Positions 1 to 64,000 of a stretch of 64,000 nucleotides of DNA are shown here, piece by piece (position 1 is the stretch's first letter; every line of letters starts with the position of its first letter). Both the position numbers and the translations under genes were made by a program. Origin of the DNA: Candidatus Poriferisocius sp. (GTDB lineage: Bacteria; Actinomycetota; Acidimicrobiia; Acidimicrobiales; Bin134); the NCBI RefSeq assembly GCF_965208475.1, contig NZ_OZ242338.1, positions 1,555,177 through 1,619,176 on the forward strand, read 5' to 3'. The notes under the pieces were generated by a model, which was given only the letters and a program-made list of their open reading frames with translations, did not search any database and was not told the DNA's origin.

Positions 1-834
1 CCAAACGCTGAGACTGCGCTCAACCGCGTGGCGGAAACGGCCCATCAGATGCTGTCAGAGATCGGCGGGCAGGCCGGATCGGCCTGTATCGGCGTTCCCG
101 GCATCTACCGCCCGCATTCCGACGGTGTCGAACAGGCGCTGAATCTGCCGGGATTCGAGGGTCTGCAAGTACGAGCCAAACTCGAAGAACTCCTCGACAT
201 GGAAGTCCGCGTGGACAACGACGTGAATCTGGCTGCTCTAGCCGAGGCAGACCTGGACATAGACCAGACCAACTTTGCCGCCATCTCCATTGGCACCGGA
301 ATCGGAATGGGAATCATCGCGGGCGGGGAACTGTACCGCGGGGGGACGGGAGCGGCCGGAGAGGTCGGGTCGCTGGAGCTCCATGGCTCCCCCGCCGACT
401 CCAATGCCCCCCTCATCTTGGAAGACGTCTCGTCGGCACCGGCCATCCGCAAGCAATTCGGGCAGGCAGCTGAGTCCGGGTACCCGACTGAGCTGCACGG
501 CAGTGCTGACGTTCCGGAGATCTTCGACGCAGCCGCCCAGGGCGACCCGGCAGCCGTGCATGTCTTGGAGAACGCGGCGTCAGCCATGGCGACCGCAGTA
601 ATGCAGTTGTGCCTGATCATCGATCCGGAGCGGATTGTGTTCGGCGGCGGCGTGGGGGCCAACCAGGTGTTTGTGGAGGCGGTCAATGCCGAGCTATATC
701 GGCGGCACTCCCAACCGGTGGAAATCTCTGCTTCAACGCTCGGCCGGCGCGCCACATTCCTCGGGGCTGTGTCGTGGGCGCTCGATGAGCTGCATGAGTC
801 ACTGGTCACCGACACCCTCGGGAGCCAGCGGTGA
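1..834 (+). CDS. ROK family sugar kinase/transcriptional regulator (5'-truncated by window edge)
   Basis: Motifs GVPG, DNDVNLAALAE, IGTGIGMGII, GAAGEVG, FGGG; frame open from position 1. Confidence 0.88.
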   Translation, partial: PNAETALNRVAETAHQMLSEIGGQAGSACIGVPGIYRPHSDGVEQALNLPGFEGLQVRAKLEELLDMEVRVDNDVNLAALAEADLDIDQTNFAAISIGTGIGMGIIAGGELYRGGTGAAGEVGSLELHGSPADSNAPLILEDVSSAPAIRKQFGQAAESGYPTELHGSADVPEIFDAAAQGDPAAVHVLENAASAMATAVMQLCLIIDPERIVFGGGVGANQVFVEAVNAELYRRHSQPVEISASTLGRRATFLGAVSWALDELHESLVTDTLGSQR

Positions 835-2078
835 CCCCTGAGGCCGTTGCCGATGCCGTCAACCCCGACGGACTCATCGAACTCGTCCAAGAGGCCGTCC
901 GCATCCCCAGCGTGACTCCCCATGAGGGGGACTTCGCCCACTGGGTGCATGAGCAGCTCCAAGATGGGGTTTGGGAACGAGCCCAGCTCTCCCCTTGCGC
1001 CGACTACCGCCCAAATGTCTACGCCAGCGCCGGACAGACAAGTCCCTCGTTGGTTCTGGCCGGACATCTCGACACCGTGCATGCCGACGACTGGAAGGCG
1101 CACTGGGCTGGGACCGACCGAGCTGATCCCTATGCGGCCCCGATCATCGACCGGGCGATCTGGGGCCGAGGGGCCGCAGACCAAAAGGCAGGCATCTGCG
1201 CCATTCTTGAGGCCTTCCGAGCGATCGGTCGAACTGGCTGCCAACCGAAGGGCCGCGCCACTGCGCTGTTCGTTTGCGATGAGGAGTCGGGCCAGCCTGG
1301 CAGCGGCGTTTCGGCCGGCATGAAGACTGCCATCGCCGATGGGGTCATTCCGCAAGATCACCCGCCTGACTTCCTCATCTATACCGAGCCCTCCACCTCG
1401 GCCATCTACACCGCTCAAATGGGCTTTCTCATCGCCCAAATCACGCTGACCGGTCAATCGGCCTACTTCGGACGCCCCGAACTCGGTGTGGACGCCCTCT
1501 GGGCCGGGCACCGCCTTTTGTCCGCGCTTTGGACGCACTCCGATGATCTGCGCGCCCAGCCCCAGCACCCACTGATAGGGCCGGCATTTCTGCTTGTGAC
1601 CGAGGTCAACTCAGGAGGGAACATCGCTGTTCCCGGACAGTTCCACCTGTCGTTGATCCGCAAGGTCCTCCCTGACGAGCGCCTCGATGCCGCGGCGGAT
1701 GCCATCCGAGACATCGCAGCCCAGGTGGCCTCTGATCACGAAGTAGAGGCTTCGGTAGAGTTCTCCGCCTCTCGCGACCACCCGGTGGGCGGCACTCCAG
1801 ACGAGATACCCACCGACCATGCCGCGGTACAGGCTCTGGGGGAGTCCATTTCAGCGGTAACGGGCGAAGCGCCCCGGATCGAAGCCGCGCCGTTCTGGTC
1901 GGAGAAGTCATTCCTCGCTTCCCTCGGTGTGCCCGGCGTGTACTTCGCGCCCGGTGACATATCCAACTGCCACACACCGTTCGAGCACGTGGAGATCGAC
2001 GAACTCATAGCCGCCACCCGCACCCTGGCCCACTTCGTGGCGTCGTGGTGCGGTCTCGAACCAGCCCCAACCACCTAA
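831..2078 (+). CDS. M20 family metallo-deacylase (ArgE/DapE-like)
   Basis: GHLDTV, GRGAADQKAG, DEESG, YTEP, C-terminal HTPFE metal-ligand motifs; GTGA overlap with ROK gene. Confidence 0.88.
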   Translation: MTPEAVADAVNPDGLIELVQEAVRIPSVTPHEGDFAHWVHEQLQDGVWERAQLSPCADYRPNVYASAGQTSPSLVLAGHLDTVHADDWKAHWAGTDRADPYAAPIIDRAIWGRGAADQKAGICAILEAFRAIGRTGCQPKGRATALFVCDEESGQPGSGVSAGMKTAIADGVIPQDHPPDFLIYTEPSTSAIYTAQMGFLIAQITLTGQSAYFGRPELGVDALWAGHRLLSALWTHSDDLRAQPQHPLIGPAFLLVTEVNSGGNIAVPGQFHLSLIRKVLPDERLDAAADAIRDIAAQVASDHEVEASVEFSASRDHPVGGTPDEIPTDHAAVQALGESISAVTGEAPRIEAAPFWSEKSFLASLGVPGVYFAPGDISNCHTPFEHVEIDELIAATRTLAHFVASWCGLEPAPTT

Positions 2079-2092
2079 CGAAGGAGAAACCC

Positions 2093-3271
2093 ATGCACCC
2101 ACACAAGAGATCGAGATGGCTCGCGCTCAGTGCCTTGCTTGCTGTTTTCGTTCTGTTGGCCGCAGCTTGCGGCAACGACGACGACAGCGAAAGCGATGCC
2201 CCGGCTGCTCCAGCTACCGCCGCGCCCACAGCCGCTCCCGAACCGACTGAAGACGCCCCGGCGATGGAGGCCCCGGTAACCCAGGGGCCGAACGGCGAGC
2301 CGGCCAGTCCGTCAGGCGACATAGCGCTGACCGCCGGCGAGCTGAGCCAGATACAAGAGGGCGACTACACCGCCGCCCTTCTCTGGCACATCTCCGGCGC
2401 GTTCACCGACGCGGTGAGCCAAGGGGCGCGAGACGCTTTCGCGGAGATGGGCATCGAGGTGGTGGTCGAGACCGAGGCCGGTTTCGACGCCGCCCAGCAG
2501 GCCAATGACGTTGAAACCGCCATGGCCCTGAACCCCGACATCATCCTCAGCCTCACCATCGATCCGGTCTCTGCGGCAGAGGGCTTCCGGCCCGCGGTAG
2601 AGGCAGGCGTTCAACTCGTGTTCTTGTCGACAACTCCCGAGGGGTATACGCAGGGCGAGGAGTTCGTGGGGGTGGTGACCGACGACTTGGCCGCTATGGG
2701 CATTGCCGCGGCCAATCTGCTCGGCAACGCGCTCGGAGGTGAAGGCGAGATCGGCTTCATCTTCCACGATGCCCCGTTCTACGTGACCAACCAGCGCGAC
2801 CAGGCGTTCAAGGCCTGGATCGAGATCAACTTCCCCGGAATCCAGATCGTGGCCGAGCAGGGCCTGGCCGACCCTGCGACCGCGGAGGACATCGCCTCTA
2901 CGATGCTGACCCGCAATCCCGGCCTCGACGGCATCTACGCTCCGTGGTCGGCCGGACCGGCCGACGGCGTGCTCGCCGCGCTGCGGGCGGTGGGTGCCAG
3001 CGATGTGGCGGTGGTGACCATTGACTTGGACACCAACGTCTCCCTCGACCTCGTGGAAGGCGGCAACATCGTGGGCATCGCGGCCGACGAGGCCTATGAG
3101 ATCGGCCGCACGATGGCTACCGAGGGCGCCTACGGCCTGCTCGGGAAAGAAGCGCCGCCCTTCGTGGTTGTACCTGCCATAGAGGTAACCGCCGACAACA
3201 TCGTCGATGCATACAGGGTGTCGCTGGCCGCTGATCCGCCTCAACAGGTGCTAGACGCCCTCGGCGGCTAG
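2093..3271 (+). CDS. Sugar ABC transporter substrate-binding lipoprotein (RbsB-like)
   Basis: AAGGAG RBS before ATG 2093, lipobox LAAAC, Ala/Pro linker, periplasmic binding protein type I features. Confidence 0.88.
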   Translation: MHPHKRSRWLALSALLAVFVLLAAACGNDDDSESDAPAAPATAAPTAAPEPTEDAPAMEAPVTQGPNGEPASPSGDIALTAGELSQIQEGDYTAALLWHISGAFTDAVSQGARDAFAEMGIEVVVETEAGFDAAQQANDVETAMALNPDIILSLTIDPVSAAEGFRPAVEAGVQLVFLSTTPEGYTQGEEFVGVVTDDLAAMGIAAANLLGNALGGEGEIGFIFHDAPFYVTNQRDQAFKAWIEINFPGIQIVAEQGLADPATAEDIASTMLTRNPGLDGIYAPWSAGPADGVLAALRAVGASDVAVVTIDLDTNVSLDLVEGGNIVGIAADEAYEIGRTMATEGAYGLLGKEAPPFVVVPAIEVTADNIVDAYRVSLAADPPQQVLDALGG

Positions 3272-3281
3272 ACCTGGACAG

Positions 3282-4292
3282 GTGACCAGGAGATCGATCC
3301 ACAGACAGGCCTCGACCGGACTCCCCTCCCCGGTCGAGGCCTGGATCGACCGCTACAAACATGACGGCGGCCTCCGCCGGTTCGTCGTCTACTTTGCGTT
3401 CGCTCTGATTCTGGCGACGTTCAGCATCATCCTGCACGACGACGGTTTCCTCAGCTCCTCCAATCTGCTCAATATCGGCCGGCAAGCAGCCCCCATCGCG
3501 GTCATGGCGGTTGGGATGGCCTTCGCCCTGGCCGCGGGGGAAATCGACCTCTCCGTAGGCTCAGTGGTGGCACTCTCATCACTGGTGGCCGCGGAAATGG
3601 TGGGCAACTATGGATTCCTGGTCGGCGTGCTGGTGGCCTTGGGAGCGTCAGTGCTCGTCGGCCTCGTAAACGGGCTGATCACGGTGAAGGTGCGAATCCC
3701 GTCATTCCTAGTCACGCTGGGCATGTTGGGCATCATCAGTGGGATTGCCCGCAACTGGAACGACTTGCAGTCGCTGCCCATCCGCAACGACAGATTCAGC
3801 GGGCTGTTCGGCGCCGGCGGACTGGGTCCTGTCTCCTCGCTGCTCATCTGGATCATCGTTGTCGGCGGCCTTGGTCACATCGCGCTGCACCACCTGCGCT
3901 GGGGACGCCATGTGTTGTCCACCGGCGCCGACCGCGACGCGGCCAACGCAGTCGGGATCAACACCGCCCGAGTGAAGATCTCCGCGCTGGTGGCCAGTGC
4001 CACCGCGGCGGGCTTCGCCGGGGTACTCCTCGCCGGCCGACTCAGCATCGGTCGCCACAACTTCGGAGAGGACTACCTGCTCACCGTGATCGCCGCGGTG
4101 GTGATCGGCGGGACCAACCTGTTCGGAGGGAGGGCTTCGGTTATCGGAGCCGTCACCGGTGCCCTCATCATGGCCATGCTCAACAACGGTCTGATCCTCA
4201 TGGGGCTGGAAGTAGCCGATCAGCGCATTGCCCGAGGAGTGATCATCATCTTGGCCGTAGCGCTGAGTATGAGAGAAGCCAAGGAGAGCTGA
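3282..4292 (+). CDS. Sugar ABC transporter permease (RbsC-like)
   Basis: GEIDLSVGS, IPSFLVTLG, IAAVVIGGT motifs; many TM segments. Confidence 0.92.
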   Translation: MTRRSIHRQASTGLPSPVEAWIDRYKHDGGLRRFVVYFAFALILATFSIILHDDGFLSSSNLLNIGRQAAPIAVMAVGMAFALAAGEIDLSVGSVVALSSLVAAEMVGNYGFLVGVLVALGASVLVGLVNGLITVKVRIPSFLVTLGMLGIISGIARNWNDLQSLPIRNDRFSGLFGAGGLGPVSSLLIWIIVVGGLGHIALHHLRWGRHVLSTGADRDAANAVGINTARVKISALVASATAAGFAGVLLAGRLSIGRHNFGEDYLLTVIAAVVIGGTNLFGGRASVIGAVTGALIMAMLNNGLILMGLEVADQRIARGVIIILAVALSMREAKES

Positions 4293-4294
4293 CC

Positions 4295-5506
4295 GTGTTC
4301 CTGAGATCGCTGCTGCGCAAGAACCCGGCTTTCGTGGAAGCCGTTGTGGCGTTGCATCAGGCCGGTTCCATCCCGGCCAACAGCTACGTGATCGACCTCG
4401 ACGCGGTGGCAGCCAACACCTCGCACCTCATGTACGAGGCCAAGAAGCTGGGATTGACGGTGTACGCCATGACCAAACAACTCGGAAGGGCACCAGACGT
4501 CCTCGATGCCATCACCGGTGCTGGGGTGGACGGCTATGTGGCTGTGGACATGGCCTGCGCCCGGCCCATATCCGCCAACGGGCACAACCTCGGACACATT
4601 GGGCATCTCGTGCAGGTGGCCGCGGGCGAAGCCCGCGAAGCCGTGGCCATGCATCCCGACTACTGGACAGTTTTCACGCCCAACAAGGCGGCAGAGGCAT
4701 CGGCTGCCGCCTCCCGCATCGGACGGGTCCAGGATCTGCTGGTACGGGTCTTTGCTCCCGGCGATGAGTTCTACCCGGGCCACGAGGGGGGTATTCCGCT
4801 CGAAGACCTGCCCGCAATGATCGCCCACATCGCCGGGCTTTCTGGGGCCCGGTTCGCCGGACTCACCACGTTTCCGGCGCTGCTCTTCGACCCGGCCACC
4901 GGCCGAGCCCGAACCACTCCCAACATGGCAACCCTGGCCCGGGCTGCGGAGTCGGCCGGGCAGTACCTAGGCCCTAACAACCAGGGGCAACTCCAGATCA
5001 ACGCCCCGGGCACGACGTCTTCCGCGGTGCTGGCCCAGCTGGCGGAGGCAGGTGCCACCCAGGTGGAGCCGGGGCACGGGCTCACCGGAACCACTCCCCT
5101 GCATGCGGTGGACGACCTGCCCGAGCAGCCCGCGGTGTGCTACGTCAGCGAGGTCGCCCACATCCACCAGGGCATGCCATTCTGTTTCGGCGGCGGTCTC
5201 TACATCGACCCGGTCTTCGGGGACTACCAGACCACTGCTGTGGTGGCGCGCGACCCCGGAGAGGCGGCCACCAAGCCCATTCCCGTGGATATGCCCGACC
5301 CTGCGGCCATCGACTACTACGCCAAACTGAACCCCGAATCGGATCGCACGGTCAGCGAGGGCGACACGGTGGTGTTTGGCTTCCGCATCCAGGCCTTCGT
5401 GACGAGGGCATTTGTCGCGGGCGTGGCCGGTGTGCGGTCTGGAGCGCCGTCGGTCGCCGGTATCTCAGATGTGCTGGGTAACCCCGTGAACCGGGGCAGC
5501 CGATGA
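4295..5506 (+). CDS. YhfX-like PLP-dependent enzyme (alanine racemase-like fold III)
   Basis: YVIDLD, YAMTKQLGR (candidate PLP Lys), GHIGHLVQ, YPGHEGG, INAPG, VEPGHGLTGTTPLH, FGFRIQAFVTR resemble E. coli YhfX. Confidence 0.8.
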   Translation: MFLRSLLRKNPAFVEAVVALHQAGSIPANSYVIDLDAVAANTSHLMYEAKKLGLTVYAMTKQLGRAPDVLDAITGAGVDGYVAVDMACARPISANGHNLGHIGHLVQVAAGEAREAVAMHPDYWTVFTPNKAAEASAAASRIGRVQDLLVRVFAPGDEFYPGHEGGIPLEDLPAMIAHIAGLSGARFAGLTTFPALLFDPATGRARTTPNMATLARAAESAGQYLGPNNQGQLQINAPGTTSSAVLAQLAEAGATQVEPGHGLTGTTPLHAVDDLPEQPAVCYVSEVAHIHQGMPFCFGGGLYIDPVFGDYQTTAVVARDPGEAATKPIPVDMPDPAAIDYYAKLNPESDRTVSEGDTVVFGFRIQAFVTRAFVAGVAGVRSGAPSVAGISDVLGNPVNRGSR

Positions 5507-6264
5507 GCATGACTCCCGCGCTGGCTGCCTCTGGAATCTCAAAATCATTCCGGGCCGTGCAGGCCCTCAACGACGTATCCATCGAGTTGCACCACGGTCG
5601 AGTCACCGCGCTTCTAGGCGACAACGGCGCCGGCAAATCAACGCTGGTGAAATGTCTTGCGGGCCTCTATCAGCCCGACGCGGGCAGCATCTTTGTCGAG
5701 GGCACCGAGCATCGCATCAACTCATCGCGTCATGCGCGAGAGCTGGGCATCGAGACAGTTCACCAAGCCTTGTCGGTCATCGACCCGCTCGACGTGGCGG
5801 AAAACCTCTTCTTGAATCGGGAGCAAACCCGAGGCGGATGGCTGGGTGCGCGCATCGGCCTGCTCGACAAGAGGCGTATGCGCGAGGAATGCGCGGCCAC
5901 GCTGTCAGGCCTCGACATCCGGATCCCGTCGCTGCGGCGCCCAGTCGGCTCGCTTTCCGGCGGGCAGCGCCAAGCGGTCGCCATTGGCCGAGCGGTGGCG
6001 TGGGGCCAAAAGATCGTTCTGCTCGACGAGCCAGCCGCAGCACTCGGCGTCGAGCAGACCCAGAGAGTTCTCGATCTCATCGCCAACATGCGCGATCAGG
6101 GCGTGGCGGTTCTGCTCATCACCCACAACATGGACAGAGTGCTGGCGGTCTGCGACCAGGCAGTTGTGCTCTACCAAGGCCGGAAGTGCGCCGAAGTCGA
6201 CGTTCCCGATGTCACCAAGGACGACTTGGTGTCGTTCATCACCGGTGCCCGCGGCACAGGGTGA
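5503..6264 (+). CDS. Sugar ABC transporter ATP-binding protein
   Basis: GDNGAGKST, LSGGQRQ, LLDEP, ITHN. Confidence 0.95.
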   Translation: MSMTPALAASGISKSFRAVQALNDVSIELHHGRVTALLGDNGAGKSTLVKCLAGLYQPDAGSIFVEGTEHRINSSRHARELGIETVHQALSVIDPLDVAENLFLNREQTRGGWLGARIGLLDKRRMREECAATLSGLDIRIPSLRRPVGSLSGGQRQAVAIGRAVAWGQKIVLLDEPAAALGVEQTQRVLDLIANMRDQGVAVLLITHNMDRVLAVCDQAVVLYQGRKCAEVDVPDVTKDDLVSFITGARGTG

Positions 6265-6277
6265 GCGCCGAGGACCA

Positions 6278-7024
6278 ATGGTGCGCGTCCATATCCTCGC
6301 CGATGCCGCAGCCACCGCCGAGAGGGCAGCCGACATCGTGGAGGGTGCTATTCGATCGACTCCCCACCCGGGCATCGGACTGGCCACCGGCAGCACGATG
6401 GTAGGGGTCTACCGCTCTTTGGCCCGGCGATGCCGAGAGGGCACGCTCAGCTTCTCCGAAGCCACGGTCTATCTGCTCGACGAATACATCGGCCTCGATG
6501 CCGACCATCCCCAGACCTATCGAAACGTCATCACAAGGAGCTTCACCGAACTTGTCGACCTGCGGAATGACGCGGTGTTTGCCCCCGATTGCCAAGCACC
6601 CGACCTCGACGGAGAAGCCCGGCGCTACGACCGCCTCGTGCGCGCCGCCGGCATAGACATCCAACTTCTCGGGATCGGGGGCAACGGCCACATCGCCTTC
6701 AACGAACCCGGCACGCCATTCGATGCCAAGACCAACGTGGTCTCGCTTAGCGAAGCGACACGGCGGGACAACGCCCGATTCTTCGACTCGCTTGATGATG
6801 TCCCCGGCAATGCCATTACCCAGGGGATTGGGACCATCCTGCAAGCAAAGCAGATCCTGCTCGTGGCTCAGGGATCGCACAAGTCCCGCCCGGTCCGCGA
6901 TGCCCTGGAAGGCCCGGTTTCAACTGAGACGCCGGCCTCAGCGGTCCAATTGCACCCCAATGTCGCCGTGGTCCTCGATCGCGAGGCGGCCTCGCTTCTT
7001 TCGAATCTAAGGCCAGAGAGCTGA
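6278..7024 (+). CDS. nagB: Glucosamine-6-phosphate deaminase
   Basis: GLATGST, LDEYIGL, LLGIGGNGHIAFNEPG, NARFF, ITQGIGTI, PASAVQLH; start trimmed to ATG 6278 after AGGA. Confidence 0.93.
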   Translation: MVRVHILADAAATAERAADIVEGAIRSTPHPGIGLATGSTMVGVYRSLARRCREGTLSFSEATVYLLDEYIGLDADHPQTYRNVITRSFTELVDLRNDAVFAPDCQAPDLDGEARRYDRLVRAAGIDIQLLGIGGNGHIAFNEPGTPFDAKTNVVSLSEATRRDNARFFDSLDDVPGNAITQGIGTILQAKQILLVAQGSHKSRPVRDALEGPVSTETPASAVQLHPNVAVVLDREAASLLSNLRPES

Positions 7025-7031
7025 TTGTCGG

Positions 7032-7640
7032 CTATGCCAGATCCAGCAGGTGGCCGAGGCGCTGTTGTTTGGTGCGGAGGTAGTCCATGTTCTCGGATCT
7101 GGGGGCCACTTCTAGAGGAACGCGGCGGGCAATCTCCAAGCCGAAAGAGGCCAGGCCGTCATGCTTGGTGGGGTTGTTGGTCATCAGCTCCACTCGCTTG
7201 ACCCCCAGCTCGGCCAAGATGGCGGCTCCAATGCCATAGGTACGGTCATCCACCGGCAGGCCGAGTTCCAGGTTGGCGTCTACCGTGTCGCGACCCTGGT
7301 CTTGAAGGGCATAGGCCTGCACCTTGTGGCCGATGCCGATGCCCCGACCCTCATGGCCCCGCAGATACACCAGAACACCGGTGCCGCGGGCAGCAATGGA
7401 ATCCATAGCCGCGTGGAGCTGGGCCCCGCAGTCGCAGCGCCACGAGCCGAACACATCGCCGGTTAGACACTCGCTGTGTACTCGTACCAGCACCTCGTCG
7501 GCTAAGTCCACGTCACCGAGGGCGAACGCCACGTGCTCTTCACCATCGTCCATGGACTCGAAGGCGTGGCAGGTGAACCGGCCCCAGTTCGTGGGCACCT
7601 CAGTGGTGGCGATCAGCCTGATCTCCGGTTGGCGTGTCAT
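7032..7640 (-). CDS. ribA: GTP cyclohydrolase II (stand-alone)
   Basis: RVHSECLTGDVFGSWRCDCG, EGRGIG, DTVDANLELG, MTNNP, YLRTK..LGH. Confidence 0.93.
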   Translation of the reverse strand: MTRQPEIRLIATTEVPTNWGRFTCHAFESMDDGEEHVAFALGDVDLADEVLVRVHSECLTGDVFGSWRCDCGAQLHAAMDSIAARGTGVLVYLRGHEGRGIGIGHKVQAYALQDQGRDTVDANLELGLPVDDRTYGIGAAILAELGVKRVELMTNNPTKHDGLASFGLEIARRVPLEVAPRSENMDYLRTKQQRLGHLLDLA

Positions 7641-7706
7641 GAGGTGGCCCTGAGAGTACCCCTGCCAGCAGCGAAACTGGCAGCCCAAGCGACATACGCT
7701 CTTGCC

Positions 7707-8561
7707 ATGCGATTCGGGGTGATGATGCAGACCACCGACCGGTCGATGTCGCCGATACGCCTAGCCCAGGAGTCCGAGGCCCGGGGCTACGCCTGCATCT
7801 ACCTGCCCGAGCACACCCATATCCCCACCAGCCGGCGTACCCCGCCGCCCACCGGCACCGACGAGCTGTCTGAAACCTACTTCCGGACGCTAGACCCCTA
7901 TATCGCCCTGGCCGCCTGCGCCCAAGCCACCGACTCCGTCGGTCTGGGAGTGGGAGTGGCGCTGCCCGCCCAACACGACCCCATTGCCTTCGCCAAGCAG
8001 TGCGCCACACTCGACTGGATCAGCGGAGGCCGACTGGTGCTGGGCATCGGCTACGGGTGGAACCACGAGGAGATGGAGAACCACGGCATCGACGTAAGTC
8101 GACGCCGAGCGCTGGTCAGAGAGCACCTGCTTTGTGCCCAGGCACTATGGGGGAACGAGGCCGCTGAGTACCACGGGGAGTTCGTTCATATGGAGCCCTC
8201 GTGGTGCTGGCCCAAGCCGATCCAGCAGCCCCGCATCCGCACCGTCATCGGCGCGGCCCCCGGGCCCACCACGTTCGCCCACATCGCAGAATTCGGCGAC
8301 GGATGGATGCCCATCGGCGGGGCCGGAATGCGGGCCGCACTGGCAGATTTGGCCCAGGCCATGGCCACCGCCGGCCGCAGCATCGACGAGTTGGAACTCA
8401 TCACCTACGGCACCCACCCCGACCCCGGAAAGCTGGCCTACTACCGCGATCTCGGCATCACCGAGGTGGTGCTGAGGTTCCCCCACGGCGGCTCAGCCGA
8501 CGACGTGCTGCCGGTGCTCGACGACTACACCCACTGGATCGAGGAATTCGGCTGTTCTTGA
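7707..8561 (+). CDS. LLM class F420-dependent oxidoreductase
   Basis: MRFGVM, PEHTHIP, LDP, SGGRLVLGIGYGWNHEE, PKPIQQP. Confidence 0.88.
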   Translation: MRFGVMMQTTDRSMSPIRLAQESEARGYACIYLPEHTHIPTSRRTPPPTGTDELSETYFRTLDPYIALAACAQATDSVGLGVGVALPAQHDPIAFAKQCATLDWISGGRLVLGIGYGWNHEEMENHGIDVSRRRALVREHLLCAQALWGNEAAEYHGEFVHMEPSWCWPKPIQQPRIRTVIGAAPGPTTFAHIAEFGDGWMPIGGAGMRAALADLAQAMATAGRSIDELELITYGTHPDPGKLAYYRDLGITEVVLRFPHGGSADDVLPVLDDYTHWIEEFGCS

Positions 8562-8600
8562 TCGCCCGGCGATAATCCGCCGGGCGGGGTGCTTGACGCC

Positions 8601-9707
8601 TCACTCCTCGCCGATGTCCAGCACAGTGCGGACCACGCCGCCGGTGTCCAACTCGTCGAGGGCGGCAGTCACGTCGTCAAGGGGTCGGTGTTGGGTGATG
8701 AGCTCGTCGAGCAGGAGCTCGCCCGATCGGTAGAGGTCGAAGATCCACGGAAAGTCCCGAGCAGGCGAGGAGTTGCCGTACATGCTGCCGGTCAACGCCT
8801 TGCCGAAGTAGATCTCGTTGGCATCGATGTGAAACGGGGTGCCCGCCGGCGGCCCGCCCACCATGACCGCCAAACCACCCATGCCGATGGAGTTCCAGGC
8901 GTTCATGTAGGTGGCCCCGGTGCCGATTACCTCGAAGGCGTAATCGGCCCCCCGGCCCCCGGTCATCTCCATCACCGCGGCCACCGGGTCGTCGTCCGAC
9001 GCGTTCACAGTGTGGGTGGCCCCGAACTTCTCGGCCAGCGCCAGCTTGTCGGCCAACAGGTCCACCGCCACGATCTCGGCCGCGCCCATAAGCCGGCAGC
9101 CCTGGATCACGTTGAGGCCCACACCGCCGCAGCCGTAGACCACACAGGTGCTGCCCCGGCGCACCTGGGCGGTGTTGACCGCGGAGCCCAGCCCGGTGGG
9201 CACCCCGCAGCCCACCAAACAGGCCACGTCCAGCCCCACGTCGTCGGGCACCCTTACCGCCTTGGAGAAGTGGACCACGGCGTGGGTGGCGAAAGACCCC
9301 ACCGTGCAGAACGAGTGGTGTACCTCCCCGTCCCGTTCGAAGCGGTGGCCGCCGTCGTAGTAGGTGCCGATGGGGAAGGCAGGCAGCACCTGGCAGCGGT
9401 TGGCGTAGCCCGAGGCGCACGACCGGCACCGCCCGCAACTGGCCACCAGCGACAGCACCACTCGGTCGCCGGGCTTTATCCCGGACACGCCCTCGCCCAC
9501 CTGCTCCACCACACCGGCTCCCTCATGGCCCAAGATCATGGGGGTCTCCCAGTCGCGGTTGCCGTGGTACACGTGAAGGTCGCTGTGGCAGATGCCGCTG
9601 TGGGTTATCCGCACAAGCACGTCTTGGGCCGCCAGATTGCAAATGTCCAGCTCAACGAGGTCCAGCGGCGCGTTCGGCGCCCGATACACCGCAGCCCGTG
9701 TCTTCAC
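8601..9707 (-). CDS. Zn-dependent alcohol dehydrogenase
   Basis: GICHSD, GHEGAG, CGRCRSC..C, GCGGVG; RBS AAGGGAGG before GTG 9707. Confidence 0.92.
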   Translation of the reverse strand: MKTRAAVYRAPNAPLDLVELDICNLAAQDVLVRITHSGICHSDLHVYHGNRDWETPMILGHEGAGVVEQVGEGVSGIKPGDRVVLSLVASCGRCRSCASGYANRCQVLPAFPIGTYYDGGHRFERDGEVHHSFCTVGSFATHAVVHFSKAVRVPDDVGLDVACLVGCGVPTGLGSAVNTAQVRRGSTCVVYGCGGVGLNVIQGCRLMGAAEIVAVDLLADKLALAEKFGATHTVNASDDDPVAAVMEMTGGRGADYAFEVIGTGATYMNAWNSIGMGGLAVMVGGPPAGTPFHIDANEIYFGKALTGSMYGNSSPARDFPWIFDLYRSGELLLDELITQHRPLDDVTAALDELDTGGVVRTVLDIGEE

Positions 9708-9794
9708 GCCCTCGCCTCCCTTAGAGCAGTCTCTTCCACAGCCCACACCACGGTACTTGTCGCACCACCGCGGGGCTCACCCCGAGCCAGCAGC

Positions 9795-11024
9795 TCATTC
9801 GGCGCCGACATCAAGGCCGGCGAAGCCGTCGGACCGCACCACGGTGATGAGCCAGAACAAGGCCAGCAGGCCTCCGAAGAGCAGCAGCACGAACCGCATC
9901 GACACCAGGTCGCCCAATAACCCGCCGATCAGCGAGCCGATGGGCAGACCGGCCAATACCGACATCAGCCATACCGACATCACACGACCCCGATACTCCT
10001 CGTCCACCTGCACTTGCAGGGCGCTGTTCATCGTCACCCCGTGGGCCATGTGGGCCGCCCCGAACACGAAATAGCCCAATAGCCCGAACACCACCCAGGG
10101 AGTGGCCCCCACCAGCAGCACCCCCAGGGCGTACACCCCCACCGCGGCCATCTCCACTCGGGAGCGGAGGTGGCGGTCGCCGTGTCGGGTCACATACAGG
10201 CCCGCCGCCAGCGATCCGCATCCGAACGTAGCCGTGAGCCAACCCAGCCCGCCGTCGCCCAGGGTGAATACGTCGTCGGCCACGCTGGCCACCAGGGCAA
10301 AGGCGAATACCGCTCCGATGCCGGCCACGACGAACGACGTGGACACCGCCAGCCTCATCTCCGGGCGGCGCCAGATGTATTCCATGCCGTGACGGAACTG
10401 CAACCAGAACGGCTCCTGCTCAACCGGCGCCGCCACGCGAAGCCTCATCGGGGCCATCAGCAAGAGGCTGGCCGCAAAGCCGACGATGGTCACCGCAAAC
10501 GCCGGACCCGGCCCCCAATACAGCAGTGTGAGCCCGGCCAGGCCTGGGCCGAGTGCCCGCCCGGCGGTGAATGACAGTGACACGAACCGAACCGCCGACA
10601 GCAAGTCCTCCGGCGGCACCAGCAGCGCGGTCATCGCCTGGGTGGGGGCCCACTGGAACCCCGACGCCATCCCCACCACCACCTGGATCCCGATCATCAG
10701 CCACGGGGTCAGCTGGTCGGAGGCGAACAGAACCAAGAACGCGGCCGAGCAGGCCAACTGGGTCAGGAACGACCCGAACAAGATGGCCTTGCGGCTGATC
10801 CGGTCGCTCCAGATGCCCGCTACCGGGGTCATGATCAGCGACGGGACCAGCACCGCGAAAGCCGAGCCCCCCACCCAGAAATTCGAGTCGGTCAGCTCGT
10901 TCATGTAGAAGGGCACGGCCAGCGACTGCATGAACTGACCCGTGGTGGCGATAGACACCCCGATGAAGAAAAGCCGGAACGATCTATGCGACAGAGCGCG
11001 AAACGCGGGACGCTGGGCGGGCAC
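9795..11024 (-). CDS. MFS transporter
   Basis: About 12 TM segments, GIWSDRISRK motif-A-like loop, YRGRVMS. Confidence 0.88.
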   Translation of the reverse strand: MPAQRPAFRALSHRSFRLFFIGVSIATTGQFMQSLAVPFYMNELTDSNFWVGGSAFAVLVPSLIMTPVAGIWSDRISRKAILFGSFLTQLACSAAFLVLFASDQLTPWLMIGIQVVVGMASGFQWAPTQAMTALLVPPEDLLSAVRFVSLSFTAGRALGPGLAGLTLLYWGPGPAFAVTIVGFAASLLLMAPMRLRVAAPVEQEPFWLQFRHGMEYIWRRPEMRLAVSTSFVVAGIGAVFAFALVASVADDVFTLGDGGLGWLTATFGCGSLAAGLYVTRHGDRHLRSRVEMAAVGVYALGVLLVGATPWVVFGLLGYFVFGAAHMAHGVTMNSALQVQVDEEYRGRVMSVWLMSVLAGLPIGSLIGGLLGDLVSMRFVLLLFGGLLALFWLITVVRSDGFAGLDVGAE

Positions 11025-11071
11025 GATCAGCCGACAGTACTTGCCCCGATGACAAATCTGGTCGCGGAGCG

Positions 11072-11896
11072 ATGGTGTGCGAACATCAGCCGGTGCCCCA
11101 GCATGAACTCCAGCCTGAGCTGATCCGCAATCGACACGGCAGCGGTGCGTTCCGCCGGCGGCTGCGCATGGTCGCCCCCGATCTCAACACCGTGGTGGTC
11201 GGCCTCGAAGACGACATGCACCACTATGAGGCGGCCCTCACCCACGATGGGGCCAGGATCACCGGAGTGGCCGCCGCCGGCCCTCGGATGCCTTGGGAGC
11301 CGTGCTCGGGGGCGCTCGACCAGCTCCAAGCCCTGGTGGGCTGCCCGCTCACCGAAGCCGCCTCCGAGGTTTTCGCCTGGACCGAGGTCCGCCAGCAATG
11401 CACCCACCTCTACGATGCGGCCGTGCTCGGGGTGCTCCACGCCGCCCGGGGCAAGCTAGGCACTCGCCAGTACGACGCCACGGTGCCCGACTGGGACCAG
11501 CCCCCCTTCGCTGCCTGGATCGTCCAGGACGGAAGAGAGGTGCTCCGCTGGCAGATGGCCGAAACCCTCAAGATCGCGTCACCCGAGCCGTTCGCCGGCC
11601 GAGCCCTCAAAGGCGGCTTCGTCCGCTGGTGCGAGCAAATGTTCGACGCCGACGGCGCCGAAGCCGCATGGGTGCTCCAGCGCACTACCTGGCTGTCCGG
11701 GGCCCGGCGCAGCGAACTGGAGGACTGCGACGACGCCATTGAATCGGGTCTGGTGGCCAACGTGTGCTGGACTTCCCAACCCGAGCGCTACCAAGTCGCT
11801 TTCCGGCGTCGAGGTACCTTGCGCGACCACGGCCCCAGTCCCGACGGAATGCTGGCAGACATGCCCGCGCGCTGGCCCCAACTCCGCGCTACCTGA
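11072..11896 (+). CDS. DUF2889-like protein
   Basis: LEDDMHH, PWEPC, QCTHLYD conserved Cys/His pattern; start uncertain. Confidence 0.6.
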   Translation: MVCEHQPVPQHELQPELIRNRHGSGAFRRRLRMVAPDLNTVVVGLEDDMHHYEAALTHDGARITGVAAAGPRMPWEPCSGALDQLQALVGCPLTEAASEVFAWTEVRQQCTHLYDAAVLGVLHAARGKLGTRQYDATVPDWDQPPFAAWIVQDGREVLRWQMAETLKIASPEPFAGRALKGGFVRWCEQMFDADGAEAAWVLQRTTWLSGARRSELEDCDDAIESGLVANVCWTSQPERYQVAFRRRGTLRDHGPSPDGMLADMPARWPQLRAT

Positions 11897-11991
11897 GAGA
11901 CTCAGCGACATGGCGATGAGCAGAGCCCACCAGCCCCCAGGCCAGCTGCTGCCACACCCGGGAGACTCAGCAACATGGCGATGAGCAGAGC
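11897..11991 (+). repeat. 30-bp direct repeat duplicating the moxR start region
   Basis: GAGACTCAGCRACATGGCGATGAGCAGAGC at 11897-11926 and 11962-11991, one mismatch. Confidence 0.85.
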
Positions 11992-12934
11992 AGAGGAGAA
12001 TCTGTTCGCCGAGCAGTTCCAATCCATCACAGCCAACATCGGCCAGGCCATCTTGGGGAAGCCCAGTGTGCTGGAGCTGGCCGTGACCTGCCTGCTCGCC
12101 GAGGGGCACCTGCTCATCGAGGATGCCCCCGGCGTCGGCAAGACCAGCCTGGCCAAGGCCCTGGCCATTACCGTCCAGGCCGAATTCGGCCGAATTCAAT
12201 TCACCCCCGACCTGCTCCCCTCCGATGTGGTGGGCGCCACAATCTGGAATCGAGCGGCCAACACGCTGGACTTCCAGCCTGGGCCGGTGTTCTCCGGCAT
12301 CGTGGTGGCCGATGAGATCAATCGAGCCTCTCCGAAAACCCAATCGGCGCTATTGGAGGCCATGGCGGAGCGCCAGGTAACCGTGGACGGCACCACCCAC
12401 GGCCTCCCTCGGCCGTTCATGGTGATCGCCACCCAGAATCCGCTGGAGCATGAGGGCACCTATCCGCTGCCCGAGAGCCAACTCGACAGATTCTTGATGC
12501 GAATCCAGGTGGGCTACCCCTCGAAACAGGCCGAGCTGGACATCCTCGACGCCCACGGCGCCGACAGCCCGCTTGATGCCCTTCGCCCCATGGTGGACTC
12601 CCGAGCAGTCAGCGAGTTGGCCGACCAGGCCAACGCGGTTTTCACCGCACCGGGCGTCAAGCGCTATCTGGTGCAGATCGCCAATTCGACCAGGGAGCAC
12701 CCCAGCCTGATTTTGGGGATGTCCCCCCGGGCCACCCTTGGGCTGCAACGGGCCAGCCGAGTGCGGGCGGCGTCGCAGGGGCGCGATTACGTGCTCCCCG
12801 ACGACGTGAAGCAACTGGCCGTGCCCGTTTTGGCCCACCGGCTGCTATTGAACCCGCAGGCCCGAGCCCAGGGCACACCGCCCGCTCAGATCGTGGACGA
12901 CATCATGAGCTCAGTTCCGGCCCCCGTCGACTAG
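11975..12934 (+). CDS. MoxR family AAA+ ATPase
   Basis: EDAPGVGKT, RIQFTPDLLPSD, DEINRASPKTQSALLEAM, ATQNP, LPESQLDRF. Confidence 0.95.
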   Translation: MAMSRAEENLFAEQFQSITANIGQAILGKPSVLELAVTCLLAEGHLLIEDAPGVGKTSLAKALAITVQAEFGRIQFTPDLLPSDVVGATIWNRAANTLDFQPGPVFSGIVVADEINRASPKTQSALLEAMAERQVTVDGTTHGLPRPFMVIATQNPLEHEGTYPLPESQLDRFLMRIQVGYPSKQAELDILDAHGADSPLDALRPMVDSRAVSELADQANAVFTAPGVKRYLVQIANSTREHPSLILGMSPRATLGLQRASRVRAASQGRDYVLPDDVKQLAVPVLAHRLLLNPQARAQGTPPAQIVDDIMSSVPAPVD

Positions 12935-12947
12935 GGCCCCGCCGAAC

Positions 12948-14216
12948 GTGCTCACCCCAACGGGCTGGCTGCTGCTGATCGCCTCCGCTCTGCTGGGGGC
13001 GGCAGGCCGTTTGCTCGGCATCAACGAGTTGCTGGCCGTGGGCGTGGCCGGCACCGCGGTGGCAATCCTCTCGCTGGCCTACGTCAGAGTCCGCCAACCG
13101 CTGCGGGTGACCGCGCGTTCGCTCGAACCACAGCAGGTGCATGTCGGCCACGACTGCCAAGTGCGCATTGAACTGGCCAACCCCAGCCGCCTGCGCAGCC
13201 CGGTACTGCGGCTTGCCGACAGCCAGACTTTCTCCACCGAGGCCTCTTCCGACCTTGTCTGGTCGCCCGATATGATGGCGGCGCCGATTCCGGGCCGAGA
13301 CGGGCTGACGGTTGCCTACCGGCTGCCCACCGCGAAGCGGGGACGGCTGAAAACCGGCCCCCTCGCCCTGACACTGGCCGATCCGCTTGGTATCTCAACT
13401 CGGCGCTTCGAGGCCGGCGAGCCTGTCGAGGCCCTGGTCTACCCCGCCGTACTCCCCATCAGCCCCCCTCCTCGCCTGCCGGGAAACACATTCGACGCAG
13501 TACGGCGCAGCCCCATGGCCCAAAGCGGCGATGAGCTGTACGGACTGCGGCCCTTCCAGAAGGGCGACGACCCGCGGCGCATCCACTGGCGTTCGTCGGC
13601 CCACCACGACGAGCTGATCGTCCGCCAGTTCGAAGAGTTCTCCCACACCCACACCACCGTTCTTCTAGACACCCGGGCTGCTGTGAGGGATTCCCAGTCG
13701 CGTTTCGTAGATGGAGAGCGATTCGAGGCCATGGTGTCGGCCGCCGCCAGCATCTGTCGGGCCAGCCAGCGCCGGGGAGATCAGATCCGGCTGGTGACCG
13801 CAGCCGATTTCGACAGCGGTTACGGGTCGGACTCCGCCCACCTGCACAAGATCTTCGGACACCTGGCATTGGTCAATCCCGATCAGGGCAGCCTGTTCGG
13901 GGCCATCGACTGGCTAAGCCGAGGGCAAGGCGGCGGACTGGTGGTATTGGTTGCGGCGGCGGTGGACGGAACCGAGCCGGGGTCGCTTATATCGCTGGAC
14001 TCGCACTTCAACTCCAAGACGGTGGTGCTGTTCGCCAACGGAGGGTCAGCCCAATCGGGGCCACTGCCCAACGCGTTCATACCGGGCACGACCTTGGTGC
14101 TGGTTGACCAGCCATCGGCTTTCGCCGACGCGTGGGCCGCGCCGACGGACTCGGGCGAGCACCCCTCGGCCAAGCCCAGTGCGACCCCCTCGCCCATCGC
14201 CGATAACCGGCCATGA
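12948..14216 (+). CDS. DUF58 domain protein
   Basis: N-terminal TM, LRPFQKGDDPRRIHWRSSA; MoxR operon context. Confidence 0.9.
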   Translation: MLTPTGWLLLIASALLGAAGRLLGINELLAVGVAGTAVAILSLAYVRVRQPLRVTARSLEPQQVHVGHDCQVRIELANPSRLRSPVLRLADSQTFSTEASSDLVWSPDMMAAPIPGRDGLTVAYRLPTAKRGRLKTGPLALTLADPLGISTRRFEAGEPVEALVYPAVLPISPPPRLPGNTFDAVRRSPMAQSGDELYGLRPFQKGDDPRRIHWRSSAHHDELIVRQFEEFSHTHTTVLLDTRAAVRDSQSRFVDGERFEAMVSAAASICRASQRRGDQIRLVTAADFDSGYGSDSAHLHKIFGHLALVNPDQGSLFGAIDWLSRGQGGGLVVLVAAAVDGTEPGSLISLDSHFNSKTVVLFANGGSAQSGPLPNAFIPGTTLVLVDQPSAFADAWAAPTDSGEHPSAKPSATPSPIADNRP

Positions 14217-16642
14217 TCCCCTCTCGAGGATCCAACCGCAGACAATCGGCCGGGTGGGAAGCCGGGCTGGAAATCGCCGGGCCGACATTGACCGCGGCCA
14301 CCGCCTTCAGCCTTGTCCGCACCTTCGAGGGCAGCGCTTGGATACTGCCCGTGGCCATCGCTGCTGCGGTCAGCCATCTGCTGGCGCTGGCCGTTCGCCG
14401 CATCGGCTGGGGAATGCTGATCTCGACTCTGGCCACCGGCGTGGGATTGGTCGCGACGGTCACCTGGACCCTCTACTGGGACACCGCGTTCTGGGGTTTG
14501 CCCACCGGAGGCACCCGGACTGCGCTGGCCGATGATTTGGAGGAGGCCTGGACCGCATTCGGCGACCTCAGCCCTCCCGTAGAGCCGTTGGACGGTTTCA
14601 TCGTGAGCGCTATGGCCGCGGTTTGGCTGGTTGCCTTTGTCAACGATTGGACCGCAATGCGGACGCGGACCGTTTTCGAGCCCATGGTTCTGCCGATTCT
14701 TGCCTTCGGTTTCGTGGGGCTGGTGGGCGGCGATCAGCATCGGATTCTCACCATCGGGGTGTTCACTGCGGCCCTGCTGGCGTTCGCCTCGGTCCACCGG
14801 GTGGCCGCGCGCGCCGGGGATGCCGTTTGGCTGGGAGGCGACGGGCGGGCGTCAACCGGACGCCGGGCGCTGTTGGCCGGCAGTGCGGCTATTGCCGCCG
14901 TCGCTCTGGCAGCAGCGATAGCCGCCGGACCGGTTCTGGGCAGCGACGAAGACCCGATCATCGACCTCGCCGAGGCCGTGGAGCGGGACAGGAGGAGCTC
15001 GGGGAGGGTGGTGATCAGCCCTCTGGTGGACATCAGGGGCCGTTTGGTGAGCCAATCCGAGACGGTGATGTTCCGAGTGAAGTCACAAGAGCGGTCATAT
15101 TGGCGCCTCACCTCGCTGGACCGGTTCGACGGGCAGGTGTGGACATCCCGAGCCGACTACGCGGCCCGGCCCACGCAGCTCCCGTCGCTTTTTCAGTCGG
15201 GCTCCAGCGTGCAGGAATCGGTCCAGGAGTTCAGCATCGAACAGCTAGGCGCCGTGTGGCTGCCCGCCGCGTTCGAACCCCGGTCGCTAGTGGTGGGCAC
15301 TGACGGCACAAGCAATGGAAAAACAAGCAGCAGTGACATCAGCAACGGCGATATCAGCAGCAGTGACATCAGCAGCAGCGACATCAGCAACAGCGATATC
15401 AGCTATGAGCCCTCGTCTTCCACGCTCATCGTGGGCCGCTCGCTGGCCACCTCCAACGGACTCACCTACACCGTCTCGTCGGCGCTGCCCCGATTCGACC
15501 CCGAGGTGCTCAAATCCATCCCCCTTGACGCAGCCGGAAACTCAGCCGGAAACGCGGCCGAATATATCTCCGCATACACCGCGCTGCCGTCCGGCTTCAG
15601 CCCCCAGGTGAAGGCTCTGGCCGAACGGCTGACCGCGGGGGCCGAGTCAGGCTACGAGCAGGCTCTGGCCCTGCAAGATTTCTTCCGCAACGGGGGCTTC
15701 GTCTACGACGCCAATGCGGCTTCCGGCCACTCCGCCAACCGGATCGAAGAGTTCTTGGACACCCGGAGGGGATACTGCGAGCAGTTCGCCGGGACATTTG
15801 CCGCCATGGCCCGGTCGCTGGGACTGCCGGCCAGGGTGGCGGTGGGCTTCACCGTGGGCGAGGCCGACTTGGACGACCCCAATCACTATGTGGTGCGGGG
15901 AAAGCATGCCCACGCTTGGCCCGAAGTCCATCTGTTTGGTGTCGGCTGGGTGGCCTTCGAGCCCACCCCGGGCCGAGGAGCTCCCGGCGCTCAGAACTAC
16001 ACCGGTTTGGCCGAGAACCAGGCGATCAGCGGATCCGAAGTGGCGCTGCCTGAGGAGGATTCAGCTACCGACCAGGCCGACTCCCTCAACCCTCCGACCG
16101 ACTTCGAGAGTCTTATCCCCCCCGAGTTGGACGATCTAGGAGGCACACTGCCACCGGCCGGCAGCGGCCGGGGCGGGTTGACCTGGAGGACTTGGATCGC
16201 CATCTCCGCCTCTCTTCTGGTGGTCTTGACGATCTTGCTCATTCCCTGGTTCAAGCAAATCCGAAATCAGCGGAGATTCCTAAGAGTCCAGGGCAACCGG
16301 GGGAAGATCAGGTTGCTTTGGGATGAGACGGTTGAGTCGCTGGCCCAAATCAGCATGGTCCCCCGGCTCGACGAGACATACGCCGAGTTCGCCCGTCGGG
16401 CCATTGAGCAAATCCCGCTCCACAGCCCCGACCTGCGGCAACTGGGCGAGCTGACCGCGGCCGCGACCTTCGCTCCGACAGAGCCCTCCGATCGCAATCA
16501 GTGGCTGGCCCGGACTTGGTCGCTGTCGGTGCGGGCCGAGGTCAACTTCAGGGTGAGCCGCCGGCAGAAGCTGATGGCCGCTTACAGTCCTCGCCCTTTG
16601 TTCGGCTCAAGGTTCAGCTCAAGGCACCGGGATTGGCGCTGA
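14213..16642 (+). CDS. Membrane transglutaminase-like protein (DUF3488/TgpA type)
   Basis: Multi-TM N-terminus, YWRLTSLDRFDG, GYCEQFA (catalytic Cys), HAWPEV, FEPTP. Confidence 0.9.
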   Translation: MIPSRGSNRRQSAGWEAGLEIAGPTLTAATAFSLVRTFEGSAWILPVAIAAAVSHLLALAVRRIGWGMLISTLATGVGLVATVTWTLYWDTAFWGLPTGGTRTALADDLEEAWTAFGDLSPPVEPLDGFIVSAMAAVWLVAFVNDWTAMRTRTVFEPMVLPILAFGFVGLVGGDQHRILTIGVFTAALLAFASVHRVAARAGDAVWLGGDGRASTGRRALLAGSAAIAAVALAAAIAAGPVLGSDEDPIIDLAEAVERDRRSSGRVVISPLVDIRGRLVSQSETVMFRVKSQERSYWRLTSLDRFDGQVWTSRADYAARPTQLPSLFQSGSSVQESVQEFSIEQLGAVWLPAAFEPRSLVVGTDGTSNGKTSSSDISNGDISSSDISSSDISNSDISYEPSSSTLIVGRSLATSNGLTYTVSSALPRFDPEVLKSIPLDAAGNSAGNAAEYISAYTALPSGFSPQVKALAERLTAGAESGYEQALALQDFFRNGGFVYDANAASGHSANRIEEFLDTRRGYCEQFAGTFAAMARSLGLPARVAVGFTVGEADLDDPNHYVVRGKHAHAWPEVHLFGVGWVAFEPTPGRGAPGAQNYTGLAENQAISGSEVALPEEDSATDQADSLNPPTDFESLIPPELDDLGGTLPPAGSGRGGLTWRTWIAISASLLVVLTILLIPWFKQIRNQRRFLRVQGNRGKIRLLWDETVESLAQISMVPRLDETYAEFARRAIEQIPLHSPDLRQLGELTAAATFAPTEPSDRNQWLARTWSLSVRAEVNFRVSRRQKLMAAYSPRPLFGSRFSSRHRDWR
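15326..15400 (+). repeat. In-frame 15-bp tandem repeat x5 (SxxDI)
   Basis: AGCARCRGYGAYATC units at 15326, 15341, 15356, 15371, 15386. Confidence 0.9.
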
Positions 16643-16714
16643 CAAATGCCCTGATTCAGCGGGAACCCCTGGCTTGCCTGATTCAGACTTGCCTGATTCA
16701 CCAGCGAGTTCGGG

Positions 16715-17110
16715 TTAGTCGCGGCCGGTTTGCTCGGCGCCGCCGCGGCGCAAACGGTTGAGGATGCGGCTGCCCGGCGACCGCAGGTAGCTGCTCACGT
16801 CGCCCCGGCTGATGCTGTCGCTGATCTGCTGGAGCCCGAACCGTCCGAGCTGCCGCAGATTGCTCCAGCCCCAAAGCGACGCGGCCAGCATGACCAAGAA
16901 CCCCAGGAACGACAGCCAAAACGATGTGGACAGTGTCAGGATCATGTACACCAGCCCGGCGATGAAGGCCAGTATGGCCAACCTAAGATTGCGGGCCGGG
17001 TGGGTGAACACCGTGGTCCGGCCGACCTCGCGGGCCAGCGCCGGATCGGTTTCATAAAGCTGCTCCTCTATTTCGCTGAGGATGCGTTGCTCGTCCTCGG
17101 ATAGTGGCAC
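16715..17110 (-). CDS. DUF3040 domain membrane protein
   Basis: MPLSEDEQRILSEIEEQLYETDP N-terminus followed by two TM helices. Confidence 0.88.
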   Translation of the reverse strand: MPLSEDEQRILSEIEEQLYETDPALAREVGRTTVFTHPARNLRLAILAFIAGLVYMILTLSTSFWLSFLGFLVMLAASLWGWSNLRQLGRFGLQQISDSISRGDVSSYLRSPGSRILNRLRRGGAEQTGRD

Positions 17111-17205
17111 CTGTTTAGTGTCTCACAGGCCGACCCATCAGACAATGCCTAAGGCTCAGACTGTGACTGAGGTTCAGCAGGGCCTAGCTGAGCCGGCATG
17201 TCCGC

Positions 17206-18468
17206 TCAGTTCGGCCGGAGCCAGCCCGTTGTTCCGGGGCCAGCCGCCTTTGTTCCGCCCGGGCCGATGGCTTCTCCCCCGAAACGGTCCCTGATGCGGT
17301 CGATGGCCCGGTCGACGTCGTGCCACAAGGGGGTGCCCACATCGTCTAGGGAGAGCTGGCGATGGTCGGGATCCTCCAATTCGGACACCCCTACCCCGAT
17401 GAGGCGCACGCCCGGCGCCACATCCACCGCCTTCAGCAATTGCTTGGCTTCTCGAGCCAGAACCACCCCAGAATCGACTGCGCTGGCCAAGGTGCGCGAC
17501 CTGGTGATGGTGCGAAAATCATTGAAGCGGATTTTGACCGTAATCGTCCTGCCCGCCATTCCCGCGGCCCGCAGCCGGGAGGCCACCGAATCGCTGAGCG
17601 CCACCAACTCAGCCCCGAGTTCCTCTTGGGAGTGCAGGTCGCGGGCGAAAGTCTCCTCGCGGCTCATCGACTTGGGCGCCGTATCCGGCACCACCGGACG
17701 GGGATCCAACGCGTTGGCCAGGCTGTGCAGATGGCGGGCGTGGGCCTTGCCGACAACCTGCTCCAGCCTCTCCAGGGGGAACTCGGCCAACTCCCCTATG
17801 GTGGCTACCCCGATGCGGTTTAGGTGGGCCAGTGTGACTGGACCCACCCCCCAGATGTCGGTGACCGGGCGGGGAGCCAAGAATGCTCGCTCCTCGCCGG
17901 CGGGAACTTCGAACACCCCTACCCCGGGCGACGGCCCCTCCGGCGTGGGGGTGGGCTTGGCCAGCTTCGACCCAAGCTTGGCCAAGAACTTGACCGCGGC
18001 CACCCCTACCGCGCAGTTGATGCCCTCATCAGCGAGCACCCTCCTTCGGATGAGATGGCCGATTTCCACCGGGTGGCGATGGGCGCCGGACACGTCCAAG
18101 AATGCCTCATCCACCGACAACGGCTCCACCAGCGGGGTGAATGACCGCAGGATTTCCATAATGCGCCCGCTCACCTCCTGATACAGCTCATGGTCGCCGG
18201 GCAAGAACACGATTTCAGGGCACCGCCGCCGCGCCTGCCCCGAGGGCATGGCTGAGTGAACCCCATAGGCCCGGGCCTCGTAAGAAGCCGAAGCCACCAC
18301 ACCCCGGTTGCCAAGCCCACCTACCGCCAGCGGCAGGCCCCGAAGCTCGGGACGGCGAATCTGCTCCACCGACACGAAGAAGGCATCCATGTCTACGTGC
18401 AGGATGGTGCCCGACTGAGTCTGGATGCTGTCACTGCTGGACTTCTCCCTGGACTTCTCCATCGCCAT
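17206..18468 (-). CDS. dinB: DNA polymerase IV
   Basis: ILHVDMDAFFVSVE, ASYEARAYGV, SVDEAFLD, KFLAKL, VRLIGV. Confidence 0.95.
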   Translation of the reverse strand: MAMEKSREKSSSDSIQTQSGTILHVDMDAFFVSVEQIRRPELRGLPLAVGGLGNRGVVASASYEARAYGVHSAMPSGQARRRCPEIVFLPGDHELYQEVSGRIMEILRSFTPLVEPLSVDEAFLDVSGAHRHPVEIGHLIRRRVLADEGINCAVGVAAVKFLAKLGSKLAKPTPTPEGPSPGVGVFEVPAGEERAFLAPRPVTDIWGVGPVTLAHLNRIGVATIGELAEFPLERLEQVVGKAHARHLHSLANALDPRPVVPDTAPKSMSREETFARDLHSQEELGAELVALSDSVASRLRAAGMAGRTITVKIRFNDFRTITRSRTLASAVDSGVVLAREAKQLLKAVDVAPGVRLIGVGVSELEDPDHRQLSLDDVGTPLWHDVDRAIDRIRDRFGGEAIGPGGTKAAGPGTTGWLRPN

Positions 18469-18481
18469 TGTTGGAGCCTCG

Positions 18482-19003
18482 CTACAGCCTTGTGACCGCG
18501 AGGCCGTCGATCTCGGTGCCGGTCACCTCGTAGCGGTAGCTCACCATCTGCTCGGGGCTCTGGCGGCACCACTCCAACAGAGGCTCCCGCACCCAGCGAG
18601 GGCTCTGGACCAAGCGGGCCTCACAATCATCGAGGTCAAAGAAATCAGCGTGCTCCACGATGCCGTCGGGATCTTCCAGCACGATCTCGCCTTTCCAGTC
18701 CACCGCTCGATGGACCTCCACCCGCAGCCACCAGCCCAGGTCGGCGAAATCCACGGTGATCTCATATAGCGGCCCCTCCCACACGTGAACCTCGATGCCG
18801 GTCTCTTCAAGCACCTCCCGGTCCAGCGCCTCCAACAAGGTCTCTCCAGGATCGACTACCCCTCCGGGAGTGCTCCACTCAACCGAGTCGTTGCGTCGCC
18901 GGTTGCGCACAAGCAGCATCTGCTCCCCCTGAAGGACAACTCCCCCCGCTACCTGCCAATCCCGAACTCGCTTCGGCCTCAATTCCGGGAACCCCTCCGG
19001 CAT
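18482..19003 (-). CDS. NUDIX hydrolase
   Basis: Nudix box PGGVVDPGETLLEALDREVLEETG. Confidence 0.9.
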   Translation of the reverse strand: MPEGFPELRPKRVRDWQVAGGVVLQGEQMLLVRNRRRNDSVEWSTPGGVVDPGETLLEALDREVLEETGIEVHVWEGPLYEITVDFADLGWWLRVEVHRAVDWKGEIVLEDPDGIVEHADFFDLDDCEARLVQSPRWVREPLLEWCRQSPEQMVSYRYEVTGTEIDGLAVTRL

Positions 19004-19169
19004 CCCCCCAGTATGGCCCGATCCGGTGACAGCACGCCGCGAGCAATGCAGCCTGCCCAGCGCAGCATCAGTTCAACCGCAGGAGTCTGGCAATGAACTC
19101 GACCTTGAGCTTGGCGTTGGCTGCGAGATCAAGAACCGCAAGGTGGCACATCAACTCTGCAATCCTGCG

Positions 19170-20465
19170 TCAGTTCAACAGCAGCTGCTTGGAACTCTCA
19201 GGCCGCCAGGTCGTGACTCCCACTTCGGGGAAGGTGTCCGTAAGGGCATCGGGGCTGGATTGCGATCTTGCATGGGATGGCCCCGAGCGTGCCTGCCCAG
19301 GGGGGAAGTCGGCGTAGGGCGCTGGCGGTGGTCGCAGTTCGTAGGTGCCGATTCGGTTTCGTTGTACCGTCCAGCCGTCGTCGTGGATGTTGTGGTGGCA
19401 GCTTCTACAGACGAGCACCAGGTTGTCGATGTCGGTGCGGCCGCCTGTCAGCCATTCTTCGATGTGATGGGCCTCGCACCATACCGCTGATCGCCCGCAG
19501 CCGATGCAGTGCTTGTCGCGGATGATGAGCGCAGCCCGCTGAGCCTCGGTAGCCAAGCGGTGTTTGCGCCCTACCCACAGTTCCTGGTTCTTGGTGTTGA
19601 ACACAGAAGGCACGATGTCGGCGTTGCAGGCCAGCCGCAGAGCCTCAGACACAGGCAAAGGCGTGCCGTCGCACAGGCGGGCATCAGCCAGCTTCTGGTT
19701 CAAAGCGTCCCACTCGGCAGTCAAGATCAAGGTGGCACCCTGCGGTCTGCGGTCTTTGGTGTCAGCACAGACCAGATTCTCCAAGGCGTCGGCCATCCGC
19801 TGGTCGAACGCCGTCTGGTCGCCATCTTTGCTGCTGTTGGCCAGACGGCGCACCTCATCGGCCAGCGCCGCCTCCATACGATTCCCCGCAACCGGGTCGA
19901 ACCGCCCGTTCAAAACGAACATGCCGTCGTCAGCAGACTTGAAGAAACTAAACGAACGCCGCTCCCGCTGCTTGGCCATCAACGACTTGCCGTCATCGCC
20001 CGACCGCTCATGCTGATGGTCGCGCAACGTTCGGGAGAAAGTGCCGAAATCCTCGCGCCGGGCCGCCTCCACCAACACGGACTCGTCAACCGGCCCCTGC
20101 GAAGCAGCCCTGGCGATTTGGGTGGCGTGGGCCGCGGGAATCTCCCCGGCGCCCAGAGCGTCGAGAGTCTCGGGAACCCCAGAAAGCTGAGAAGCCGCCT
20201 CCACCTCGCGGCGGGCCTGCTGCTTGGAAGCCTGCAACTCCTCCAACACCACCCGACGGGCCAAACCCTCGCCACCCCGGCAGGAATACTCAGCCAGCGC
20301 AGCCGCCTTCATCGCCGCCAGCCGGGCCTCGGCCTTCTTGATCAACCCCAACCGCGCCCGCAACTCCGACAACGACAGCCCAGCCACATCAACCGCCTCC
20401 GGCCAAACCAGCCCCGACGGCCCGCAACCAACCTGTTTCCCCTGTTCACAGGACCTAAACTCCAT
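19170..20465 (-). CDS. DUF222-HNH endonuclease (REP13E12-like)
   Basis: QRMADAL, RLACNA, RDKHCIGC, CEAHH..W..GG.TDIDNLVLVC..CH..IH; start placed at ATG 20465, 7 nt after TATACT. Confidence 0.85.
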   Translation of the reverse strand: MEFRSCEQGKQVGCGPSGLVWPEAVDVAGLSLSELRARLGLIKKAEARLAAMKAAALAEYSCRGGEGLARRVVLEELQASKQQARREVEAASQLSGVPETLDALGAGEIPAAHATQIARAASQGPVDESVLVEAARREDFGTFSRTLRDHQHERSGDDGKSLMAKQRERRSFSFFKSADDGMFVLNGRFDPVAGNRMEAALADEVRRLANSSKDGDQTAFDQRMADALENLVCADTKDRRPQGATLILTAEWDALNQKLADARLCDGTPLPVSEALRLACNADIVPSVFNTKNQELWVGRKHRLATEAQRAALIIRDKHCIGCGRSAVWCEAHHIEEWLTGGRTDIDNLVLVCRSCHHNIHDDGWTVQRNRIGTYELRPPPAPYADFPPGQARSGPSHARSQSSPDALTDTFPEVGVTTWRPESSKQLLLN

Positions 20466-20684
20466 ACATGCAAGTATACCCACCCCAGTGACAACAACCC
20501 CTTGGATAAGCGCATACAGGCGAATACATCCTGGAATTCATTGACTTCGACTTGAACATAAACAACAAGGCCCACATTACGGGGCGACAGTATGAGACAC
20601 ACGATATGTGCAATGCCCCGCTAACGCGTTGTATCTGCCCTCAGTCCATGCGGCGCGTACGCCTTCGAGCCCTGCCGAGTCCCC

Positions 20685-20927
20685 CTAATCGCTCGATTGG
20701 AAGGGAGGCGGAATGAGGTCTTCATACATGGCTGGGTCGGGGGGCACGACCGCCACTTTGCCATTGTGCCGCGTCACGACCCCTGTGCCGGTTTGATAAG
20801 CCAAGAGGTGCGCGTCCTTGGCGGCCAGCCTCAGCGACCGCAAGATGGATTCGGTCAATTCCTCGCCGCGCAAGACAGGAGGATGGTCGGCAAAGACCTC
20901 TTGGTCGTTATCGCTCGGATCAGTCAC
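20685..20927 (-). CDS. Small hypothetical protein, probable partner of the zeta-like ATPase
   Basis: 80 aa, overlaps the ATPase 3' end; LRLAA..A...A..TGT.VV..NGKV pattern recalled from such partner genes. Confidence 0.55.
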   Translation of the reverse strand: MTDPSDNDQEVFADHPPVLRGEELTESILRSLRLAAKDAHLLAYQTGTGVVTRHNGKVAVVPPDPAMYEDLIPPPFQSSD

Positions 20928-21446
20928 GGTTCATGCCTTGCTCGACGAGCAGCGGCACCGGCCCAGAGTTGTCCAACACCCTCCACTCGTCAACCCTACC
21001 AATGTAGTGCTCATACAAGTTCCGCAGTCCAGCATCGAAGCGCCTGCGAACCACATCTTCAGGCACCGGATGGCCCCCCTGTCTCACCCTCTCAGCTACC
21101 CGCCGCACAGCATCCTCGGGGCTGCCAAGACTCAGATACACCAGAACAACCCAATAACCGTCGCATCGCCATCGATCGATGCGCCTCAAGTAGCTGCGGC
21201 CCGCCAGGGTGGTCTCGAAAGCAAAGCTGCGCCCCTGGCCAGCCAGACTGTTGATCTCGGCCAGCATCAGCCGGCGGCTGCGGCTTCCACACCTGTTCCG
21301 CGACTAAGCGGCGACAACCCGGCGGCAATGAGATCGGCATTGACGAAGTGCAGACCAGGCGCCTCGCTTCGCAGATGCCTCATCGCAAACGTGGTCTTTC
21401 CCGCACCATTAGGGCCAGCAATCACGTAGATCTGCTTGTCGGCCAT
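20920..21446 (-). pseudogene. Zeta-toxin-like P-loop ATPase (COG4185-like), frameshifted
   Basis: ATG 21446 reads [33 protein letters not shown] and stops at 21269-21267; second frame continues RLMLAEI..SFAFETTL..RVAERVRQGGH.VPE. Confidence 0.8.
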
Positions 21447-21764
21447 GCAAGAACACGATAGGCGGCTCGAACTCTGCGCCTCGGATGCGAAATGGATTCA
21501 CAAATCCCGATTGGGGAGCCTCGAACTTCAGTCGTGGCCTGGACACAGCTCCGCCTTGTAGTGCTTGCCTCGACGAAAAGTGGGTGACTTGCGAAGCGTG
21601 ACTCACCGAATTGGGGCGATGTGGCTCCGGCGGCAAATCGGCAGGACATGAGGGCGACGGGGCGTATGCTCAGCACGAGCGCAGAACATCCCCCATGTGT
21701 GTCGGGTGCCTTGCGCTGGTCAACGGGCGACAGGAGTAGTACGCCTCAAGGAGGCAGCGGCTAG

Positions 21765-23210
21765 TTGTACGGAGAGTGGTGGATCGAGGCGCGCAAGCGT
21801 CCGCCGAAAAATTACAAGCCTCCAATACACACCGTCGCGGGAGATCTCCTGGCTGATGGAATGTCTGATTGGGCTTTGGAGACGATCGGAAGTCTGACTG
21901 CTGAGTCAATTTGGCAACATACGGGAAGTCCCGTTGTCATGACCGAAGACGACCTTGTCACCATCAGGGGCACGGACAGCGCTGGGAAGTCATACAGCTT
22001 GCTTGGGTGCTACGACACCAACTCGATTATGCAGTCCTCAAGCATCCGCGATGGGGTGCAGCGCTGGGCGGTGAGCACCATTGTCGAAGGGGATGGCACA
22101 TGGGTAGGCCCCGACTCGGAGGTCGAGGAAATCTCCATCTCGTTCCGCGACCTCGCTGCGTGGGCGACAGACGTCAGGAATAGTCCATTCACCTTCGATG
22201 CTGACGCGCATGTCATGTCGTTCCATGGGACATGGAACGACGAAGAGAGCCTGGTGCAGGACTGCTCGGTCAGGCTTCGTCATGGCTTTAGTTGGTCGTC
22301 ATCCGACAGCCGCTTCGTTGCAAACGCGTCCGCATCAATCACGATCTCCGACACGCTGAAGCTCCAGCAGGTAGCCGAAAAGTGGATTCGTCCCATCAAT
22401 GACCTGATGTCGCTGCTCGCCATGCGCCCGAGCTTTCCAATAAGCATCCGCGCACATCTCTTGGAGAGGTTCGGGCGAGAGCGCCCCACTGAAATCGACA
22501 TTCGGATTCCACAGGCATTGGACCATGTAGACGAGGACGACGCGGACGAGGGCATCGTCCCCCGACAGTTGGAGATGCTTGTCACCCGTGTCGGGTTACA
22601 AGAGGCGGGAGTGACTTTCGAGGCCTTGTTAGGAGGCTGGTTTACTGTCCAGGGCAATGACAAGCTCCGCGTGGCTTTCGAGCGTCTCGCGGACTCCCAA
22701 GCGAAGACATCAGGTTTTTCGTTCGATGACTCTCTCTTGCATGCCTGCAACGGCCTCGAGAGCCTTCACGCTGCTTGCTTCGATGGAAGCGTTTCTGAAG
22801 ACGCCGCCACGAAGGAGATACTGACTCGACTTCAAGATACCGTGCCCGCCAGCCACAAGGACCTCCTCTCAAACCGGCTGGCGACTACCCGGAACAAGAG
22901 CTTTATTGAAAAGACAGACGAGATCGCCCAAAGCTGTGGGGACACGGGACGAGCCATCTTGGAGGCCTACCCCAACCTGGTCCCAGACATCAACAAATTC
23001 CGCACGAGAGCAGCGCATGCCAACACGAAGCCGAAAGATCCAACCGGTCAGATTGACGTGCTCATCGGCAGTCAGTGGCTACTGCGCCATTCCCTGCTCC
23101 AAGCACTCGGAATCGCAACGGCGGAATGCGACGCCATCATCCTCCCAAACTTCACCTTCAAGAATCAACTGCGACGCCTCGAGGCCCGCCACGCATCAGG
23201 CACCGCCTAA
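21765..23210 (+). CDS. ApeA-like protein: N-terminal domain plus C-terminal HEPN RNase
   Basis: GEWW..VAGDL N-terminus, GLESLH, and Rx4H motif RTRAAH; AAGGAGG upstream of TTG start. Confidence 0.7.
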   Translation: MYGEWWIEARKRPPKNYKPPIHTVAGDLLADGMSDWALETIGSLTAESIWQHTGSPVVMTEDDLVTIRGTDSAGKSYSLLGCYDTNSIMQSSSIRDGVQRWAVSTIVEGDGTWVGPDSEVEEISISFRDLAAWATDVRNSPFTFDADAHVMSFHGTWNDEESLVQDCSVRLRHGFSWSSSDSRFVANASASITISDTLKLQQVAEKWIRPINDLMSLLAMRPSFPISIRAHLLERFGRERPTEIDIRIPQALDHVDEDDADEGIVPRQLEMLVTRVGLQEAGVTFEALLGGWFTVQGNDKLRVAFERLADSQAKTSGFSFDDSLLHACNGLESLHAACFDGSVSEDAATKEILTRLQDTVPASHKDLLSNRLATTRNKSFIEKTDEIAQSCGDTGRAILEAYPNLVPDINKFRTRAAHANTKPKDPTGQIDVLIGSQWLLRHSLLQALGIATAECDAIILPNFTFKNQLRRLEARHASGTA

Positions 23211-23524
23211 CCTGGTGGGGATTGCTGTCGAGGTGGTGTGGTGAGTTGCAACGGATACCGAGGGACGTATACCCGATAGTGGCGTGCCGTAATCGAAGAT
23301 CAATCGCCTGCTCTCAGCGCCTGCCTCTTAGGGGCCGAGCGGATAGGCGCTGACCTGCGGAAACATCTGAACCCCGGACTGCGACTCCAGTTCCTTGACC
23401 TGCAGTTTTGCTGGGGCACATCGCGGTCCGAACGGAATCCACCGAGATCCGTGTCGCCTATCCGCGAAGCCTCTTAATTCCATTGCGTTGGCGGCGGCCG
23501 TCGAGATCAGAGAGAGGTCGACGC

Positions 23525-23563
23525 GCCCGGCACCACTACGCGCCAAGCGTAGTGGTGCCGGGC
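23525..23563. terminator. Perfect 17-bp stem hairpin, probable terminator between convergent genes
   Basis: GCCCGGCACCACTACGC-GCCAA-GCGTAGTGGTGCCGGGC, just past the stop codon of the minus-strand ORF ending at 23581. Confidence 0.6.
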
Positions 23564-23580
23564 AAACGCGCATGTGCAGT

Positions 23581-24270
23581 TCAGTCTGAATCCTCCGCGT
23601 CATCAACCTCCGGCCCGTCTTCCGGGACTGATGACGTTCTCAGGAACTGGATGCGGGACGCGCTGATGATTGCTATGTCGTCGTACCATTCGTAGCGCTC
23701 GCCTCGTTCGTCCGAGTCCTCAAGTGGCCAGTACCAAGGATCGAGGAGGCACAGATCTCGTTCCTCTGTTTCCTCGTAGTCCTCGTTGAAGCTGAGCAGG
23801 ATACCGGCGACCACCGATCCGTCAGTGAGGTGGCAGTACACAACTGTGTCGCCTTCTGGGTGCTCCAACCAGTCGCTCCACGAGGAGCGCTGTGTCCGTC
23901 CATGTCTGTCCAGCCAGCCGGCTACAGCCCTTCCTCCGACAAGGGCCAATCCGCTGGATATCCCCAGAACCACTGCACACCACCAGAACACGTAGGACAG
24001 GTGGTTGCTCAGGTACTGGCCGGGATCGTCCGCGATCCGCCCTATGTCAGGAGTGTGCGAGGGACTGGCTGCTCTTATGACGGCGAATACGCAGAGTCCG
24101 GCAAATGTCGCTAAGAAACCCGGGACGATCAGCAGCGCCGTTTCTCTGAATCCCAGAGGCCTCTTGGCGGCAAGGCCTGACTGCCTGCCGGATTCCCTGC
24201 CAATCCTGTAGCTGAAGCCTGGGACTAGGACCAGTCCCAGGGCCAGCACTCCTGTGAATGCGCCGGTCAC
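23581..24270 (-). CDS. Membrane protein, DUF6338-like
   Basis: LVLVPGF N-terminus, 3 TM helices, then SSWS..V...L.DG..V.G soluble Sm-like tail. Confidence 0.6.
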   Translation of the reverse strand: MTGAFTGVLALGLVLVPGFSYRIGRESGRQSGLAAKRPLGFRETALLIVPGFLATFAGLCVFAVIRAASPSHTPDIGRIADDPGQYLSNHLSYVFWWCAVVLGISSGLALVGGRAVAGWLDRHGRTQRSSWSDWLEHPEGDTVVYCHLTDGSVVAGILLSFNEDYEETEERDLCLLDPWYWPLEDSDERGERYEWYDDIAIISASRIQFLRTSSVPEDGPEVDDAEDSD

Positions 24271-25060
24271 CTACTGCTGAGTGCCCCTCTGAGCACTGCC
24301 TTGGCTCTGTGATCTGGCGTTGTGGGCCTCAGCCCGTCTTTGGCGCGATTCGTCGCTGGTCCTGCTTCTGTCCCTCACATGCCGCTGCCCGAAAACCTCG
24401 CGCTTTTCGCCCATGTCAACTCCAGTCCGTGAGCCGCACCATTGACATTAGATTAGCGGTGCTTTCCTGCGAATCAATACCCACGGACGGCTCCAGGGCA
24501 GATAATCCAGAGCCGGACAGGCTATTTTGGCTGCTCAGACAGTGTTTTCTAGTGCTCCTGCTGCTTGGATAGCCCTTCGGTAAGCTCTTCCGGCATCGCG
24601 TCGAAGTCGAACGCCTCTTCCGGGTTGAAGAACTCGTCATCTCCGAGGGCGGAAAAGATGGCTTCGGTACATCGGGGACGACGCCGATGACGGGCTGGGG
24701 GTGCAGCAGCAGCTTGCTCTCGAATTCATGAAGTCGCAGTGACCACAGACGCGTAGCTTCTCGAGGATGCCTGAAGAGACCTTTGGCGTGGATCGCCGCC
24801 TTGCCTTCATCTTCGAGACCGAAACAGCGGTGACCTTCGTAGGGGAGGGCGTCCAGTCCATCGCTGAATGGGACGCCACAAAAGACCGAAGAATCGTCGG
24901 CTTGCACTTGGCGTGACCCCTCTGGAGGAGTCTGAGCTCTTCTGTGGCATCCCCTCAAACTGTCACCGCAGGCCCATACACTCGCAGCGAGATAGCTAGC
25001 CACCTGCAACTAGATCACTTGCGGGCGATAACAAGATTCTGGCGATGTGCAAGGAGTCTG

Positions 25061-26452
25061 ATGTCCAAGCAGCGAAAGGAGGAGGGCATGGAGGAAGCAA
25101 CAGAAGGGGTGAGCAAGACGGTGAAGATTGCTGTTCCCGAGTTTGTCGCAGAAGTGGCCAGCCCCTTTGCCAATGATCTGTTGGATCGTGGGCCGCGGGT
25201 GAGGCTGCTTTGCGATTTCGGCAGATCGGTCTCCGACCATGCGGTAATCGCCGTCGATGGGGGGTGGGGTACTGGCAAAACTGCGTTTCTGATGATGTGC
25301 AAGGCCTACCTAGAGCAGCAGGAAGTTAGGGTCGCCGAGTTCAACGCCTGGACCGAGAGCTACACGGCTGACCCGGTGTTCAATCTCGCCTCGGCACTGG
25401 CTGAAGTAGTGGAAGAGGACCGGCGTGCCAAACTGCTTGGAGCGGCGAAAGCCATAGTCGTGGCTGCCGGGAAGAATCTGCCACTCAAGGTCGGCGAAGT
25501 TGTGACCGAGGCGGCAGAGGCAATCGCCCAGGACCAAGCATTCCCAAACGGCCTGCCTGAGTACCGCAATTGCGTCCGACGATTCAAAAAGGCGCTGGAA
25601 CAAGAAGCAGAAAAAGCAGACGGCCCGCTGGTAGTGCTGGTGGACGAACTGGACCGCTGTTTGCCCCAGCAGGTCGTCGAATATCTGGGGGCCATTCACA
25701 ACCTGCTGGCAGTGCCAGGGGTGGTTGTAGTGCTGGCAATCAACCTAGAAGAGACGGCGAAAGGGCTGGAAGCGGTCTATGGAAGCGCATACGGCTCTGA
25801 GCGGTACTTGCAGCGCTTCTTCGACCTGCGGATGAGTCTCCCCGGCGCAACGGGCAGCGACGACTTATCCGGCTTGGTCAACCACCTGCGGGAGCACCTG
25901 GAGATCGAAGTAGAAGCAGACACCAGCCGCGGCTACATCGACGGATTGCTGACGACCACTGCGCTGGCAACCGGCGGCGCTCTGAGGGACTTGCAACGGG
26001 TCGCTCAGGCTCTCCGGTGGACGATGGCTGTCGGCCTTGAATCGGCGGCAAGCTGGCGCATCAACAGCCCGGAGCGGTACGCCGAGTGTGTTCGAGCCGC
26101 GTTGGCGCTGTTGATCCTGCGACATCTCGACCCGGAGGGCTACCGGCTCTTCACTGAGGCAAAGGCGAATCCCCATTCGGCCATGTTGCGATTGCACAGC
26201 CATCTCTTGGGAGCCGAACCGGAATCGGCTCACGCAGCGTTCGCGATGACCGCGTATTTTGACTTGCTCTCAGCGGAAACTGGTGGGAATCAGGTCACCG
26301 AGGAACAGTTCCAAGAGATAGCAGACCTCTACTCCTTCCAAAACCACCGGGAGACCTATTCCCGCTATAACAGCTTCAGGCAACAGATCATGCGGCACCT
26401 CAACGGCCAGGTTCCACAGGTGGTACTGGCAGCAGTAGAAATGACAACCTGA
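25061..26452 (+). CDS. KAP family P-loop NTPase
   Basis: AVDGGWGTGKT, FNAW, VLVDELDRC, YLQRFFD; AAGGAG before ATG 25061. Confidence 0.88.
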   Translation: MSKQRKEEGMEEATEGVSKTVKIAVPEFVAEVASPFANDLLDRGPRVRLLCDFGRSVSDHAVIAVDGGWGTGKTAFLMMCKAYLEQQEVRVAEFNAWTESYTADPVFNLASALAEVVEEDRRAKLLGAAKAIVVAAGKNLPLKVGEVVTEAAEAIAQDQAFPNGLPEYRNCVRRFKKALEQEAEKADGPLVVLVDELDRCLPQQVVEYLGAIHNLLAVPGVVVVLAINLEETAKGLEAVYGSAYGSERYLQRFFDLRMSLPGATGSDDLSGLVNHLREHLEIEVEADTSRGYIDGLLTTTALATGGALRDLQRVAQALRWTMAVGLESAASWRINSPERYAECVRAALALLILRHLDPEGYRLFTEAKANPHSAMLRLHSHLLGAEPESAHAAFAMTAYFDLLSAETGGNQVTEEQFQEIADLYSFQNHRETYSRYNSFRQQIMRHLNGQVPQVVLAAVEMTT

Positions 26453-26562
26453 TGAACCGGGAGCATTGACCATGACCGGACCCTGTTGTTTTTTCCAGGT
26501 GAGGATTCGGCAGGCTCTTTCGATGGATGTAGTTGAATGCATTTCAGGTGGGGGGAACTCCA

Positions 26563-26757
26563 TCAGTGGTTGCAGCGGGTCGGCCACGATGTCCGGCGTG
26601 TTGCAGCAACCAACCGATGGAGGCCGCTCACGACAGGCCCGCGCTTTTCATACACGGCCATGACGAGGACGCGTGCCCAAGGAGCCTGCTCATTGGCCCA
26701 CTCAACCAAGATTCCCTGTGGCGAGCGCGCGCTCTTTCCCGCTTGAACCACTCCCAC
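26563..26757 (-). pseudogene. Possible truncated N-terminal fragment of a large AAA-family protein
   Basis: AAGGAGG RBS before GTG 26757; ILVEWANEQAPWARVL resembles WxxxQPxW N-termini of defence ATPases; ORF only 64 aa. Confidence 0.3.
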
Positions 26758-26946
26758 CGATATGCCTCCTTGGAAACTTGATTCTCCAAGACCTGAAGAT
26801 ACCGGTGTCTTCTCAAGAACGGGGTCTTGGGTTGTGAGAGGGTGACCTCCCGAGGCAAGTCCACGCCGATTCCCGCGACTGAATTGGGCTGCATTGTGAT
26901 CTGAGCTTGCAGGCGCGGCAAGAATGGCACGACAGAGAGGGCAGGC

Positions 26947-28491
26947 GTGGCGACGGATCTTGGTGAGCTTCAGAACAAGTTGTGGGAGGCGGCGGATCAG
27001 CTTCGGGCGAACTCGGGGTTGAAGGCTTCGGAGTATGCGTCGCCGGTGTTGGGGCTGATCTTTCTGCGGTATGCGGATGAACGGTTTGCCCAGGCTGCGG
27101 AGGTGGTGGGGTCGGGGTCTGAGCGGCGGCCGATTGGGCCGGAGGATTACCAGGCTGCTGGGGCGCTGTATCTGCCGGAGGAGTCGCGGTTTGAGGGGCT
27201 GCTCGACCTGCCTGAGGGTGCCGATGTGGGCAGAGCGGTCAACCAGGCGATGGCTGGCATAGAGGCTTGCAACCCGGACCTTCAGGGGGTGCTGCCGAAG
27301 GACTACTCGCGCATCCCAGACGACATCCTAGGAGAGCTGTTGCGGCTGTTGAGCCGTCTGCCGGAGGCGATCGAGGGGGACGGGTTCGGGTTGATCTACG
27401 AGTACTTCTTGGGTCAGTTCGCCTTCTCGGAGGGGCAAAAGGGCGGGGAGTTCTTCACCCCTACCTCGATCGTGCGGCTCATCGTGGAAATCCTCGAGCC
27501 GTTCCACGGCAAGATCTACGACCCCGCGTGCGGCTCTGGCGGGATGTTCATACAGTCGGCCCACTTCGTGGAGCGCCACCGCAGCGACCCCAGCCGGGAG
27601 CTGTCGGTCTATGGCCAGGAGAAGACCGGCGACACCGTCAAGCTCGCCAAGATGAACCTCGCGGCCCACGGTCTGGCCGGCGACATCAAAGAGGGCAACA
27701 CCTACTACGAAGACCTCCACGACGCGGTCGGCGAGTTCGACTTCGTGATGGCCAATCCCCCGTTCAATGTCAACAAGATCGACAAGGCCAAGCTCGAAGA
27801 CGACCCCCGGTTCCCGTTCGGGCTGCCCAAGCCCGACAATGGCAACTACCTGTGGATCCAGACCTTCTACTCCGCGCTCAACCGAAACGGGAGGGCCGGG
27901 TTCGTGATGGCCAACTCGGCATCAGACGCCCGAGGCAGCGAACTCGAGATACGCCGCAAGCTGATCGAGGACCGCAGCGTCGACGTGATCATCGCCGTCG
28001 GCACCAACATGTTCTACACCGTGACCTTGCCCGTGACCCTGTGGTTCCTCGACCGCGGCAAGAAGTACACCGACCAAGCCGACCAAGTGCTCTTCATTGA
28101 CGCAAGAGAGATCTACAACCCAATCGACCGGGCTCACCGAGACTGGACACCCCAGCAGATCGAGTTCCTCGCCAACATCGTCCGACTCTGGCGAGGCGGA
28201 GAGCCGGAGTTCGACGCCGGTAGTAGAGAGATGCTCAGCGACAGGTTCTCCGAAGGCTCTTATTCAGACGTTGCCGGCCTCTGTGCTGTCGCGACGGTAG
28301 AGCAGATTGAGGGACAGGACTGGAGCTTGAACCCGGGCAGGTATGTCGGACTTGCTTCCCACGGTGTCGATGACATCGAATTTTTCGCCACGATGGAACT
28401 CCTTGAAGAGCAGTTCGCGACTTTGACAGCAGAAGCGACGGCGTTGTCGGATTTCGTGCAGACGAAAATTGACAGGGTGCTGCGCCAGTGA
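26947..28491 (+). CDS. hsdM: Type I RM methyltransferase subunit (m6A)
   Basis: LWEAADQLR, GEFFTP, YDPACGSGG, NPPF. Confidence 0.96.
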   Translation: MATDLGELQNKLWEAADQLRANSGLKASEYASPVLGLIFLRYADERFAQAAEVVGSGSERRPIGPEDYQAAGALYLPEESRFEGLLDLPEGADVGRAVNQAMAGIEACNPDLQGVLPKDYSRIPDDILGELLRLLSRLPEAIEGDGFGLIYEYFLGQFAFSEGQKGGEFFTPTSIVRLIVEILEPFHGKIYDPACGSGGMFIQSAHFVERHRSDPSRELSVYGQEKTGDTVKLAKMNLAAHGLAGDIKEGNTYYEDLHDAVGEFDFVMANPPFNVNKIDKAKLEDDPRFPFGLPKPDNGNYLWIQTFYSALNRNGRAGFVMANSASDARGSELEIRRKLIEDRSVDVIIAVGTNMFYTVTLPVTLWFLDRGKKYTDQADQVLFIDAREIYNPIDRAHRDWTPQQIEFLANIVRLWRGGEPEFDAGSREMLSDRFSEGSYSDVAGLCAVATVEQIEGQDWSLNPGRYVGLASHGVDDIEFFATMELLEEQFATLTAEATALSDFVQTKIDRVLRQ

Positions 28492-29759
28492 CGTGGACGA
28501 CCTCTACGTTGGGGGATCTCGCCTGCCAAGCAGGAGGCGAGGTCCGTACCGGCCCGTTCGGCACGCAACTCCACAAGAGCGACTACATCGATGACCCTGC
28601 CGCCACACCGGTCGTAATGCCGAAGGACATGTCAGACGGCAAGATCGATTCGTCTGCGATCGCGCGAGTCGACGCTGAGGTGGTCGAGCGCCTGAGTTCA
28701 CACATGTTGCGCACGGGTGACATTGTGCTCGGCAGGCGAGGAGACATCGGTCGCCGAGCTTGGACCAGTGAAGCAGAGGAAGGCTGGCTTTGTGGCACAG
28801 GATCCATGCGGATTTCCGTCAATGGGTCTGTGAATATCCGCCCTAGGTATCTCTTCTATTTCCTCGGACTCGACCAAACCATCGGGTGGTTGAAGGGCCA
28901 CGCGGTAGGGGCGACGATGTCCAATCTGAGCGCCGGGGTCGTTCAACAGCTGCCGGTGCAGTATCCATCGCTTGCCTTGCAAGATGCCATCGTGGAAGTA
29001 CTGGACTCGCTCAACGACCTGATCGAGAACAATCGGCGGCGGATTGAGGTTTTGGAGGAGATGGCTCGGTTGTTGTATCGGGAGTGGTTTGTGTACTTCC
29101 GGTTTCCGGGGCATGAGGATGTCGGGCTGGTCGACTCCGACCTCGGCCCGATCCCCGAAGGGTGGGAGGTTGGCGAGTTCGCAGACCTCGTCGCCGAAGT
29201 CTCGGAAACAGCTGCTCCAGAAGAAATCGCAGTGAGAACCCCAGTCGTGGGCCTTGAGCATTTCCCGAGGCGATCTACAACACTGCAAGATTGGGAGAGC
29301 GCCTATGACGTAGGAAGCCGTCGAAAATTCTTCGACGAAGGCGACATCTTGTTTGGAAAGATCCGCCCGTACTTTCACAAGGTGGTTGATGCACCTACCT
29401 CTGGTTGCTGTTCGACCGATGCAATCATTTTCAGGCCCATCGAGGAGATCTTCCAAAGCCGGGCGTTGGCAATTGCTTCAAGCGATGAATTTGTTGGAGT
29501 CGCAACTGCAACCTCAAACGGGACGAGGATGCCGAGAGCGAACACCAAGATTCTGATGGGCTACAGAATACCTCACCCGACCCACGGAGTTGAGCAGGCC
29601 TTCAGCGAGGCAGTGAGACCGATGAACTACCTGAGAAAGAACCTTGCGACGCAAAACCGGGTATTGCGCGAGGCTCGCGATCTGCTTTTGCCACGTCTGG
29701 TGTCTGGCGAGCTCGATGTGTCGGAGCTTGATTTGGGGTTGGAGGCTGTGGGGGCGTGA
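28488..29759 (+). CDS. hsdS: Type I RM specificity subunit
   Basis: Two TRDs separated by conserved LIENNRRRIEVLEEMARLLYREWF..FRFPG; C-terminal RDLLLPRLVSGE. Confidence 0.94.
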   Translation: MTWTTSTLGDLACQAGGEVRTGPFGTQLHKSDYIDDPAATPVVMPKDMSDGKIDSSAIARVDAEVVERLSSHMLRTGDIVLGRRGDIGRRAWTSEAEEGWLCGTGSMRISVNGSVNIRPRYLFYFLGLDQTIGWLKGHAVGATMSNLSAGVVQQLPVQYPSLALQDAIVEVLDSLNDLIENNRRRIEVLEEMARLLYREWFVYFRFPGHEDVGLVDSDLGPIPEGWEVGEFADLVAEVSETAAPEEIAVRTPVVGLEHFPRRSTTLQDWESAYDVGSRRKFFDEGDILFGKIRPYFHKVVDAPTSGCCSTDAIIFRPIEEIFQSRALAIASSDEFVGVATATSNGTRMPRANTKILMGYRIPHPTHGVEQAFSEAVRPMNYLRKNLATQNRVLREARDLLLPRLVSGELDVSELDLGLEAVGA

Positions 29760-32700
29760 GTCCGGGGCGGTTGAGTGAGGATTTGCTGGTGGAGCGGCCG
29801 GCGTTGCGGTTGTTGGCGGATTTGGGGTGGGAGGTGGTGGACGGGTTCGACGAGGATTTGGGGCCGGCGGGGACGCTGGGGCGGGATTCCCAGTCGGAGC
29901 CGGTGCTCAGCCATCGGCTCAAGGATGTGCTGCGCTCCTTGAATCTTGGGCTGCCGCAGTCGGCGTTGGATGAGGCCGTCGAGCAACTGGTACGGGATCG
30001 GTCGGCGATGGATCGGGTTCGGGCGAACCGGGAGGTCTATTCCCTCTTGCGGGATGGAGCAAGGGTCGAGATGACCGGCAGCGATGGCGAGCGGCAGATG
30101 GTGGTGGTCCGGTTCATTGACTGGGATCGCGCTGGGGCCAACGACTGGTTGGCGGTGTCGCAGTTTTGGATTGCGGGTGACATGTATCGGCGGCGGGCTG
30201 ATGTGGTGTTGTTCGTGAACGGCATCCCGCTGGTGCTGGTGGAGTTAAAGGTGTCGCACAAGAGCGTCCGCGACGCGTTCGACGGAAATCTGCGGGACTA
30301 CCGGGACACGGTTCCGCATTTGTTCTGGTTCAACGGGTTCGTGATGCTCTCCAATGGCGGCGACACGCTGGTCGGTTCCACGTTTGCGGATTGGGGGCAT
30401 TTCGCCGAGTGGAAGAAGATCGACTCGGAGGGCGAGCAGGGTGTGGTTTCGCTGGAGACCGCTCTGCGGGGGACGTGTCAGCCGCAGCGTCTGTTGGATC
30501 TGGTGGAAAACTTCGTCGCGTTCATGGAGCGGCCGGGCGGTCTGGTGAAGGCATTGGCCAAGAACCACCAGTTTCTAGGAGTGAACAACTCGCTGGAGGC
30601 GTTGCGGGAGGTGGGCCGGCGAGAGGGGCGGCTCGGGGTGTTCTGGCACACGCAGGGGTCGGGCAAGTCGTTGTCGATGCTGTGGTTCACCCAGAAGGTT
30701 CTGCGCCAAGAGCCGGGCAACTGGACGTTCGTGATGGTCACCGACCGCTCAGAGCTCGACGATCAGCTTTATGGGGATTTCGCCGACTGCGGGGTGATCA
30801 CCTCGGGCCAGCAGGTCCACGCCGAGACGTCGGCTCATCTGCGGGAGCTGCTAGGCCAGGATCATCGGTATGTGTTCACGCTGATCCACAAGTTCATCCC
30901 TCCCAAGAGGGGCCAGCAGATGCCGGTGCTGTCGGAACGCGACGACATCGTGGTGATCACCGACGAGGCCCACCGCTCCCAGTACGACACGCTGGCCGCC
31001 AACATGCGCCAGGCGGTGCCCAACGCGTCGTTCATCGGGTTCACCGGCACCCCGCTTATCGTCAGCGAAGAAGAGACCCGACGGGTGTTCGGCGACTACG
31101 TGTCGATCTACAACTTCCGGGACTCAATCGCCGACGGCGCCACTGTTCCGCTGTTCTATGAGAACCGCATCCCCGAGCTCCAGCTGGTGAACGACGACTT
31201 CGACGACGAGCTCGAGCAGCTCCTGGAGGCCGCCGCGCTGGACGATGCCCAGGAGAAGGCGGTGGCCCGCCAGTTCTCCCGGCAGTACCAGCTGGTCACC
31301 CGGCCCCGGCGCCTCGAGGAGATCGCCGCCGATCTGGTCCGCCACTTCGTCAACCGGGGGTACAGGGGCAAGGCCATGTACGTGGCCATCGACAAGGCCA
31401 CCGCGGTGCGGATGCACGGCCTGGTCGAGGCCGAATGGGCCGGCTACCGGGCCGAACTGGAGGCCGAGCTGGCCGACGCGCCCGAGCTGGGGCGCGTCCA
31501 TCTGGAGTCGCTGATCGAGTTCATGGCCACCACCGACATGGCCGTCGTCGTGTCGCAAGCGCAAAACGAGGTGGCCGATATGGCCGAGGCCGGACTCGAC
31601 ATCGCCAAACACCGCAGGCGCATGGTCGAAGAAAACCTCGACGCCAAGTTCAAGGACCCCGACGACCCGTTCCGGCTGGTGTTCGTGTGCGCCATGTGGC
31701 TCACCGGCTTCGACTCGCCATCCACCTCCACGGTGTACCTCGACAAGCCGATGCGCAACCACGCCCTGATGCAGACCATTGCCCGGGCCAACCGGGTGTT
31801 CCCTGACAAAGACAACGGCCTCATCGTCGACTACATCGGCGTGTTCCGAAACCTGGAGAATGCCCTAGCCATCTACGGCGCCGGGCCGGGGATCGACTCC
31901 CCCATCCGGCCCAAAGACGAGCTGGCCGCCGAACTTGCTGCCGCGCTGGCCGAAGTCATCGATTTCTGCAACGACAACGACATCGACATCGCCGCCATGG
32001 AAGCCACCTCGGGTTTCGAGTTCATCGCACTCCAAAAGGCCGCCGTCGAAGCCCTGCTCGTCGACGAGCAAACCCGCCGCCGCTACGTAACGCTGGCCCG
32101 CCAAGTCCGGAAGACCTTCAAAGCCCTTTTGCCCGACCCCGAGGCCATGGCAGTCGCTCACCGGGTGGCGGTGATCCGCACGATCGCCTCCAAGATCGAA
32201 TCGTCCACCGAGGCCCCCGACATATCCGGCGTCATGGACTCGGTGTCGGAACTGCTCGACCGCTCCGTCGCCGCCAACGAGTACATCATCGCCACCGCCG
32301 GCGCCGACCCGCTCATCGACCTGAACCAACTCGACTTAGAACAGCTCATCGGGCGCTTCGAGGGCCGCAAGCGCACCGCCGCCAAAGCCATCGAAAAGAA
32401 CATCGAAGAACGCCTCGATGACGCGGTGCGCAAGAACCCCACCCGCCACGACCTCGCCGAGCGGTTCCGACGCCTCATCGACGAATACAACGCCGGAACC
32501 CACAACCTCGAAGAATTCCTGCGGCGGCTCAAGGCCATCAACGACGAACTCTCCGACGAGGAACAACGCGCCGTACGAGAAGGCATAACCGAAGAAGAAC
32601 TCGCCATCTTCGACCTGCTCACCAAACCCGAACCCGACCTCACCCGCGCCCAAGCCATCGAAGTCAAAGGCGCCGCCAAGAAACTGCTCGACCACATCGC

Positions 32701-32890
32701 CGACAAGCTCGTCCTCGACTGGAAGCGCAAACAACAAACCCGCTCAGCCGTCAAGACCACGGTGAAGGACATCCTCGACGCCGAGCTGCCCGACGTCTAC
32801 GAACGCGAGCTCTTCGACCGCAAAGTCGATGCCGTTTTCGACCACATCTACACCAGCTATCACAACAACGGGGAGTCGGTGTACGGCTGA
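29756..32890 (+). CDS. hsdR: Type I RM restriction subunit
   Basis: ADVVLFVNGIPLVLVELK nuclease motif, HTQGSGKS, DEAH, FTGTP, QTIARANR. Confidence 0.96.
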   Translation: MSPGRLSEDLLVERPALRLLADLGWEVVDGFDEDLGPAGTLGRDSQSEPVLSHRLKDVLRSLNLGLPQSALDEAVEQLVRDRSAMDRVRANREVYSLLRDGARVEMTGSDGERQMVVVRFIDWDRAGANDWLAVSQFWIAGDMYRRRADVVLFVNGIPLVLVELKVSHKSVRDAFDGNLRDYRDTVPHLFWFNGFVMLSNGGDTLVGSTFADWGHFAEWKKIDSEGEQGVVSLETALRGTCQPQRLLDLVENFVAFMERPGGLVKALAKNHQFLGVNNSLEALREVGRREGRLGVFWHTQGSGKSLSMLWFTQKVLRQEPGNWTFVMVTDRSELDDQLYGDFADCGVITSGQQVHAETSAHLRELLGQDHRYVFTLIHKFIPPKRGQQMPVLSERDDIVVITDEAHRSQYDTLAANMRQAVPNASFIGFTGTPLIVSEEETRRVFGDYVSIYNFRDSIADGATVPLFYENRIPELQLVNDDFDDELEQLLEAAALDDAQEKAVARQFSRQYQLVTRPRRLEEIAADLVRHFVNRGYRGKAMYVAIDKATAVRMHGLVEAEWAGYRAELEAELADAPELGRVHLESLIEFMATTDMAVVVSQAQNEVADMAEAGLDIAKHRRRMVEENLDAKFKDPDDPFRLVFVCAMWLTGFDSPSTSTVYLDKPMRNHALMQTIARANRVFPDKDNGLIVDYIGVFRNLENALAIYGAGPGIDSPIRPKDELAAELAAALAEVIDFCNDNDIDIAAMEATSGFEFIALQKAAVEALLVDEQTRRRYVTLARQVRKTFKALLPDPEAMAVAHRVAVIRTIASKIESSTEAPDISGVMDSVSELLDRSVAANEYIIATAGADPLIDLNQLDLEQLIGRFEGRKRTAAKAIEKNIEERLDDAVRKNPTRHDLAERFRRLIDEYNAGTHNLEEFLRRLKAINDELSDEEQRAVREGITEEELAIFDLLTKPEPDLTRAQAIEVKGAAKKLLDHIADKLVLDWKRKQQTRSAVKTTVKDILDAELPDVYERELFDRKVDAVFDHIYTSYHNNGESVYG

Positions 32891-32967
32891 TCGCGATCGG
32901 GCCACGGTCGCCAAGCGGCTGAGCGCTTGGGACCACAACAACGGGGAGTGGGTGTATAGCTGATCGC
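32861..32967 (+). repeat. 34-bp direct repeat of the hsdR 3' end
   Basis: CACAACAACGGGGAGTCGGTGTACGGCTGATCGC (32861-32894) vs CACAACAACGGGGAGTGGGTGTATAGCTGATCGC (32934-32967), 3 mismatches. Confidence 0.85.
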
Positions 32968-33016
32968 CCCCGCAACATGGGTGGGTGCCCGATGCCGCGC
33001 GGTTAGCATCATCGCT

Positions 33017-34327
33017 GTGGCAGCCACGCTGACGAGCTTGCGCCTCCCTGCGTTCAAGAACATGAGACGGACGTCTATTCCGCTTGGGCCCCTCACCCTG
33101 CTCGTAGGGCGCAACGGCAGTGGCAAGTCGAACATCCTTGATGCCCTTGCCGTAATGTCCTCGCTGGCCAGCGGTGCCACGCTGCGAGATGCACTAGACG
33201 GTGGTCGTTCAGGACCCCTGGTGCGCGGCGGATCCGAGGGGTGCGCTCCAATGGGCAATGACTCGTTTGAAGTCGGTTGTTCAGTTGTCATCAACAGAGT
33301 CCCGTATCACTTGGACCTAAAAATCTCGGTACGTCCGTCAGTGCAGATCCTCACCGAGAGGCTATGGACCAAACGCCGCGGCGGTCCTCGCCGCGGTGAG
33401 CCCCAGGATTTGTTGAAGACAGACCCGCCCCAACCAGACTCGGGCGACATCGTGGCACGATGGGACAACAGCAAACAGGGACCGAATCCTCAAATTACCT
33501 TTCGAGCCTCGCAGCTTCTGACCGCACAGGTGGCGACTCGAGTGCCTGTCACTTCACAGGCAGGCCGCCATGTGCGGGACATAGCTGAACAGGTGCTCGA
33601 GGCGCTTTCAAGCGTGTTTATTCTCGATCCGGTTCCACACCAGATGCGTGAATACCACCCCGAGAAGGACGTACGGCTCCGCAGGAATGCAGAAAACCTC
33701 TCGCCAGTGTTAGCAAATCTCCTCAATGATGGTGCGACCCGTTCGGTTCTGCTCGACATGATCCGCTCGCTGTCGGAGGCACAGGTCTCAGAGATGAACG
33801 CGGTGGCTAGCGAACTCGGCGACGTGATGATCACGATCCAGGAGCAGATCGGGCCAACTGACCAACAGACGCCGGCCCGCTTGTTGAGCGACGGCACCCT
33901 GCGATTCCTGGCCATCGCGGCAGCACTCCTCGACCTCTCGCGCCAAAGCAGCGGATCTGAAGAATCAATCATTGGCGGACGAATGCTTGTCGTGGAGGAG
34001 ATCGAGAGCGGTCTGCACCCATCGCAAGCCGCGGTGCTCCTCAACCAACTCAAGGAGTCGGCGAAAAGCGGAGTCCGAACACTAGCTACCACCCATAGCC
34101 CGGCAATCCTCGATGCGCTCGACGGCGCAGACCACTCAAGCGTGGTCGTGTGCAGCCGCCGCCCCGACGGATGGAGCACAGCGACAAGGCTCACCGACTT
34201 TCCCGACTACTTCGAGGTTGTAGGCCGCTCGCCACTCGGCATCGCTGCTGTGCGAGACCAACTTCGTCCTAGTAACGAAAGTGAGCAAAGCAGTCGTTCG
34301 CTAGTGGACGTGTTGGGGCTCCGCTAG
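33017..34327 (+). CDS. ABC-type ATPase (AAA_21/AAA_15-like, non-transporter)
   Basis: GRNGSGKSN, signature LSDGTLRFL, VVEEIESGLHP, TTHSP; start placed at GTG 33017, 7 nt after TAGCAT. Confidence 0.88.
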   Translation: MAATLTSLRLPAFKNMRRTSIPLGPLTLLVGRNGSGKSNILDALAVMSSLASGATLRDALDGGRSGPLVRGGSEGCAPMGNDSFEVGCSVVINRVPYHLDLKISVRPSVQILTERLWTKRRGGPRRGEPQDLLKTDPPQPDSGDIVARWDNSKQGPNPQITFRASQLLTAQVATRVPVTSQAGRHVRDIAEQVLEALSSVFILDPVPHQMREYHPEKDVRLRRNAENLSPVLANLLNDGATRSVLLDMIRSLSEAQVSEMNAVASELGDVMITIQEQIGPTDQQTPARLLSDGTLRFLAIAAALLDLSRQSSGSEESIIGGRMLVVEEIESGLHPSQAAVLLNQLKESAKSGVRTLATTHSPAILDALDGADHSSVVVCSRRPDGWSTATRLTDFPDYFEVVGRSPLGIAAVRDQLRPSNESEQSSRSLVDVLGLR

Positions 34328-34330
34328 GAC

Positions 34331-34798
34331 ATGGCCGTACCGCATGTCGTCTTTGTCGACACGTCCGTCATCCTCCGCCTTATTGGCATGGACGGTATCG
34401 ACCAGGCCACAAACGCCGCCGTCGAGTTCGACGAGAGACGAGACCAAGGTCAGCGGCTGATACTCACAGCGACTGCACTCATCGAAGCGGGCAACCACAT
34501 AGCCCAACGGTCCTCCGGTCGGCGGGCCCTTGCAGAGCAGTTGAGAAAGCTCATTGAGGCCGCGAACACGCCAGACCCTCCGTGGATCCTCCGTGAAACC
34601 GCAATGGACGAGGACTTTGTCAATGACCTGTTGAACGGCGATTCGACAGGATCGGATCTCGTGACTCTTCTCGGAGACGGACGACTAGGCACCGGGGATG
34701 TGGCGATACTGGTCGAGCGGGATCAGTTCAAGACGAAGACGGCCCACGCCAGGGTCGAGGTGTGGACGCTCGATGACGAGTTGTCGGCGCACAGCTAG
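34331..34798 (+). CDS. PIN-domain protein
   Basis: VFVDTSV, LIEAGNH, GTGDVAIL, WTLDDEL give the four acidic PIN positions; 3 nt after ATPase stop. Confidence 0.75.
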   Translation: MAVPHVVFVDTSVILRLIGMDGIDQATNAAVEFDERRDQGQRLILTATALIEAGNHIAQRSSGRRALAEQLRKLIEAANTPDPPWILRETAMDEDFVNDLLNGDSTGSDLVTLLGDGRLGTGDVAILVERDQFKTKTAHARVEVWTLDDELSAHS

Positions 34799-34895
34799 TC
34801 GCGCAACCCGTTCAAGCCGCAGCCCCGATCCACCTGTTCACAGCAACTGGGACTCAACACGAATACTTGGTGTACCGCCCCCGTAACATGGGCGG

Positions 34896-35183
34896 ATGGT
34901 CGATCCGGCTTCTCCTGGGGAACGCTCGGCTGCGCCTCCGAGAGGGGCTCGCTGGTTGGCGTTTGCGGCGATATTGCTCGGGGGGCTGTGCGGCGGGCTG
35001 ATCGGGTTCGCCTATATCGACCTCCAGTGCGACGGCGACTGCGGACTGTGGACTGGGCTCGGCGCTCTGATCGGTGCGGTGGCCGGGGCAGTGGGCTTGG
35101 CCGTGGTGGCGATCCTCACCCTGCGGGCCATGGACGAGTGGCGCCGGTTCGGAGGTCGCCGCCAAGACCGCGATCGCCGCTAA
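34896..35183 (+). CDS. Small two-TM membrane protein
   Basis: Two hydrophobic helices around a CDGDC loop, LRAMDEW tail; TAACAT 6 nt before ATG. Confidence 0.7.
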   Translation: MVDPASPGERSAAPPRGARWLAFAAILLGGLCGGLIGFAYIDLQCDGDCGLWTGLGALIGAVAGAVGLAVVAILTLRAMDEWRRFGGRRQDRDRR

Positions 35184-35189
35184 CCGGCG

Positions 35190-35304
35190 CAAAGTCTCCG
35201 CAGGAACCGGCACCGCGTGCTGCATGGCCCCCCGCACCAGACACGTCGGCAAAGTCCCCGCAGGGACCGGTGCCGCATCGCCTTTGCGGAATCCCCTTTG
35301 CGGA
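35190..35304 (+). repeat. Intergenic imperfect duplications
   Basis: 27-bp CAAAGTCYCCGCAGGRACCGGYRCCGC at 35190 and 35250; CCTTTGCGGA at 35281 and 35295. Confidence 0.7.
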
Positions 35305-35312
35305 CGGCGCTT

Positions 35313-36350
35313 CTAATCAGGAGCAGAAGACAGCGTGGCGACGGCCCGGTCGATGTCGGCGTCGTCCACATCCAAGTGGGTGACGAAGCGGACGATGCCG
35401 GGCGCCAGCAGCCCGGCCCGGATACCGGCCTGCCGGAGGTGGTCCAACAATCCCAGGGAATCGGGATGGCGAAAGGCCACCACATTGGTGAGCGGGCGCC
35501 CGCAGGCCGCTTCCGACTCGCCCAACCGGGCGCCGGGCCACCGCTCAGCCACCACCTGGCCCAAACGGTCGGCCCGGGCATGGTCATCGGCCAGACGGTC
35601 GATGTGATGGTCCAGCGCGTAAAGGCCGCCAGCGGCTATCACCCCGGCCTGGCGCATGGCCCCGCCCAGCCTCCGCCGGTGCAGTCGGGCCTCGTCCACC
35701 AGATCGGCCGGCCCGGCCAAAAGCGACCCCACCGGCGCGCCCAGCCCCTTTGACACACACGACATGACCGTGGCTGTCGAGCTGGCCAACTCCGAGGCGG
35801 TGGTTCCCCGGGCGATGGCGGCGTTGAACAACCGGGCGCCGTCCAGATGCACCGGCGGCCCCAGCGCGGCAGCAGCCACCAGCTCCTCGGTCCCGAGGGC
35901 CAGGCCGCCCGAGGCCAGATGGGTGTTCTCCACGCAGATCAGCGACACCGGTGGCCAAAAGCCACCGCGGCCCGCGGCCACCGCCTCGGTCGCCGCCGCG
36001 TCATCGATCACACCGCCGGCATCGTCCACTGCGTAGATCTGGAAGGCGTTGTTCAATCCAGCAGCCCCGCTCTCATAGGACATCAGATGCTGCCGCCTGC
36101 CCACCACCACGTTGCTTCCCGGTGTTCCGTGCAGCCGCAGGGCAATCTGGTTGCCCATCGTGCCCGACGGCACATACACCGCAGCAGGCTTGCCCACCAG
36201 CGCCGCAAACCGCTCCTCCAGCCGATTGACCGAGGGATCCTCCCCGTAGCGGTCGTCGCCCACCAGCGCTGAGGCCATGGCCTGCCTCATAGGCTCGGTC
36301 GGCTGGGTCAGCGTGTCCGAGCGCAGGTCCACCACTCCACGAGATGACAT
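35313..36350 (-). CDS. ltaE: Low-specificity L-threonine aldolase
   Basis: [54 protein letters not shown]. Confidence 0.93.
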
Positions 36351-36374
36351 GGCAATGAGCGTAGAGTTTCAACC

Positions 36375-37199
36375 GTGCCAGAACCTGAACCCTTGTCCAC
36401 GGCGGCGAATCCAGAGTGGGAGCGCTTGGAGAAGCTGGCCGCTGAGGCCGCAGGAGTGGCGGCATCTCTGCTGCGGGCCGAGATCGGCGCCCAACGCCAG
36501 ATCACGGCCAAATCGTCGCGCACCGACTTGGTGACCGACCTGGACTTGGCCTGCGAGGCCGCCATCGTCGACTTCCTGACGGCCCATCGGCCCGATGACG
36601 CCATGCTGGGCGAAGAGGGCGCCGGTCGAGACGGCACCAGCGGCGTTCGCTGGATCATCGACCCCATAGACGGCACGGTGAACTTCGTCTACGGCCATCC
36701 CGGCTTCGGGGTGTCGGTGGCTGCCGAGGCGGACGGCCAAGTTGTGGCGGGCGCAGTGATCGACCCCGTGCTGAACGAGACCTTCACCGCCCACCGGGGA
36801 GGCGGGGCCCGGCTCAACGGACGCCCAACCGCCGTTCGGCCCAACGGCGACCCCGCCCTGGCCCTGGTGGCCACCGGGTTCTCCTATGCCCACGAGCGGC
36901 GGCGGCGCCAAGCCGAGGTGTTGGGAGAGCTGTTGCCGCTCATCGGCGACATCCGGCGAGTGGGCGGCGCCGCGGTCGACCTCTGCACGGTGGCCTGCGG
37001 CCGAGTGGACGCCTTTTTCGAGGTGGGGCTCAACCCGTGGGACTACGCCGCCGGAGCGCTCATCGCCGGCGAGGCCGGTGCGGTCGTTCAAGATCTGCAC
37101 GGCAACCCCCCCAGCCCCGACTTCGTGTTCGCCGCTGCCCCCGCGGTGGCCGACGCCCTTCTCGACCTGCTGCAAGACGCCGAGGCCGACCAGCTATAA
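36375..37199 (+). CDS. suhB: Inositol monophosphatase family protein
   Basis: DLVT, LGEE, WIIDPIDGTVNF, PWDYAAG. Confidence 0.88.
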   Translation: MPEPEPLSTAANPEWERLEKLAAEAAGVAASLLRAEIGAQRQITAKSSRTDLVTDLDLACEAAIVDFLTAHRPDDAMLGEEGAGRDGTSGVRWIIDPIDGTVNFVYGHPGFGVSVAAEADGQVVAGAVIDPVLNETFTAHRGGGARLNGRPTAVRPNGDPALALVATGFSYAHERRRRQAEVLGELLPLIGDIRRVGGAAVDLCTVACGRVDAFFEVGLNPWDYAAGALIAGEAGAVVQDLHGNPPSPDFVFAAAPAVADALLDLLQDAEADQL

Positions 37200-37244
37200 G
37201 CCCCCTGCTACCCATGACGGCCGAAAATCGGGCACCATTCAAGG

Positions 37245-37925
37245 GTGGAAACCTGCATCTTGGCCATTGAGGACGACGAGAGGATTCGTACCGCGGTCCG
37301 CCTGGCTCTCGAGGACGAGGGCTGGGAGGTCCAGGAGGCAGCCAACGGCCAGGAGGCGCTGGCCGCGTTCTCCGAGACGCCCGCCGATGTGGTGCTCATC
37401 GACATCATGCTTCCCGACATCGACGGATTCGAGGTGTGCCGCACGTTGCGCCGGACCAGCGACGTGCCCATCATCATGGTCACCGCCCGAGCCGACACCC
37501 ATGACGTGGTGGCCGGCCTGGAGGCAGGGGCCGACGACTATCTGACCAAGCCCTTCGCCCCCAAGGAGCTCTCCGCCCGCATCCGCGCCCTGCTGCGCCG
37601 AGTGCGAATCACCGACACCGCGATGACCGACCTCCGCTTCGGGCAGCTGGAGATAATGCCCGAGCAGGGGATGGTGACCGTCAGCGGCGAAGAGGCCCCC
37701 CTCACCAAGACGGAGTTCCGACTCCTGGTGGAGCTGGCCACCAATTCGGGCAAGGTGCTCAGCCGAGAAGTGCTCCTCGAGCGGGTGTGGGATCTCGGAT
37801 ACTTCGGCGACGGCCGTCTAGTGGACGTCCACATCCGGCGACTGCGCACCAAGATCGAAACCGACCCGGCCAACCCCCGGTATGTGGTCACGGTCCGCGG
37901 CCTGGGGTACAAGCTCCAGGGGTGA
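37245..37925 (+). CDS. OmpR-family response regulator (MtrA-like)
   Basis: IEDD, DIMLP, GADDYLTKPF, VDVHIRRLRTK, TVRGLGY. Confidence 0.94.
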   Translation: METCILAIEDDERIRTAVRLALEDEGWEVQEAANGQEALAAFSETPADVVLIDIMLPDIDGFEVCRTLRRTSDVPIIMVTARADTHDVVAGLEAGADDYLTKPFAPKELSARIRALLRRVRITDTAMTDLRFGQLEIMPEQGMVTVSGEEAPLTKTEFRLLVELATNSGKVLSREVLLERVWDLGYFGDGRLVDVHIRRLRTKIETDPANPRYVVTVRGLGYKLQG

Positions 37926-39370
37926 GGGCGCAGCCGATGCCCACTCGTCCGGGACACCGTCCCCCCATCTGGCACCGGGCGGGCTCCCGGGCCCGGCGGT
38001 TGGGTCTCCGCACCCGCATCATCTTGGCCTTCGTGTTCACCACCCTCTTGCTGTCGGCCCTGCTCAGCGTGACCGTGTTCGCGCTGACCCGCCAAAACCT
38101 GCTCAACGGGCGGGAGAACGACGCCTTGGCCACGGTGGGGTTCAACGCCTCCACGGTCAGCCGCCGCCTCAATCCCGACACAGAGTCGGAAGCCCTCCAG
38201 AACCTGATCAGCACGCTGGCCACACCGGAAGGCTCCCGCCCGGTTTTGCGGGTGGGCGGCGACTGGTTCCAGCAGTCCTTCGAGTTCGAATCAGGCGACA
38301 TAGACGAGCGACTGCGCCGCACGGTGGAAGGCGGGAGGCCGGCTCAGATGCGCTACCGGGTCAGGGGCAAGCCCTTCTTGGTGGTGGGCATCCCCATCCC
38401 CGACAGCAACGCCTCCTACTACGAGGCCACGCCGTTGGACGAGATCGAGGACACCCTGGGCTCGCTGGGAATCATTCTGGCCAGCGCCGGCGCGGGTGTG
38501 ACGCTGGCGTCGGCCGGGGTCGGCATCTGGGCCAGCCGCCGCCTGCTGCGCCCGCTGGTGAGCATCGGCGAAGCTGCCCAGTCGATCGCCCGCGGCGATC
38601 TCAGCACTCGTCTGGAGGCCGGGGCCGCCCGGGAGCTGGCCGCGCTCACCGACTCCTTCAACGAAATGGTGGGCGCCCTCCAGCACCGGATCGCCCAGGA
38701 CGAGCGGTTCGCCTCTGAAGTGAGCCACGAACTGAGGTCGCCCCTCATGACCCTTTCCGCCTCGGTGGAGGTCATGAACACCCGTCGGGCCGAGCTGCCC
38801 GAGCGGGCCCGGACCGCGCTGGACCTCTTGACCGAGGACGTCAGGCGATTCGAGCACCTCGTAGAGGATCTGCTGGAGATCTCCCGATTCGACGTGGGCA
38901 CCGCCGAGTTGCACCTCGACGTGTTCAATCTGCTTGAGTTCGTTGAGAACGCGGTGTCGGCCACCAGCCCGGTCGCCGTGCCCATCCTCTGCGATCCGGC
39001 CACCGCCCGAGTGCGGGTGCAAGCCGACAAGCGCCGGCTGATGCAAGTCATCGACAACCTCTTGAACAATGCTCAGAAGTACGCTCGAGGCGCCACCGGC
39101 ATCGTCCTGTGGCATTGGGGAAAGAACATCGAGATCGTGGTGGAGGACGCCGGGCCGGGCGTGGCCGCCGACGAGCGGGAACACATCTTCGACCGGTTCT
39201 CCCGGGGCCGAGAAGCCGGAGAGCGAGGGGCCAGCACTGGCGTGGGCTTGGGGCTGGCGCTGGTAGCCGAGCACGTGCGCCTCCACCAGGGTCGAGTCTG
39301 GTGTGAGAACCGGATCGACGGCCTCTCAGGCACCCGCTTCGTTGTCCACCTTCCCATCGCCGTCCTATGA
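37922..39370 (+). CDS. HAMP sensor histidine kinase (MtrB-like)
   Basis: Two TM, HAMP, VSHELRSPL, NLLNNAQKY, DAGPG, GLGL; start uncertain (GTG 37922 or ATG 37937). Confidence 0.93.
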   Translation: MRAQPMPTRPGHRPPIWHRAGSRARRLGLRTRIILAFVFTTLLLSALLSVTVFALTRQNLLNGRENDALATVGFNASTVSRRLNPDTESEALQNLISTLATPEGSRPVLRVGGDWFQQSFEFESGDIDERLRRTVEGGRPAQMRYRVRGKPFLVVGIPIPDSNASYYEATPLDEIEDTLGSLGIILASAGAGVTLASAGVGIWASRRLLRPLVSIGEAAQSIARGDLSTRLEAGAARELAALTDSFNEMVGALQHRIAQDERFASEVSHELRSPLMTLSASVEVMNTRRAELPERARTALDLLTEDVRRFEHLVEDLLEISRFDVGTAELHLDVFNLLEFVENAVSATSPVAVPILCDPATARVRVQADKRRLMQVIDNLLNNAQKYARGATGIVLWHWGKNIEIVVEDAGPGVAADEREHIFDRFSRGREAGERGASTGVGLGLALVAEHVRLHQGRVWCENRIDGLSGTRFVVHLPIAVL

Positions 39371-40167
39371 CCCGGCCAGCTTTGCCCCGCCGCCTGCTCG
39401 CGGGCCTGGCCGCGGCCGCTCTGGTGGCTGCCGCCTGCTCAGTGCCCGAGGACAGCCGTCCCCGTGCGCTGGACCTGTCCCGGCTCCCCGACAACCTGGT
39501 GGCCACCGCTGAGCCTCCCGAACCGACCCCCCTGGTCACCCAGGAGGTTTTCATCTATCTGATCGACGAGAACAACCTGCTGTGGGCCGCGAGACGCGAA
39601 GTGGCCAGCCCGGCCCGGCCCATCACAGTGCTGGAAGCCCTGTTCTCCGCGCCCAACGAAGCGGAGACCGAACAGGCCTTGTCCACCGCTCTGCCCGCCG
39701 ATGTCGAAGTGGTCTCCGTCGACGCCGACCAACCCAACGACCTCGTGACCGTGGCCCTGGAATCGGAGGTGTTCGAGGAGCGCCTCGAGGGCGAGAACCG
39801 CCAGCTAGCCGTGGCGCAGTTGGTGTTCACGTCCACCGAGACCACCGGGGCCACCCGCTTCTCATTGCTGCTGAACGGCAACCCCGTGCCGCTTCCCACC
39901 GACGACGGCGAGAGCGACGTTCCGGTGACGCGCGACGGCTTCCAGTCGGTCGACCCCGACTATCAGCCTGAGCCCACCCCCGAGCCACCCCCGAGCGCGG
40001 AGCCGGCCCCCGTCCCCGACACGCCGACACCGACACCAACACCGGTGCCCTCCCCCGAGCCGACTCCCGAGCCCACTCCAACCCCGGCCCCGATCCCCAC
40101 CCTGCCTCCCGGGTTCGAACTCGACTTCTCCGCCGCCGGCGACGACGGGGCGAATAGCGACGGCTAG
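39367..40167 (+). CDS. GerMN-domain lipoprotein with Pro/Thr-rich tail
   Basis: Lipobox AAAC, LSTALP, LAVAQLVFT; follows the RR-HK pair as LpqB follows MtrAB. Confidence 0.78.
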   Translation: MTRPALPRRLLAGLAAAALVAAACSVPEDSRPRALDLSRLPDNLVATAEPPEPTPLVTQEVFIYLIDENNLLWAARREVASPARPITVLEALFSAPNEAETEQALSTALPADVEVVSVDADQPNDLVTVALESEVFEERLEGENRQLAVAQLVFTSTETTGATRFSLLLNGNPVPLPTDDGESDVPVTRDGFQSVDPDYQPEPTPEPPPSAEPAPVPDTPTPTPTPVPSPEPTPEPTPTPAPIPTLPPGFELDFSAAGDDGANSDG

Positions 40168-40210
40168 CAGGACGCCATGGCCGATTGGCAGACGGACCGC
40201 TCCAGGGGAT

Positions 40211-41242
40211 CTAGGGAAAGAAGGCCTTGGCCACCTGGTAGAGGTCGGGGCTGACCGGTTTCAGCTCGGCCACCGCATCGGCCAACCGCACCCGGGCGAT
40301 CTCCCCGCCGCGGAGGGCCACCATCGACCCCCAATCGCCGTCGTGGACGGCGTCGATGGCCGCAATTCCATACCGCGAGCACAGCACCCGGTCCAGCGAG
40401 GAAGGGGTGCCGCCCCGCTGAACGTGGCCCAACACCGTTACCCGAGTGTCGAAACCGGTGCGGCCCTCGATCTCGGCCGCCACCACCTGGCCCACTCCCC
40501 CCAGCCGGGCATGGCCGTACTGGTCGATCTCCGGCTCGGGCATCTCCAGGGTCCCCTCTATGGGCCGGGCACCCTCGGCCACCACCACGATCGACGCCCA
40601 TCGACCCCGCCGGTGGCGCCGGATGATGGCCTCGGCCACCGCTTCGATGTCGAAGGGCTCCTCGGGAATCAGGGTGAGCGTGGCCCCTCCGGCAATGCCC
40701 GCCCAGGTGGCGATGTGCCCCACGTTGCGCCCCATCACCTCCACCACCATCACCCGATCATGCGACTCGGCCGTGGTGTGCAGCCGGTCGATGGCCGCGG
40801 TGGCCACCCCAACGGCGGTGTCGAAACCGAAGGTGAGCTCGGTGAGGCCGATGTCGTTGTCGATGGTCTTGGGCACACCCACCACGTTGGCCGCTCCCGC
40901 TTCTTGCACCCCGACGCCCGCCGACAGCGTGCCCTCACCCCCGATGACGATCAGGGCGTCGGTATCCGTCGCCTCCATGGTCGAGCGCACCCGCTCGATC
41001 CCGTCGTCGAGCATCCGGGGGGACATCCGAGAGGTGCCCAGAACGGTTCCGCCCCGGGGCAGGGAGCCTCGCATCTTTTCCACGTCCAAGTCGATGAACT
41101 CCCCCTCCAGCACCCCCCGCCACCCGTCCATAAAGCCGAGCACGGTGTCGCCGTAGTGGCGCTCGCCCTTGCGCACGATGGCCCGGATCACCGCATTCAG
41201 CCCAGGGCAGTCGCCGCCTCCGGTCAGCACCCCTACTCTCAT
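40211..41242 (-). CDS. pfkA: ATP-dependent 6-phosphofructokinase
   Basis: TGGGDCPGLN, GGEGT, PKTIDND, EVMGR, LGHVQRGG. Confidence 0.94.
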   Translation of the reverse strand: MRVGVLTGGGDCPGLNAVIRAIVRKGERHYGDTVLGFMDGWRGVLEGEFIDLDVEKMRGSLPRGGTVLGTSRMSPRMLDDGIERVRSTMEATDTDALIVIGGEGTLSAGVGVQEAGAANVVGVPKTIDNDIGLTELTFGFDTAVGVATAAIDRLHTTAESHDRVMVVEVMGRNVGHIATWAGIAGGATLTLIPEEPFDIEAVAEAIIRRHRRGRWASIVVVAEGARPIEGTLEMPEPEIDQYGHARLGGVGQVVAAEIEGRTGFDTRVTVLGHVQRGGTPSSLDRVLCSRYGIAAIDAVHDGDWGSMVALRGGEIARVRLADAVAELKPVSPDLYQVAKAFFP

Positions 41243-41248
41243 GGAGGG

Positions 41249-42424
41249 CTAACCCAGCTTGGTCAGAGATTGGCGAAGCTGGCGGACGGCCTGCGCGGTG
41301 CGCTGCTCGTTCTCGATCAGGGCGAACCGCACATGCCCCTCTCCGCCGGGACCGAAGCCCACGCCGGGCGAAACCGCCACTCGGGCATCCCTAACCAGCC
41401 ACGAGGCGAACTCCACCGACCCCATCTCCCGATAGGGCTCGGGGATCTTTGCCCACACGAACATGGTCCCCCTCGGCGGCGCCACTTCCCAGCCCAGGCG
41501 GTTCAGCCCCAAGCACAGGGCATCTCGGCGGCTCTGGTATATGTCGCACACCGCTTTGGGGTGGCCGGGGGCCTCGTTCAGGGTAACCGTTGCCGCGATC
41601 TGAATGGGCTGGAACGTGCCGTAGTCCAGATACGACTTGAGCTTGGCCAGCGCCGCCACCACCTGGGGGTTTCCCACCATGAACGCCACCCGCCAACCGG
41701 CCATGGAGAACGACTTGGTCATGGAGTAGAGCTCCACCGCAACGTCTTTGGCCCCTTCCACCTGCATGATGGACGGGGGCAGGTAGCCGTCGTATCCCAG
41801 GTCGGCGTAGGCGAAATCGTGGACCAGCAGCACATCGTGCTCTTTGGCGAAGGCCACCACTCCGGCCATGAACTCCAAGTCCACACACGTGGTGGTGGGG
41901 TTGTGGGGGAACGACAGCACGATGATGCGCGGCTTGGGCCACGAGTACCGCCAGCGCTCCTGCATGGTCCCGAAGAAATCGGTTCCCGTGCTCAGCGGGA
42001 TCTCACGCACCTCGGCGCCGGCGAACAGCGGGGCGTACAGGTGGATCGGATAGGACGGCGACGGGACCAGGGCCGCGTCCCCCGGCTGGAGCAGAGTCCA
42101 CATGAGGTGGGAGAAACCCTCTTTGGCCCCGATGGTGTTGATCACCTCGGTATCGGGATCGAGATACACCCCGAATCGCCGGGCATAGTAGCCGGCGACT
42201 GCCTCGCGCAGCTTGGGAATGCCCTTGCTGGCCGAATAGCGGTGGTTGCGGGGGTTGCCGGCCGCTTCGGCCAGCTTTTCCACCGCGATATCCGGCGACG
42301 GGAGGTCGGGATTGCCAAACCCCAGGTCGATGATGTCGTGGCCGGCGCGGCGGCCCTCCACCTTCAGATCATTGATGATGGTGAAGACATAGGGGGGCAG
42401 GTTGTTGATCCGACGGAACTCCAC
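41249..42424 (-). CDS. Class I/II PLP aminotransferase (AlaC/YfdZ-like)
   Basis: [39 protein letters not shown]. Confidence 0.88.
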
Positions 42425-42453
42425 AACACCAATCTACTTTCCGAGACGCTGAT

Positions 42454-42915
42454 CTACTGCGGTTTCCCGACACCGGATTCGGCCCGGCGGCGAAGGTTGT
42501 CCAGGGCGGTTCGCATGACCCGGGCCTCGGCTCTTCGCTTCACGAAACCAGGAAGGGGCATCACCATCTGGACGGCCAGGTGGTAGGTGACCTCGGTGCG
42601 ATCCGGCTCGCCGGGCACCGGGTTGAAGCAGTATTCCCCGTCGAGGCGCCGGGTCAGGTCGCCCTGCACCAGCCGCCAGGACACCCGCAGCGGGTTGGAT
42701 CCGTAGTAGTACTCCAGCAGGTAGTTGGTGCTGCGGCCCATGGCCGCGGCCCGAAACGACACCAAACCGCCCCGGCCGTCGTCATCCCGCCGGACCACCT
42801 CCACATTCTTCACCTCGGTGGCCCATTGGGGGTAGGACTCGAAATCGCACACCACCTCGAAACACCGCTGGGGCGATGCCTCGATGGAAATGCTCTTGGT
42901 GGCCTGGTCAAACAT
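42454..42915 (-). CDS. SRPBCC/polyketide cyclase family protein
   Basis: DFESYPQW..EVK, LPGFVKRRAE typical of the actinobacterial SRPBCC family. Confidence 0.85.
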   Translation of the reverse strand: MFDQATKSISIEASPQRCFEVVCDFESYPQWATEVKNVEVVRRDDDGRGGLVSFRAAAMGRSTNYLLEYYYGSNPLRVSWRLVQGDLTRRLDGEYCFNPVPGEPDRTEVTYHLAVQMVMPLPGFVKRRAEARVMRTALDNLRRRAESGVGKPQ

Positions 42916-43414
42916 CGTCACCGTTCCTGCTGGGGTAGCCGCACTCTGAGGTTGTGCTGTCGGAGGGCCGTGGCGGGAAGGTTCCGTGCCTGGCCCCCCA
43001 GGCGCCCGACAAGCCCAGCGCATACACAGGCACCAGGATACCGAACGCGGCGGCGGTGAACGGGCGAACTGAGGCGGCGGCCAGCGCCACGGCCGCCTCG
43101 CAGGCCAGCGCGGCCATCATCGAGAGCCGCACCGAGCGGGGGGCGCAGCCAGCCAGGAAATACAGACCACCCACGCCTATCAGCTCGTAGCGGCTGCGGC
43201 CCAGGGCCCGTTGGTAGGCCCAGAGCATGGCCGCGCACCCGGCGGCCAGCAATCCGAGCGACACCACCGCCATGGGAACGGCCATCGGGTCGGGAGACAC
43301 GGTGGCGGCGGCGGCCGTCGCGGTGAACGCACCGGTGCCTGTCCAGCACGCTCGAATGAGGCCCCGGCCCTCGACTCCCGAAGGAACCAGGCGTCCGGGC
43401 AAACCGGTGGACAT
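42908..43414 (-). CDS. Hypothetical membrane protein
   Basis: Four hydrophobic segments, GLYFL, AFGILVP, ARHGTFPPR; co-oriented with neighbours. Confidence 0.65.
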   Translation of the reverse strand: MSTGLPGRLVPSGVEGRGLIRACWTGTGAFTATAAAATVSPDPMAVPMAVVSLGLLAAGCAAMLWAYQRALGRSRYELIGVGGLYFLAGCAPRSVRLSMMAALACEAAVALAAASVRPFTAAAFGILVPVYALGLSGAWGARHGTFPPRPSDSTTSECGYPSRNGDDV

Positions 43415-43415
43415 C

Positions 43416-43508
43416 GCTCACCCTGCCCGACAGTCGCCCATTGCCAGCTCACCCTGCCCGACAGTCGCCCATCGCCAGCTCACCCTGCCCCACAGTCGCC
43501 CATCGCCA
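43416..43508 (+). repeat. 31-bp tandem repeat x3
   Basis: GCTCACCCTGCCCSACAGTCGCCCATYGCCA at 43416, 43447, 43478, filling the whole intergenic gap. Confidence 0.92.
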
Positions 43509-44651
43509 TCAGCGGTGCCTTCCGCGGACGATGACCTCGGCGATCACGGTGCGAAGCCGCTCGGCCATGTGGTCGTAGGAGAACTCGGCCACCGCCCTCA
43601 GCCGGCTGTCCAGCCCCATCTGCTGGAGGCGAACCCGGTCCGACAGAAGGGCGTCCAGGGAGGCGATCACGCCATCGCGATGGCTGGGCCGGTCCACCAC
43701 CAGGCCGGTCCTTCCGTGTTCCACCGCCTCGGCTGCCCCCCCGCTGTCTCCGGCCAACTGCGGCACTCCTGCGGCGGCCGCCTCCAAGAACACGATGCCG
43801 AAGCCCTCCTGCTCCAAGCCCCCCCAGCGCTGGCGGCACATCATGGCAAACACGTCGGCGCAGCCATAGAGGTCGGGCAGATCTGAGTCGGCCACCCGGT
43901 CGAGAAGGCGGGCAGGGGCGCCGGTGCGGCCTATGAGGCGGTCCAGCCGAGCCCGGTCGCGCCCCGCCCCGGCCACCGCCAGGGTGAGCCCCGGATGCCG
44001 GTCGGCCAGGCGGGCCGCCGCCGCGATCAGCACATCCATGCCCTTGCGAGGCACCAGGCGGCTGATCGACACCACGACCGGGGCGTAGGCGGGCAGCCCG
44101 AACCGATGGCGGGCTTCTCGCCGCTGGACGGCATCGAGGGGCTTGAAGCGCTCGATGTCCACGCCGGGGGGCACGATGACTGCGGGCAGCGGCCCGCCCG
44201 CGGCCCTTTCGGCCTCGACCACCGAATACCGGCCGGCGGTGACAACCACCTGCGCGCCGCGCAGCACTTGGGCCAAGAGCTGCCTGGTGCCGGGCAGCCG
44301 CCCTGGGACGGTCACCTCGGCACCGTGGAGAATCACGCCGTAGGGGTGGGGCAGGCGCGGGGCCAGCGCTCCCAGGGGAACAGCGGGGTCGTAGAGAACC
44401 AGCTCCGCTCCGATTTCAGCCACCAGCTTTGTGATCTCCTCAGCCATCTCCCGAGTGGGGAGAAGGAACTGGCGGGGAGAGCGCACTATCTGGTGGTCCT
44501 GCCGGGCATCCCATTCGGCGTCTCCGGGATGGGAGCGGGTCAGCACGCAGAACTCGTCGGGCGGCAGTCGGCGCCACAGCTCCCACAGGTAGTTCTGAAT
44601 GCCCCCGAGCTTGGGGGGATAGTCGTTGGTGACCAGCAAGTGTCGGGCCAT
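43509..44651 (-). CDS. GT4 glycosyltransferase (PimB'-like)
   Basis: LVTNDYPPKLGGIQ, HGAE, SRLVPRKG, EGFGIVFLEA. Confidence 0.9.
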   Translation of the reverse strand: MARHLLVTNDYPPKLGGIQNYLWELWRRLPPDEFCVLTRSHPGDAEWDARQDHQIVRSPRQFLLPTREMAEEITKLVAEIGAELVLYDPAVPLGALAPRLPHPYGVILHGAEVTVPGRLPGTRQLLAQVLRGAQVVVTAGRYSVVEAERAAGGPLPAVIVPPGVDIERFKPLDAVQRREARHRFGLPAYAPVVVSISRLVPRKGMDVLIAAAARLADRHPGLTLAVAGAGRDRARLDRLIGRTGAPARLLDRVADSDLPDLYGCADVFAMMCRQRWGGLEQEGFGIVFLEAAAAGVPQLAGDSGGAAEAVEHGRTGLVVDRPSHRDGVIASLDALLSDRVRLQQMGLDSRLRAVAEFSYDHMAERLRTVIAEVIVRGRHR

Positions 44652-44654
44652 TGG

Positions 44655-45686
44655 TCAAACCGGCGCCGCTGCGCCCACGCCGAGGCGGCGGGCGGCCCAA
44701 TCTGCGTGGCGCACCAGCATGGGGTCGGGATCCGACAGATAGCGGCCCACGGTTTCAACCACCTCGGGGTCGGCCCCCCGCCCAGAGTTGCCCAAAGCGA
44801 CCAAAGCGTTGCGCCGCACGTAGCGGGGCTCGCGTCGGGGTATGTACCAACGGCCGTAGCGGGCCATCAGCTCATCGTCTTCCAACCCCAGCAGCTCAAC
44901 CAGGTCCACCCACGCAGTGTCGTCGCCGACATCGCGAGCCGACGGCGTCTGCCGGTTGGGCGGGCACACTTCTTGGCAGTCGTCGCAGCCGTAGATCCGG
45001 TCGCCCAGGGCCTTGCGGAACTCGAGGGGGAAGTCCCCCTCGGCCTGCACCAGCCACGCCAGGCAGCGCCGGGAGTCAACGACGCCGGGGGCCACAATCG
45101 CCCCGGTCGGACAGCCGTCCAAACATCGCCGGCACGGCCCGCACTGATCGGGGACCGGCGTCGACGGATCAAGCACCGCGGTGGTGATGACCGAGCCCAG
45201 CACGAACCAGCTTCCATGCCCGGGCAACAAGATGTTGCTGTTCTTGCCGTACCATCCCAGCCCAGCCCGCCGAGCCGCCTCCCGATCCACCAAGGCGTTG
45301 TCGTCGGCCGCCACCGAAGCCTTGTGCCCAACACCGCGCAGCATCTCGGCTATGTGGCCCAGGGAGGCTCGCAGCTTGGCGTAGTGGTCGCTTCGGGCGT
45401 AGGCGGCCACCCGCCCCGCGGCCCGATCCGGCACCTCTGGGGTCGAACGCCGATACCCCTTGGCTCCCACTACCAAAGAGCGGGCACCGGGCACGGTCCG
45501 GGAGGGGTCGGTGGAACGGTCGGGGTTGCGATAGGTGAAGGCCATGCCTCCGTGCAGGCCCTGTTCCCGCCGCTCCAACAGCGCGACTCGGGTGGACTCG
45601 AACGGCTCGGCTGAGGCCACTCCAACGGCGTCGAGGCCCGCAGCCAAACCGGCTGCGATCACCTCATCGGCGTCGAGGGTGCTCAC
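44655..45686 (-). CDS. queG: tRNA epoxyqueuosine reductase
   Basis: VAAYARSDHY, GLGWYGKN, CGPCRRCLDGCPTGA, YGCDDCQEVCP, RRNALVALGN. Confidence 0.92.
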   Translation of the reverse strand: MSTLDADEVIAAGLAAGLDAVGVASAEPFESTRVALLERREQGLHGGMAFTYRNPDRSTDPSRTVPGARSLVVGAKGYRRSTPEVPDRAAGRVAAYARSDHYAKLRASLGHIAEMLRGVGHKASVAADDNALVDREAARRAGLGWYGKNSNILLPGHGSWFVLGSVITTAVLDPSTPVPDQCGPCRRCLDGCPTGAIVAPGVVDSRRCLAWLVQAEGDFPLEFRKALGDRIYGCDDCQEVCPPNRQTPSARDVGDDTAWVDLVELLGLEDDELMARYGRWYIPRREPRYVRRNALVALGNSGRGADPEVVETVGRYLSDPDPMLVRHADWAARRLGVGAAAPV

Positions 45687-46978
45687 TGGCCCACGAATCC
45701 CAGGAAGCCGTCCTCGATCTCCATTTCAATTCCCATCAACATGAGCAGATTGCTGGGCTGCACCAGATTGGCCCCTAATTCCCGGGCGCTCTCTCGAACC
45801 CGGTTGTCGTGGGAGACCACCACTAGCGGCTGCCAGAACGGATAGTCGCGACACCACTTGATGATGACGTCGTCGGCCTCCACTCCCGGCTCTGAGAAAT
45901 GGACTTTCGGCCCCAGCGAGCGAGCGGTGGTGGAGATGTAGTCGTAGTCGGTCTGGGTGCCGTCGAACACCACCACGATCTCGGCCTCAGGGTATCGGGC
46001 GCTCAATTCGTCGAGCTTTTGCAACAACCGCACCCGCTGCTCCCGCACCGGCATCTCCTGCCAGTTCTTGAAGGTCACGTTGTAACCGTCCACCAACATC
46101 ACCACTTTGGGCGTCCGCAGCAGATGCTCGGCGGCCTCCACAGCCTCTTTGAGCACACCGGGAGGCAACGAGACCGGCGTCCGGCGGGTAAGCGGAGGCG
46201 GAGACTCGGCCTCGGCCTCGGCCGGGGGCTCGAACCCGGCCGCGCGGGCCAGCGCCAGCTCGCCCTCCGCGCCGGCCAGCCGCTGCTTGAGGCTGTCAAC
46301 TTCGGCCCGGTGCTGCTCCCGGGCGCCCCGCAGCTCCTTCTTGAGCCGGTCGATCTGGGCCTGCGAACTCCTGAGCCTGGCCTCGGTGCGGGCCTCCGTG
46401 CGCTCCGCACGCTCCAAGGACTTGTGGGCATCGTCCCGCTCGGCCCGCATCCGGCTCATCTGTTCGGCCAGTTCTTTCGCCTTGTCGGCGGCCCGGCGGG
46501 CTTCGGTGCGAGCCTGGGTCGCTCCAGTTCGCGCCGCGTCGCGGTCGCGGTCGGACTTCTCCCGCTGACGCTCGGCCTTCTTCCGAGCGGATTCGGCCCG
46601 TTGCAGCTTCTGTTCAAGCGCCTGGGTGCTCTGGGCATCCGCGACCTGCTCCGACTCCTGTTCCGCAGCGGCGGCCAGTTCTGCGCACTCCTGCTCCCAG
46701 CCGTCCGGGCGGGCCAGCCACAGCCACCCGGCCCGGCCCGTCTTCTCCTCGTCGACGGCCTCTGCCATCCGCCTTCGGAACTCCTCGTCGCTCTCCACCA
46801 CTTGGCGCACTTGGCCCAAAGCCCGCTCCGAGAACTTCTTGAATGTCAGGAGCTGCTTCAACCGCGTCGGCGGGTCCACCGGAGGCTTCTCCTTCTGCTG
46901 TTCCCGAGCCGCCTCCACTACGGCAATCAGTGCTTCCTTCAGCGCTTCACTTGTAGGACTATCTCCCGTTTCCATCAT
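45683..46978 (-). CDS. Coiled-coil protein with C-terminal NYN (YacP-like) RNase domain
   Basis: Long charged helix, then LVDGYNV, VVFDG, ADDVI, VVSHD. Confidence 0.82.
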   Translation of the reverse strand: MMETGDSPTSEALKEALIAVVEAAREQQKEKPPVDPPTRLKQLLTFKKFSERALGQVRQVVESDEEFRRRMAEAVDEEKTGRAGWLWLARPDGWEQECAELAAAAEQESEQVADAQSTQALEQKLQRAESARKKAERQREKSDRDRDAARTGATQARTEARRAADKAKELAEQMSRMRAERDDAHKSLERAERTEARTEARLRSSQAQIDRLKKELRGAREQHRAEVDSLKQRLAGAEGELALARAAGFEPPAEAEAESPPPLTRRTPVSLPPGVLKEAVEAAEHLLRTPKVVMLVDGYNVTFKNWQEMPVREQRVRLLQKLDELSARYPEAEIVVVFDGTQTDYDYISTTARSLGPKVHFSEPGVEADDVIIKWCRDYPFWQPLVVVSHDNRVRESARELGANLVQPSNLLMLMGIEMEIEDGFLGFVGQ

Positions 46979-48027
46979 TCTTCCTCCTCGGTGCGGGCTC
47001 TGTTGGAGGCTAATACGAAGTTCTCAAGAACCCGCTTGGCCGAGCCGCGGTCGATAGATGCCGCGGCTGCCTCCAGCCCTTCTGGCAATGTGTCGGACAC
47101 CTCGGCCACCACCAGGGCCGCAGCCGCATTGAGCGCCACGATATCCCGGTGCGCTCCCCCACCGCCGTCGAACACCCGGCGCAGGCAGTCGGCATTGACC
47201 GTGGCATCCCCTCCCCTCAGGTCATGTAGGGATGCCGGCGCCAAACCGAGCTCTGCTGGATCTACTGTGTGGCGGAGCGCATCGCCGTCGCGCAGCTCCC
47301 AAACATCGGTCGGGCCAGTGGTCGACAGCTCGTCCAAACCGTCGTGGCTGTGTACGACCATGGCCCGCTCCGAACCGGTGGCGGCCAGCACCTCCAGCAT
47401 GATCTCAGCCATGGCCCGGTCGCTGGTTCCCACCAACTGGCGCCTGACCCCGGCCGGATTGGCCAGCGGTCCCAGAAAATTGAACACCGTGCCCACCCCC
47501 AATTCCCGGCGGGGCGGGCCGGCGTGGCGCATGGCCGGGTGGAATCGAGGCGCCAAGCAGAAACCGAAGCCGGTTTCAGCCACGCACCGGGCCACTCCGA
47601 CCGGGCCGAGGTCGATGACCGCGCCTAGTTCCTCCAGCACATCGGCCGACCCGCACAGCGACGAGGCCGAACGGTTGCCGTGCTTGCACACTCTGGCCCC
47701 CGCGCCGACGGCTACCAGCGCCGCGGCGGTGGACACATTTATGCTGCCGCTGTTGTCGCCGCCGGTCCCGCAGGTATCGATGAGGCCGGCGGGGTTCAAC
47801 GGGACTGATTCCGACGCCGCCCTCATGGCCGACAGCAACCCCACAAGCTCTTCCGCGGTCTCTCCCTTGGTACGCAGGCCAATGGCGAATCCCCCCATCT
47901 GCGCCGGTGTCGCCATCCCGCCCAGAATCTCGGTCATGGCCGCGTGGGCCACCTCCTCGACGAGATGCTCACCCCTCGTCAGCCGCCGGAATATCCCAGC
48001 CCACCCCCCGTGCTCATCGAGGCTCAT
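46975..48027 (-). CDS. trpD: Anthranilate phosphoribosyltransferase
   Basis: DTCGTGGD, NVST, KHGNRSASS, GSADVLE, FNFLGPL.NP, DGLDE. Confidence 0.95.
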   Translation of the reverse strand: MSLDEHGGWAGIFRRLTRGEHLVEEVAHAAMTEILGGMATPAQMGGFAIGLRTKGETAEELVGLLSAMRAASESVPLNPAGLIDTCGTGGDNSGSINVSTAAALVAVGAGARVCKHGNRSASSLCGSADVLEELGAVIDLGPVGVARCVAETGFGFCLAPRFHPAMRHAGPPRRELGVGTVFNFLGPLANPAGVRRQLVGTSDRAMAEIMLEVLAATGSERAMVVHSHDGLDELSTTGPTDVWELRDGDALRHTVDPAELGLAPASLHDLRGGDATVNADCLRRVFDGGGGAHRDIVALNAAAALVVAEVSDTLPEGLEAAAASIDRGSAKRVLENFVLASNRARTEEEE

Positions 48028-48072
48028 TGTCTTAGTGTGGACCATCATCGCCGCCCTGCCACAATCTCTTTC

Positions 48073-49512
48073 ATGAAGATCTGCGTTATCGATGTGGGCA
48101 CCAGCAGCATCCGCTCGGCGGTGACCGACGGGCACCGGGTGACCTGCTTTCGCCAGCGGCGCACGCCGCCTGACTTGCCCGAGCCGGGACTGGTGGAGTT
48201 CGACGCCAACGAGATGGCCGGAGTCATCCTCCAGACCGCCACTGAGGTGATCGAAGAGGTGGGGGGCGTCGACGCCGTGGCTGTGACCAACCAGCGGGGA
48301 TCGGCGGTGGTTTGGGACCGCCGAACCGGCGAACCAGTAGGCCCGGCCTTGGGCTGGCAGGATCTCCGCACCGTGGGCGAATGCCTGGGGTGGCAGGCCG
48401 AGGGGCTCCGGCTGGTGCCCAACGAGTCGGCCACCAAGCTGGTCTGGCTGCTCGACCAGCACGACCCCGACCGCACCCGGGACCTCTGTTTCGGCACCGT
48501 GGACACCTGGGCGGTGTGGTGCCTGTCGCAAGGCGCCAGCCATGTGGTGGACCCCTCCAACGCGGCCATGAGCGGGATGCTGGCCGATGACGGAAGCTGC
48601 TGGTCGGCCGAGATCACCGACAGGATCGGAGTTCCCCGCAGCTGCCTGCCCGAGATCGTGGACTCCACCGGAGTGGTGGGCACCGCCGCTGCCCTGCCCG
48701 GTGCCCCTCCGATCGCCGGGATCATCGGCGACCAGCAGTCATCGCTGATCGGACAGCGCTGCGTGCTCGAAGGACTGGCCAAGCTCACTTTCGGCACCGG
48801 CGCCTTCCTCGACGTGTGTACCGGCCCCGACCGGCCGATCTCAGACAAGCGCAGCGACCGGGGAACGTTCCCCATCGTGGCCTGGCAGGAAAGCGGGGCC
48901 ATCGTTTGGGGGGTGGAGGCCATGATGATCGCCGCCGGGTCGAACATGAGCTGGCTGATCGACGACGCGGGCCTGCTGGCCGACGCGGCCGAGTCGGCCG
49001 AGTTGGCCGGCAGCGTGGCCGATTCTGGCGGGGTGGTGTATGTGCCGGCCCTGTACGGACTGGGCACTCCGCACTGGGACTTCGGCGCCCGGGCCGCGCT
49101 GTTCGGCATCACCGGGGGAACCACCGCGGCCCACATTGTGCGGGCGGTGTTCGACGGGGTGGCCCAGCGAGCCGCCGACTTGATGGAAGCGGCCGAGGCA
49201 GACAGCGGCTACCGCATTGAGCAGATCCGAGTGGACGGCGGGATGTCGCAGAATCCGGTGTTCATCCAGATCCTGGCCGACACCCTGGGCCGGACCGTGG
49301 AGTTGTGCCCGGTGCCGGAGGGCACTGCGCTGGGCGCGGCGGTGCTGGCCGGGCGGGCGCTGGGCCAGTGGTCGAGCTGGCAGGCGGTGGCCGAATCCTG
49401 GTCGCCCCGCGCGGTGGTCGAGCCGCAGGGGGCTGTGGACCGCGACCGCTGGCAAGATGCCGTGGAGCGGGCCTCCCGCTGGTACCCCGAGCTCTCCGAT
49501 ATCGGCCTTTAG
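48073..49512 (+). CDS. FGGY carbohydrate kinase (glycerol kinase-like)
   Basis: IDVGTSS, TNQR, WQDLRT, GDQQSSL, TFGTGAF, GLGTPHWD, RVDGG. Confidence 0.88.
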   Translation: MKICVIDVGTSSIRSAVTDGHRVTCFRQRRTPPDLPEPGLVEFDANEMAGVILQTATEVIEEVGGVDAVAVTNQRGSAVVWDRRTGEPVGPALGWQDLRTVGECLGWQAEGLRLVPNESATKLVWLLDQHDPDRTRDLCFGTVDTWAVWCLSQGASHVVDPSNAAMSGMLADDGSCWSAEITDRIGVPRSCLPEIVDSTGVVGTAAALPGAPPIAGIIGDQQSSLIGQRCVLEGLAKLTFGTGAFLDVCTGPDRPISDKRSDRGTFPIVAWQESGAIVWGVEAMMIAAGSNMSWLIDDAGLLADAAESAELAGSVADSGGVVYVPALYGLGTPHWDFGARAALFGITGGTTAAHIVRAVFDGVAQRAADLMEAAEADSGYRIEQIRVDGGMSQNPVFIQILADTLGRTVELCPVPEGTALGAAVLAGRALGQWSSWQAVAESWSPRAVVEPQGAVDRDRWQDAVERASRWYPELSDIGL

Positions 49513-49571
49513 GAATCAACCGCCAAAACCCCTTCGCCTCAAGATGGCGGGGCTGGCAGACTGGTTGCGAC

Positions 49572-49940
<369 letters not shown>

Positions 49941-49945
<5 letters not shown>

Positions 49946-50441
49946 GTCGGCGCCGCGTTGTACCCATCTGGGCTCGGTCGAGCCGACCCTGGGTACACAG
50001 CAGCCGCAGTCGCTGGCGGTCGGTGAGGCCGTAACGTCGCACCGCCCAAGCCCCTACGGCCAGGCCGACCAGCTCCAGGATTACGAGCACACCCAGCGGC
50101 CTGAACTCGGGCAAGTCGGCGCTGTCCACTGAAACCCCCAGCACGGGCCACCAGAACAGCTCGGTGCGGAGCCACGCCCCATCCAGCACCAGGTACATGA
50201 GCAGCCCGATGGGCAGGCCCAGCCAGCGGCGCCGGACCAGGCGGCGCCGGTGGGTTACCAGCATCACCACCACCAGAACCACCAGTGGGCCAAGCAGGAT
50301 GTGCAGCGCCCACGGACCGCCGACCAGCAGTTCGACCACCGGCAGCACCGATCCGAGCATCACCACCCGGAAGTCCAGCACCGGAGAGTCGAACACCAGC
50401 GCCACCAGCACGAAGCTGAGGGCCGCGAACCAGAAGAACAT
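49941..50441 (-). CDS. Hypothetical membrane protein (possibly metal-dependent hydrolase-like)
   Basis: LDFR...GSVLP, WLGLPIG..LVLDG.W, FWWP; multi-TM. Confidence 0.65.
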
Positions 50442-50463
50442 CGGGCGGGTCTCGGCTAGGCCG

Positions 50464-51186
50464 CTAGGCGCGCACCAAGATGCGGCCGCATTCCTCGCAG
50501 TGGCATATCTCGTCGACCGGTGCGTGGCGGATGCGGTCGACCTCCATGGCCGACAGCGCCAAGTGGCAGCCTTCGCAGGTTCCGTTGCGAAGCCGGGCCA
50601 CCGCCACTCCGCCCATGCTGGACCGCAGGCTCTCATATTTGGCCAGCGCCGCCTCCGCGATGTCGGCGGCCTGTGTGGAGCGGGCCGCGGCCTCCTGGTC
50701 GACCTCGGCCTGCACCACCGCCTCGGCCTCCTCGAGCCGGCGTTGGGCGGCGACCGCCTCGGCTTCGGCTGCTTCGAGGCTCGCCCCCAGGGCCTTCACC
50801 TGGGTGTCGATCTCCTCGATGGCCTCCATGAGCTCCAAGGCATCGCTCTCCATGGTGGAACAGCGGGCTCGCAGCCCGTCGACTTCCTCTTGGAGGGTCA
50901 GCAGTTCGCGAGTGCCGGTGACCTCCCCCGAGTACAGCCGGTCGCGATCCCGCTTGGCTCGGTCTTCCAGGGCAGCCAGTTCGTCCTCGTTCCGCTTGAG
51001 GATCCGCTGAAGCTCCAGCCGTTCGACCTGCATGGACTCCCGCTGTTCGAAGATCCTCTTGCAGTCCTGTTGGCGGGCGGCCAGCGCGGCCCTCTCGGGA
51101 AGGGTGCCGTGGCGGTGGCGGAGTTGGTCGATTCGGGTGTCATGATCCTGCACCGACAACAGGCGTTGGAATTGATCGTTGCTCAC
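50464..51186 (-). CDS. Coiled-coil C4 zinc-ribbon protein (DUF164-like)
   Basis: LL.VQ.HD N-terminus, coiled coil, CEGC and CEECGRIL. Confidence 0.9.
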   Translation of the reverse strand: MSNDQFQRLLSVQDHDTRIDQLRHRHGTLPERAALAARQQDCKRIFEQRESMQVERLELQRILKRNEDELAALEDRAKRDRDRLYSGEVTGTRELLTLQEEVDGLRARCSTMESDALELMEAIEEIDTQVKALGASLEAAEAEAVAAQRRLEEAEAVVQAEVDQEAAARSTQAADIAEAALAKYESLRSSMGGVAVARLRNGTCEGCHLALSAMEVDRIRHAPVDEICHCEECGRILVRA

Positions 51187-53534
51187 GGCTCGATACTAGG
51201 TTCAGCCGCGTCCTCGACATCAGGGCTGGAGCCGGGTTCGGCCGGCGCGCCGGGTTCGGCCGGCGACTCTGAGCCGGCCACCGATCCCACACAGGTGTCG
51301 ACGATGCCGTCGTCATCGGCGTCGAAGGGGAACTGGCCGTCGGGGCACTCCACCTCGATTGACGAGGGGGTCCCGCAGTACAGCGGGATGGGCTCCCCGC
51401 CCTCCACCGCGAATTCGCTGAACCCGCAGGGCTCGACGCCCACGGTGATCAACAGGTCGACGCAGGTGTCGTGGGTGCCGTCGTCGTCGGTGTCCACCGG
51501 CACGATTACCGGCACGATCACCTCGGGGTCTTCGGGCGCGAGCGGTGTCGCGCAGGGCACGCCCACCGTGAACACGTCTTCCAACTCGATCAGGTCGCTG
51601 AGCCGAGGCTCGCCGGGACAGTTCGGGAAGTCCACCACAGCCCGGCCCTCGTGGTAGCTGGTCATGAACCGCCCCCAAGCCATCGCCGGATAGGAGCTGC
51701 CGGTCACCCGGCGCATGGGAATGCGCTCGTTGGGGTTGCCCAGCCACACCGCGGTGGCCAGATGAGGGGTGAACCCGACGAACCAGGCATCGGCCGACTC
51801 CTCGGTCGTGCCGGTCTTGCCCGCGGCAGTCTGGGCGGGCAGCTGGGCTCGGCGCCCGGTGCCGTTGATGACATTGTTCTCCAGCACATCGGTGGCCCAG
51901 CAGGCCGAGCGCGGCGACACCACCCGCTGGCCCGACAGCTCATGCTGGTAGAGCACATTGCCCTGGCGGTCGACAATCCGCTCGATGAAGTACGGCTCAT
52001 AGCGGAATCCACCGGTGGCCATCACCCCGTAGGCGGACGCCATATCGATGGGGTGGACCTCCTCGGAGCCCAGCGGGAGCGACGCCACCGGCTCGAGTTC
52101 GGTGGTGATGCCCATCTTCGACGCGGTGTCGATGACCGGCCCAATTCCCGCTGCCCGCCCCAGCCGCAAGAACGCGCAGTTGGAGGAGACCCTGATCTGA
52201 TCGGTGATGGTATCCACTTGGCCCGGGGAGCTGGCGAAGTTGTTGGCCACATAGGGGTCGGGGACGCCGCCGGGATTGGGAATCTGGCACGGTCCCCGCC
52301 CGCTGATCCGGTCGCTGGGCTGGTACCCCTGCTCGAACAGGGTCATCATCACGAACGTCTTGAACGCCGACCCCGGCTGCCGGGTGCCCTGGGTGGCCAG
52401 GTTGAACTCCTCTTCATCCTGGGCAAATCCTGGTCCGCCCACCACCGCTCGCACCGCCCCGGTATCGGGCTCGAGGGCGACGAGGGCCATGGTGGCCTCC
52501 ACGCCGCCGTGTTCTCCCTCGTTGTACTCAACCAGGGTGGCGGCCACCGCGGCCTCGGCCTGTTGCTGGGCGACGGGGTCGAAGGTGGTGTGGATGCTGA
52601 GGCCGCCGTTGAATACCAGGTTGAAGCGATCCTCAGGACTCCCGCCCAGATACCGGGGGTCGTCTAGGAGCTGCTGTTTCACCTCCTCCACGAAGTAGCT
52701 CCTAGGGGGCAGTTCGATCTCGTCAATCTCGGTGGGCAGCGGCTGGAGGTGGAACAGGTCGGCCTGCTCCTGGGTGATATAGCCCAGCACGGCCAGCCGG
52801 TTCAGCACGATGCGCCGCTGGCGCAGGGCCCCCAAGGGGTTGTAGATGGGGTCATAGCCACTGGGGTTGCTGATGAGAGCAGCCAACAGCGCAGCCTCCC
52901 CCCAACCCAGATCGGCGGCGTCCAGCCCCCAGTACACCTCGGCGGCAGCCTGCACGCCGTAGGCGCCCTGACCGAAGTACACCGTGTTGAGATAGAGGTG
53001 GAGGATCTCGTCTTTGCCCATCTCCCGCTCCAGGCGCTTGGCCATGGCCATCTCCTGGAGCTTGCGCTCGGCCTCGACTTTGTTGCCCACCACCAGGTTC
53101 TTGATGAGCTGCTGGGTGATGGTGGACCCGCCCTGGGTGATGCCCCCGGCGCCGACGTTCTCGAGGCCGGCCCGGAATACCGCGCTGAGGTCGATGCCGG
53201 TGTGCAGGTAGAAGTTCTCGTCCTCGATGGCGATCACCGCGTGCCTCACCTGCTCGGAGATGTCGTCGAGATCCACCAGCCCCCGGTTCTCTACGTAGCT
53301 GAACACATCGATGATCCGGCGGTCGGCGTCGTAGACGTAGGAGCGGATGGACAGCTCGTTCAGGCTCACGTTCTCGGTGAGGTTCACTTCCACCGGGGTG
53401 GACTCCCACGACCTCAGCACATCGGCCGCCGGAGGCCATGCCACGAACAGGGTGGCGGCCAAGGCCAGCGCCAGCATGGGCATGAGCACCGCGAGCCGGA
53501 GCAGGTGGGACAGCCACCTCAGCAAGTCCTTCAC
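51183..53534 (-). CDS. Class A penicillin-binding protein (transglycosylase/transpeptidase)
   Basis: EDENFY.H.G, GGSTITQQ, RK..E, YLN.VYFG; transpeptidase SAFK, SSN, KTGT. Confidence 0.94.
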   Translation of the reverse strand: MKDLLRWLSHLLRLAVLMPMLALALAATLFVAWPPAADVLRSWESTPVEVNLTENVSLNELSIRSYVYDADRRIIDVFSYVENRGLVDLDDISEQVRHAVIAIEDENFYLHTGIDLSAVFRAGLENVGAGGITQGGSTITQQLIKNLVVGNKVEAERKLQEMAMAKRLEREMGKDEILHLYLNTVYFGQGAYGVQAAAEVYWGLDAADLGWGEAALLAALISNPSGYDPIYNPLGALRQRRIVLNRLAVLGYITQEQADLFHLQPLPTEIDEIELPPRSYFVEEVKQQLLDDPRYLGGSPEDRFNLVFNGGLSIHTTFDPVAQQQAEAAVAATLVEYNEGEHGGVEATMALVALEPDTGAVRAVVGGPGFAQDEEEFNLATQGTRQPGSAFKTFVMMTLFEQGYQPSDRISGRGPCQIPNPGGVPDPYVANNFASSPGQVDTITDQIRVSSNCAFLRLGRAAGIGPVIDTASKMGITTELEPVASLPLGSEEVHPIDMASAYGVMATGGFRYEPYFIERIVDRQGNVLYQHELSGQRVVSPRSACWATDVLENNVINGTGRRAQLPAQTAAGKTGTTEESADAWFVGFTPHLATAVWLGNPNERIPMRRVTGSSYPAMAWGRFMTSYHEGRAVVDFPNCPGEPRLSDLIELEDVFTVGVPCATPLAPEDPEVIVPVIVPVDTDDDGTHDTCVDLLITVGVEPCGFSEFAVEGGEPIPLYCGTPSSIEVECPDGQFPFDADDDGIVDTCVGSVAGSESPAEPGAPAEPGSSPDVEDAAEPSIEP

Positions 53535-53632
53535 CAGGCCCCCAACGCTACCGGCCGGTCAGTCGACAGTGGGCGCGCACTACCGGCGACGGTGCGGGCG
53601 CCCGGGCGGGCTCAGCAGGTGCCTCCCGGCCT

Positions 53633-54097
53633 TCAGTAGGAACCGCCCAGCTTGGTGTGGTCCCAGCTGATGGTCTTCTCGGCCTTGACCACGACTGCTG
53701 TGCGCTTCAAAGCCATGCCCTCAGCCGCTTTCGACAGCATTTCCCGTTCGATGTCGGGGTTGTTGCGGGCCATGACCTCCAAGGCGTAGCGGTGGACCAT
53801 CTCGGGGTCGGTGTGCAGCTCGGCATGCCCGTTGATGGCCACGCCGCGGAGCTTGTCGTACTCGAGCCCGTCTTCCAGCAGCAGGGCGATGCGGCTGTCC
53901 CGCTCCAGGTTCTTGATCTTCTGCGACTTGGTGTAGGTCTCGAACACGATGTCGCCGTCCACCACCGCGAACCACAGGGTGCTGAGATGGGGGGTCCCGT
54001 CTTGGTTGATGGTGGCCACCTGGAGGCTCTTCTGCTCATCGATGAAGACTTCTAGCTCTTCGGGAGTGAGGCGGATCTTGTCGCGTCGCTTTGCCAT
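53633..54097 (-). CDS. PPOX-class (pyridoxamine 5'-phosphate oxidase-like) F420-dependent protein
   Basis: ATINQDGTPH, SQKIKNLERD, SWDHTKL. Confidence 0.85.
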   Translation of the reverse strand: MAKRRDKIRLTPEELEVFIDEQKSLQVATINQDGTPHLSTLWFAVVDGDIVFETYTKSQKIKNLERDSRIALLLEDGLEYDKLRGVAINGHAELHTDPEMVHRYALEVMARNNPDIEREMLSKAAEGMALKRTAVVVKAEKTISWDHTKLGGSY

Positions 54098-54137
54098 GTT
54101 CTCAGCTTCGCATACCGAACATTGCCGCGGTCATTCA

Positions 54138-56144
54138 TCAAGCAGCGCCCGGGCCCGCCGGACGATTGTCATTTGTGCGGAATTGGTCCAAGGCCTCGGG
54201 GTTGGCCAGTGCCTCGAGGTTGGCGATGGGCCGCCCGCAGATAGCGTCGCGCACGGCAAGCTCAACCGTCTTGCCGCTGCGGGTGCGGGGAATGTCATCC
54301 ACCGCGCCGATCACCTCCGGCACATGCCTAGGAGTGGCGCCGGCTCGGATCTCTGCGCGGATGGCCGCCTCCAGATCGTCGTCGAGGACAACGCCGTCCG
54401 CCAGCTTCACGAACAGCACCACCCGGGTGTCGCCGCCGACCGGAGCTTCGCCTTCCTCGCCTGCTGCCGGAGTGTCGCCGTCAACCGGCTGGCCCACCAC
54501 CACGCTTTCGACCACCTCGTCCATGGCGTCCACCAGGCGGTAGATCTCGGCGGTGCCGATTCGCACCCCGCCGGGGTTCAACGTGGCGTCGGAGCGGCCG
54601 GAGATCACGAAACCGCCGTGCTCGGTGGCGCAGATGTAGTCGCCCTGGTGCCAGCGGCCCTCGAACCGCCCGTAGTAGGCGGCGCGGTATCGCTCGTCGC
54701 CCCCCTTGCCCCAGAACCTCAGAGGCTGCGATGGGAACGGCGAAGCGCACACCAGCTCGCCGAATTGGCCCCGACCGAGCGGCGAGCCGTCACCGTCGAG
54801 CACTTGGATGTCGAGGCCCAGAGCGGGCCGCTGGATCTCACCCGACCACACCGGCCCGGTGGGGTCGCCGGCCACCAGGCAGCCGCACAGGTCGGTGCCT
54901 CCCGAGATGGAGGCCAAATGCACATCGTCTTTCACCTGGTTGTAGATGTATCCGAAAGCGCCGGGCGACAGCGGAGAGCCGGTCGAGCAGATGGTGCGCA
55001 GCGCGCCCAGGCTGTGGGTGCGGCGGGGCGAGACCCCGGCCTTGCGCAGTGAGTCGATATAGCGGGCCGACGTTCCAAACAGCGTGACCCCGGCGCGGTC
55101 GGCCAGGTCGAACAGGGTGTCCGGATGGGGATGCACGGGATTCCCGTCCCAGACCACCGCAGCAGCCCCCGAGGCCGGCGCCGAGGCCAGCCAGTTCCAC
55201 ATCATCCAGCCGGTGGTGGTGAAGTAGAACACCCGGTCGCCGGGGCGCACGTCGCAGTGCAGTTGGTGCTCGCACAGGTGCTTGAGCAGGATCCCGCCCG
55301 CCCGGTGCACGATGCACTTGGGCCGACCGGTGGTGCCCGAGGAGTACAGCACGTACAGCGGGTGGTCGAAGGGAAGCTGCTCGAATTGGATCGGCCCGGC
55401 GGGATGGGACTCGATCCAGGCGTCGAAGTCCACGGTGCCGCTGGGCGGGTCGTCGAGACCGGTGCGGTTCAGCACCACAGTGACCCCCACGGTGGGCAGG
55501 CCGGCTCGAATCTCAGCCAGGCGTTCTCGACAGTCGAACCGCTGGCCGCCGTAGGAGTATCCGTCAACCGCGATCAGGATCACCGGTTCGATCTGACCGA
55601 AGCGGTCGAGCACTCCGGCGGTGCCGAAGTCGGGCGAGGTGGATGAGAACACCGCACCGATCGATGCCGCGGCCAGCATCACGGCATAGGCCTCGACAAC
55701 GTTGGGCATCCAGCACACCACCCGGTCGCCGGGGCCCACCCCCTGGGCTCGCATGGCCCCGGCCAGCCGGGACACCAGCGCCCGCAGTTCGCCTCGGCTG
55801 GTTTCGGAATAGTCGCCGGCCTCGTTGGCGAACACCATGGCGGTCTCGGCATCGTCGCCGGCCAGCAGGTTCTCGGCGAAGTTGAGCCGGGCCCCGTCGA
55901 AGAACCGCACGTCGGACATGTGCTCGGCCTCCACCACGCCCGCACTCCCCCGCTCTGAGGCCACCACCCCGCAGAAGTCCCACACCGCCGACCAGAAACC
56001 GCCCAGGTCTTCCACCGACCACCGGTGCAGCCTCTCGTATCCCCCGTCGGCCCCGACGTCGATCCCCACCCCGGCGGCAAATCGGGCCAGGTTGGTCTGG
56101 GCAGCTTGATCTGGATCGGGGGCCCATAGCGGCCGGCTGCTCAT
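54138..56144 (-). CDS. Acetoacetate--CoA ligase
   Basis: LNFAENLL, YSSGTTGRPKCIVH, WMMWNW, SISGGTD, GRSDATLNPGGVRIGT, PRTRSGK. Confidence 0.93.
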   Translation of the reverse strand: MSSRPLWAPDPDQAAQTNLARFAAGVGIDVGADGGYERLHRWSVEDLGGFWSAVWDFCGVVASERGSAGVVEAEHMSDVRFFDGARLNFAENLLAGDDAETAMVFANEAGDYSETSRGELRALVSRLAGAMRAQGVGPGDRVVCWMPNVVEAYAVMLAAASIGAVFSSTSPDFGTAGVLDRFGQIEPVILIAVDGYSYGGQRFDCRERLAEIRAGLPTVGVTVVLNRTGLDDPPSGTVDFDAWIESHPAGPIQFEQLPFDHPLYVLYSSGTTGRPKCIVHRAGGILLKHLCEHQLHCDVRPGDRVFYFTTTGWMMWNWLASAPASGAAAVVWDGNPVHPHPDTLFDLADRAGVTLFGTSARYIDSLRKAGVSPRRTHSLGALRTICSTGSPLSPGAFGYIYNQVKDDVHLASISGGTDLCGCLVAGDPTGPVWSGEIQRPALGLDIQVLDGDGSPLGRGQFGELVCASPFPSQPLRFWGKGGDERYRAAYYGRFEGRWHQGDYICATEHGGFVISGRSDATLNPGGVRIGTAEIYRLVDAMDEVVESVVVGQPVDGDTPAAGEEGEAPVGGDTRVVLFVKLADGVVLDDDLEAAIRAEIRAGATPRHVPEVIGAVDDIPRTRSGKTVELAVRDAICGRPIANLEALANPEALDQFRTNDNRPAGPGAA

Positions 56145-56199
56145 TTCCCCCTGCTCCCCGCACCATCAGACACCGGCAAACCGCGGTGGCACTCGAACC

Positions 56200-56541
56200 T
56201 CATGGCCAGACGATATTGGGCTCCGCCAGCCACCACCACCAGGCCGCGGCTGCGACCACTCCGGCCACGAGGGCGACGATGAAGGCCCGCTTGGCCAGCT
56301 TGCGCAGAAACACCAGCGTGGCCACCACGGCGACGACCACTGCCACCAGCGCCACTTCAGGATTGGTCGTGGCGAACTCGACCAGTTCGTCGGGGATCTG
56401 ATCCCGAACATTTGCGGGCAAGCAGTCGAGAGCGCGCTCGGGGAGCTTGTCGATCACTCCGTTGCGCAGTTTTTCCAGCAGATCGGGGTCGACGCAGTCC
56501 AGCCCGTCGGGCAGCTCAGGTGTCTGACCCAGCAATTGCAT
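56200..56541 (-). CDS. Small membrane protein
   Basis: MQLLGQ.. soluble part with two Cys, then two TM helices; GAGAAT 6 nt before ATG. Confidence 0.55.
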   Translation of the reverse strand: MQLLGQTPELPDGLDCVDPDLLEKLRNGVIDKLPERALDCLPANVRDQIPDELVEFATTNPEVALVAVVVAVVATLVFLRKLAKRAFIVALVAGVVAAAAWWWWLAEPNIVWP

Positions 56542-56607
56542 CCCGACATTCTCCCCGACCGGCGGCCTGATTCCGCGCACCCCACTGTCGGCGGCCACAA
56601 TTGGGGC

Positions 56608-57765
56608 ATGGACGGCCTGATGATGATCTCTGCCGACTGCCACGCCAGTGCGCTGCCCGACACCTACCGGCAGTATCTGGATCCCGGCTTCGAAGACGCG
56701 TACGACCAGTGGCTCGGCGACACCGAAGGCAAAAAGAGGAGGAGGGCTGAGCACACCGGCGCGGCCATCTACAGCGAGCAAGCCCTAGAAGAATTCGGCA
56801 CGATCGAGGAGGTGGCCGCCGGCGGCGTTGGCGGTGGCTGGGATTCGGCCCGGCGGCTGCGGGAGCTCGAGGCCGACGGGACAGTGGCCGAGGTGCTGTA
56901 TCCCGGAGCGGGCGACCCTTCGGTGACACCCTTCGACGTTGGACTAATGACCTATCAGTACGATCAGGACCCGGCCCTGTGGCTGGCCGGATGCCGGGCC
57001 TACAACCGCTGGCTGGGCGACTTCTGCAACGAAGCCCCCGGGCGCCGGGCCGGAGTGGGCCTGATCACAGTGGACGACATCGAAACCACAGTGGCCGAGA
57101 TCCAACAGATGCGAGATCTGGGGCTTTTCGGGGGCGTGCTGCTGTGCAGCGGCACCGGCGACAACCCGCTGTACAACCACCCCCGATATGAGCCGGTGTG
57201 GGCGGCCAGCGCGGATGAGGAGCTGCCGGTTCACACCCACTCCGGCTGGACCCCCAACTACGGAGATTTCACCGGCTCGCTGGGCATCTTCCTTACCGAA
57301 ATCAGCTGGTATGCCCACCGCCCGTTCTGGCTGCTCATGTGGTCGGGCGCCTTCGAGCGCCACCCCCGACTTCGCATGGTGATGAACGAGCAGGGGTCTA
57401 CCTGGGCCCCGGCAACGCTGGACGAGTTGGACCACTTCTACGAGCTGGGAATGTTCGACCAACTCCGACGAGACCTGACGCTCAAGCCGAGCGAGTACTT
57501 TCGCCGCCAGGTGTTCCTAGGGGCAGGCTTCACCGATCCCGGTGAAGTGGAGGTGGTGGATCTGCTTGGCGCCGAACAGATGATGTGGGGCTCCGACTAC
57601 CCCCATATCGAGGGCACGTGGCCCCACTCTCAGGAGATGCTGGTCGAGCAGTTCGCCGAGCGGCCTGGCGGCGAACTGGCCCAGCTGGTGGGGGGCAACG
57701 CCGCCGACCTCTACGGGTTCGACGTCGATGCCTTGAGCGCGCTCAGCGCAGATCTGAGAGCTTGA
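56608..57765 (+). CDS. Amidohydrolase family protein (Amidohydro_2)
   Basis: ISADCHA, AYNRWL.DFC, HTH, GAFERHP.L, WGSDYPHIEGTWP. Confidence 0.9.
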   Translation: MDGLMMISADCHASALPDTYRQYLDPGFEDAYDQWLGDTEGKKRRRAEHTGAAIYSEQALEEFGTIEEVAAGGVGGGWDSARRLRELEADGTVAEVLYPGAGDPSVTPFDVGLMTYQYDQDPALWLAGCRAYNRWLGDFCNEAPGRRAGVGLITVDDIETTVAEIQQMRDLGLFGGVLLCSGTGDNPLYNHPRYEPVWAASADEELPVHTHSGWTPNYGDFTGSLGIFLTEISWYAHRPFWLLMWSGAFERHPRLRMVMNEQGSTWAPATLDELDHFYELGMFDQLRRDLTLKPSEYFRRQVFLGAGFTDPGEVEVVDLLGAEQMMWGSDYPHIEGTWPHSQEMLVEQFAERPGGELAQLVGGNAADLYGFDVDALSALSADLRA

Positions 57766-58855
57766 CCAACTCCGGTTCGATCCGCTCCACGTTTCCGGTG
57801 GGGAGGAAGAACCGCCAGAAGATGCTGCCGGAGGGGCGGCCCTCGGTGTCCAGCCAGTTGTACACACCGGGATCTTCGTGGGCGATGACCATCTTGAACG
57901 AGCCGTCGGCCTCCAAGGTGGTGTTGGCCCGGTTGCGGCTGGTGACACGGTTGGCGTAGTCGTAGGTCTGGCCAGCCGCGTTCCACAGGCACACGTTGCC
58001 GAACTTGCACTCCGGCCAGCGCCCGGTCATCACCAGGGCCTCGTCGGGGCCGAGCACATACCGGCCCAGGGTGTAGTAGGCGTCGAAGGCCGCGAAACCC
58101 ATGGTGCCGGGGGGCTGGGGGTCGGGAAGCACGTTGGGCTCGCGGCTGACCCACGTCGGCATGGGGTAGGTGCCGGGGATGGGCTGTTGGAGGGTTTTGC
58201 CCAGCACGTGGTTGTTGACCCGGTTGATGGCCTCGGCCACCGTCTCGTCGGTCCACCGCGTGGCCGGGCCCACCGGCGACAGGCACTCGATGGTGAGGGG
58301 AATGTGGAGCGACTCGTCGGCCGCGGCCGGTTTGGGTACCTCGAAGTAGTGCCGGGTGGTGATCCGGCCCGCGTCGGGGGGCAGGTCCAGCCAATTGCGA
58401 TCCCGGGGCTCGCCGCCCAAGAACACCTCGTAGTTGCCGTCGGCGTCCACGTCGATGTCATCGTCGTTGAGCACGCCGCCGGTGCCGGTGGCGTACTTGC
58501 CGTCGGCAGAGCCCAGCTCCACGGTGAACGACGTGTAGACCGCGCCGGTCAGATTCCCCGTGACCCGGTAGGCCAGGTCGCCGCTAACCGGGGCCTCGAA
58601 GTACACCGCATCGGCGTTGTCGCCGGTGAACTTGCGGGTGGGCGACACGATTCGGCGCCACACCGGCCGCTCGGGGTCGAATTCGGCGTGGGAGAATAAT
58701 GCCGACTGGAGGATGTGCAGCACCAGGCGGTGGCTGTCGGCAATGTCCTGGTCGCCGGACACCCCCCATTCCTCGCCGCAGAAGCGTTCGCTTGCCTCCG
58801 ACAGGGCGTCAACCATCTCGGACCACGCCGCCTGGGTCTTGGTTTGATCGGCCAT
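57743..58855 (-). CDS. DUF1214-domain protein
   Basis: GDNADAVY, YRVTG, DADGNYEV, HEDPGVYNWLDT.G; RBS GGGGAG. Confidence 0.8.
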   Translation of the reverse strand: MADQTKTQAAWSEMVDALSEASERFCGEEWGVSGDQDIADSHRLVLHILQSALFSHAEFDPERPVWRRIVSPTRKFTGDNADAVYFEAPVSGDLAYRVTGNLTGAVYTSFTVELGSADGKYATGTGGVLNDDDIDVDADGNYEVFLGGEPRDRNWLDLPPDAGRITTRHYFEVPKPAAADESLHIPLTIECLSPVGPATRWTDETVAEAINRVNNHVLGKTLQQPIPGTYPMPTWVSREPNVLPDPQPPGTMGFAAFDAYYTLGRYVLGPDEALVMTGRWPECKFGNVCLWNAAGQTYDYANRVTSRNRANTTLEADGSFKMVIAHEDPGVYNWLDTEGRPSGSIFWRFFLPTGNVERIEPELVKLSDLR

Positions 58856-58951
58856 TTCAATCTCCCCCTTGGTTTTCGCCGGACGTTACCGCGCCCGCTT
58901 GGACTCGCCACCATCCACCAAACCGTCATCTCTCGTGGGTATGGTCGCAGC

Positions 58952-59515
58952 GTGAGTTCGACCCTCTTGGACCCGGCTTTGGGCGCTGCCGTTGACGCCG
59001 TCCCAGAGGCGCTGCCCCGGCTGCCAGTCCGCGTCATCCGCAGTCCAAAGCGCCGGAAGACGGCTGCGGCCAAGATCCAGCCCGACTGCATCGAGGTGCG
59101 GGTTCCCGCGGGGATGACCCCCGATGCCGAGGCCGAAATGGTGGCCAGTCTGGTTGTTCGCCTGGAGCGCAAGCGAGTCGCCGAAGCCGGCGGGGTGAAC
59201 CTGGCCGAGCGCGCCGCCAAGCTGGCCCAGCGTTACGGCCTTCAGCCTCCGGTGTCGATCACCTGGGCCGAGCAGAACGACCGCTGGGGGTCGTGTACCT
59301 CGGCCCGGGGCACCATCCGCATCTCCACCCGCTTGGCCCGGGTACCCGGGTGGGTGCTCGACGCAGTCATCGTCCACGAGATCGCCCATCTCCACGAGCC
59401 CAACCACAGCCCCGCCTTCTGGGAGTTGGCCAACCGCTTCCCCCGCCAAGAGCGCGCCTCCGGCTTTTTGGAAGCCATGTCCGCCGGCCACTCCGACCCC
59501 TGCCACACAGTTTGA
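58952..59515 (+). CDS. M48/YgjP-like (DUF45) zinc metallopeptidase
   Basis: RS.KR.KT, RWGSCT, IVHEIAHL..NHS..FW; start uncertain. Confidence 0.85.
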   Translation: MSSTLLDPALGAAVDAVPEALPRLPVRVIRSPKRRKTAAAKIQPDCIEVRVPAGMTPDAEAEMVASLVVRLERKRVAEAGGVNLAERAAKLAQRYGLQPPVSITWAEQNDRWGSCTSARGTIRISTRLARVPGWVLDAVIVHEIAHLHEPNHSPAFWELANRFPRQERASGFLEAMSAGHSDPCHTV

Positions 59516-59583
59516 GCGCCACGCTGTCGGAGCGCCACGCTGTCTGAGGGCAACACTGTCTGAGCACCACGCTGTTTGAGCGC
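59514..59583 (+). repeat. 16-bp degenerate tandem repeat x4+
   Basis: GAGCGCCACGCTGTCG / GAGCGCCACGCTGTCT / GAGGGCAACACTGTCT / GAGCACCACGCTGTTT / GAGCGC. Confidence 0.85.
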
Positions 59584-59665
59584 AATTTGCCGACCAGTTC
59601 GGCAAAGGCTTGGCCCGCTGCGCTGATCATGGCTCCACAACGCGGGTAGGGCAGACTGAGGGCTG

Positions 59666-60871
59666 ATGGGCGAGCGGATCTTCTATGCGGCCAGTGTTCA
59701 CGATGAGGCCGAGATCGAAGCCGTGGTGGAGGTGCTGCGGGGCGGGGCAGCGGCCCTGTGGCCGGGGCGCAATGTCACCGCTTTCGAATGGGCGGTGGCT
59801 GAGCGGTTCGGCAAGCAGAGGGGGCTCATGTGCAACTCTGGCTCATCGGCGCTGTATCTGGCGGTGGAGCTGGCCGACCTGCCCCCGGGCAGCGAGGTGA
59901 TCACCGCGGCGGTGACGTTCTCCACCGATGTGGCCCCGTTGGTGCGGGCCGGGCTGGTGCCGGTGTTCGCCGATGTGGACCCCGACACCTACCAGATCGA
60001 CATCGACTCCATTGAGGCCCTGGTCGGCCCCGACACCAGGGCCATCTTGGCCCCCAACCTGATTGGCAACGCCCCCGACTGGGACGCCATCCGGACCATC
60101 GCCGACCGCCACGGGCTGTTCGTCATCGAGGATAGCTGCGATGCCCTGGGGCCGACACTGCGGGGAACCCCCACCGGCGCCCGCAGCGACCTGACGGTCA
60201 CCAGCTTCGCCTCGTCGCACATCATCACCTGCGCCGGAGGCGGCGGCATGGTGCTGCTCGACGACGAGGGCCTGCGGGATCGGGGCCTTTTGCTGCGGCG
60301 CTGGGGACGGCGCTCCGAGCTTCACTTCTACGGGTCCAAGCGCCGAAACCGAGACTTCTGGGAGGACCTCGACGGCATCCACTACGACAACCAGTTCATC
60401 TTCGACGAACTGGCCTGGAACTTCGAGCCCTCCGAGATCGGCGCCGCCTTCGGTCGCCAACAGCTCGGCAAAGTGCCCCAGAACTTCGCCCGCCGCACCC
60501 GCAGCTTCGATCTCTACACCGACTTTTTCTCCGCCCACGCCGACCGCTTCCGCCTCCCCCGCCAGACCGAGGGGCTGGAGACCGCCTGGCTGTGCTACCC
60601 GCTCACCATCGCCACCGACGCCGGCTTCGCGCGGGCCGATCTGCAAGCCCACCTTGACGGCAACGGCGTGGACACCCGCACGGTGTGGACCGGCAACGCC
60701 GCCCGCCAGCCGTTCATGGCCGGTGTGGACTTCCGACAGCCCGCCGGAGGTCTGCCCAGCGCCGACGCCATCATGGAGCGGGGCGTGGTGCTCCCCATGA
60801 ACCACTCCCTAGACGACGACGACATCGGCTACGTGATCAGCCTCGTAGACGACTTCCTGGCCGGTCTCTAG
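59666..60871 (+). CDS. DegT/DnrJ/EryC1 family PLP enzyme, His-type (ColD/RfbH-like 3-dehydratase)
   Basis: NSGSSA, IEDSCDALG, TSFASSHIIT (His where aminotransferases have Lys), RRWGR. Confidence 0.82.
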   Translation: MGERIFYAASVHDEAEIEAVVEVLRGGAAALWPGRNVTAFEWAVAERFGKQRGLMCNSGSSALYLAVELADLPPGSEVITAAVTFSTDVAPLVRAGLVPVFADVDPDTYQIDIDSIEALVGPDTRAILAPNLIGNAPDWDAIRTIADRHGLFVIEDSCDALGPTLRGTPTGARSDLTVTSFASSHIITCAGGGGMVLLDDEGLRDRGLLLRRWGRRSELHFYGSKRRNRDFWEDLDGIHYDNQFIFDELAWNFEPSEIGAAFGRQQLGKVPQNFARRTRSFDLYTDFFSAHADRFRLPRQTEGLETAWLCYPLTIATDAGFARADLQAHLDGNGVDTRTVWTGNAARQPFMAGVDFRQPAGGLPSADAIMERGVVLPMNHSLDDDDIGYVISLVDDFLAGL

Positions 60872-60962
60872 CCAATCTCCAAAAGCTGCCCCGCCGCTCG
60901 GACACTGCCGACACGGCCGGGCGCGTTTACTCTTTCCAAAAGCCAAAACCAAGGAGAACCCC

Positions 60963-62048
60963 ATGCGCGGCGCCGTTTTGCACACCAGCCCCGGCGAGTT
61001 GGTCGTCGAGAACCTGACCGTCGACAAGCCGAATCCCAACGAGGTGCTCATCAGCACCACCCACGCCGGGCTGTGCCACTCCGACCTGCACTTCATGGAC
61101 GGCCACTGGCCGGTGGCGGAGTCGATGGTCATGGGCCACGAGTCGGCCGGGGTGGTGGCCGCGGTGGGCGAGGACGTGACCTACGTGAAGCCCGGCGACC
61201 ACGTCATCACCTGCGTGTCCATGTGGTGCGGAGTTTGCCGCATGTGCCTCGACGGCAAGCCCTACCTGTGCCTCGACGGCGACACCATGCGCTCGGGCCG
61301 CCCCACCCCCTCGCTTAGGTTCGACGACGGCCGAAGCTGCATCGCCTTCGCCGGGCTAGGATCGTTCGCCGAGGAACTGCTGGTGCATGAGCGGGGAGTG
61401 GTCAAGATCCGCGACGACATGCCGCTGGACCGGGCCGCGCTCGTCGGCTGCGGGGTCACCACCGGGTTGGGCGCAGTCATGCGCTCCGCAGCGGTGCCTG
61501 CGGGGTCGAGCGTGGTGGTGATCGGCTGCGGCGGCATCGGCCTGTCGGCCGTGCAGGGGGCCCGCATCGTGGGGGCCACGCCCATCATCGCCGTAGATCT
61601 GGTGGCCTCCAAGCTGGAGATGGCCAGCACCGTTGGCGCCACCCACACGGTCAACGCCTCCGAGGTTGATCCTGTGGCTGCGGTCCATGAGATCACCGGG
61701 GGCGGGGCCGACTACTCCTTCGAGGCCATCGGGCTGTCGGCCACCGCCGAGCAGGCTTGGGCCATGATCGGCGTCGGCGGCACAGCCACCATAATCGGCA
61801 TGCTGCCCATGACCAGCCAGGTGACCATCCCCGGCGGGGAGATCATCTTGAGCGAGAAGAAACTCCAGGGGTCTCTCATGGGCGGCAACCGCTTCCGCCT
61901 GGACATGCCCAAGTTCATCGACCTCTACCTCGACGGGCGCCTCAAGCTCGACGAGATGGTGTCGGCCACCATCGACATCACCGAGGTGAACGACGGCTAT
62001 GCGGCCATGAAGGCCGGCGAGACCCTGCGCTCGGTCATCGCTTTTTGA
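60963..62048 (+). CDS. Zn-dependent alcohol dehydrogenase
   Basis: GLCHSD, GHESAG, CGVCRMC..C, GCGGIG; AAGGAG RBS. Confidence 0.93.
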   Translation: MRGAVLHTSPGELVVENLTVDKPNPNEVLISTTHAGLCHSDLHFMDGHWPVAESMVMGHESAGVVAAVGEDVTYVKPGDHVITCVSMWCGVCRMCLDGKPYLCLDGDTMRSGRPTPSLRFDDGRSCIAFAGLGSFAEELLVHERGVVKIRDDMPLDRAALVGCGVTTGLGAVMRSAAVPAGSSVVVIGCGGIGLSAVQGARIVGATPIIAVDLVASKLEMASTVGATHTVNASEVDPVAAVHEITGGGADYSFEAIGLSATAEQAWAMIGVGGTATIIGMLPMTSQVTIPGGEIILSEKKLQGSLMGGNRFRLDMPKFIDLYLDGRLKLDEMVSATIDITEVNDGYAAMKAGETLRSVIAF

Positions 62049-62090
62049 CCTCCCCCTCTTCCGCAATCGATATCTGAAAGGAGCACGACC

Positions 62091-62888
62091 ATGGGACAAC
62101 TCGACGACCGCGTGGCGGTGGTAACCGGCGGAGGCGACGGCATCGGCCGCGGGATCTGCCGCCGGTTCGCTGCTGAGGGGGCCCGACTCCTGGTCACCGA
62201 TATCGACAACGCGGCCGCCGAGCGGGTGGCCGGCGAGCTGCACGACGAGTTCGGCGCCGACGCCCGGCCGCTGCGGGCAGACGTGGCCGACAAGGCCGAG
62301 GTGCTGGCCATGGTGGACGCCGCGGTGGATCACTGGGGCCGCCTCGACGTGCTCATCAACAATGCCTGGGGCGGCGGGGAGCTGTGCCGGGTGGAGGTGA
62401 AGACCGACCAGCTCATGGACGATGCCATACATGTGGGGCTGTACGGCCCGCTGTGGGCCATGCAGGCTGCGTTTCGGGTCATGCGGGATCAGCAGTACGG
62501 CCGGATCGTGAACCTGTGCTCGCTCAACGGGGTGAACGCCCACATGGGCACGCTGGAGTACAACTGCGCCAAGGAGGCGCTGCGGACCCTCAGCCGCACT
62601 GCGGCCCGGGAGTGGGCCCCCTACGGCATCGTGGTGAACGTGATCTGCCCGGGGGCCAAGACCGCGTCGGCTCGCCGGGTAGAGCAGATGATGCCCGATC
62701 TCATCCGCAACGCCGAGGCGGCCAACCCCATGGGCCGGATGGGCGATCCCGAGGGAGACATCGCCCCAGTGGCGTTGTTCTTGTCGACCGAGGACGCCCA
62801 ATACCTCACCGGCAACACCCTGTACGTGGACGGCGGCAGCCACATCAACGGGGCCAACTGGGCCCCCGACATGCCCGAGACTGCATAG
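62091..62888 (+). CDS. SDR family oxidoreductase
   Basis: TGGGDGIG, NNA, YNCAK. Confidence 0.92.
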   Translation: MGQLDDRVAVVTGGGDGIGRGICRRFAAEGARLLVTDIDNAAAERVAGELHDEFGADARPLRADVADKAEVLAMVDAAVDHWGRLDVLINNAWGGGELCRVEVKTDQLMDDAIHVGLYGPLWAMQAAFRVMRDQQYGRIVNLCSLNGVNAHMGTLEYNCAKEALRTLSRTAAREWAPYGIVVNVICPGAKTASARRVEQMMPDLIRNAEAANPMGRMGDPEGDIAPVALFLSTEDAQYLTGNTLYVDGGSHINGANWAPDMPETA

Positions 62889-62895
62889 CGCCGAC

Positions 62896-63129
62896 ACCGC
62901 CGGCGTCGGACCGAGGCACCGTGAACAGCAAACCAAACCGCCGGCGTCGGACCGAGGCACCGTGAACAGCAAACCAAACCGCCGGCGTCGGACCGAGGCA
63001 CCGTGAACAGCAAACCAAACCGCCGGCGTCGGACCGAGGCACCGTGAACAGCAAACCAAACCGCCGGCGTCGGACCGAGGCACCGTGAACAGCAAACCAA
63101 ACCGCCAGCATCGGACCGAGGCACCGTGA
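62896..63129 (+). repeat. 41-bp tandem repeat, 5 perfect copies plus one 29-bp partial copy
   Basis: ACCGCCGGCGTCGGACCGAGGCACCGTGAACAGCAAACCAA at 62896, 62937, 62978, 63019, 63060; partial at 63101. Confidence 0.95.
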
Positions 63130-63145
63130 CGCGCAAAGGAACCAG

Positions 63146-63934
63146 ATGAACCGCTCGATGGCCGGCAAGGTGGCCGTCATCACCGGGGCGGGGCCGGGGG
63201 TGGGGAGGTCGTGCGCGCTGGCCATGGCGGCCGACGGCGCTGATTTGGCCCTGGCCGCCCGCCGGGCCGAGCCTCTTTCGGCGCTGGCCGCTGAGGTGGC
63301 CGAGGCCACGGGACGAAGAGTTCTGGCGATCCCCACCGACATCGCCGACCTGGACTCGGCCGCGGCCCTGGCCGACACCGCGGCCGCCGAGTTGGGCGGA
63401 GTGGACGCGGTGGTGAACGTGGCCACAGCCGGCGGGGCCCGGGCCGCGGTGGCCGACATCGACTGGGAGGACTACCGCCATTCCTTCGAGCTGAACGTGA
63501 TCGGCACCTTGGAGGTGAGCCGCCGAGCCGCCGCCCACATGAAGGCTGCCGGCGGGGGCTCGATCGTGCAGATCGGCACCCTGAGCACCCACTCGGTGCC
63601 CGAGAAGATGGCCATCTACACCTCCACCAAGTCGGCCATGCACACCGCTTCGATGGTGATGGCCCGGGAGCTCGGCCCCCACAACATCAGGGTGAACATC
63701 GTCACGCCGGGCTATATCACCGGCGACAACCTCGACCGGCTGTGGCACGGTATCGCCGACCAAACCGGCAAGACCGCCCAGCAGGTCTCCGATCGGGCCG
63801 CTCGGGCCGCCGCTTTGAACCGCCACGTCGACCCTGAGGACATCGCCGAGGCCGTGCTGTTCCTAGCCTCCGAGCGGGGCCGAGGTGTGACCGGCCTAGA
63901 GATCCGAGTCGACGCCGGCCAGCTGATCGGCTGA
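63146..63934 (+). CDS. SDR family oxidoreductase
   Basis: TGAGPGVG, YTSTK, IRVN..TPG; AAAGGA RBS. Confidence 0.92.
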   Translation: MNRSMAGKVAVITGAGPGVGRSCALAMAADGADLALAARRAEPLSALAAEVAEATGRRVLAIPTDIADLDSAAALADTAAAELGGVDAVVNVATAGGARAAVADIDWEDYRHSFELNVIGTLEVSRRAAAHMKAAGGGSIVQIGTLSTHSVPEKMAIYTSTKSAMHTASMVMARELGPHNIRVNIVTPGYITGDNLDRLWHGIADQTGKTAQQVSDRAARAAALNRHVDPEDIAEAVLFLASERGRGVTGLEIRVDAGQLIG

Positions 63935-63935
63935 T

Positions 63936-64000
63936 TCAGGCCTCACCCTTCTCAGGCGCCTCGGCCAGCACGTCGGCCATCGTGTCGAAAAGGGTGCCTA
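63936..64000 (-). CDS. 3' end of a gene running off the window edge
   Basis: Minus-strand frame LGTLFDTMADVLAEAPEKGEA-stop, convergent with the SDR gene. Confidence 0.35.
   Translation of the reverse strand, partial: GTLFDTMADVLAEAPEKGEA

Follow-up and report, generated by a model that had tools for sequence, protein, structure and literature searches.

The association of an ABC ATPase with a nuclease is the theme shared by Septu, PARIS, Gabija and HEC-01 to HEC-04. In Septu and in the PtuAB effectors of retron I-A (Ec78/Eco7/Ec83), the ATPase is accompanied by a small nuclease, PtuB, of the HNH type; in PARIS (AriA/AriB), an ABC ATPase sensor is combined with a separate nuclease effector, the TOPRIM protein AriB (DUF4435). 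HEC-03 (Hma-embedded candidate 3) combines an ABC ATPase with a VapC-like PIN protein and, as the preprint describes it, lowered plaquing in E. coli, required both genes for this effect and was toxic upon induction (bioRxiv 10.1101/2024.01.29.577857). The three-gene system Menshen (NsnABC) also contains an ABC ATPase, and its NsnC subunit is described as carrying PIN-like domains devoid of catalytic residues together with a separate C-terminal nuclease (PMC12065111). Finally, PDC-M07 is the multi-gene 'phage defence candidate' number 07 of PADLOC-DB v2, and the preprint, as far as it describes the PDCs, terms them untested candidates (Payne et al., bioRxiv 10.1101/2024.01.29.577857). In the literature searched, we found no publication naming PDC-M07, and hence no published test of the family; a cold-seep validation study assayed other candidates.

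The locus reported here belongs to Candidatus Poriferisocius sp. (contig NZ_OZ242338.1) and was analysed within a stretch of 64,000 nucleotides, hereafter the window. It contains a two-gene cassette which, judged by its sequence, is an intact member of PDC-M07, that is, of a catalogued candidate anti-phage system. The pair makes a believable immunity module of a kind that is not new: since PDC-M07 is already catalogued and its architecture has been validated in the sister system HEC-03, no new category is opened.

The gene pair and its relatives

The features of the locus are the following:

26947-32890, forward strand: complete type I restriction-modification (RM) operon (hsdM 26947-28491, hsdS 28488-29759, hsdR 29756-32890)
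32934-32967, forward strand: remnant of the hsdR 3' end, 34 nt including the stop codon, 91% identical to 32861-32894; apparent recombination scar
32965-32987, forward strand: left 23-nt direct repeat, apparently copied from the downstream gene's promoter and start region, now displaced and decaying
33004-33009, forward strand: TAGCAT, resembling a -10 box, 7 nt ahead of the GTG of gene A, with a promoter role suggested by the TANNNT boxes of relatives
33017-34327, forward strand: gene A, ABC ATPase of 436 aa in a frame open from GTG 32981, member of PDC-M07A
34331-34798, forward strand: gene B, PIN-fold protein of 155 aa and putative nuclease effector, member of PDC-M07B
34876-34898, forward strand: right 23-nt direct repeat, comprising the native TAACAT (34884-34889) and ATG (34896) of the next gene, at the right edge of a low-GC island
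34896-35183, forward strand: next chromosomal gene, encoding a putative glycine-rich membrane protein of 95 aa

In the list of open reading frames, A (32981-34327, 448 aa) and B (34331-34798) are both intact, on the same strand and 3 nt apart, and the cassette begins at most 126 nt downstream of the hsdR stop codon at 32890. Residues 15-446 of A match positions 4-441 of the 443 of the PADLOC model for PDC-M07A (PDLC04389; E 1e-161, 536.9 bits), and residues 5-154 of B match positions 3-148 of the 154 of the model for PDC-M07B (PDLC04394; E 4.5e-34); all six PADLOC matches of B at E ≤1 are to PDC-M07B. An earlier note, made from the DNA letters, had described an intact ABC ATPase directly 3' of hsdR and, 3 nt further on, a 155-aa protein with PIN residues, and the open reading frames, the motifs and the predicted folds all confirm this description. 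The same note had regarded the pair as a candidate uncharacterised system and, without excluding one, had known of no named system with this pairing; the full-length matches to PDC-M07A and PDC-M07B place the pair in a system already named. No structural difference separates the window pair from PDC-M07: the two genes adjoin on one strand, beside a type I RM system.

The best start of A is GTG 33017 rather than 32981; residue 15 of the long frame is the first that the PADLOC model covers, and in 20 relatives the aligned start is an ATG, GTG or TTG at the position of GTG 33017. In most of these 20 relatives, a TANNNT hexamer lies 6-7 nt before the aligned start, and the TAGCAT box of the window suggests that A is transcribed without a leader. 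A scan for sigma-70 consensus promoters returned nothing, and the lone terminator-like match falls inside gene A, within the shuffle expectation.

The translation of A displays the motifs GRNGSGKS, LSDG, VVEEIE and TTHSP, and thirteen residues that span the Walker A, Q-loop, signature, Walker B (E327/E328) and H-loop elements (G31, N33, S35, G36, K37, S38, Q171, S291, D292, G293, E327, E328 and H360) are invariant in all 39 sequences aligned. This invariance bears out the reading of A as a non-transporter ABC ATPase with a Walker A motif, an LSDG signature, an EEIE Walker B motif and an H-loop. Pfam assigns AAA_21 and AAA_15 to A, its N-terminus matches the heads of SMC, Rad50 and RecF in both sequence and fold searches, and its AF2 model (pLDDT 87.9) is nearest to PtuA and then to the SMC/Rad50 heads. 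NCBIfam names neither A nor B above its cut-off.

PtuA, from Septu and retron I-A, is the nearest solved relative of A (E 4.9e-12 by sequence, 7.7e-13 by fold), with TM-scores of about 0.4-0.6; its models match A weakly, in PADLOC with an E-value of 1.1e-12 and in NCBIfam with a score of 39.5 bits, far short of the 500 bits set for the PtuA equivalog. The AriA model covers only residues 243-378, in the C-terminal ATPase half (E 2.1e-29), the NsnB model of Menshen matches with an E-value of 1.5e-18, and the HEC-01A model is found among the best 25 of the 135 PADLOC matches of A (E 7.4e-38). No HEC-03A model occurs among these best 25, in a copy of PADLOC-DB that may lack the HEC-03 models.

For B, the AF2 model (pLDDT 90.3, pTM 0.85) confidently predicts a PIN/VapC fold of the Rossmann-like α/β/α type. 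In the PDB, Foldseek ranks VapC/PIN chains first, at target-normalised TM-scores of 0.57-0.74, among them 5x3t_B (E 2.8e-4) and VapC20 (5wzf_B; target-normalised TM-score 0.74). The assignment of B to the PIN proteins rests on this fold, because its score for the Pfam PIN family (PF01850), 16.7 bits, lies below the gathering threshold of 23.6; among the 39 relatives, 23 match PF01850 at E ≤0.1, the best at 5.3e-5. The four acidic PIN residues attributed to B in the earlier reading hold as a D-E-D-D/E set, D10, E52 and D123 being invariant in 39/39 sequences and position 148 being D or E in 38/39 (positions read from the sequence alignment). A comparison of the B profile with PDB sequences yielded nothing but chance-level matches to designed repeat proteins, and a search for fused A-B or longer B forms, itself weak evidence, found none.

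B thus shares with VapC of the VapBC systems both the fold and the acidic residues. It differs from VapC by an insertion of about 25 residues with an invariant glycine/threonine-rich motif of its own (G103...T106...G122 D123), as well as by its sub-threshold Pfam match. Moreover, the position upstream, where a VapB-like gene would stand, is held by the ABC ATPase of about 436 aa, and no open reading frame lies between the two genes; the absence of an antitoxin-sized gene before the PIN gene, remarked earlier, is therefore upheld. The partner nuclease also separates this cassette from its other relatives: PtuB is an HNH nuclease and AriB a TOPRIM protein, whereas B has the PIN fold and no AriB match; unlike NsnC, B keeps its catalytic residues and has no second domain, in a system of two genes instead of three.

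The closest likeness in architecture is with HEC-03, which by the description in the preprint is also a two-gene unit in which a PIN protein comes after an ABC ATPase, without VapB. PDC-M07 pairs are, in addition, likewise embedded in Hma at nine loci. At the level of sequence, however, no link between HEC-03 and A or B was seen among the PADLOC matches listed: neither B (E ≤1) nor three of its relatives (E ≤1e-5), one of them Hma-embedded, matched HEC-03B, all matches being to PDC-M07B.

Linkage and genomic context of PDC-M07

Clustered at 50% identity, the B clade forms 975 clusters. Of the 56 loci examined, 53 have A immediately 5' of B and co-oriented with it, and these are all the loci that are testable, B lying within 100 nt of a contig end in the other three; the gap between the genes of intact pairs ranges from -24 to +20 nt. 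The co-occurrence of homologous pairs, which had been proposed as a check, is thus established, and B was never seen without its ATPase in these loci. Visibly decayed copies are present in 7/53 loci (L029, L031, L042, L050, L054, L070 and L078).

At 18 of the 56 loci, and in the window in addition, Hma or type I RM genes surround or adjoin the pair. The pair is inserted between HmaA/HmaB and HmaC in nine, is followed by an HmaA-like gene in one, and adjoins a type I RM system in eight, as in the window. A distant pair on plasmid pAQU1 sits between hsdS and hsdR, while the window copy abuts hsdR instead. At the other 38 loci, neither Hma nor type I RM genes occur within about 7 kb among the genes annotated, which were the representatives of neighbour clusters (built by blastp) occurring in at least three loci; a defence gene present at a single locus could escape this scheme, so that 18/56 is a lower bound. 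At least 15 loci are situated among metabolic genes, in Streptomyces and Aldehydirespirator-type genomes, and nine Streptomyces/Actinacidiphila loci have a conserved housekeeping neighbourhood in common. Proximity to Hma or type I RM genes is seen for one part of the family, with no such neighbour observed for the larger part, and the combination of the two contexts makes an obligatory dependence on RM unlikely.

A proposed ATPase-gated nuclease and its alternatives

We propose that the cassette is most likely an ATPase-gated PIN nuclease module acting by abortive infection. For this reading, we infer the anti-phage function, the complex between A and B, the RNA target and the nature of the trigger. 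A would be the sensor and gatekeeper and B, as a VapC-like PIN protein, the nuclease effector. A, probably an ATP-dependent oligomer like PtuA, would keep B inactive until a cue derived from the phage alters its nucleotide or oligomeric state. B, freed or activated in this way, would then cleave RNA (tRNA, rRNA or mRNA, as do VapC-type PIN proteins), thereby arresting the growth of the infected cell. The full-length family matches, the predicted folds, the conserved catalytic residues, the strict linkage of A and B, the recurrent Hma and RM neighbours and the plaquing reduction by HEC-03 speak for this reading. Against it count the sub-threshold Pfam score of B, the 38 loci without such neighbours, the decayed copies, the rarity of the family in the class and the failure to find fused A-B forms.

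The modelling of the A-B complex, suggested in the earlier note, is in weak agreement with this scheme. The ipSAE of the complex is 0.34 (0.41, 0.34 and 0.34 in the three runs) against 0.01 for the best control, with a partner pLDDT of at least 82 and a contact agreement of at least 92%. In the calibration, 58 of 80 solved complexes and 2 of 110 mismatched pairs attained the mark that it passes, counts that are only roughly valid here as we supplied our own alignments; the score itself falls in the weak range of values up to 0.60, which holds seven of the 80 solved complexes and both of the mismatched pairs.

An addiction module resembling a toxin-antitoxin system is an unlikely alternative to the abortive-infection module. 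B would then be the toxin and the ATPase a non-canonical antitoxin, and the pair would stabilise an island or a plasmid rather than defend against phages. The VapC fold of B and its toxin position in a two-gene operon are what this explanation predicts, Pfam labels AAA_21 a 'putative AbiEii toxin, Type IV TA system', many loci lie outside defence contexts, and a distant pair is found next to a RelE/ParE module on a mobilizable Acinetobacter plasmid of 9 kb; the toxicity of induced HEC-03, as the preprint reports it, points in the same direction. It is opposed by the invariance of the catalytic motifs of the ATPase, unexpected for a simple neutralising antitoxin, by the recurrent, co-oriented embedding of the pair in Hma and type I RM, and by its scarcity on mobile replicons: no sequence match was found in 50,697 phage records, and 72,556 plasmids gave six matches only, all distant. 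Toxin-antitoxin and abortive-infection roles can, besides, coexist.

It is quite improbable that, in line with what the earlier note had suggested, the pair is an accessory of the neighbouring restriction system based on methylation, which is type I RM in the window and Hma at other loci, and works only together with it, for instance as a backup triggered by Ocr or ArdA as in PARIS. The Hma and RM neighbours of the 18 loci and of the window, the position of the pAQU1 pair and the C-terminal ATPase segment that A has in common with the AriA models all speak for such a function. Against it stand the 38 loci without such a neighbour, the housekeeping surroundings of the nine Streptomyces/Actinacidiphila loci, the PIN effector in place of the TOPRIM of AriB, and hsdM, which in loci L035-L041 is divergent from the pair instead of co-oriented with it.

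A role in DNA repair or recombination, in which the RecF/SMC/Rad50-like ATPase would work with a PIN or FEN-like DNA nuclease, is highly improbable: it can call on the N-terminus of A and on the fact that PIN-like folds include the 5' nucleases, but the family is patchy and rare (3/401 genomes of the class, this one included), is found here in a low-GC island and elsewhere embedded in defence systems, is often decayed, and has VapC toxins (for B) and PtuA (for A) as its best folds.

Returning to the gated nuclease, a broader proposal can be advanced tentatively. PDC-M07 may be a working abortive-infection system in which an ATPase has replaced VapB as the keeper of a VapC-like PIN RNase and from which a phage cue releases the nuclease; it would be a PIN-armed counterpart of PARIS and Septu with an origin separate from that of HEC-03. 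Could the cue be an anti-restriction factor? The repeated embedding of the pair in type I RM and Hma raises this possibility. If the system works in this way, the theme of ABC ATPase and nuclease gains a second PIN effector lineage, with no similarity to that of HEC-03 detected among the PADLOC matches listed, and extends to Acidimicrobiia, here ones that named relatives assign to sponge-associated MAGs. The complete linkage of the genes (53/53), the invariant catalytic residues and the recurrence in Hma and type I RM provide a sound basis for a first test of PDC-M07.

Flanking repeats and chromosomal setting

The two 23-mers that flank the pair are identical at 20/23 positions, as the earlier reading had it with its three differences, and no further copy occurs in the window at up to three mismatches. 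Their chance origin is ruled out, as 100 shuffles produced no such match, compared with two in the window itself. The similarity stretches beyond the 23-mer (24/30 and 27/34). A second repeat had been overlooked: positions 32934-32967 repeat the final 34 nt of hsdR (32861-32894), and this remnant leads straight into the left 23-mer. A single hsdR end is found at the equivalent junction of the relative locus L070.

In the right repeat, the next gene has its native leaderless promoter and its start, TAACAT being followed after 6 nt by the ATG at 34896. This identification, already made in the earlier note, is borne out by a cassette-free genome of the same genus, G397, in which TATCAT, 6 nt and ATG are laid out in the same manner; the homologous promoter and start of the downstream gene are also recognised in loci L023, L074 and L070. 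With GTG 33017 as its start codon, A has its own promoter-like box downstream of the left 23-mer, which accordingly lies upstream of that box and does not contain the start of A. The left 23-mer was also considered as the cassette's own promoter and rejected: its sequence is not conserved 5' of A in the 19 loci whose surroundings differ (L070 having a diverged form), and A has a nearer TANNNT box. Tandem accretion at an att site found no support, with the 17-nt core present only twice in the window, no tRNA gene in the window and no recombinase in the cassette; Rfam gave no match in the part of the window from 26 to 37 kb.

The repeats and the hsdR remnant look like the scar of an insertion or recombination and are consistent with the arrival of the pair as a discrete module. 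To this extent the earlier proposal of a modular insertion stands; the empty site with a single 23-mer that it called for was not found in the two genomes of the genus that were searched, G355 and G397. Both have the downstream gene and no PDC-M07B, and their hsdR orthologues (83% identity in G355, 70% in G397) are unlinked to that gene; the left flank of the island maps about 430 kb away in G397.

The cassette is situated at one edge of a defence island of low GC content, immediately 3' of a complete type I RM system whose genes are recognised by PADLOC as MTase_I (E 3.7e-209), Specificity_I (E 1.4e-76) and REase_I (E 9.1e-171). The next gene (34896-35183) has no Pfam family above threshold and no PADLOC match. 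Synteny with the same-genus genomes starts at this gene, and the GC content rises at the right repeat from about 0.60 to about 0.70. The island around the cassette also holds ApeA-like and KAP-NTPase candidates.

Membership in PDC-M07

The ABC ATPase gene (gene A) and the gene for the 155-aa protein (gene B) follow a type I restriction-modification (RM) operon that is complete, all three of its subunits being matched by PADLOC:

26947-28491, + strand: hsdM, type I RM subunit, PADLOC-confirmed
28488-29759, + strand: hsdS, type I RM subunit, PADLOC-confirmed
29756-32890, + strand: hsdR, type I RM subunit, PADLOC-confirmed
32981-34327, + strand: gene A (long ORF), intact, directly after the operon
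34331-34798, + strand: gene B, intact, after a gap of 3 nt

The earlier note had described an intact ABC ATPase gene and, 3 nt later, a PIN gene, lying behind hsdR and flanked by 23-bp repeats, and this observation is real: both ORFs are intact, the translation of A carries the ATPase motifs GRNGSGKS, LSDG, VVEEIE and TTHSP, and the two repeats, which agree at 20 of 23 positions, have no further copy in the window, while 100 shuffles yielded none. The note knew of no named system with exactly this pairing, though it allowed for one, and a PADLOC comparison identified one. Against PADLOC-DB v2, A matches PDC-M07A (PDLC04389) at E 1e-161, residues 15-446 aligning with positions 4-441 of the 443 in the model, and B matches PDC-M07B (PDLC04394) at E 4.5e-34 over nearly its full length, all six of B's PADLOC matches being PDC-M07B models. 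By these profile matches the cassette is a member of the already named two-gene defence candidate PDC-M07, whose status is that of a candidate only; the first interpretation was right in kind.

No mention of "PDC-M07" was found in the main texts searched, and the set tested in the cold-seep study comprises PDC-M05, HEC-01 and others, M07 not being among them. The architecture itself has a validated twin in HEC-03, described in the preprint by Payne et al. (bioRxiv 10.1101/2024.01.29.577857) as an Hma-embedded pair of ABC ATPase and VapC-like PIN protein, which lowers plaquing in E. coli, requires both genes and is toxic on induction. The pair in the window is a further member of a named candidate whose architecture, on that source, is already validated; HEC-03 models are absent from the best 25 of A's 135 PADLOC matches. 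Menshen is not of the same design, because its PIN-like domains lack the catalytic residues and it carries a second nuclease, according to PMC12065111.

The ATPase and the PIN protein

A belongs to the ABC ATPases of the SMC/Rad50/OLD/PtuA type. It matches Pfam AAA_21 (E 1.1e-27) and also AAA_15, and among solved sequences PtuA, from Septu and retron I-A (E 4.9e-12), comes closest to it, followed by OLD, SMC, Rad50 and RecF heads. The fold of its AF2 model (pLDDT 87.9) is nearest to the PtuA chains in the retron Eco7/Ec78/Ec83 and Septu complexes (E ~1e-12, TM 0.4-0.6), then to SMC/Rad50 heads, and a variable beta-rich insert is predicted at roughly residues 83-163. Among the best 25 of the 135 PADLOC matches are also HEC-01A (7.4e-38), AbiLi, mad3, NsnB, Old, PtuA, GajA and AriA of PARIS, whose model covers the C-terminal half of A only (2.1e-29). 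The Walker A motif, Q171, the SDG signature, E327/E328 and H360 do not vary among 39 pairs, taken from the window and 38 further species-level genomes.

The PDC-M07A alignment covers the long ORF only from residue 15 onward, and 20 relatives have ATG, GTG or TTG aligned with GTG 33017, which, judged from the sequences, is likely the true start rather than 32981. In most of these relatives (L025-L048, L070), within the ~30 nt upstream of A, the start codon is preceded at a distance of 6-7 nt by a TANNNT hexamer, as in the window:

33004-33009, + strand: TAGCAT, TANNNT hexamer ahead of the start of A

This layout is typical of leaderless actinobacterial transcripts and would fit leaderless transcription here; a consensus promoter scan gave no match. 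The same arrangement precedes both A (33004-33016) and the neighbouring small gene at 34896 (34884-34895), which encodes a 95-aa glycine-rich putative membrane protein.

B falls below threshold against Pfam PIN (E 0.012; 16.7 vs 23.6 bits), and its 105 relatives at E <= 1e-3 are almost all metagenome proteins, those named coming from Acidimicrobiia/Acidimicrobiaceae MAGs and Candidatus Poriferisodalis. Its proposed PIN fold was nevertheless borne out by the AF2 model (36 aligned sequences; pLDDT 90.3, pTM 0.85), by the best PDB matches, which are VapC/PIN proteins (5x3t_B, E 2.8e-4; PAE0151; VapC20, target-normalised TM-score 0.74), and by the conserved acidic residues. In the 39 pairs D10, S12, E52, G54, N55, G122, D123 and E129 are invariant and position 148 is D or E in 38; by alignment, the acidic residues are a D-E-D-D/E set with PIN-like spacing, and B is, on its predicted structure, a PIN protein. 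Searching 1.84 billion representatives with a profile returned 975 clusters at E <= 1e-3 and 664 at <= 1e-10, the best 150 all being 94-221 aa long. A separate search for longer or fused forms gave none, which is weak evidence. In two family alignments, residues 79-123 form an extra segment relative to VapC proteins, with its own glycine/threonine-rich motif (G103, T106, G120 and G122, before D123), which could be a contact surface for the ATPase or the substrate.

Linkage, genomic context and proposed mechanism

Scanning one genome for each species gave 56 loci, in Acidimicrobiia MAGs, Streptomyces, Nocardioides, Tessaracoccus, Oscillochloris and a Phycisphaeraceae MAG. In 53 of them B comes immediately after a co-oriented A; in the remaining three (L047, L073, L074) B is less than 100 nt from a contig end. 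The gap in intact pairs is -24 to +20 nt, and seven of the 53 are damaged (L029, L031, L042, L050, L054, L070, L078). Within the host's class, 3 of 401 genomes, that of the window included, have a match to the B model, and two genomes of the same genus have none.

With neighbour-cluster representatives matched as HmaA, HmaB and HmaC, the pair lies between HmaA/HmaB and HmaC in nine loci (L044, L046, L049, L052, L053, L054, L056, L058, L063), and in L062 an HmaA-like gene is downstream. It adjoins type I RM in eight, with a divergent hsdM directly upstream in L035-L041 and hsdR upstream on the same strand in L070. A distant pair (27.5% identity for B) sits between hsdS and hsdR on Photobacterium damselae plasmid pAQU1 (L080, record 59827-66177), and another beside RelE/ParE on a 9-kb Acinetobacter plasmid; the phage records searched gave no match. 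Nine Streptomyces/Actinacidiphila loci and several Aldehydirespirator-type loci have metabolic surroundings (MFS transporter, CN-hydrolase, 2-oxoacid dehydrogenase, P450, sulfatase, luciferase-like monooxygenase). A role in guarding RM, with Ocr as the cue, may exist but is not favoured as an obligatory link.

The mechanism we propose rests on analogy with PtuAB and AriAB, in which case A most likely gates B. We infer that A would bind B, that the phage cue would act through the variable beta-rich insert of A, and that B would cleave RNA and bring about cell arrest. Strong constraint acts on both active sites, neither gene was seen without the other, and the pair is repeatedly embedded in restriction-type systems. 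The predicted complex has an ipSAE of 0.34 (runs 0.41, 0.34, 0.34) against 0.01 for the best control, with a partner pLDDT of at least 82 and a contact agreement of at least 92%. In a calibration whose counts hold only roughly, since custom alignments were used for the complex model, 58 of 80 solved complexes reached the mark, as did 2 of 110 mismatched pairs, but scores of 0.60 or less came from only 7 of the 80 and from both mismatches. The model is weakly suggestive of an A-B complex.

The HmaC ATPase (DUF499) downstream of embedded pairs has an N-terminal Swt1-like HEPN domain (E 7.3e-30) in the representative L056:10644-14459 (+), to which this result applies; its cluster, c3, also holds L044, L046, L049, L053, L054 and L058. 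A Schlafen AlbA_2 and HATPase_c_4 protein (cluster c12, e.g. L036:2551-4512, -) adjoins the pair in L027, L029, L035 and L036 and weakly matches pAgo-associated PADLOC models. The pAQU1 pair lies within a plasmid-borne type I RM, with a SprT-family metalloprotease gene next.

Flanking repeats and the low-GC island

32934-32967: copy of the 34-nt hsdR end, stop codon included, 91% identity, 73 nt downstream of the real end
32965-32987, + strand: left 23-mer
34876-34898, + strand: right 23-mer

The repeats remain similar into the opening codons of the gene that follows the cassette (27/34). The right copy, read earlier as the box and start codon of the next chromosomal gene, is indeed the native promoter and start of the small gene, since the cassette-free same-genus genome G397 has TATCAT, 6 nt and ATG at the homologous spot. 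The left copy was not seen upstream of A in other contexts; L070 (Ca. Poriferisocius aerobius) has a diverged form, and there hsdR is likewise followed by A, a decayed B and this small gene, and in L023 and L074 B is followed by this gene. The hsdR-end copy, which separates the true stop of hsdR from the left 23-mer, occurs in the window only, L070 having a single hsdR end. The cassette would have inserted at the junction of hsdR and the small gene, duplicating ~23-34 nt of target, before these lineages split; the hsdR-end copy is probably the trace of a later exchange of the hsdR allele, which would have left the 34-nt remnant. The cassette contains no recombinase. The empty site envisaged by the earlier note was not found in G397 or in G355, another genome of the genus, as their hsdR orthologues (70% and 83% identity) do not lie beside the small gene. 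The G397 orthologue (L082, G397:C1:2524107-2527238, -) has one in-frame TAA near its end, and its 1262-aa open frame runs well past the window's hsdR stop, so that the C-terminal context differs.

Synteny with G397 and G355 starts at the small gene and extends rightward, none being found to its left. The GC content is ~0.58-0.61 from ~20.5 kb to 34.9 kb, against 0.67-0.70 rightward, and further genes accompany the RM operon:

19170-20483, - strand: DUF222-HNH gene
21765-23210: ApeA-like HEPN protein, weak PDC-S58 match
23581-24270, - strand: DUF6338 protein
24944-26452: KAP NTPase, PDC-S20, E 1.1e-51

With these genes, the type I RM and PDC-M07, the region 20500-34900 has the look of a multi-system defence island. 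Dispersed over G397 are about a dozen DNA matches to the DUF222-HNH gene, at 63-81% identity, which suggests a multi-copy, possibly mobile HNH family.
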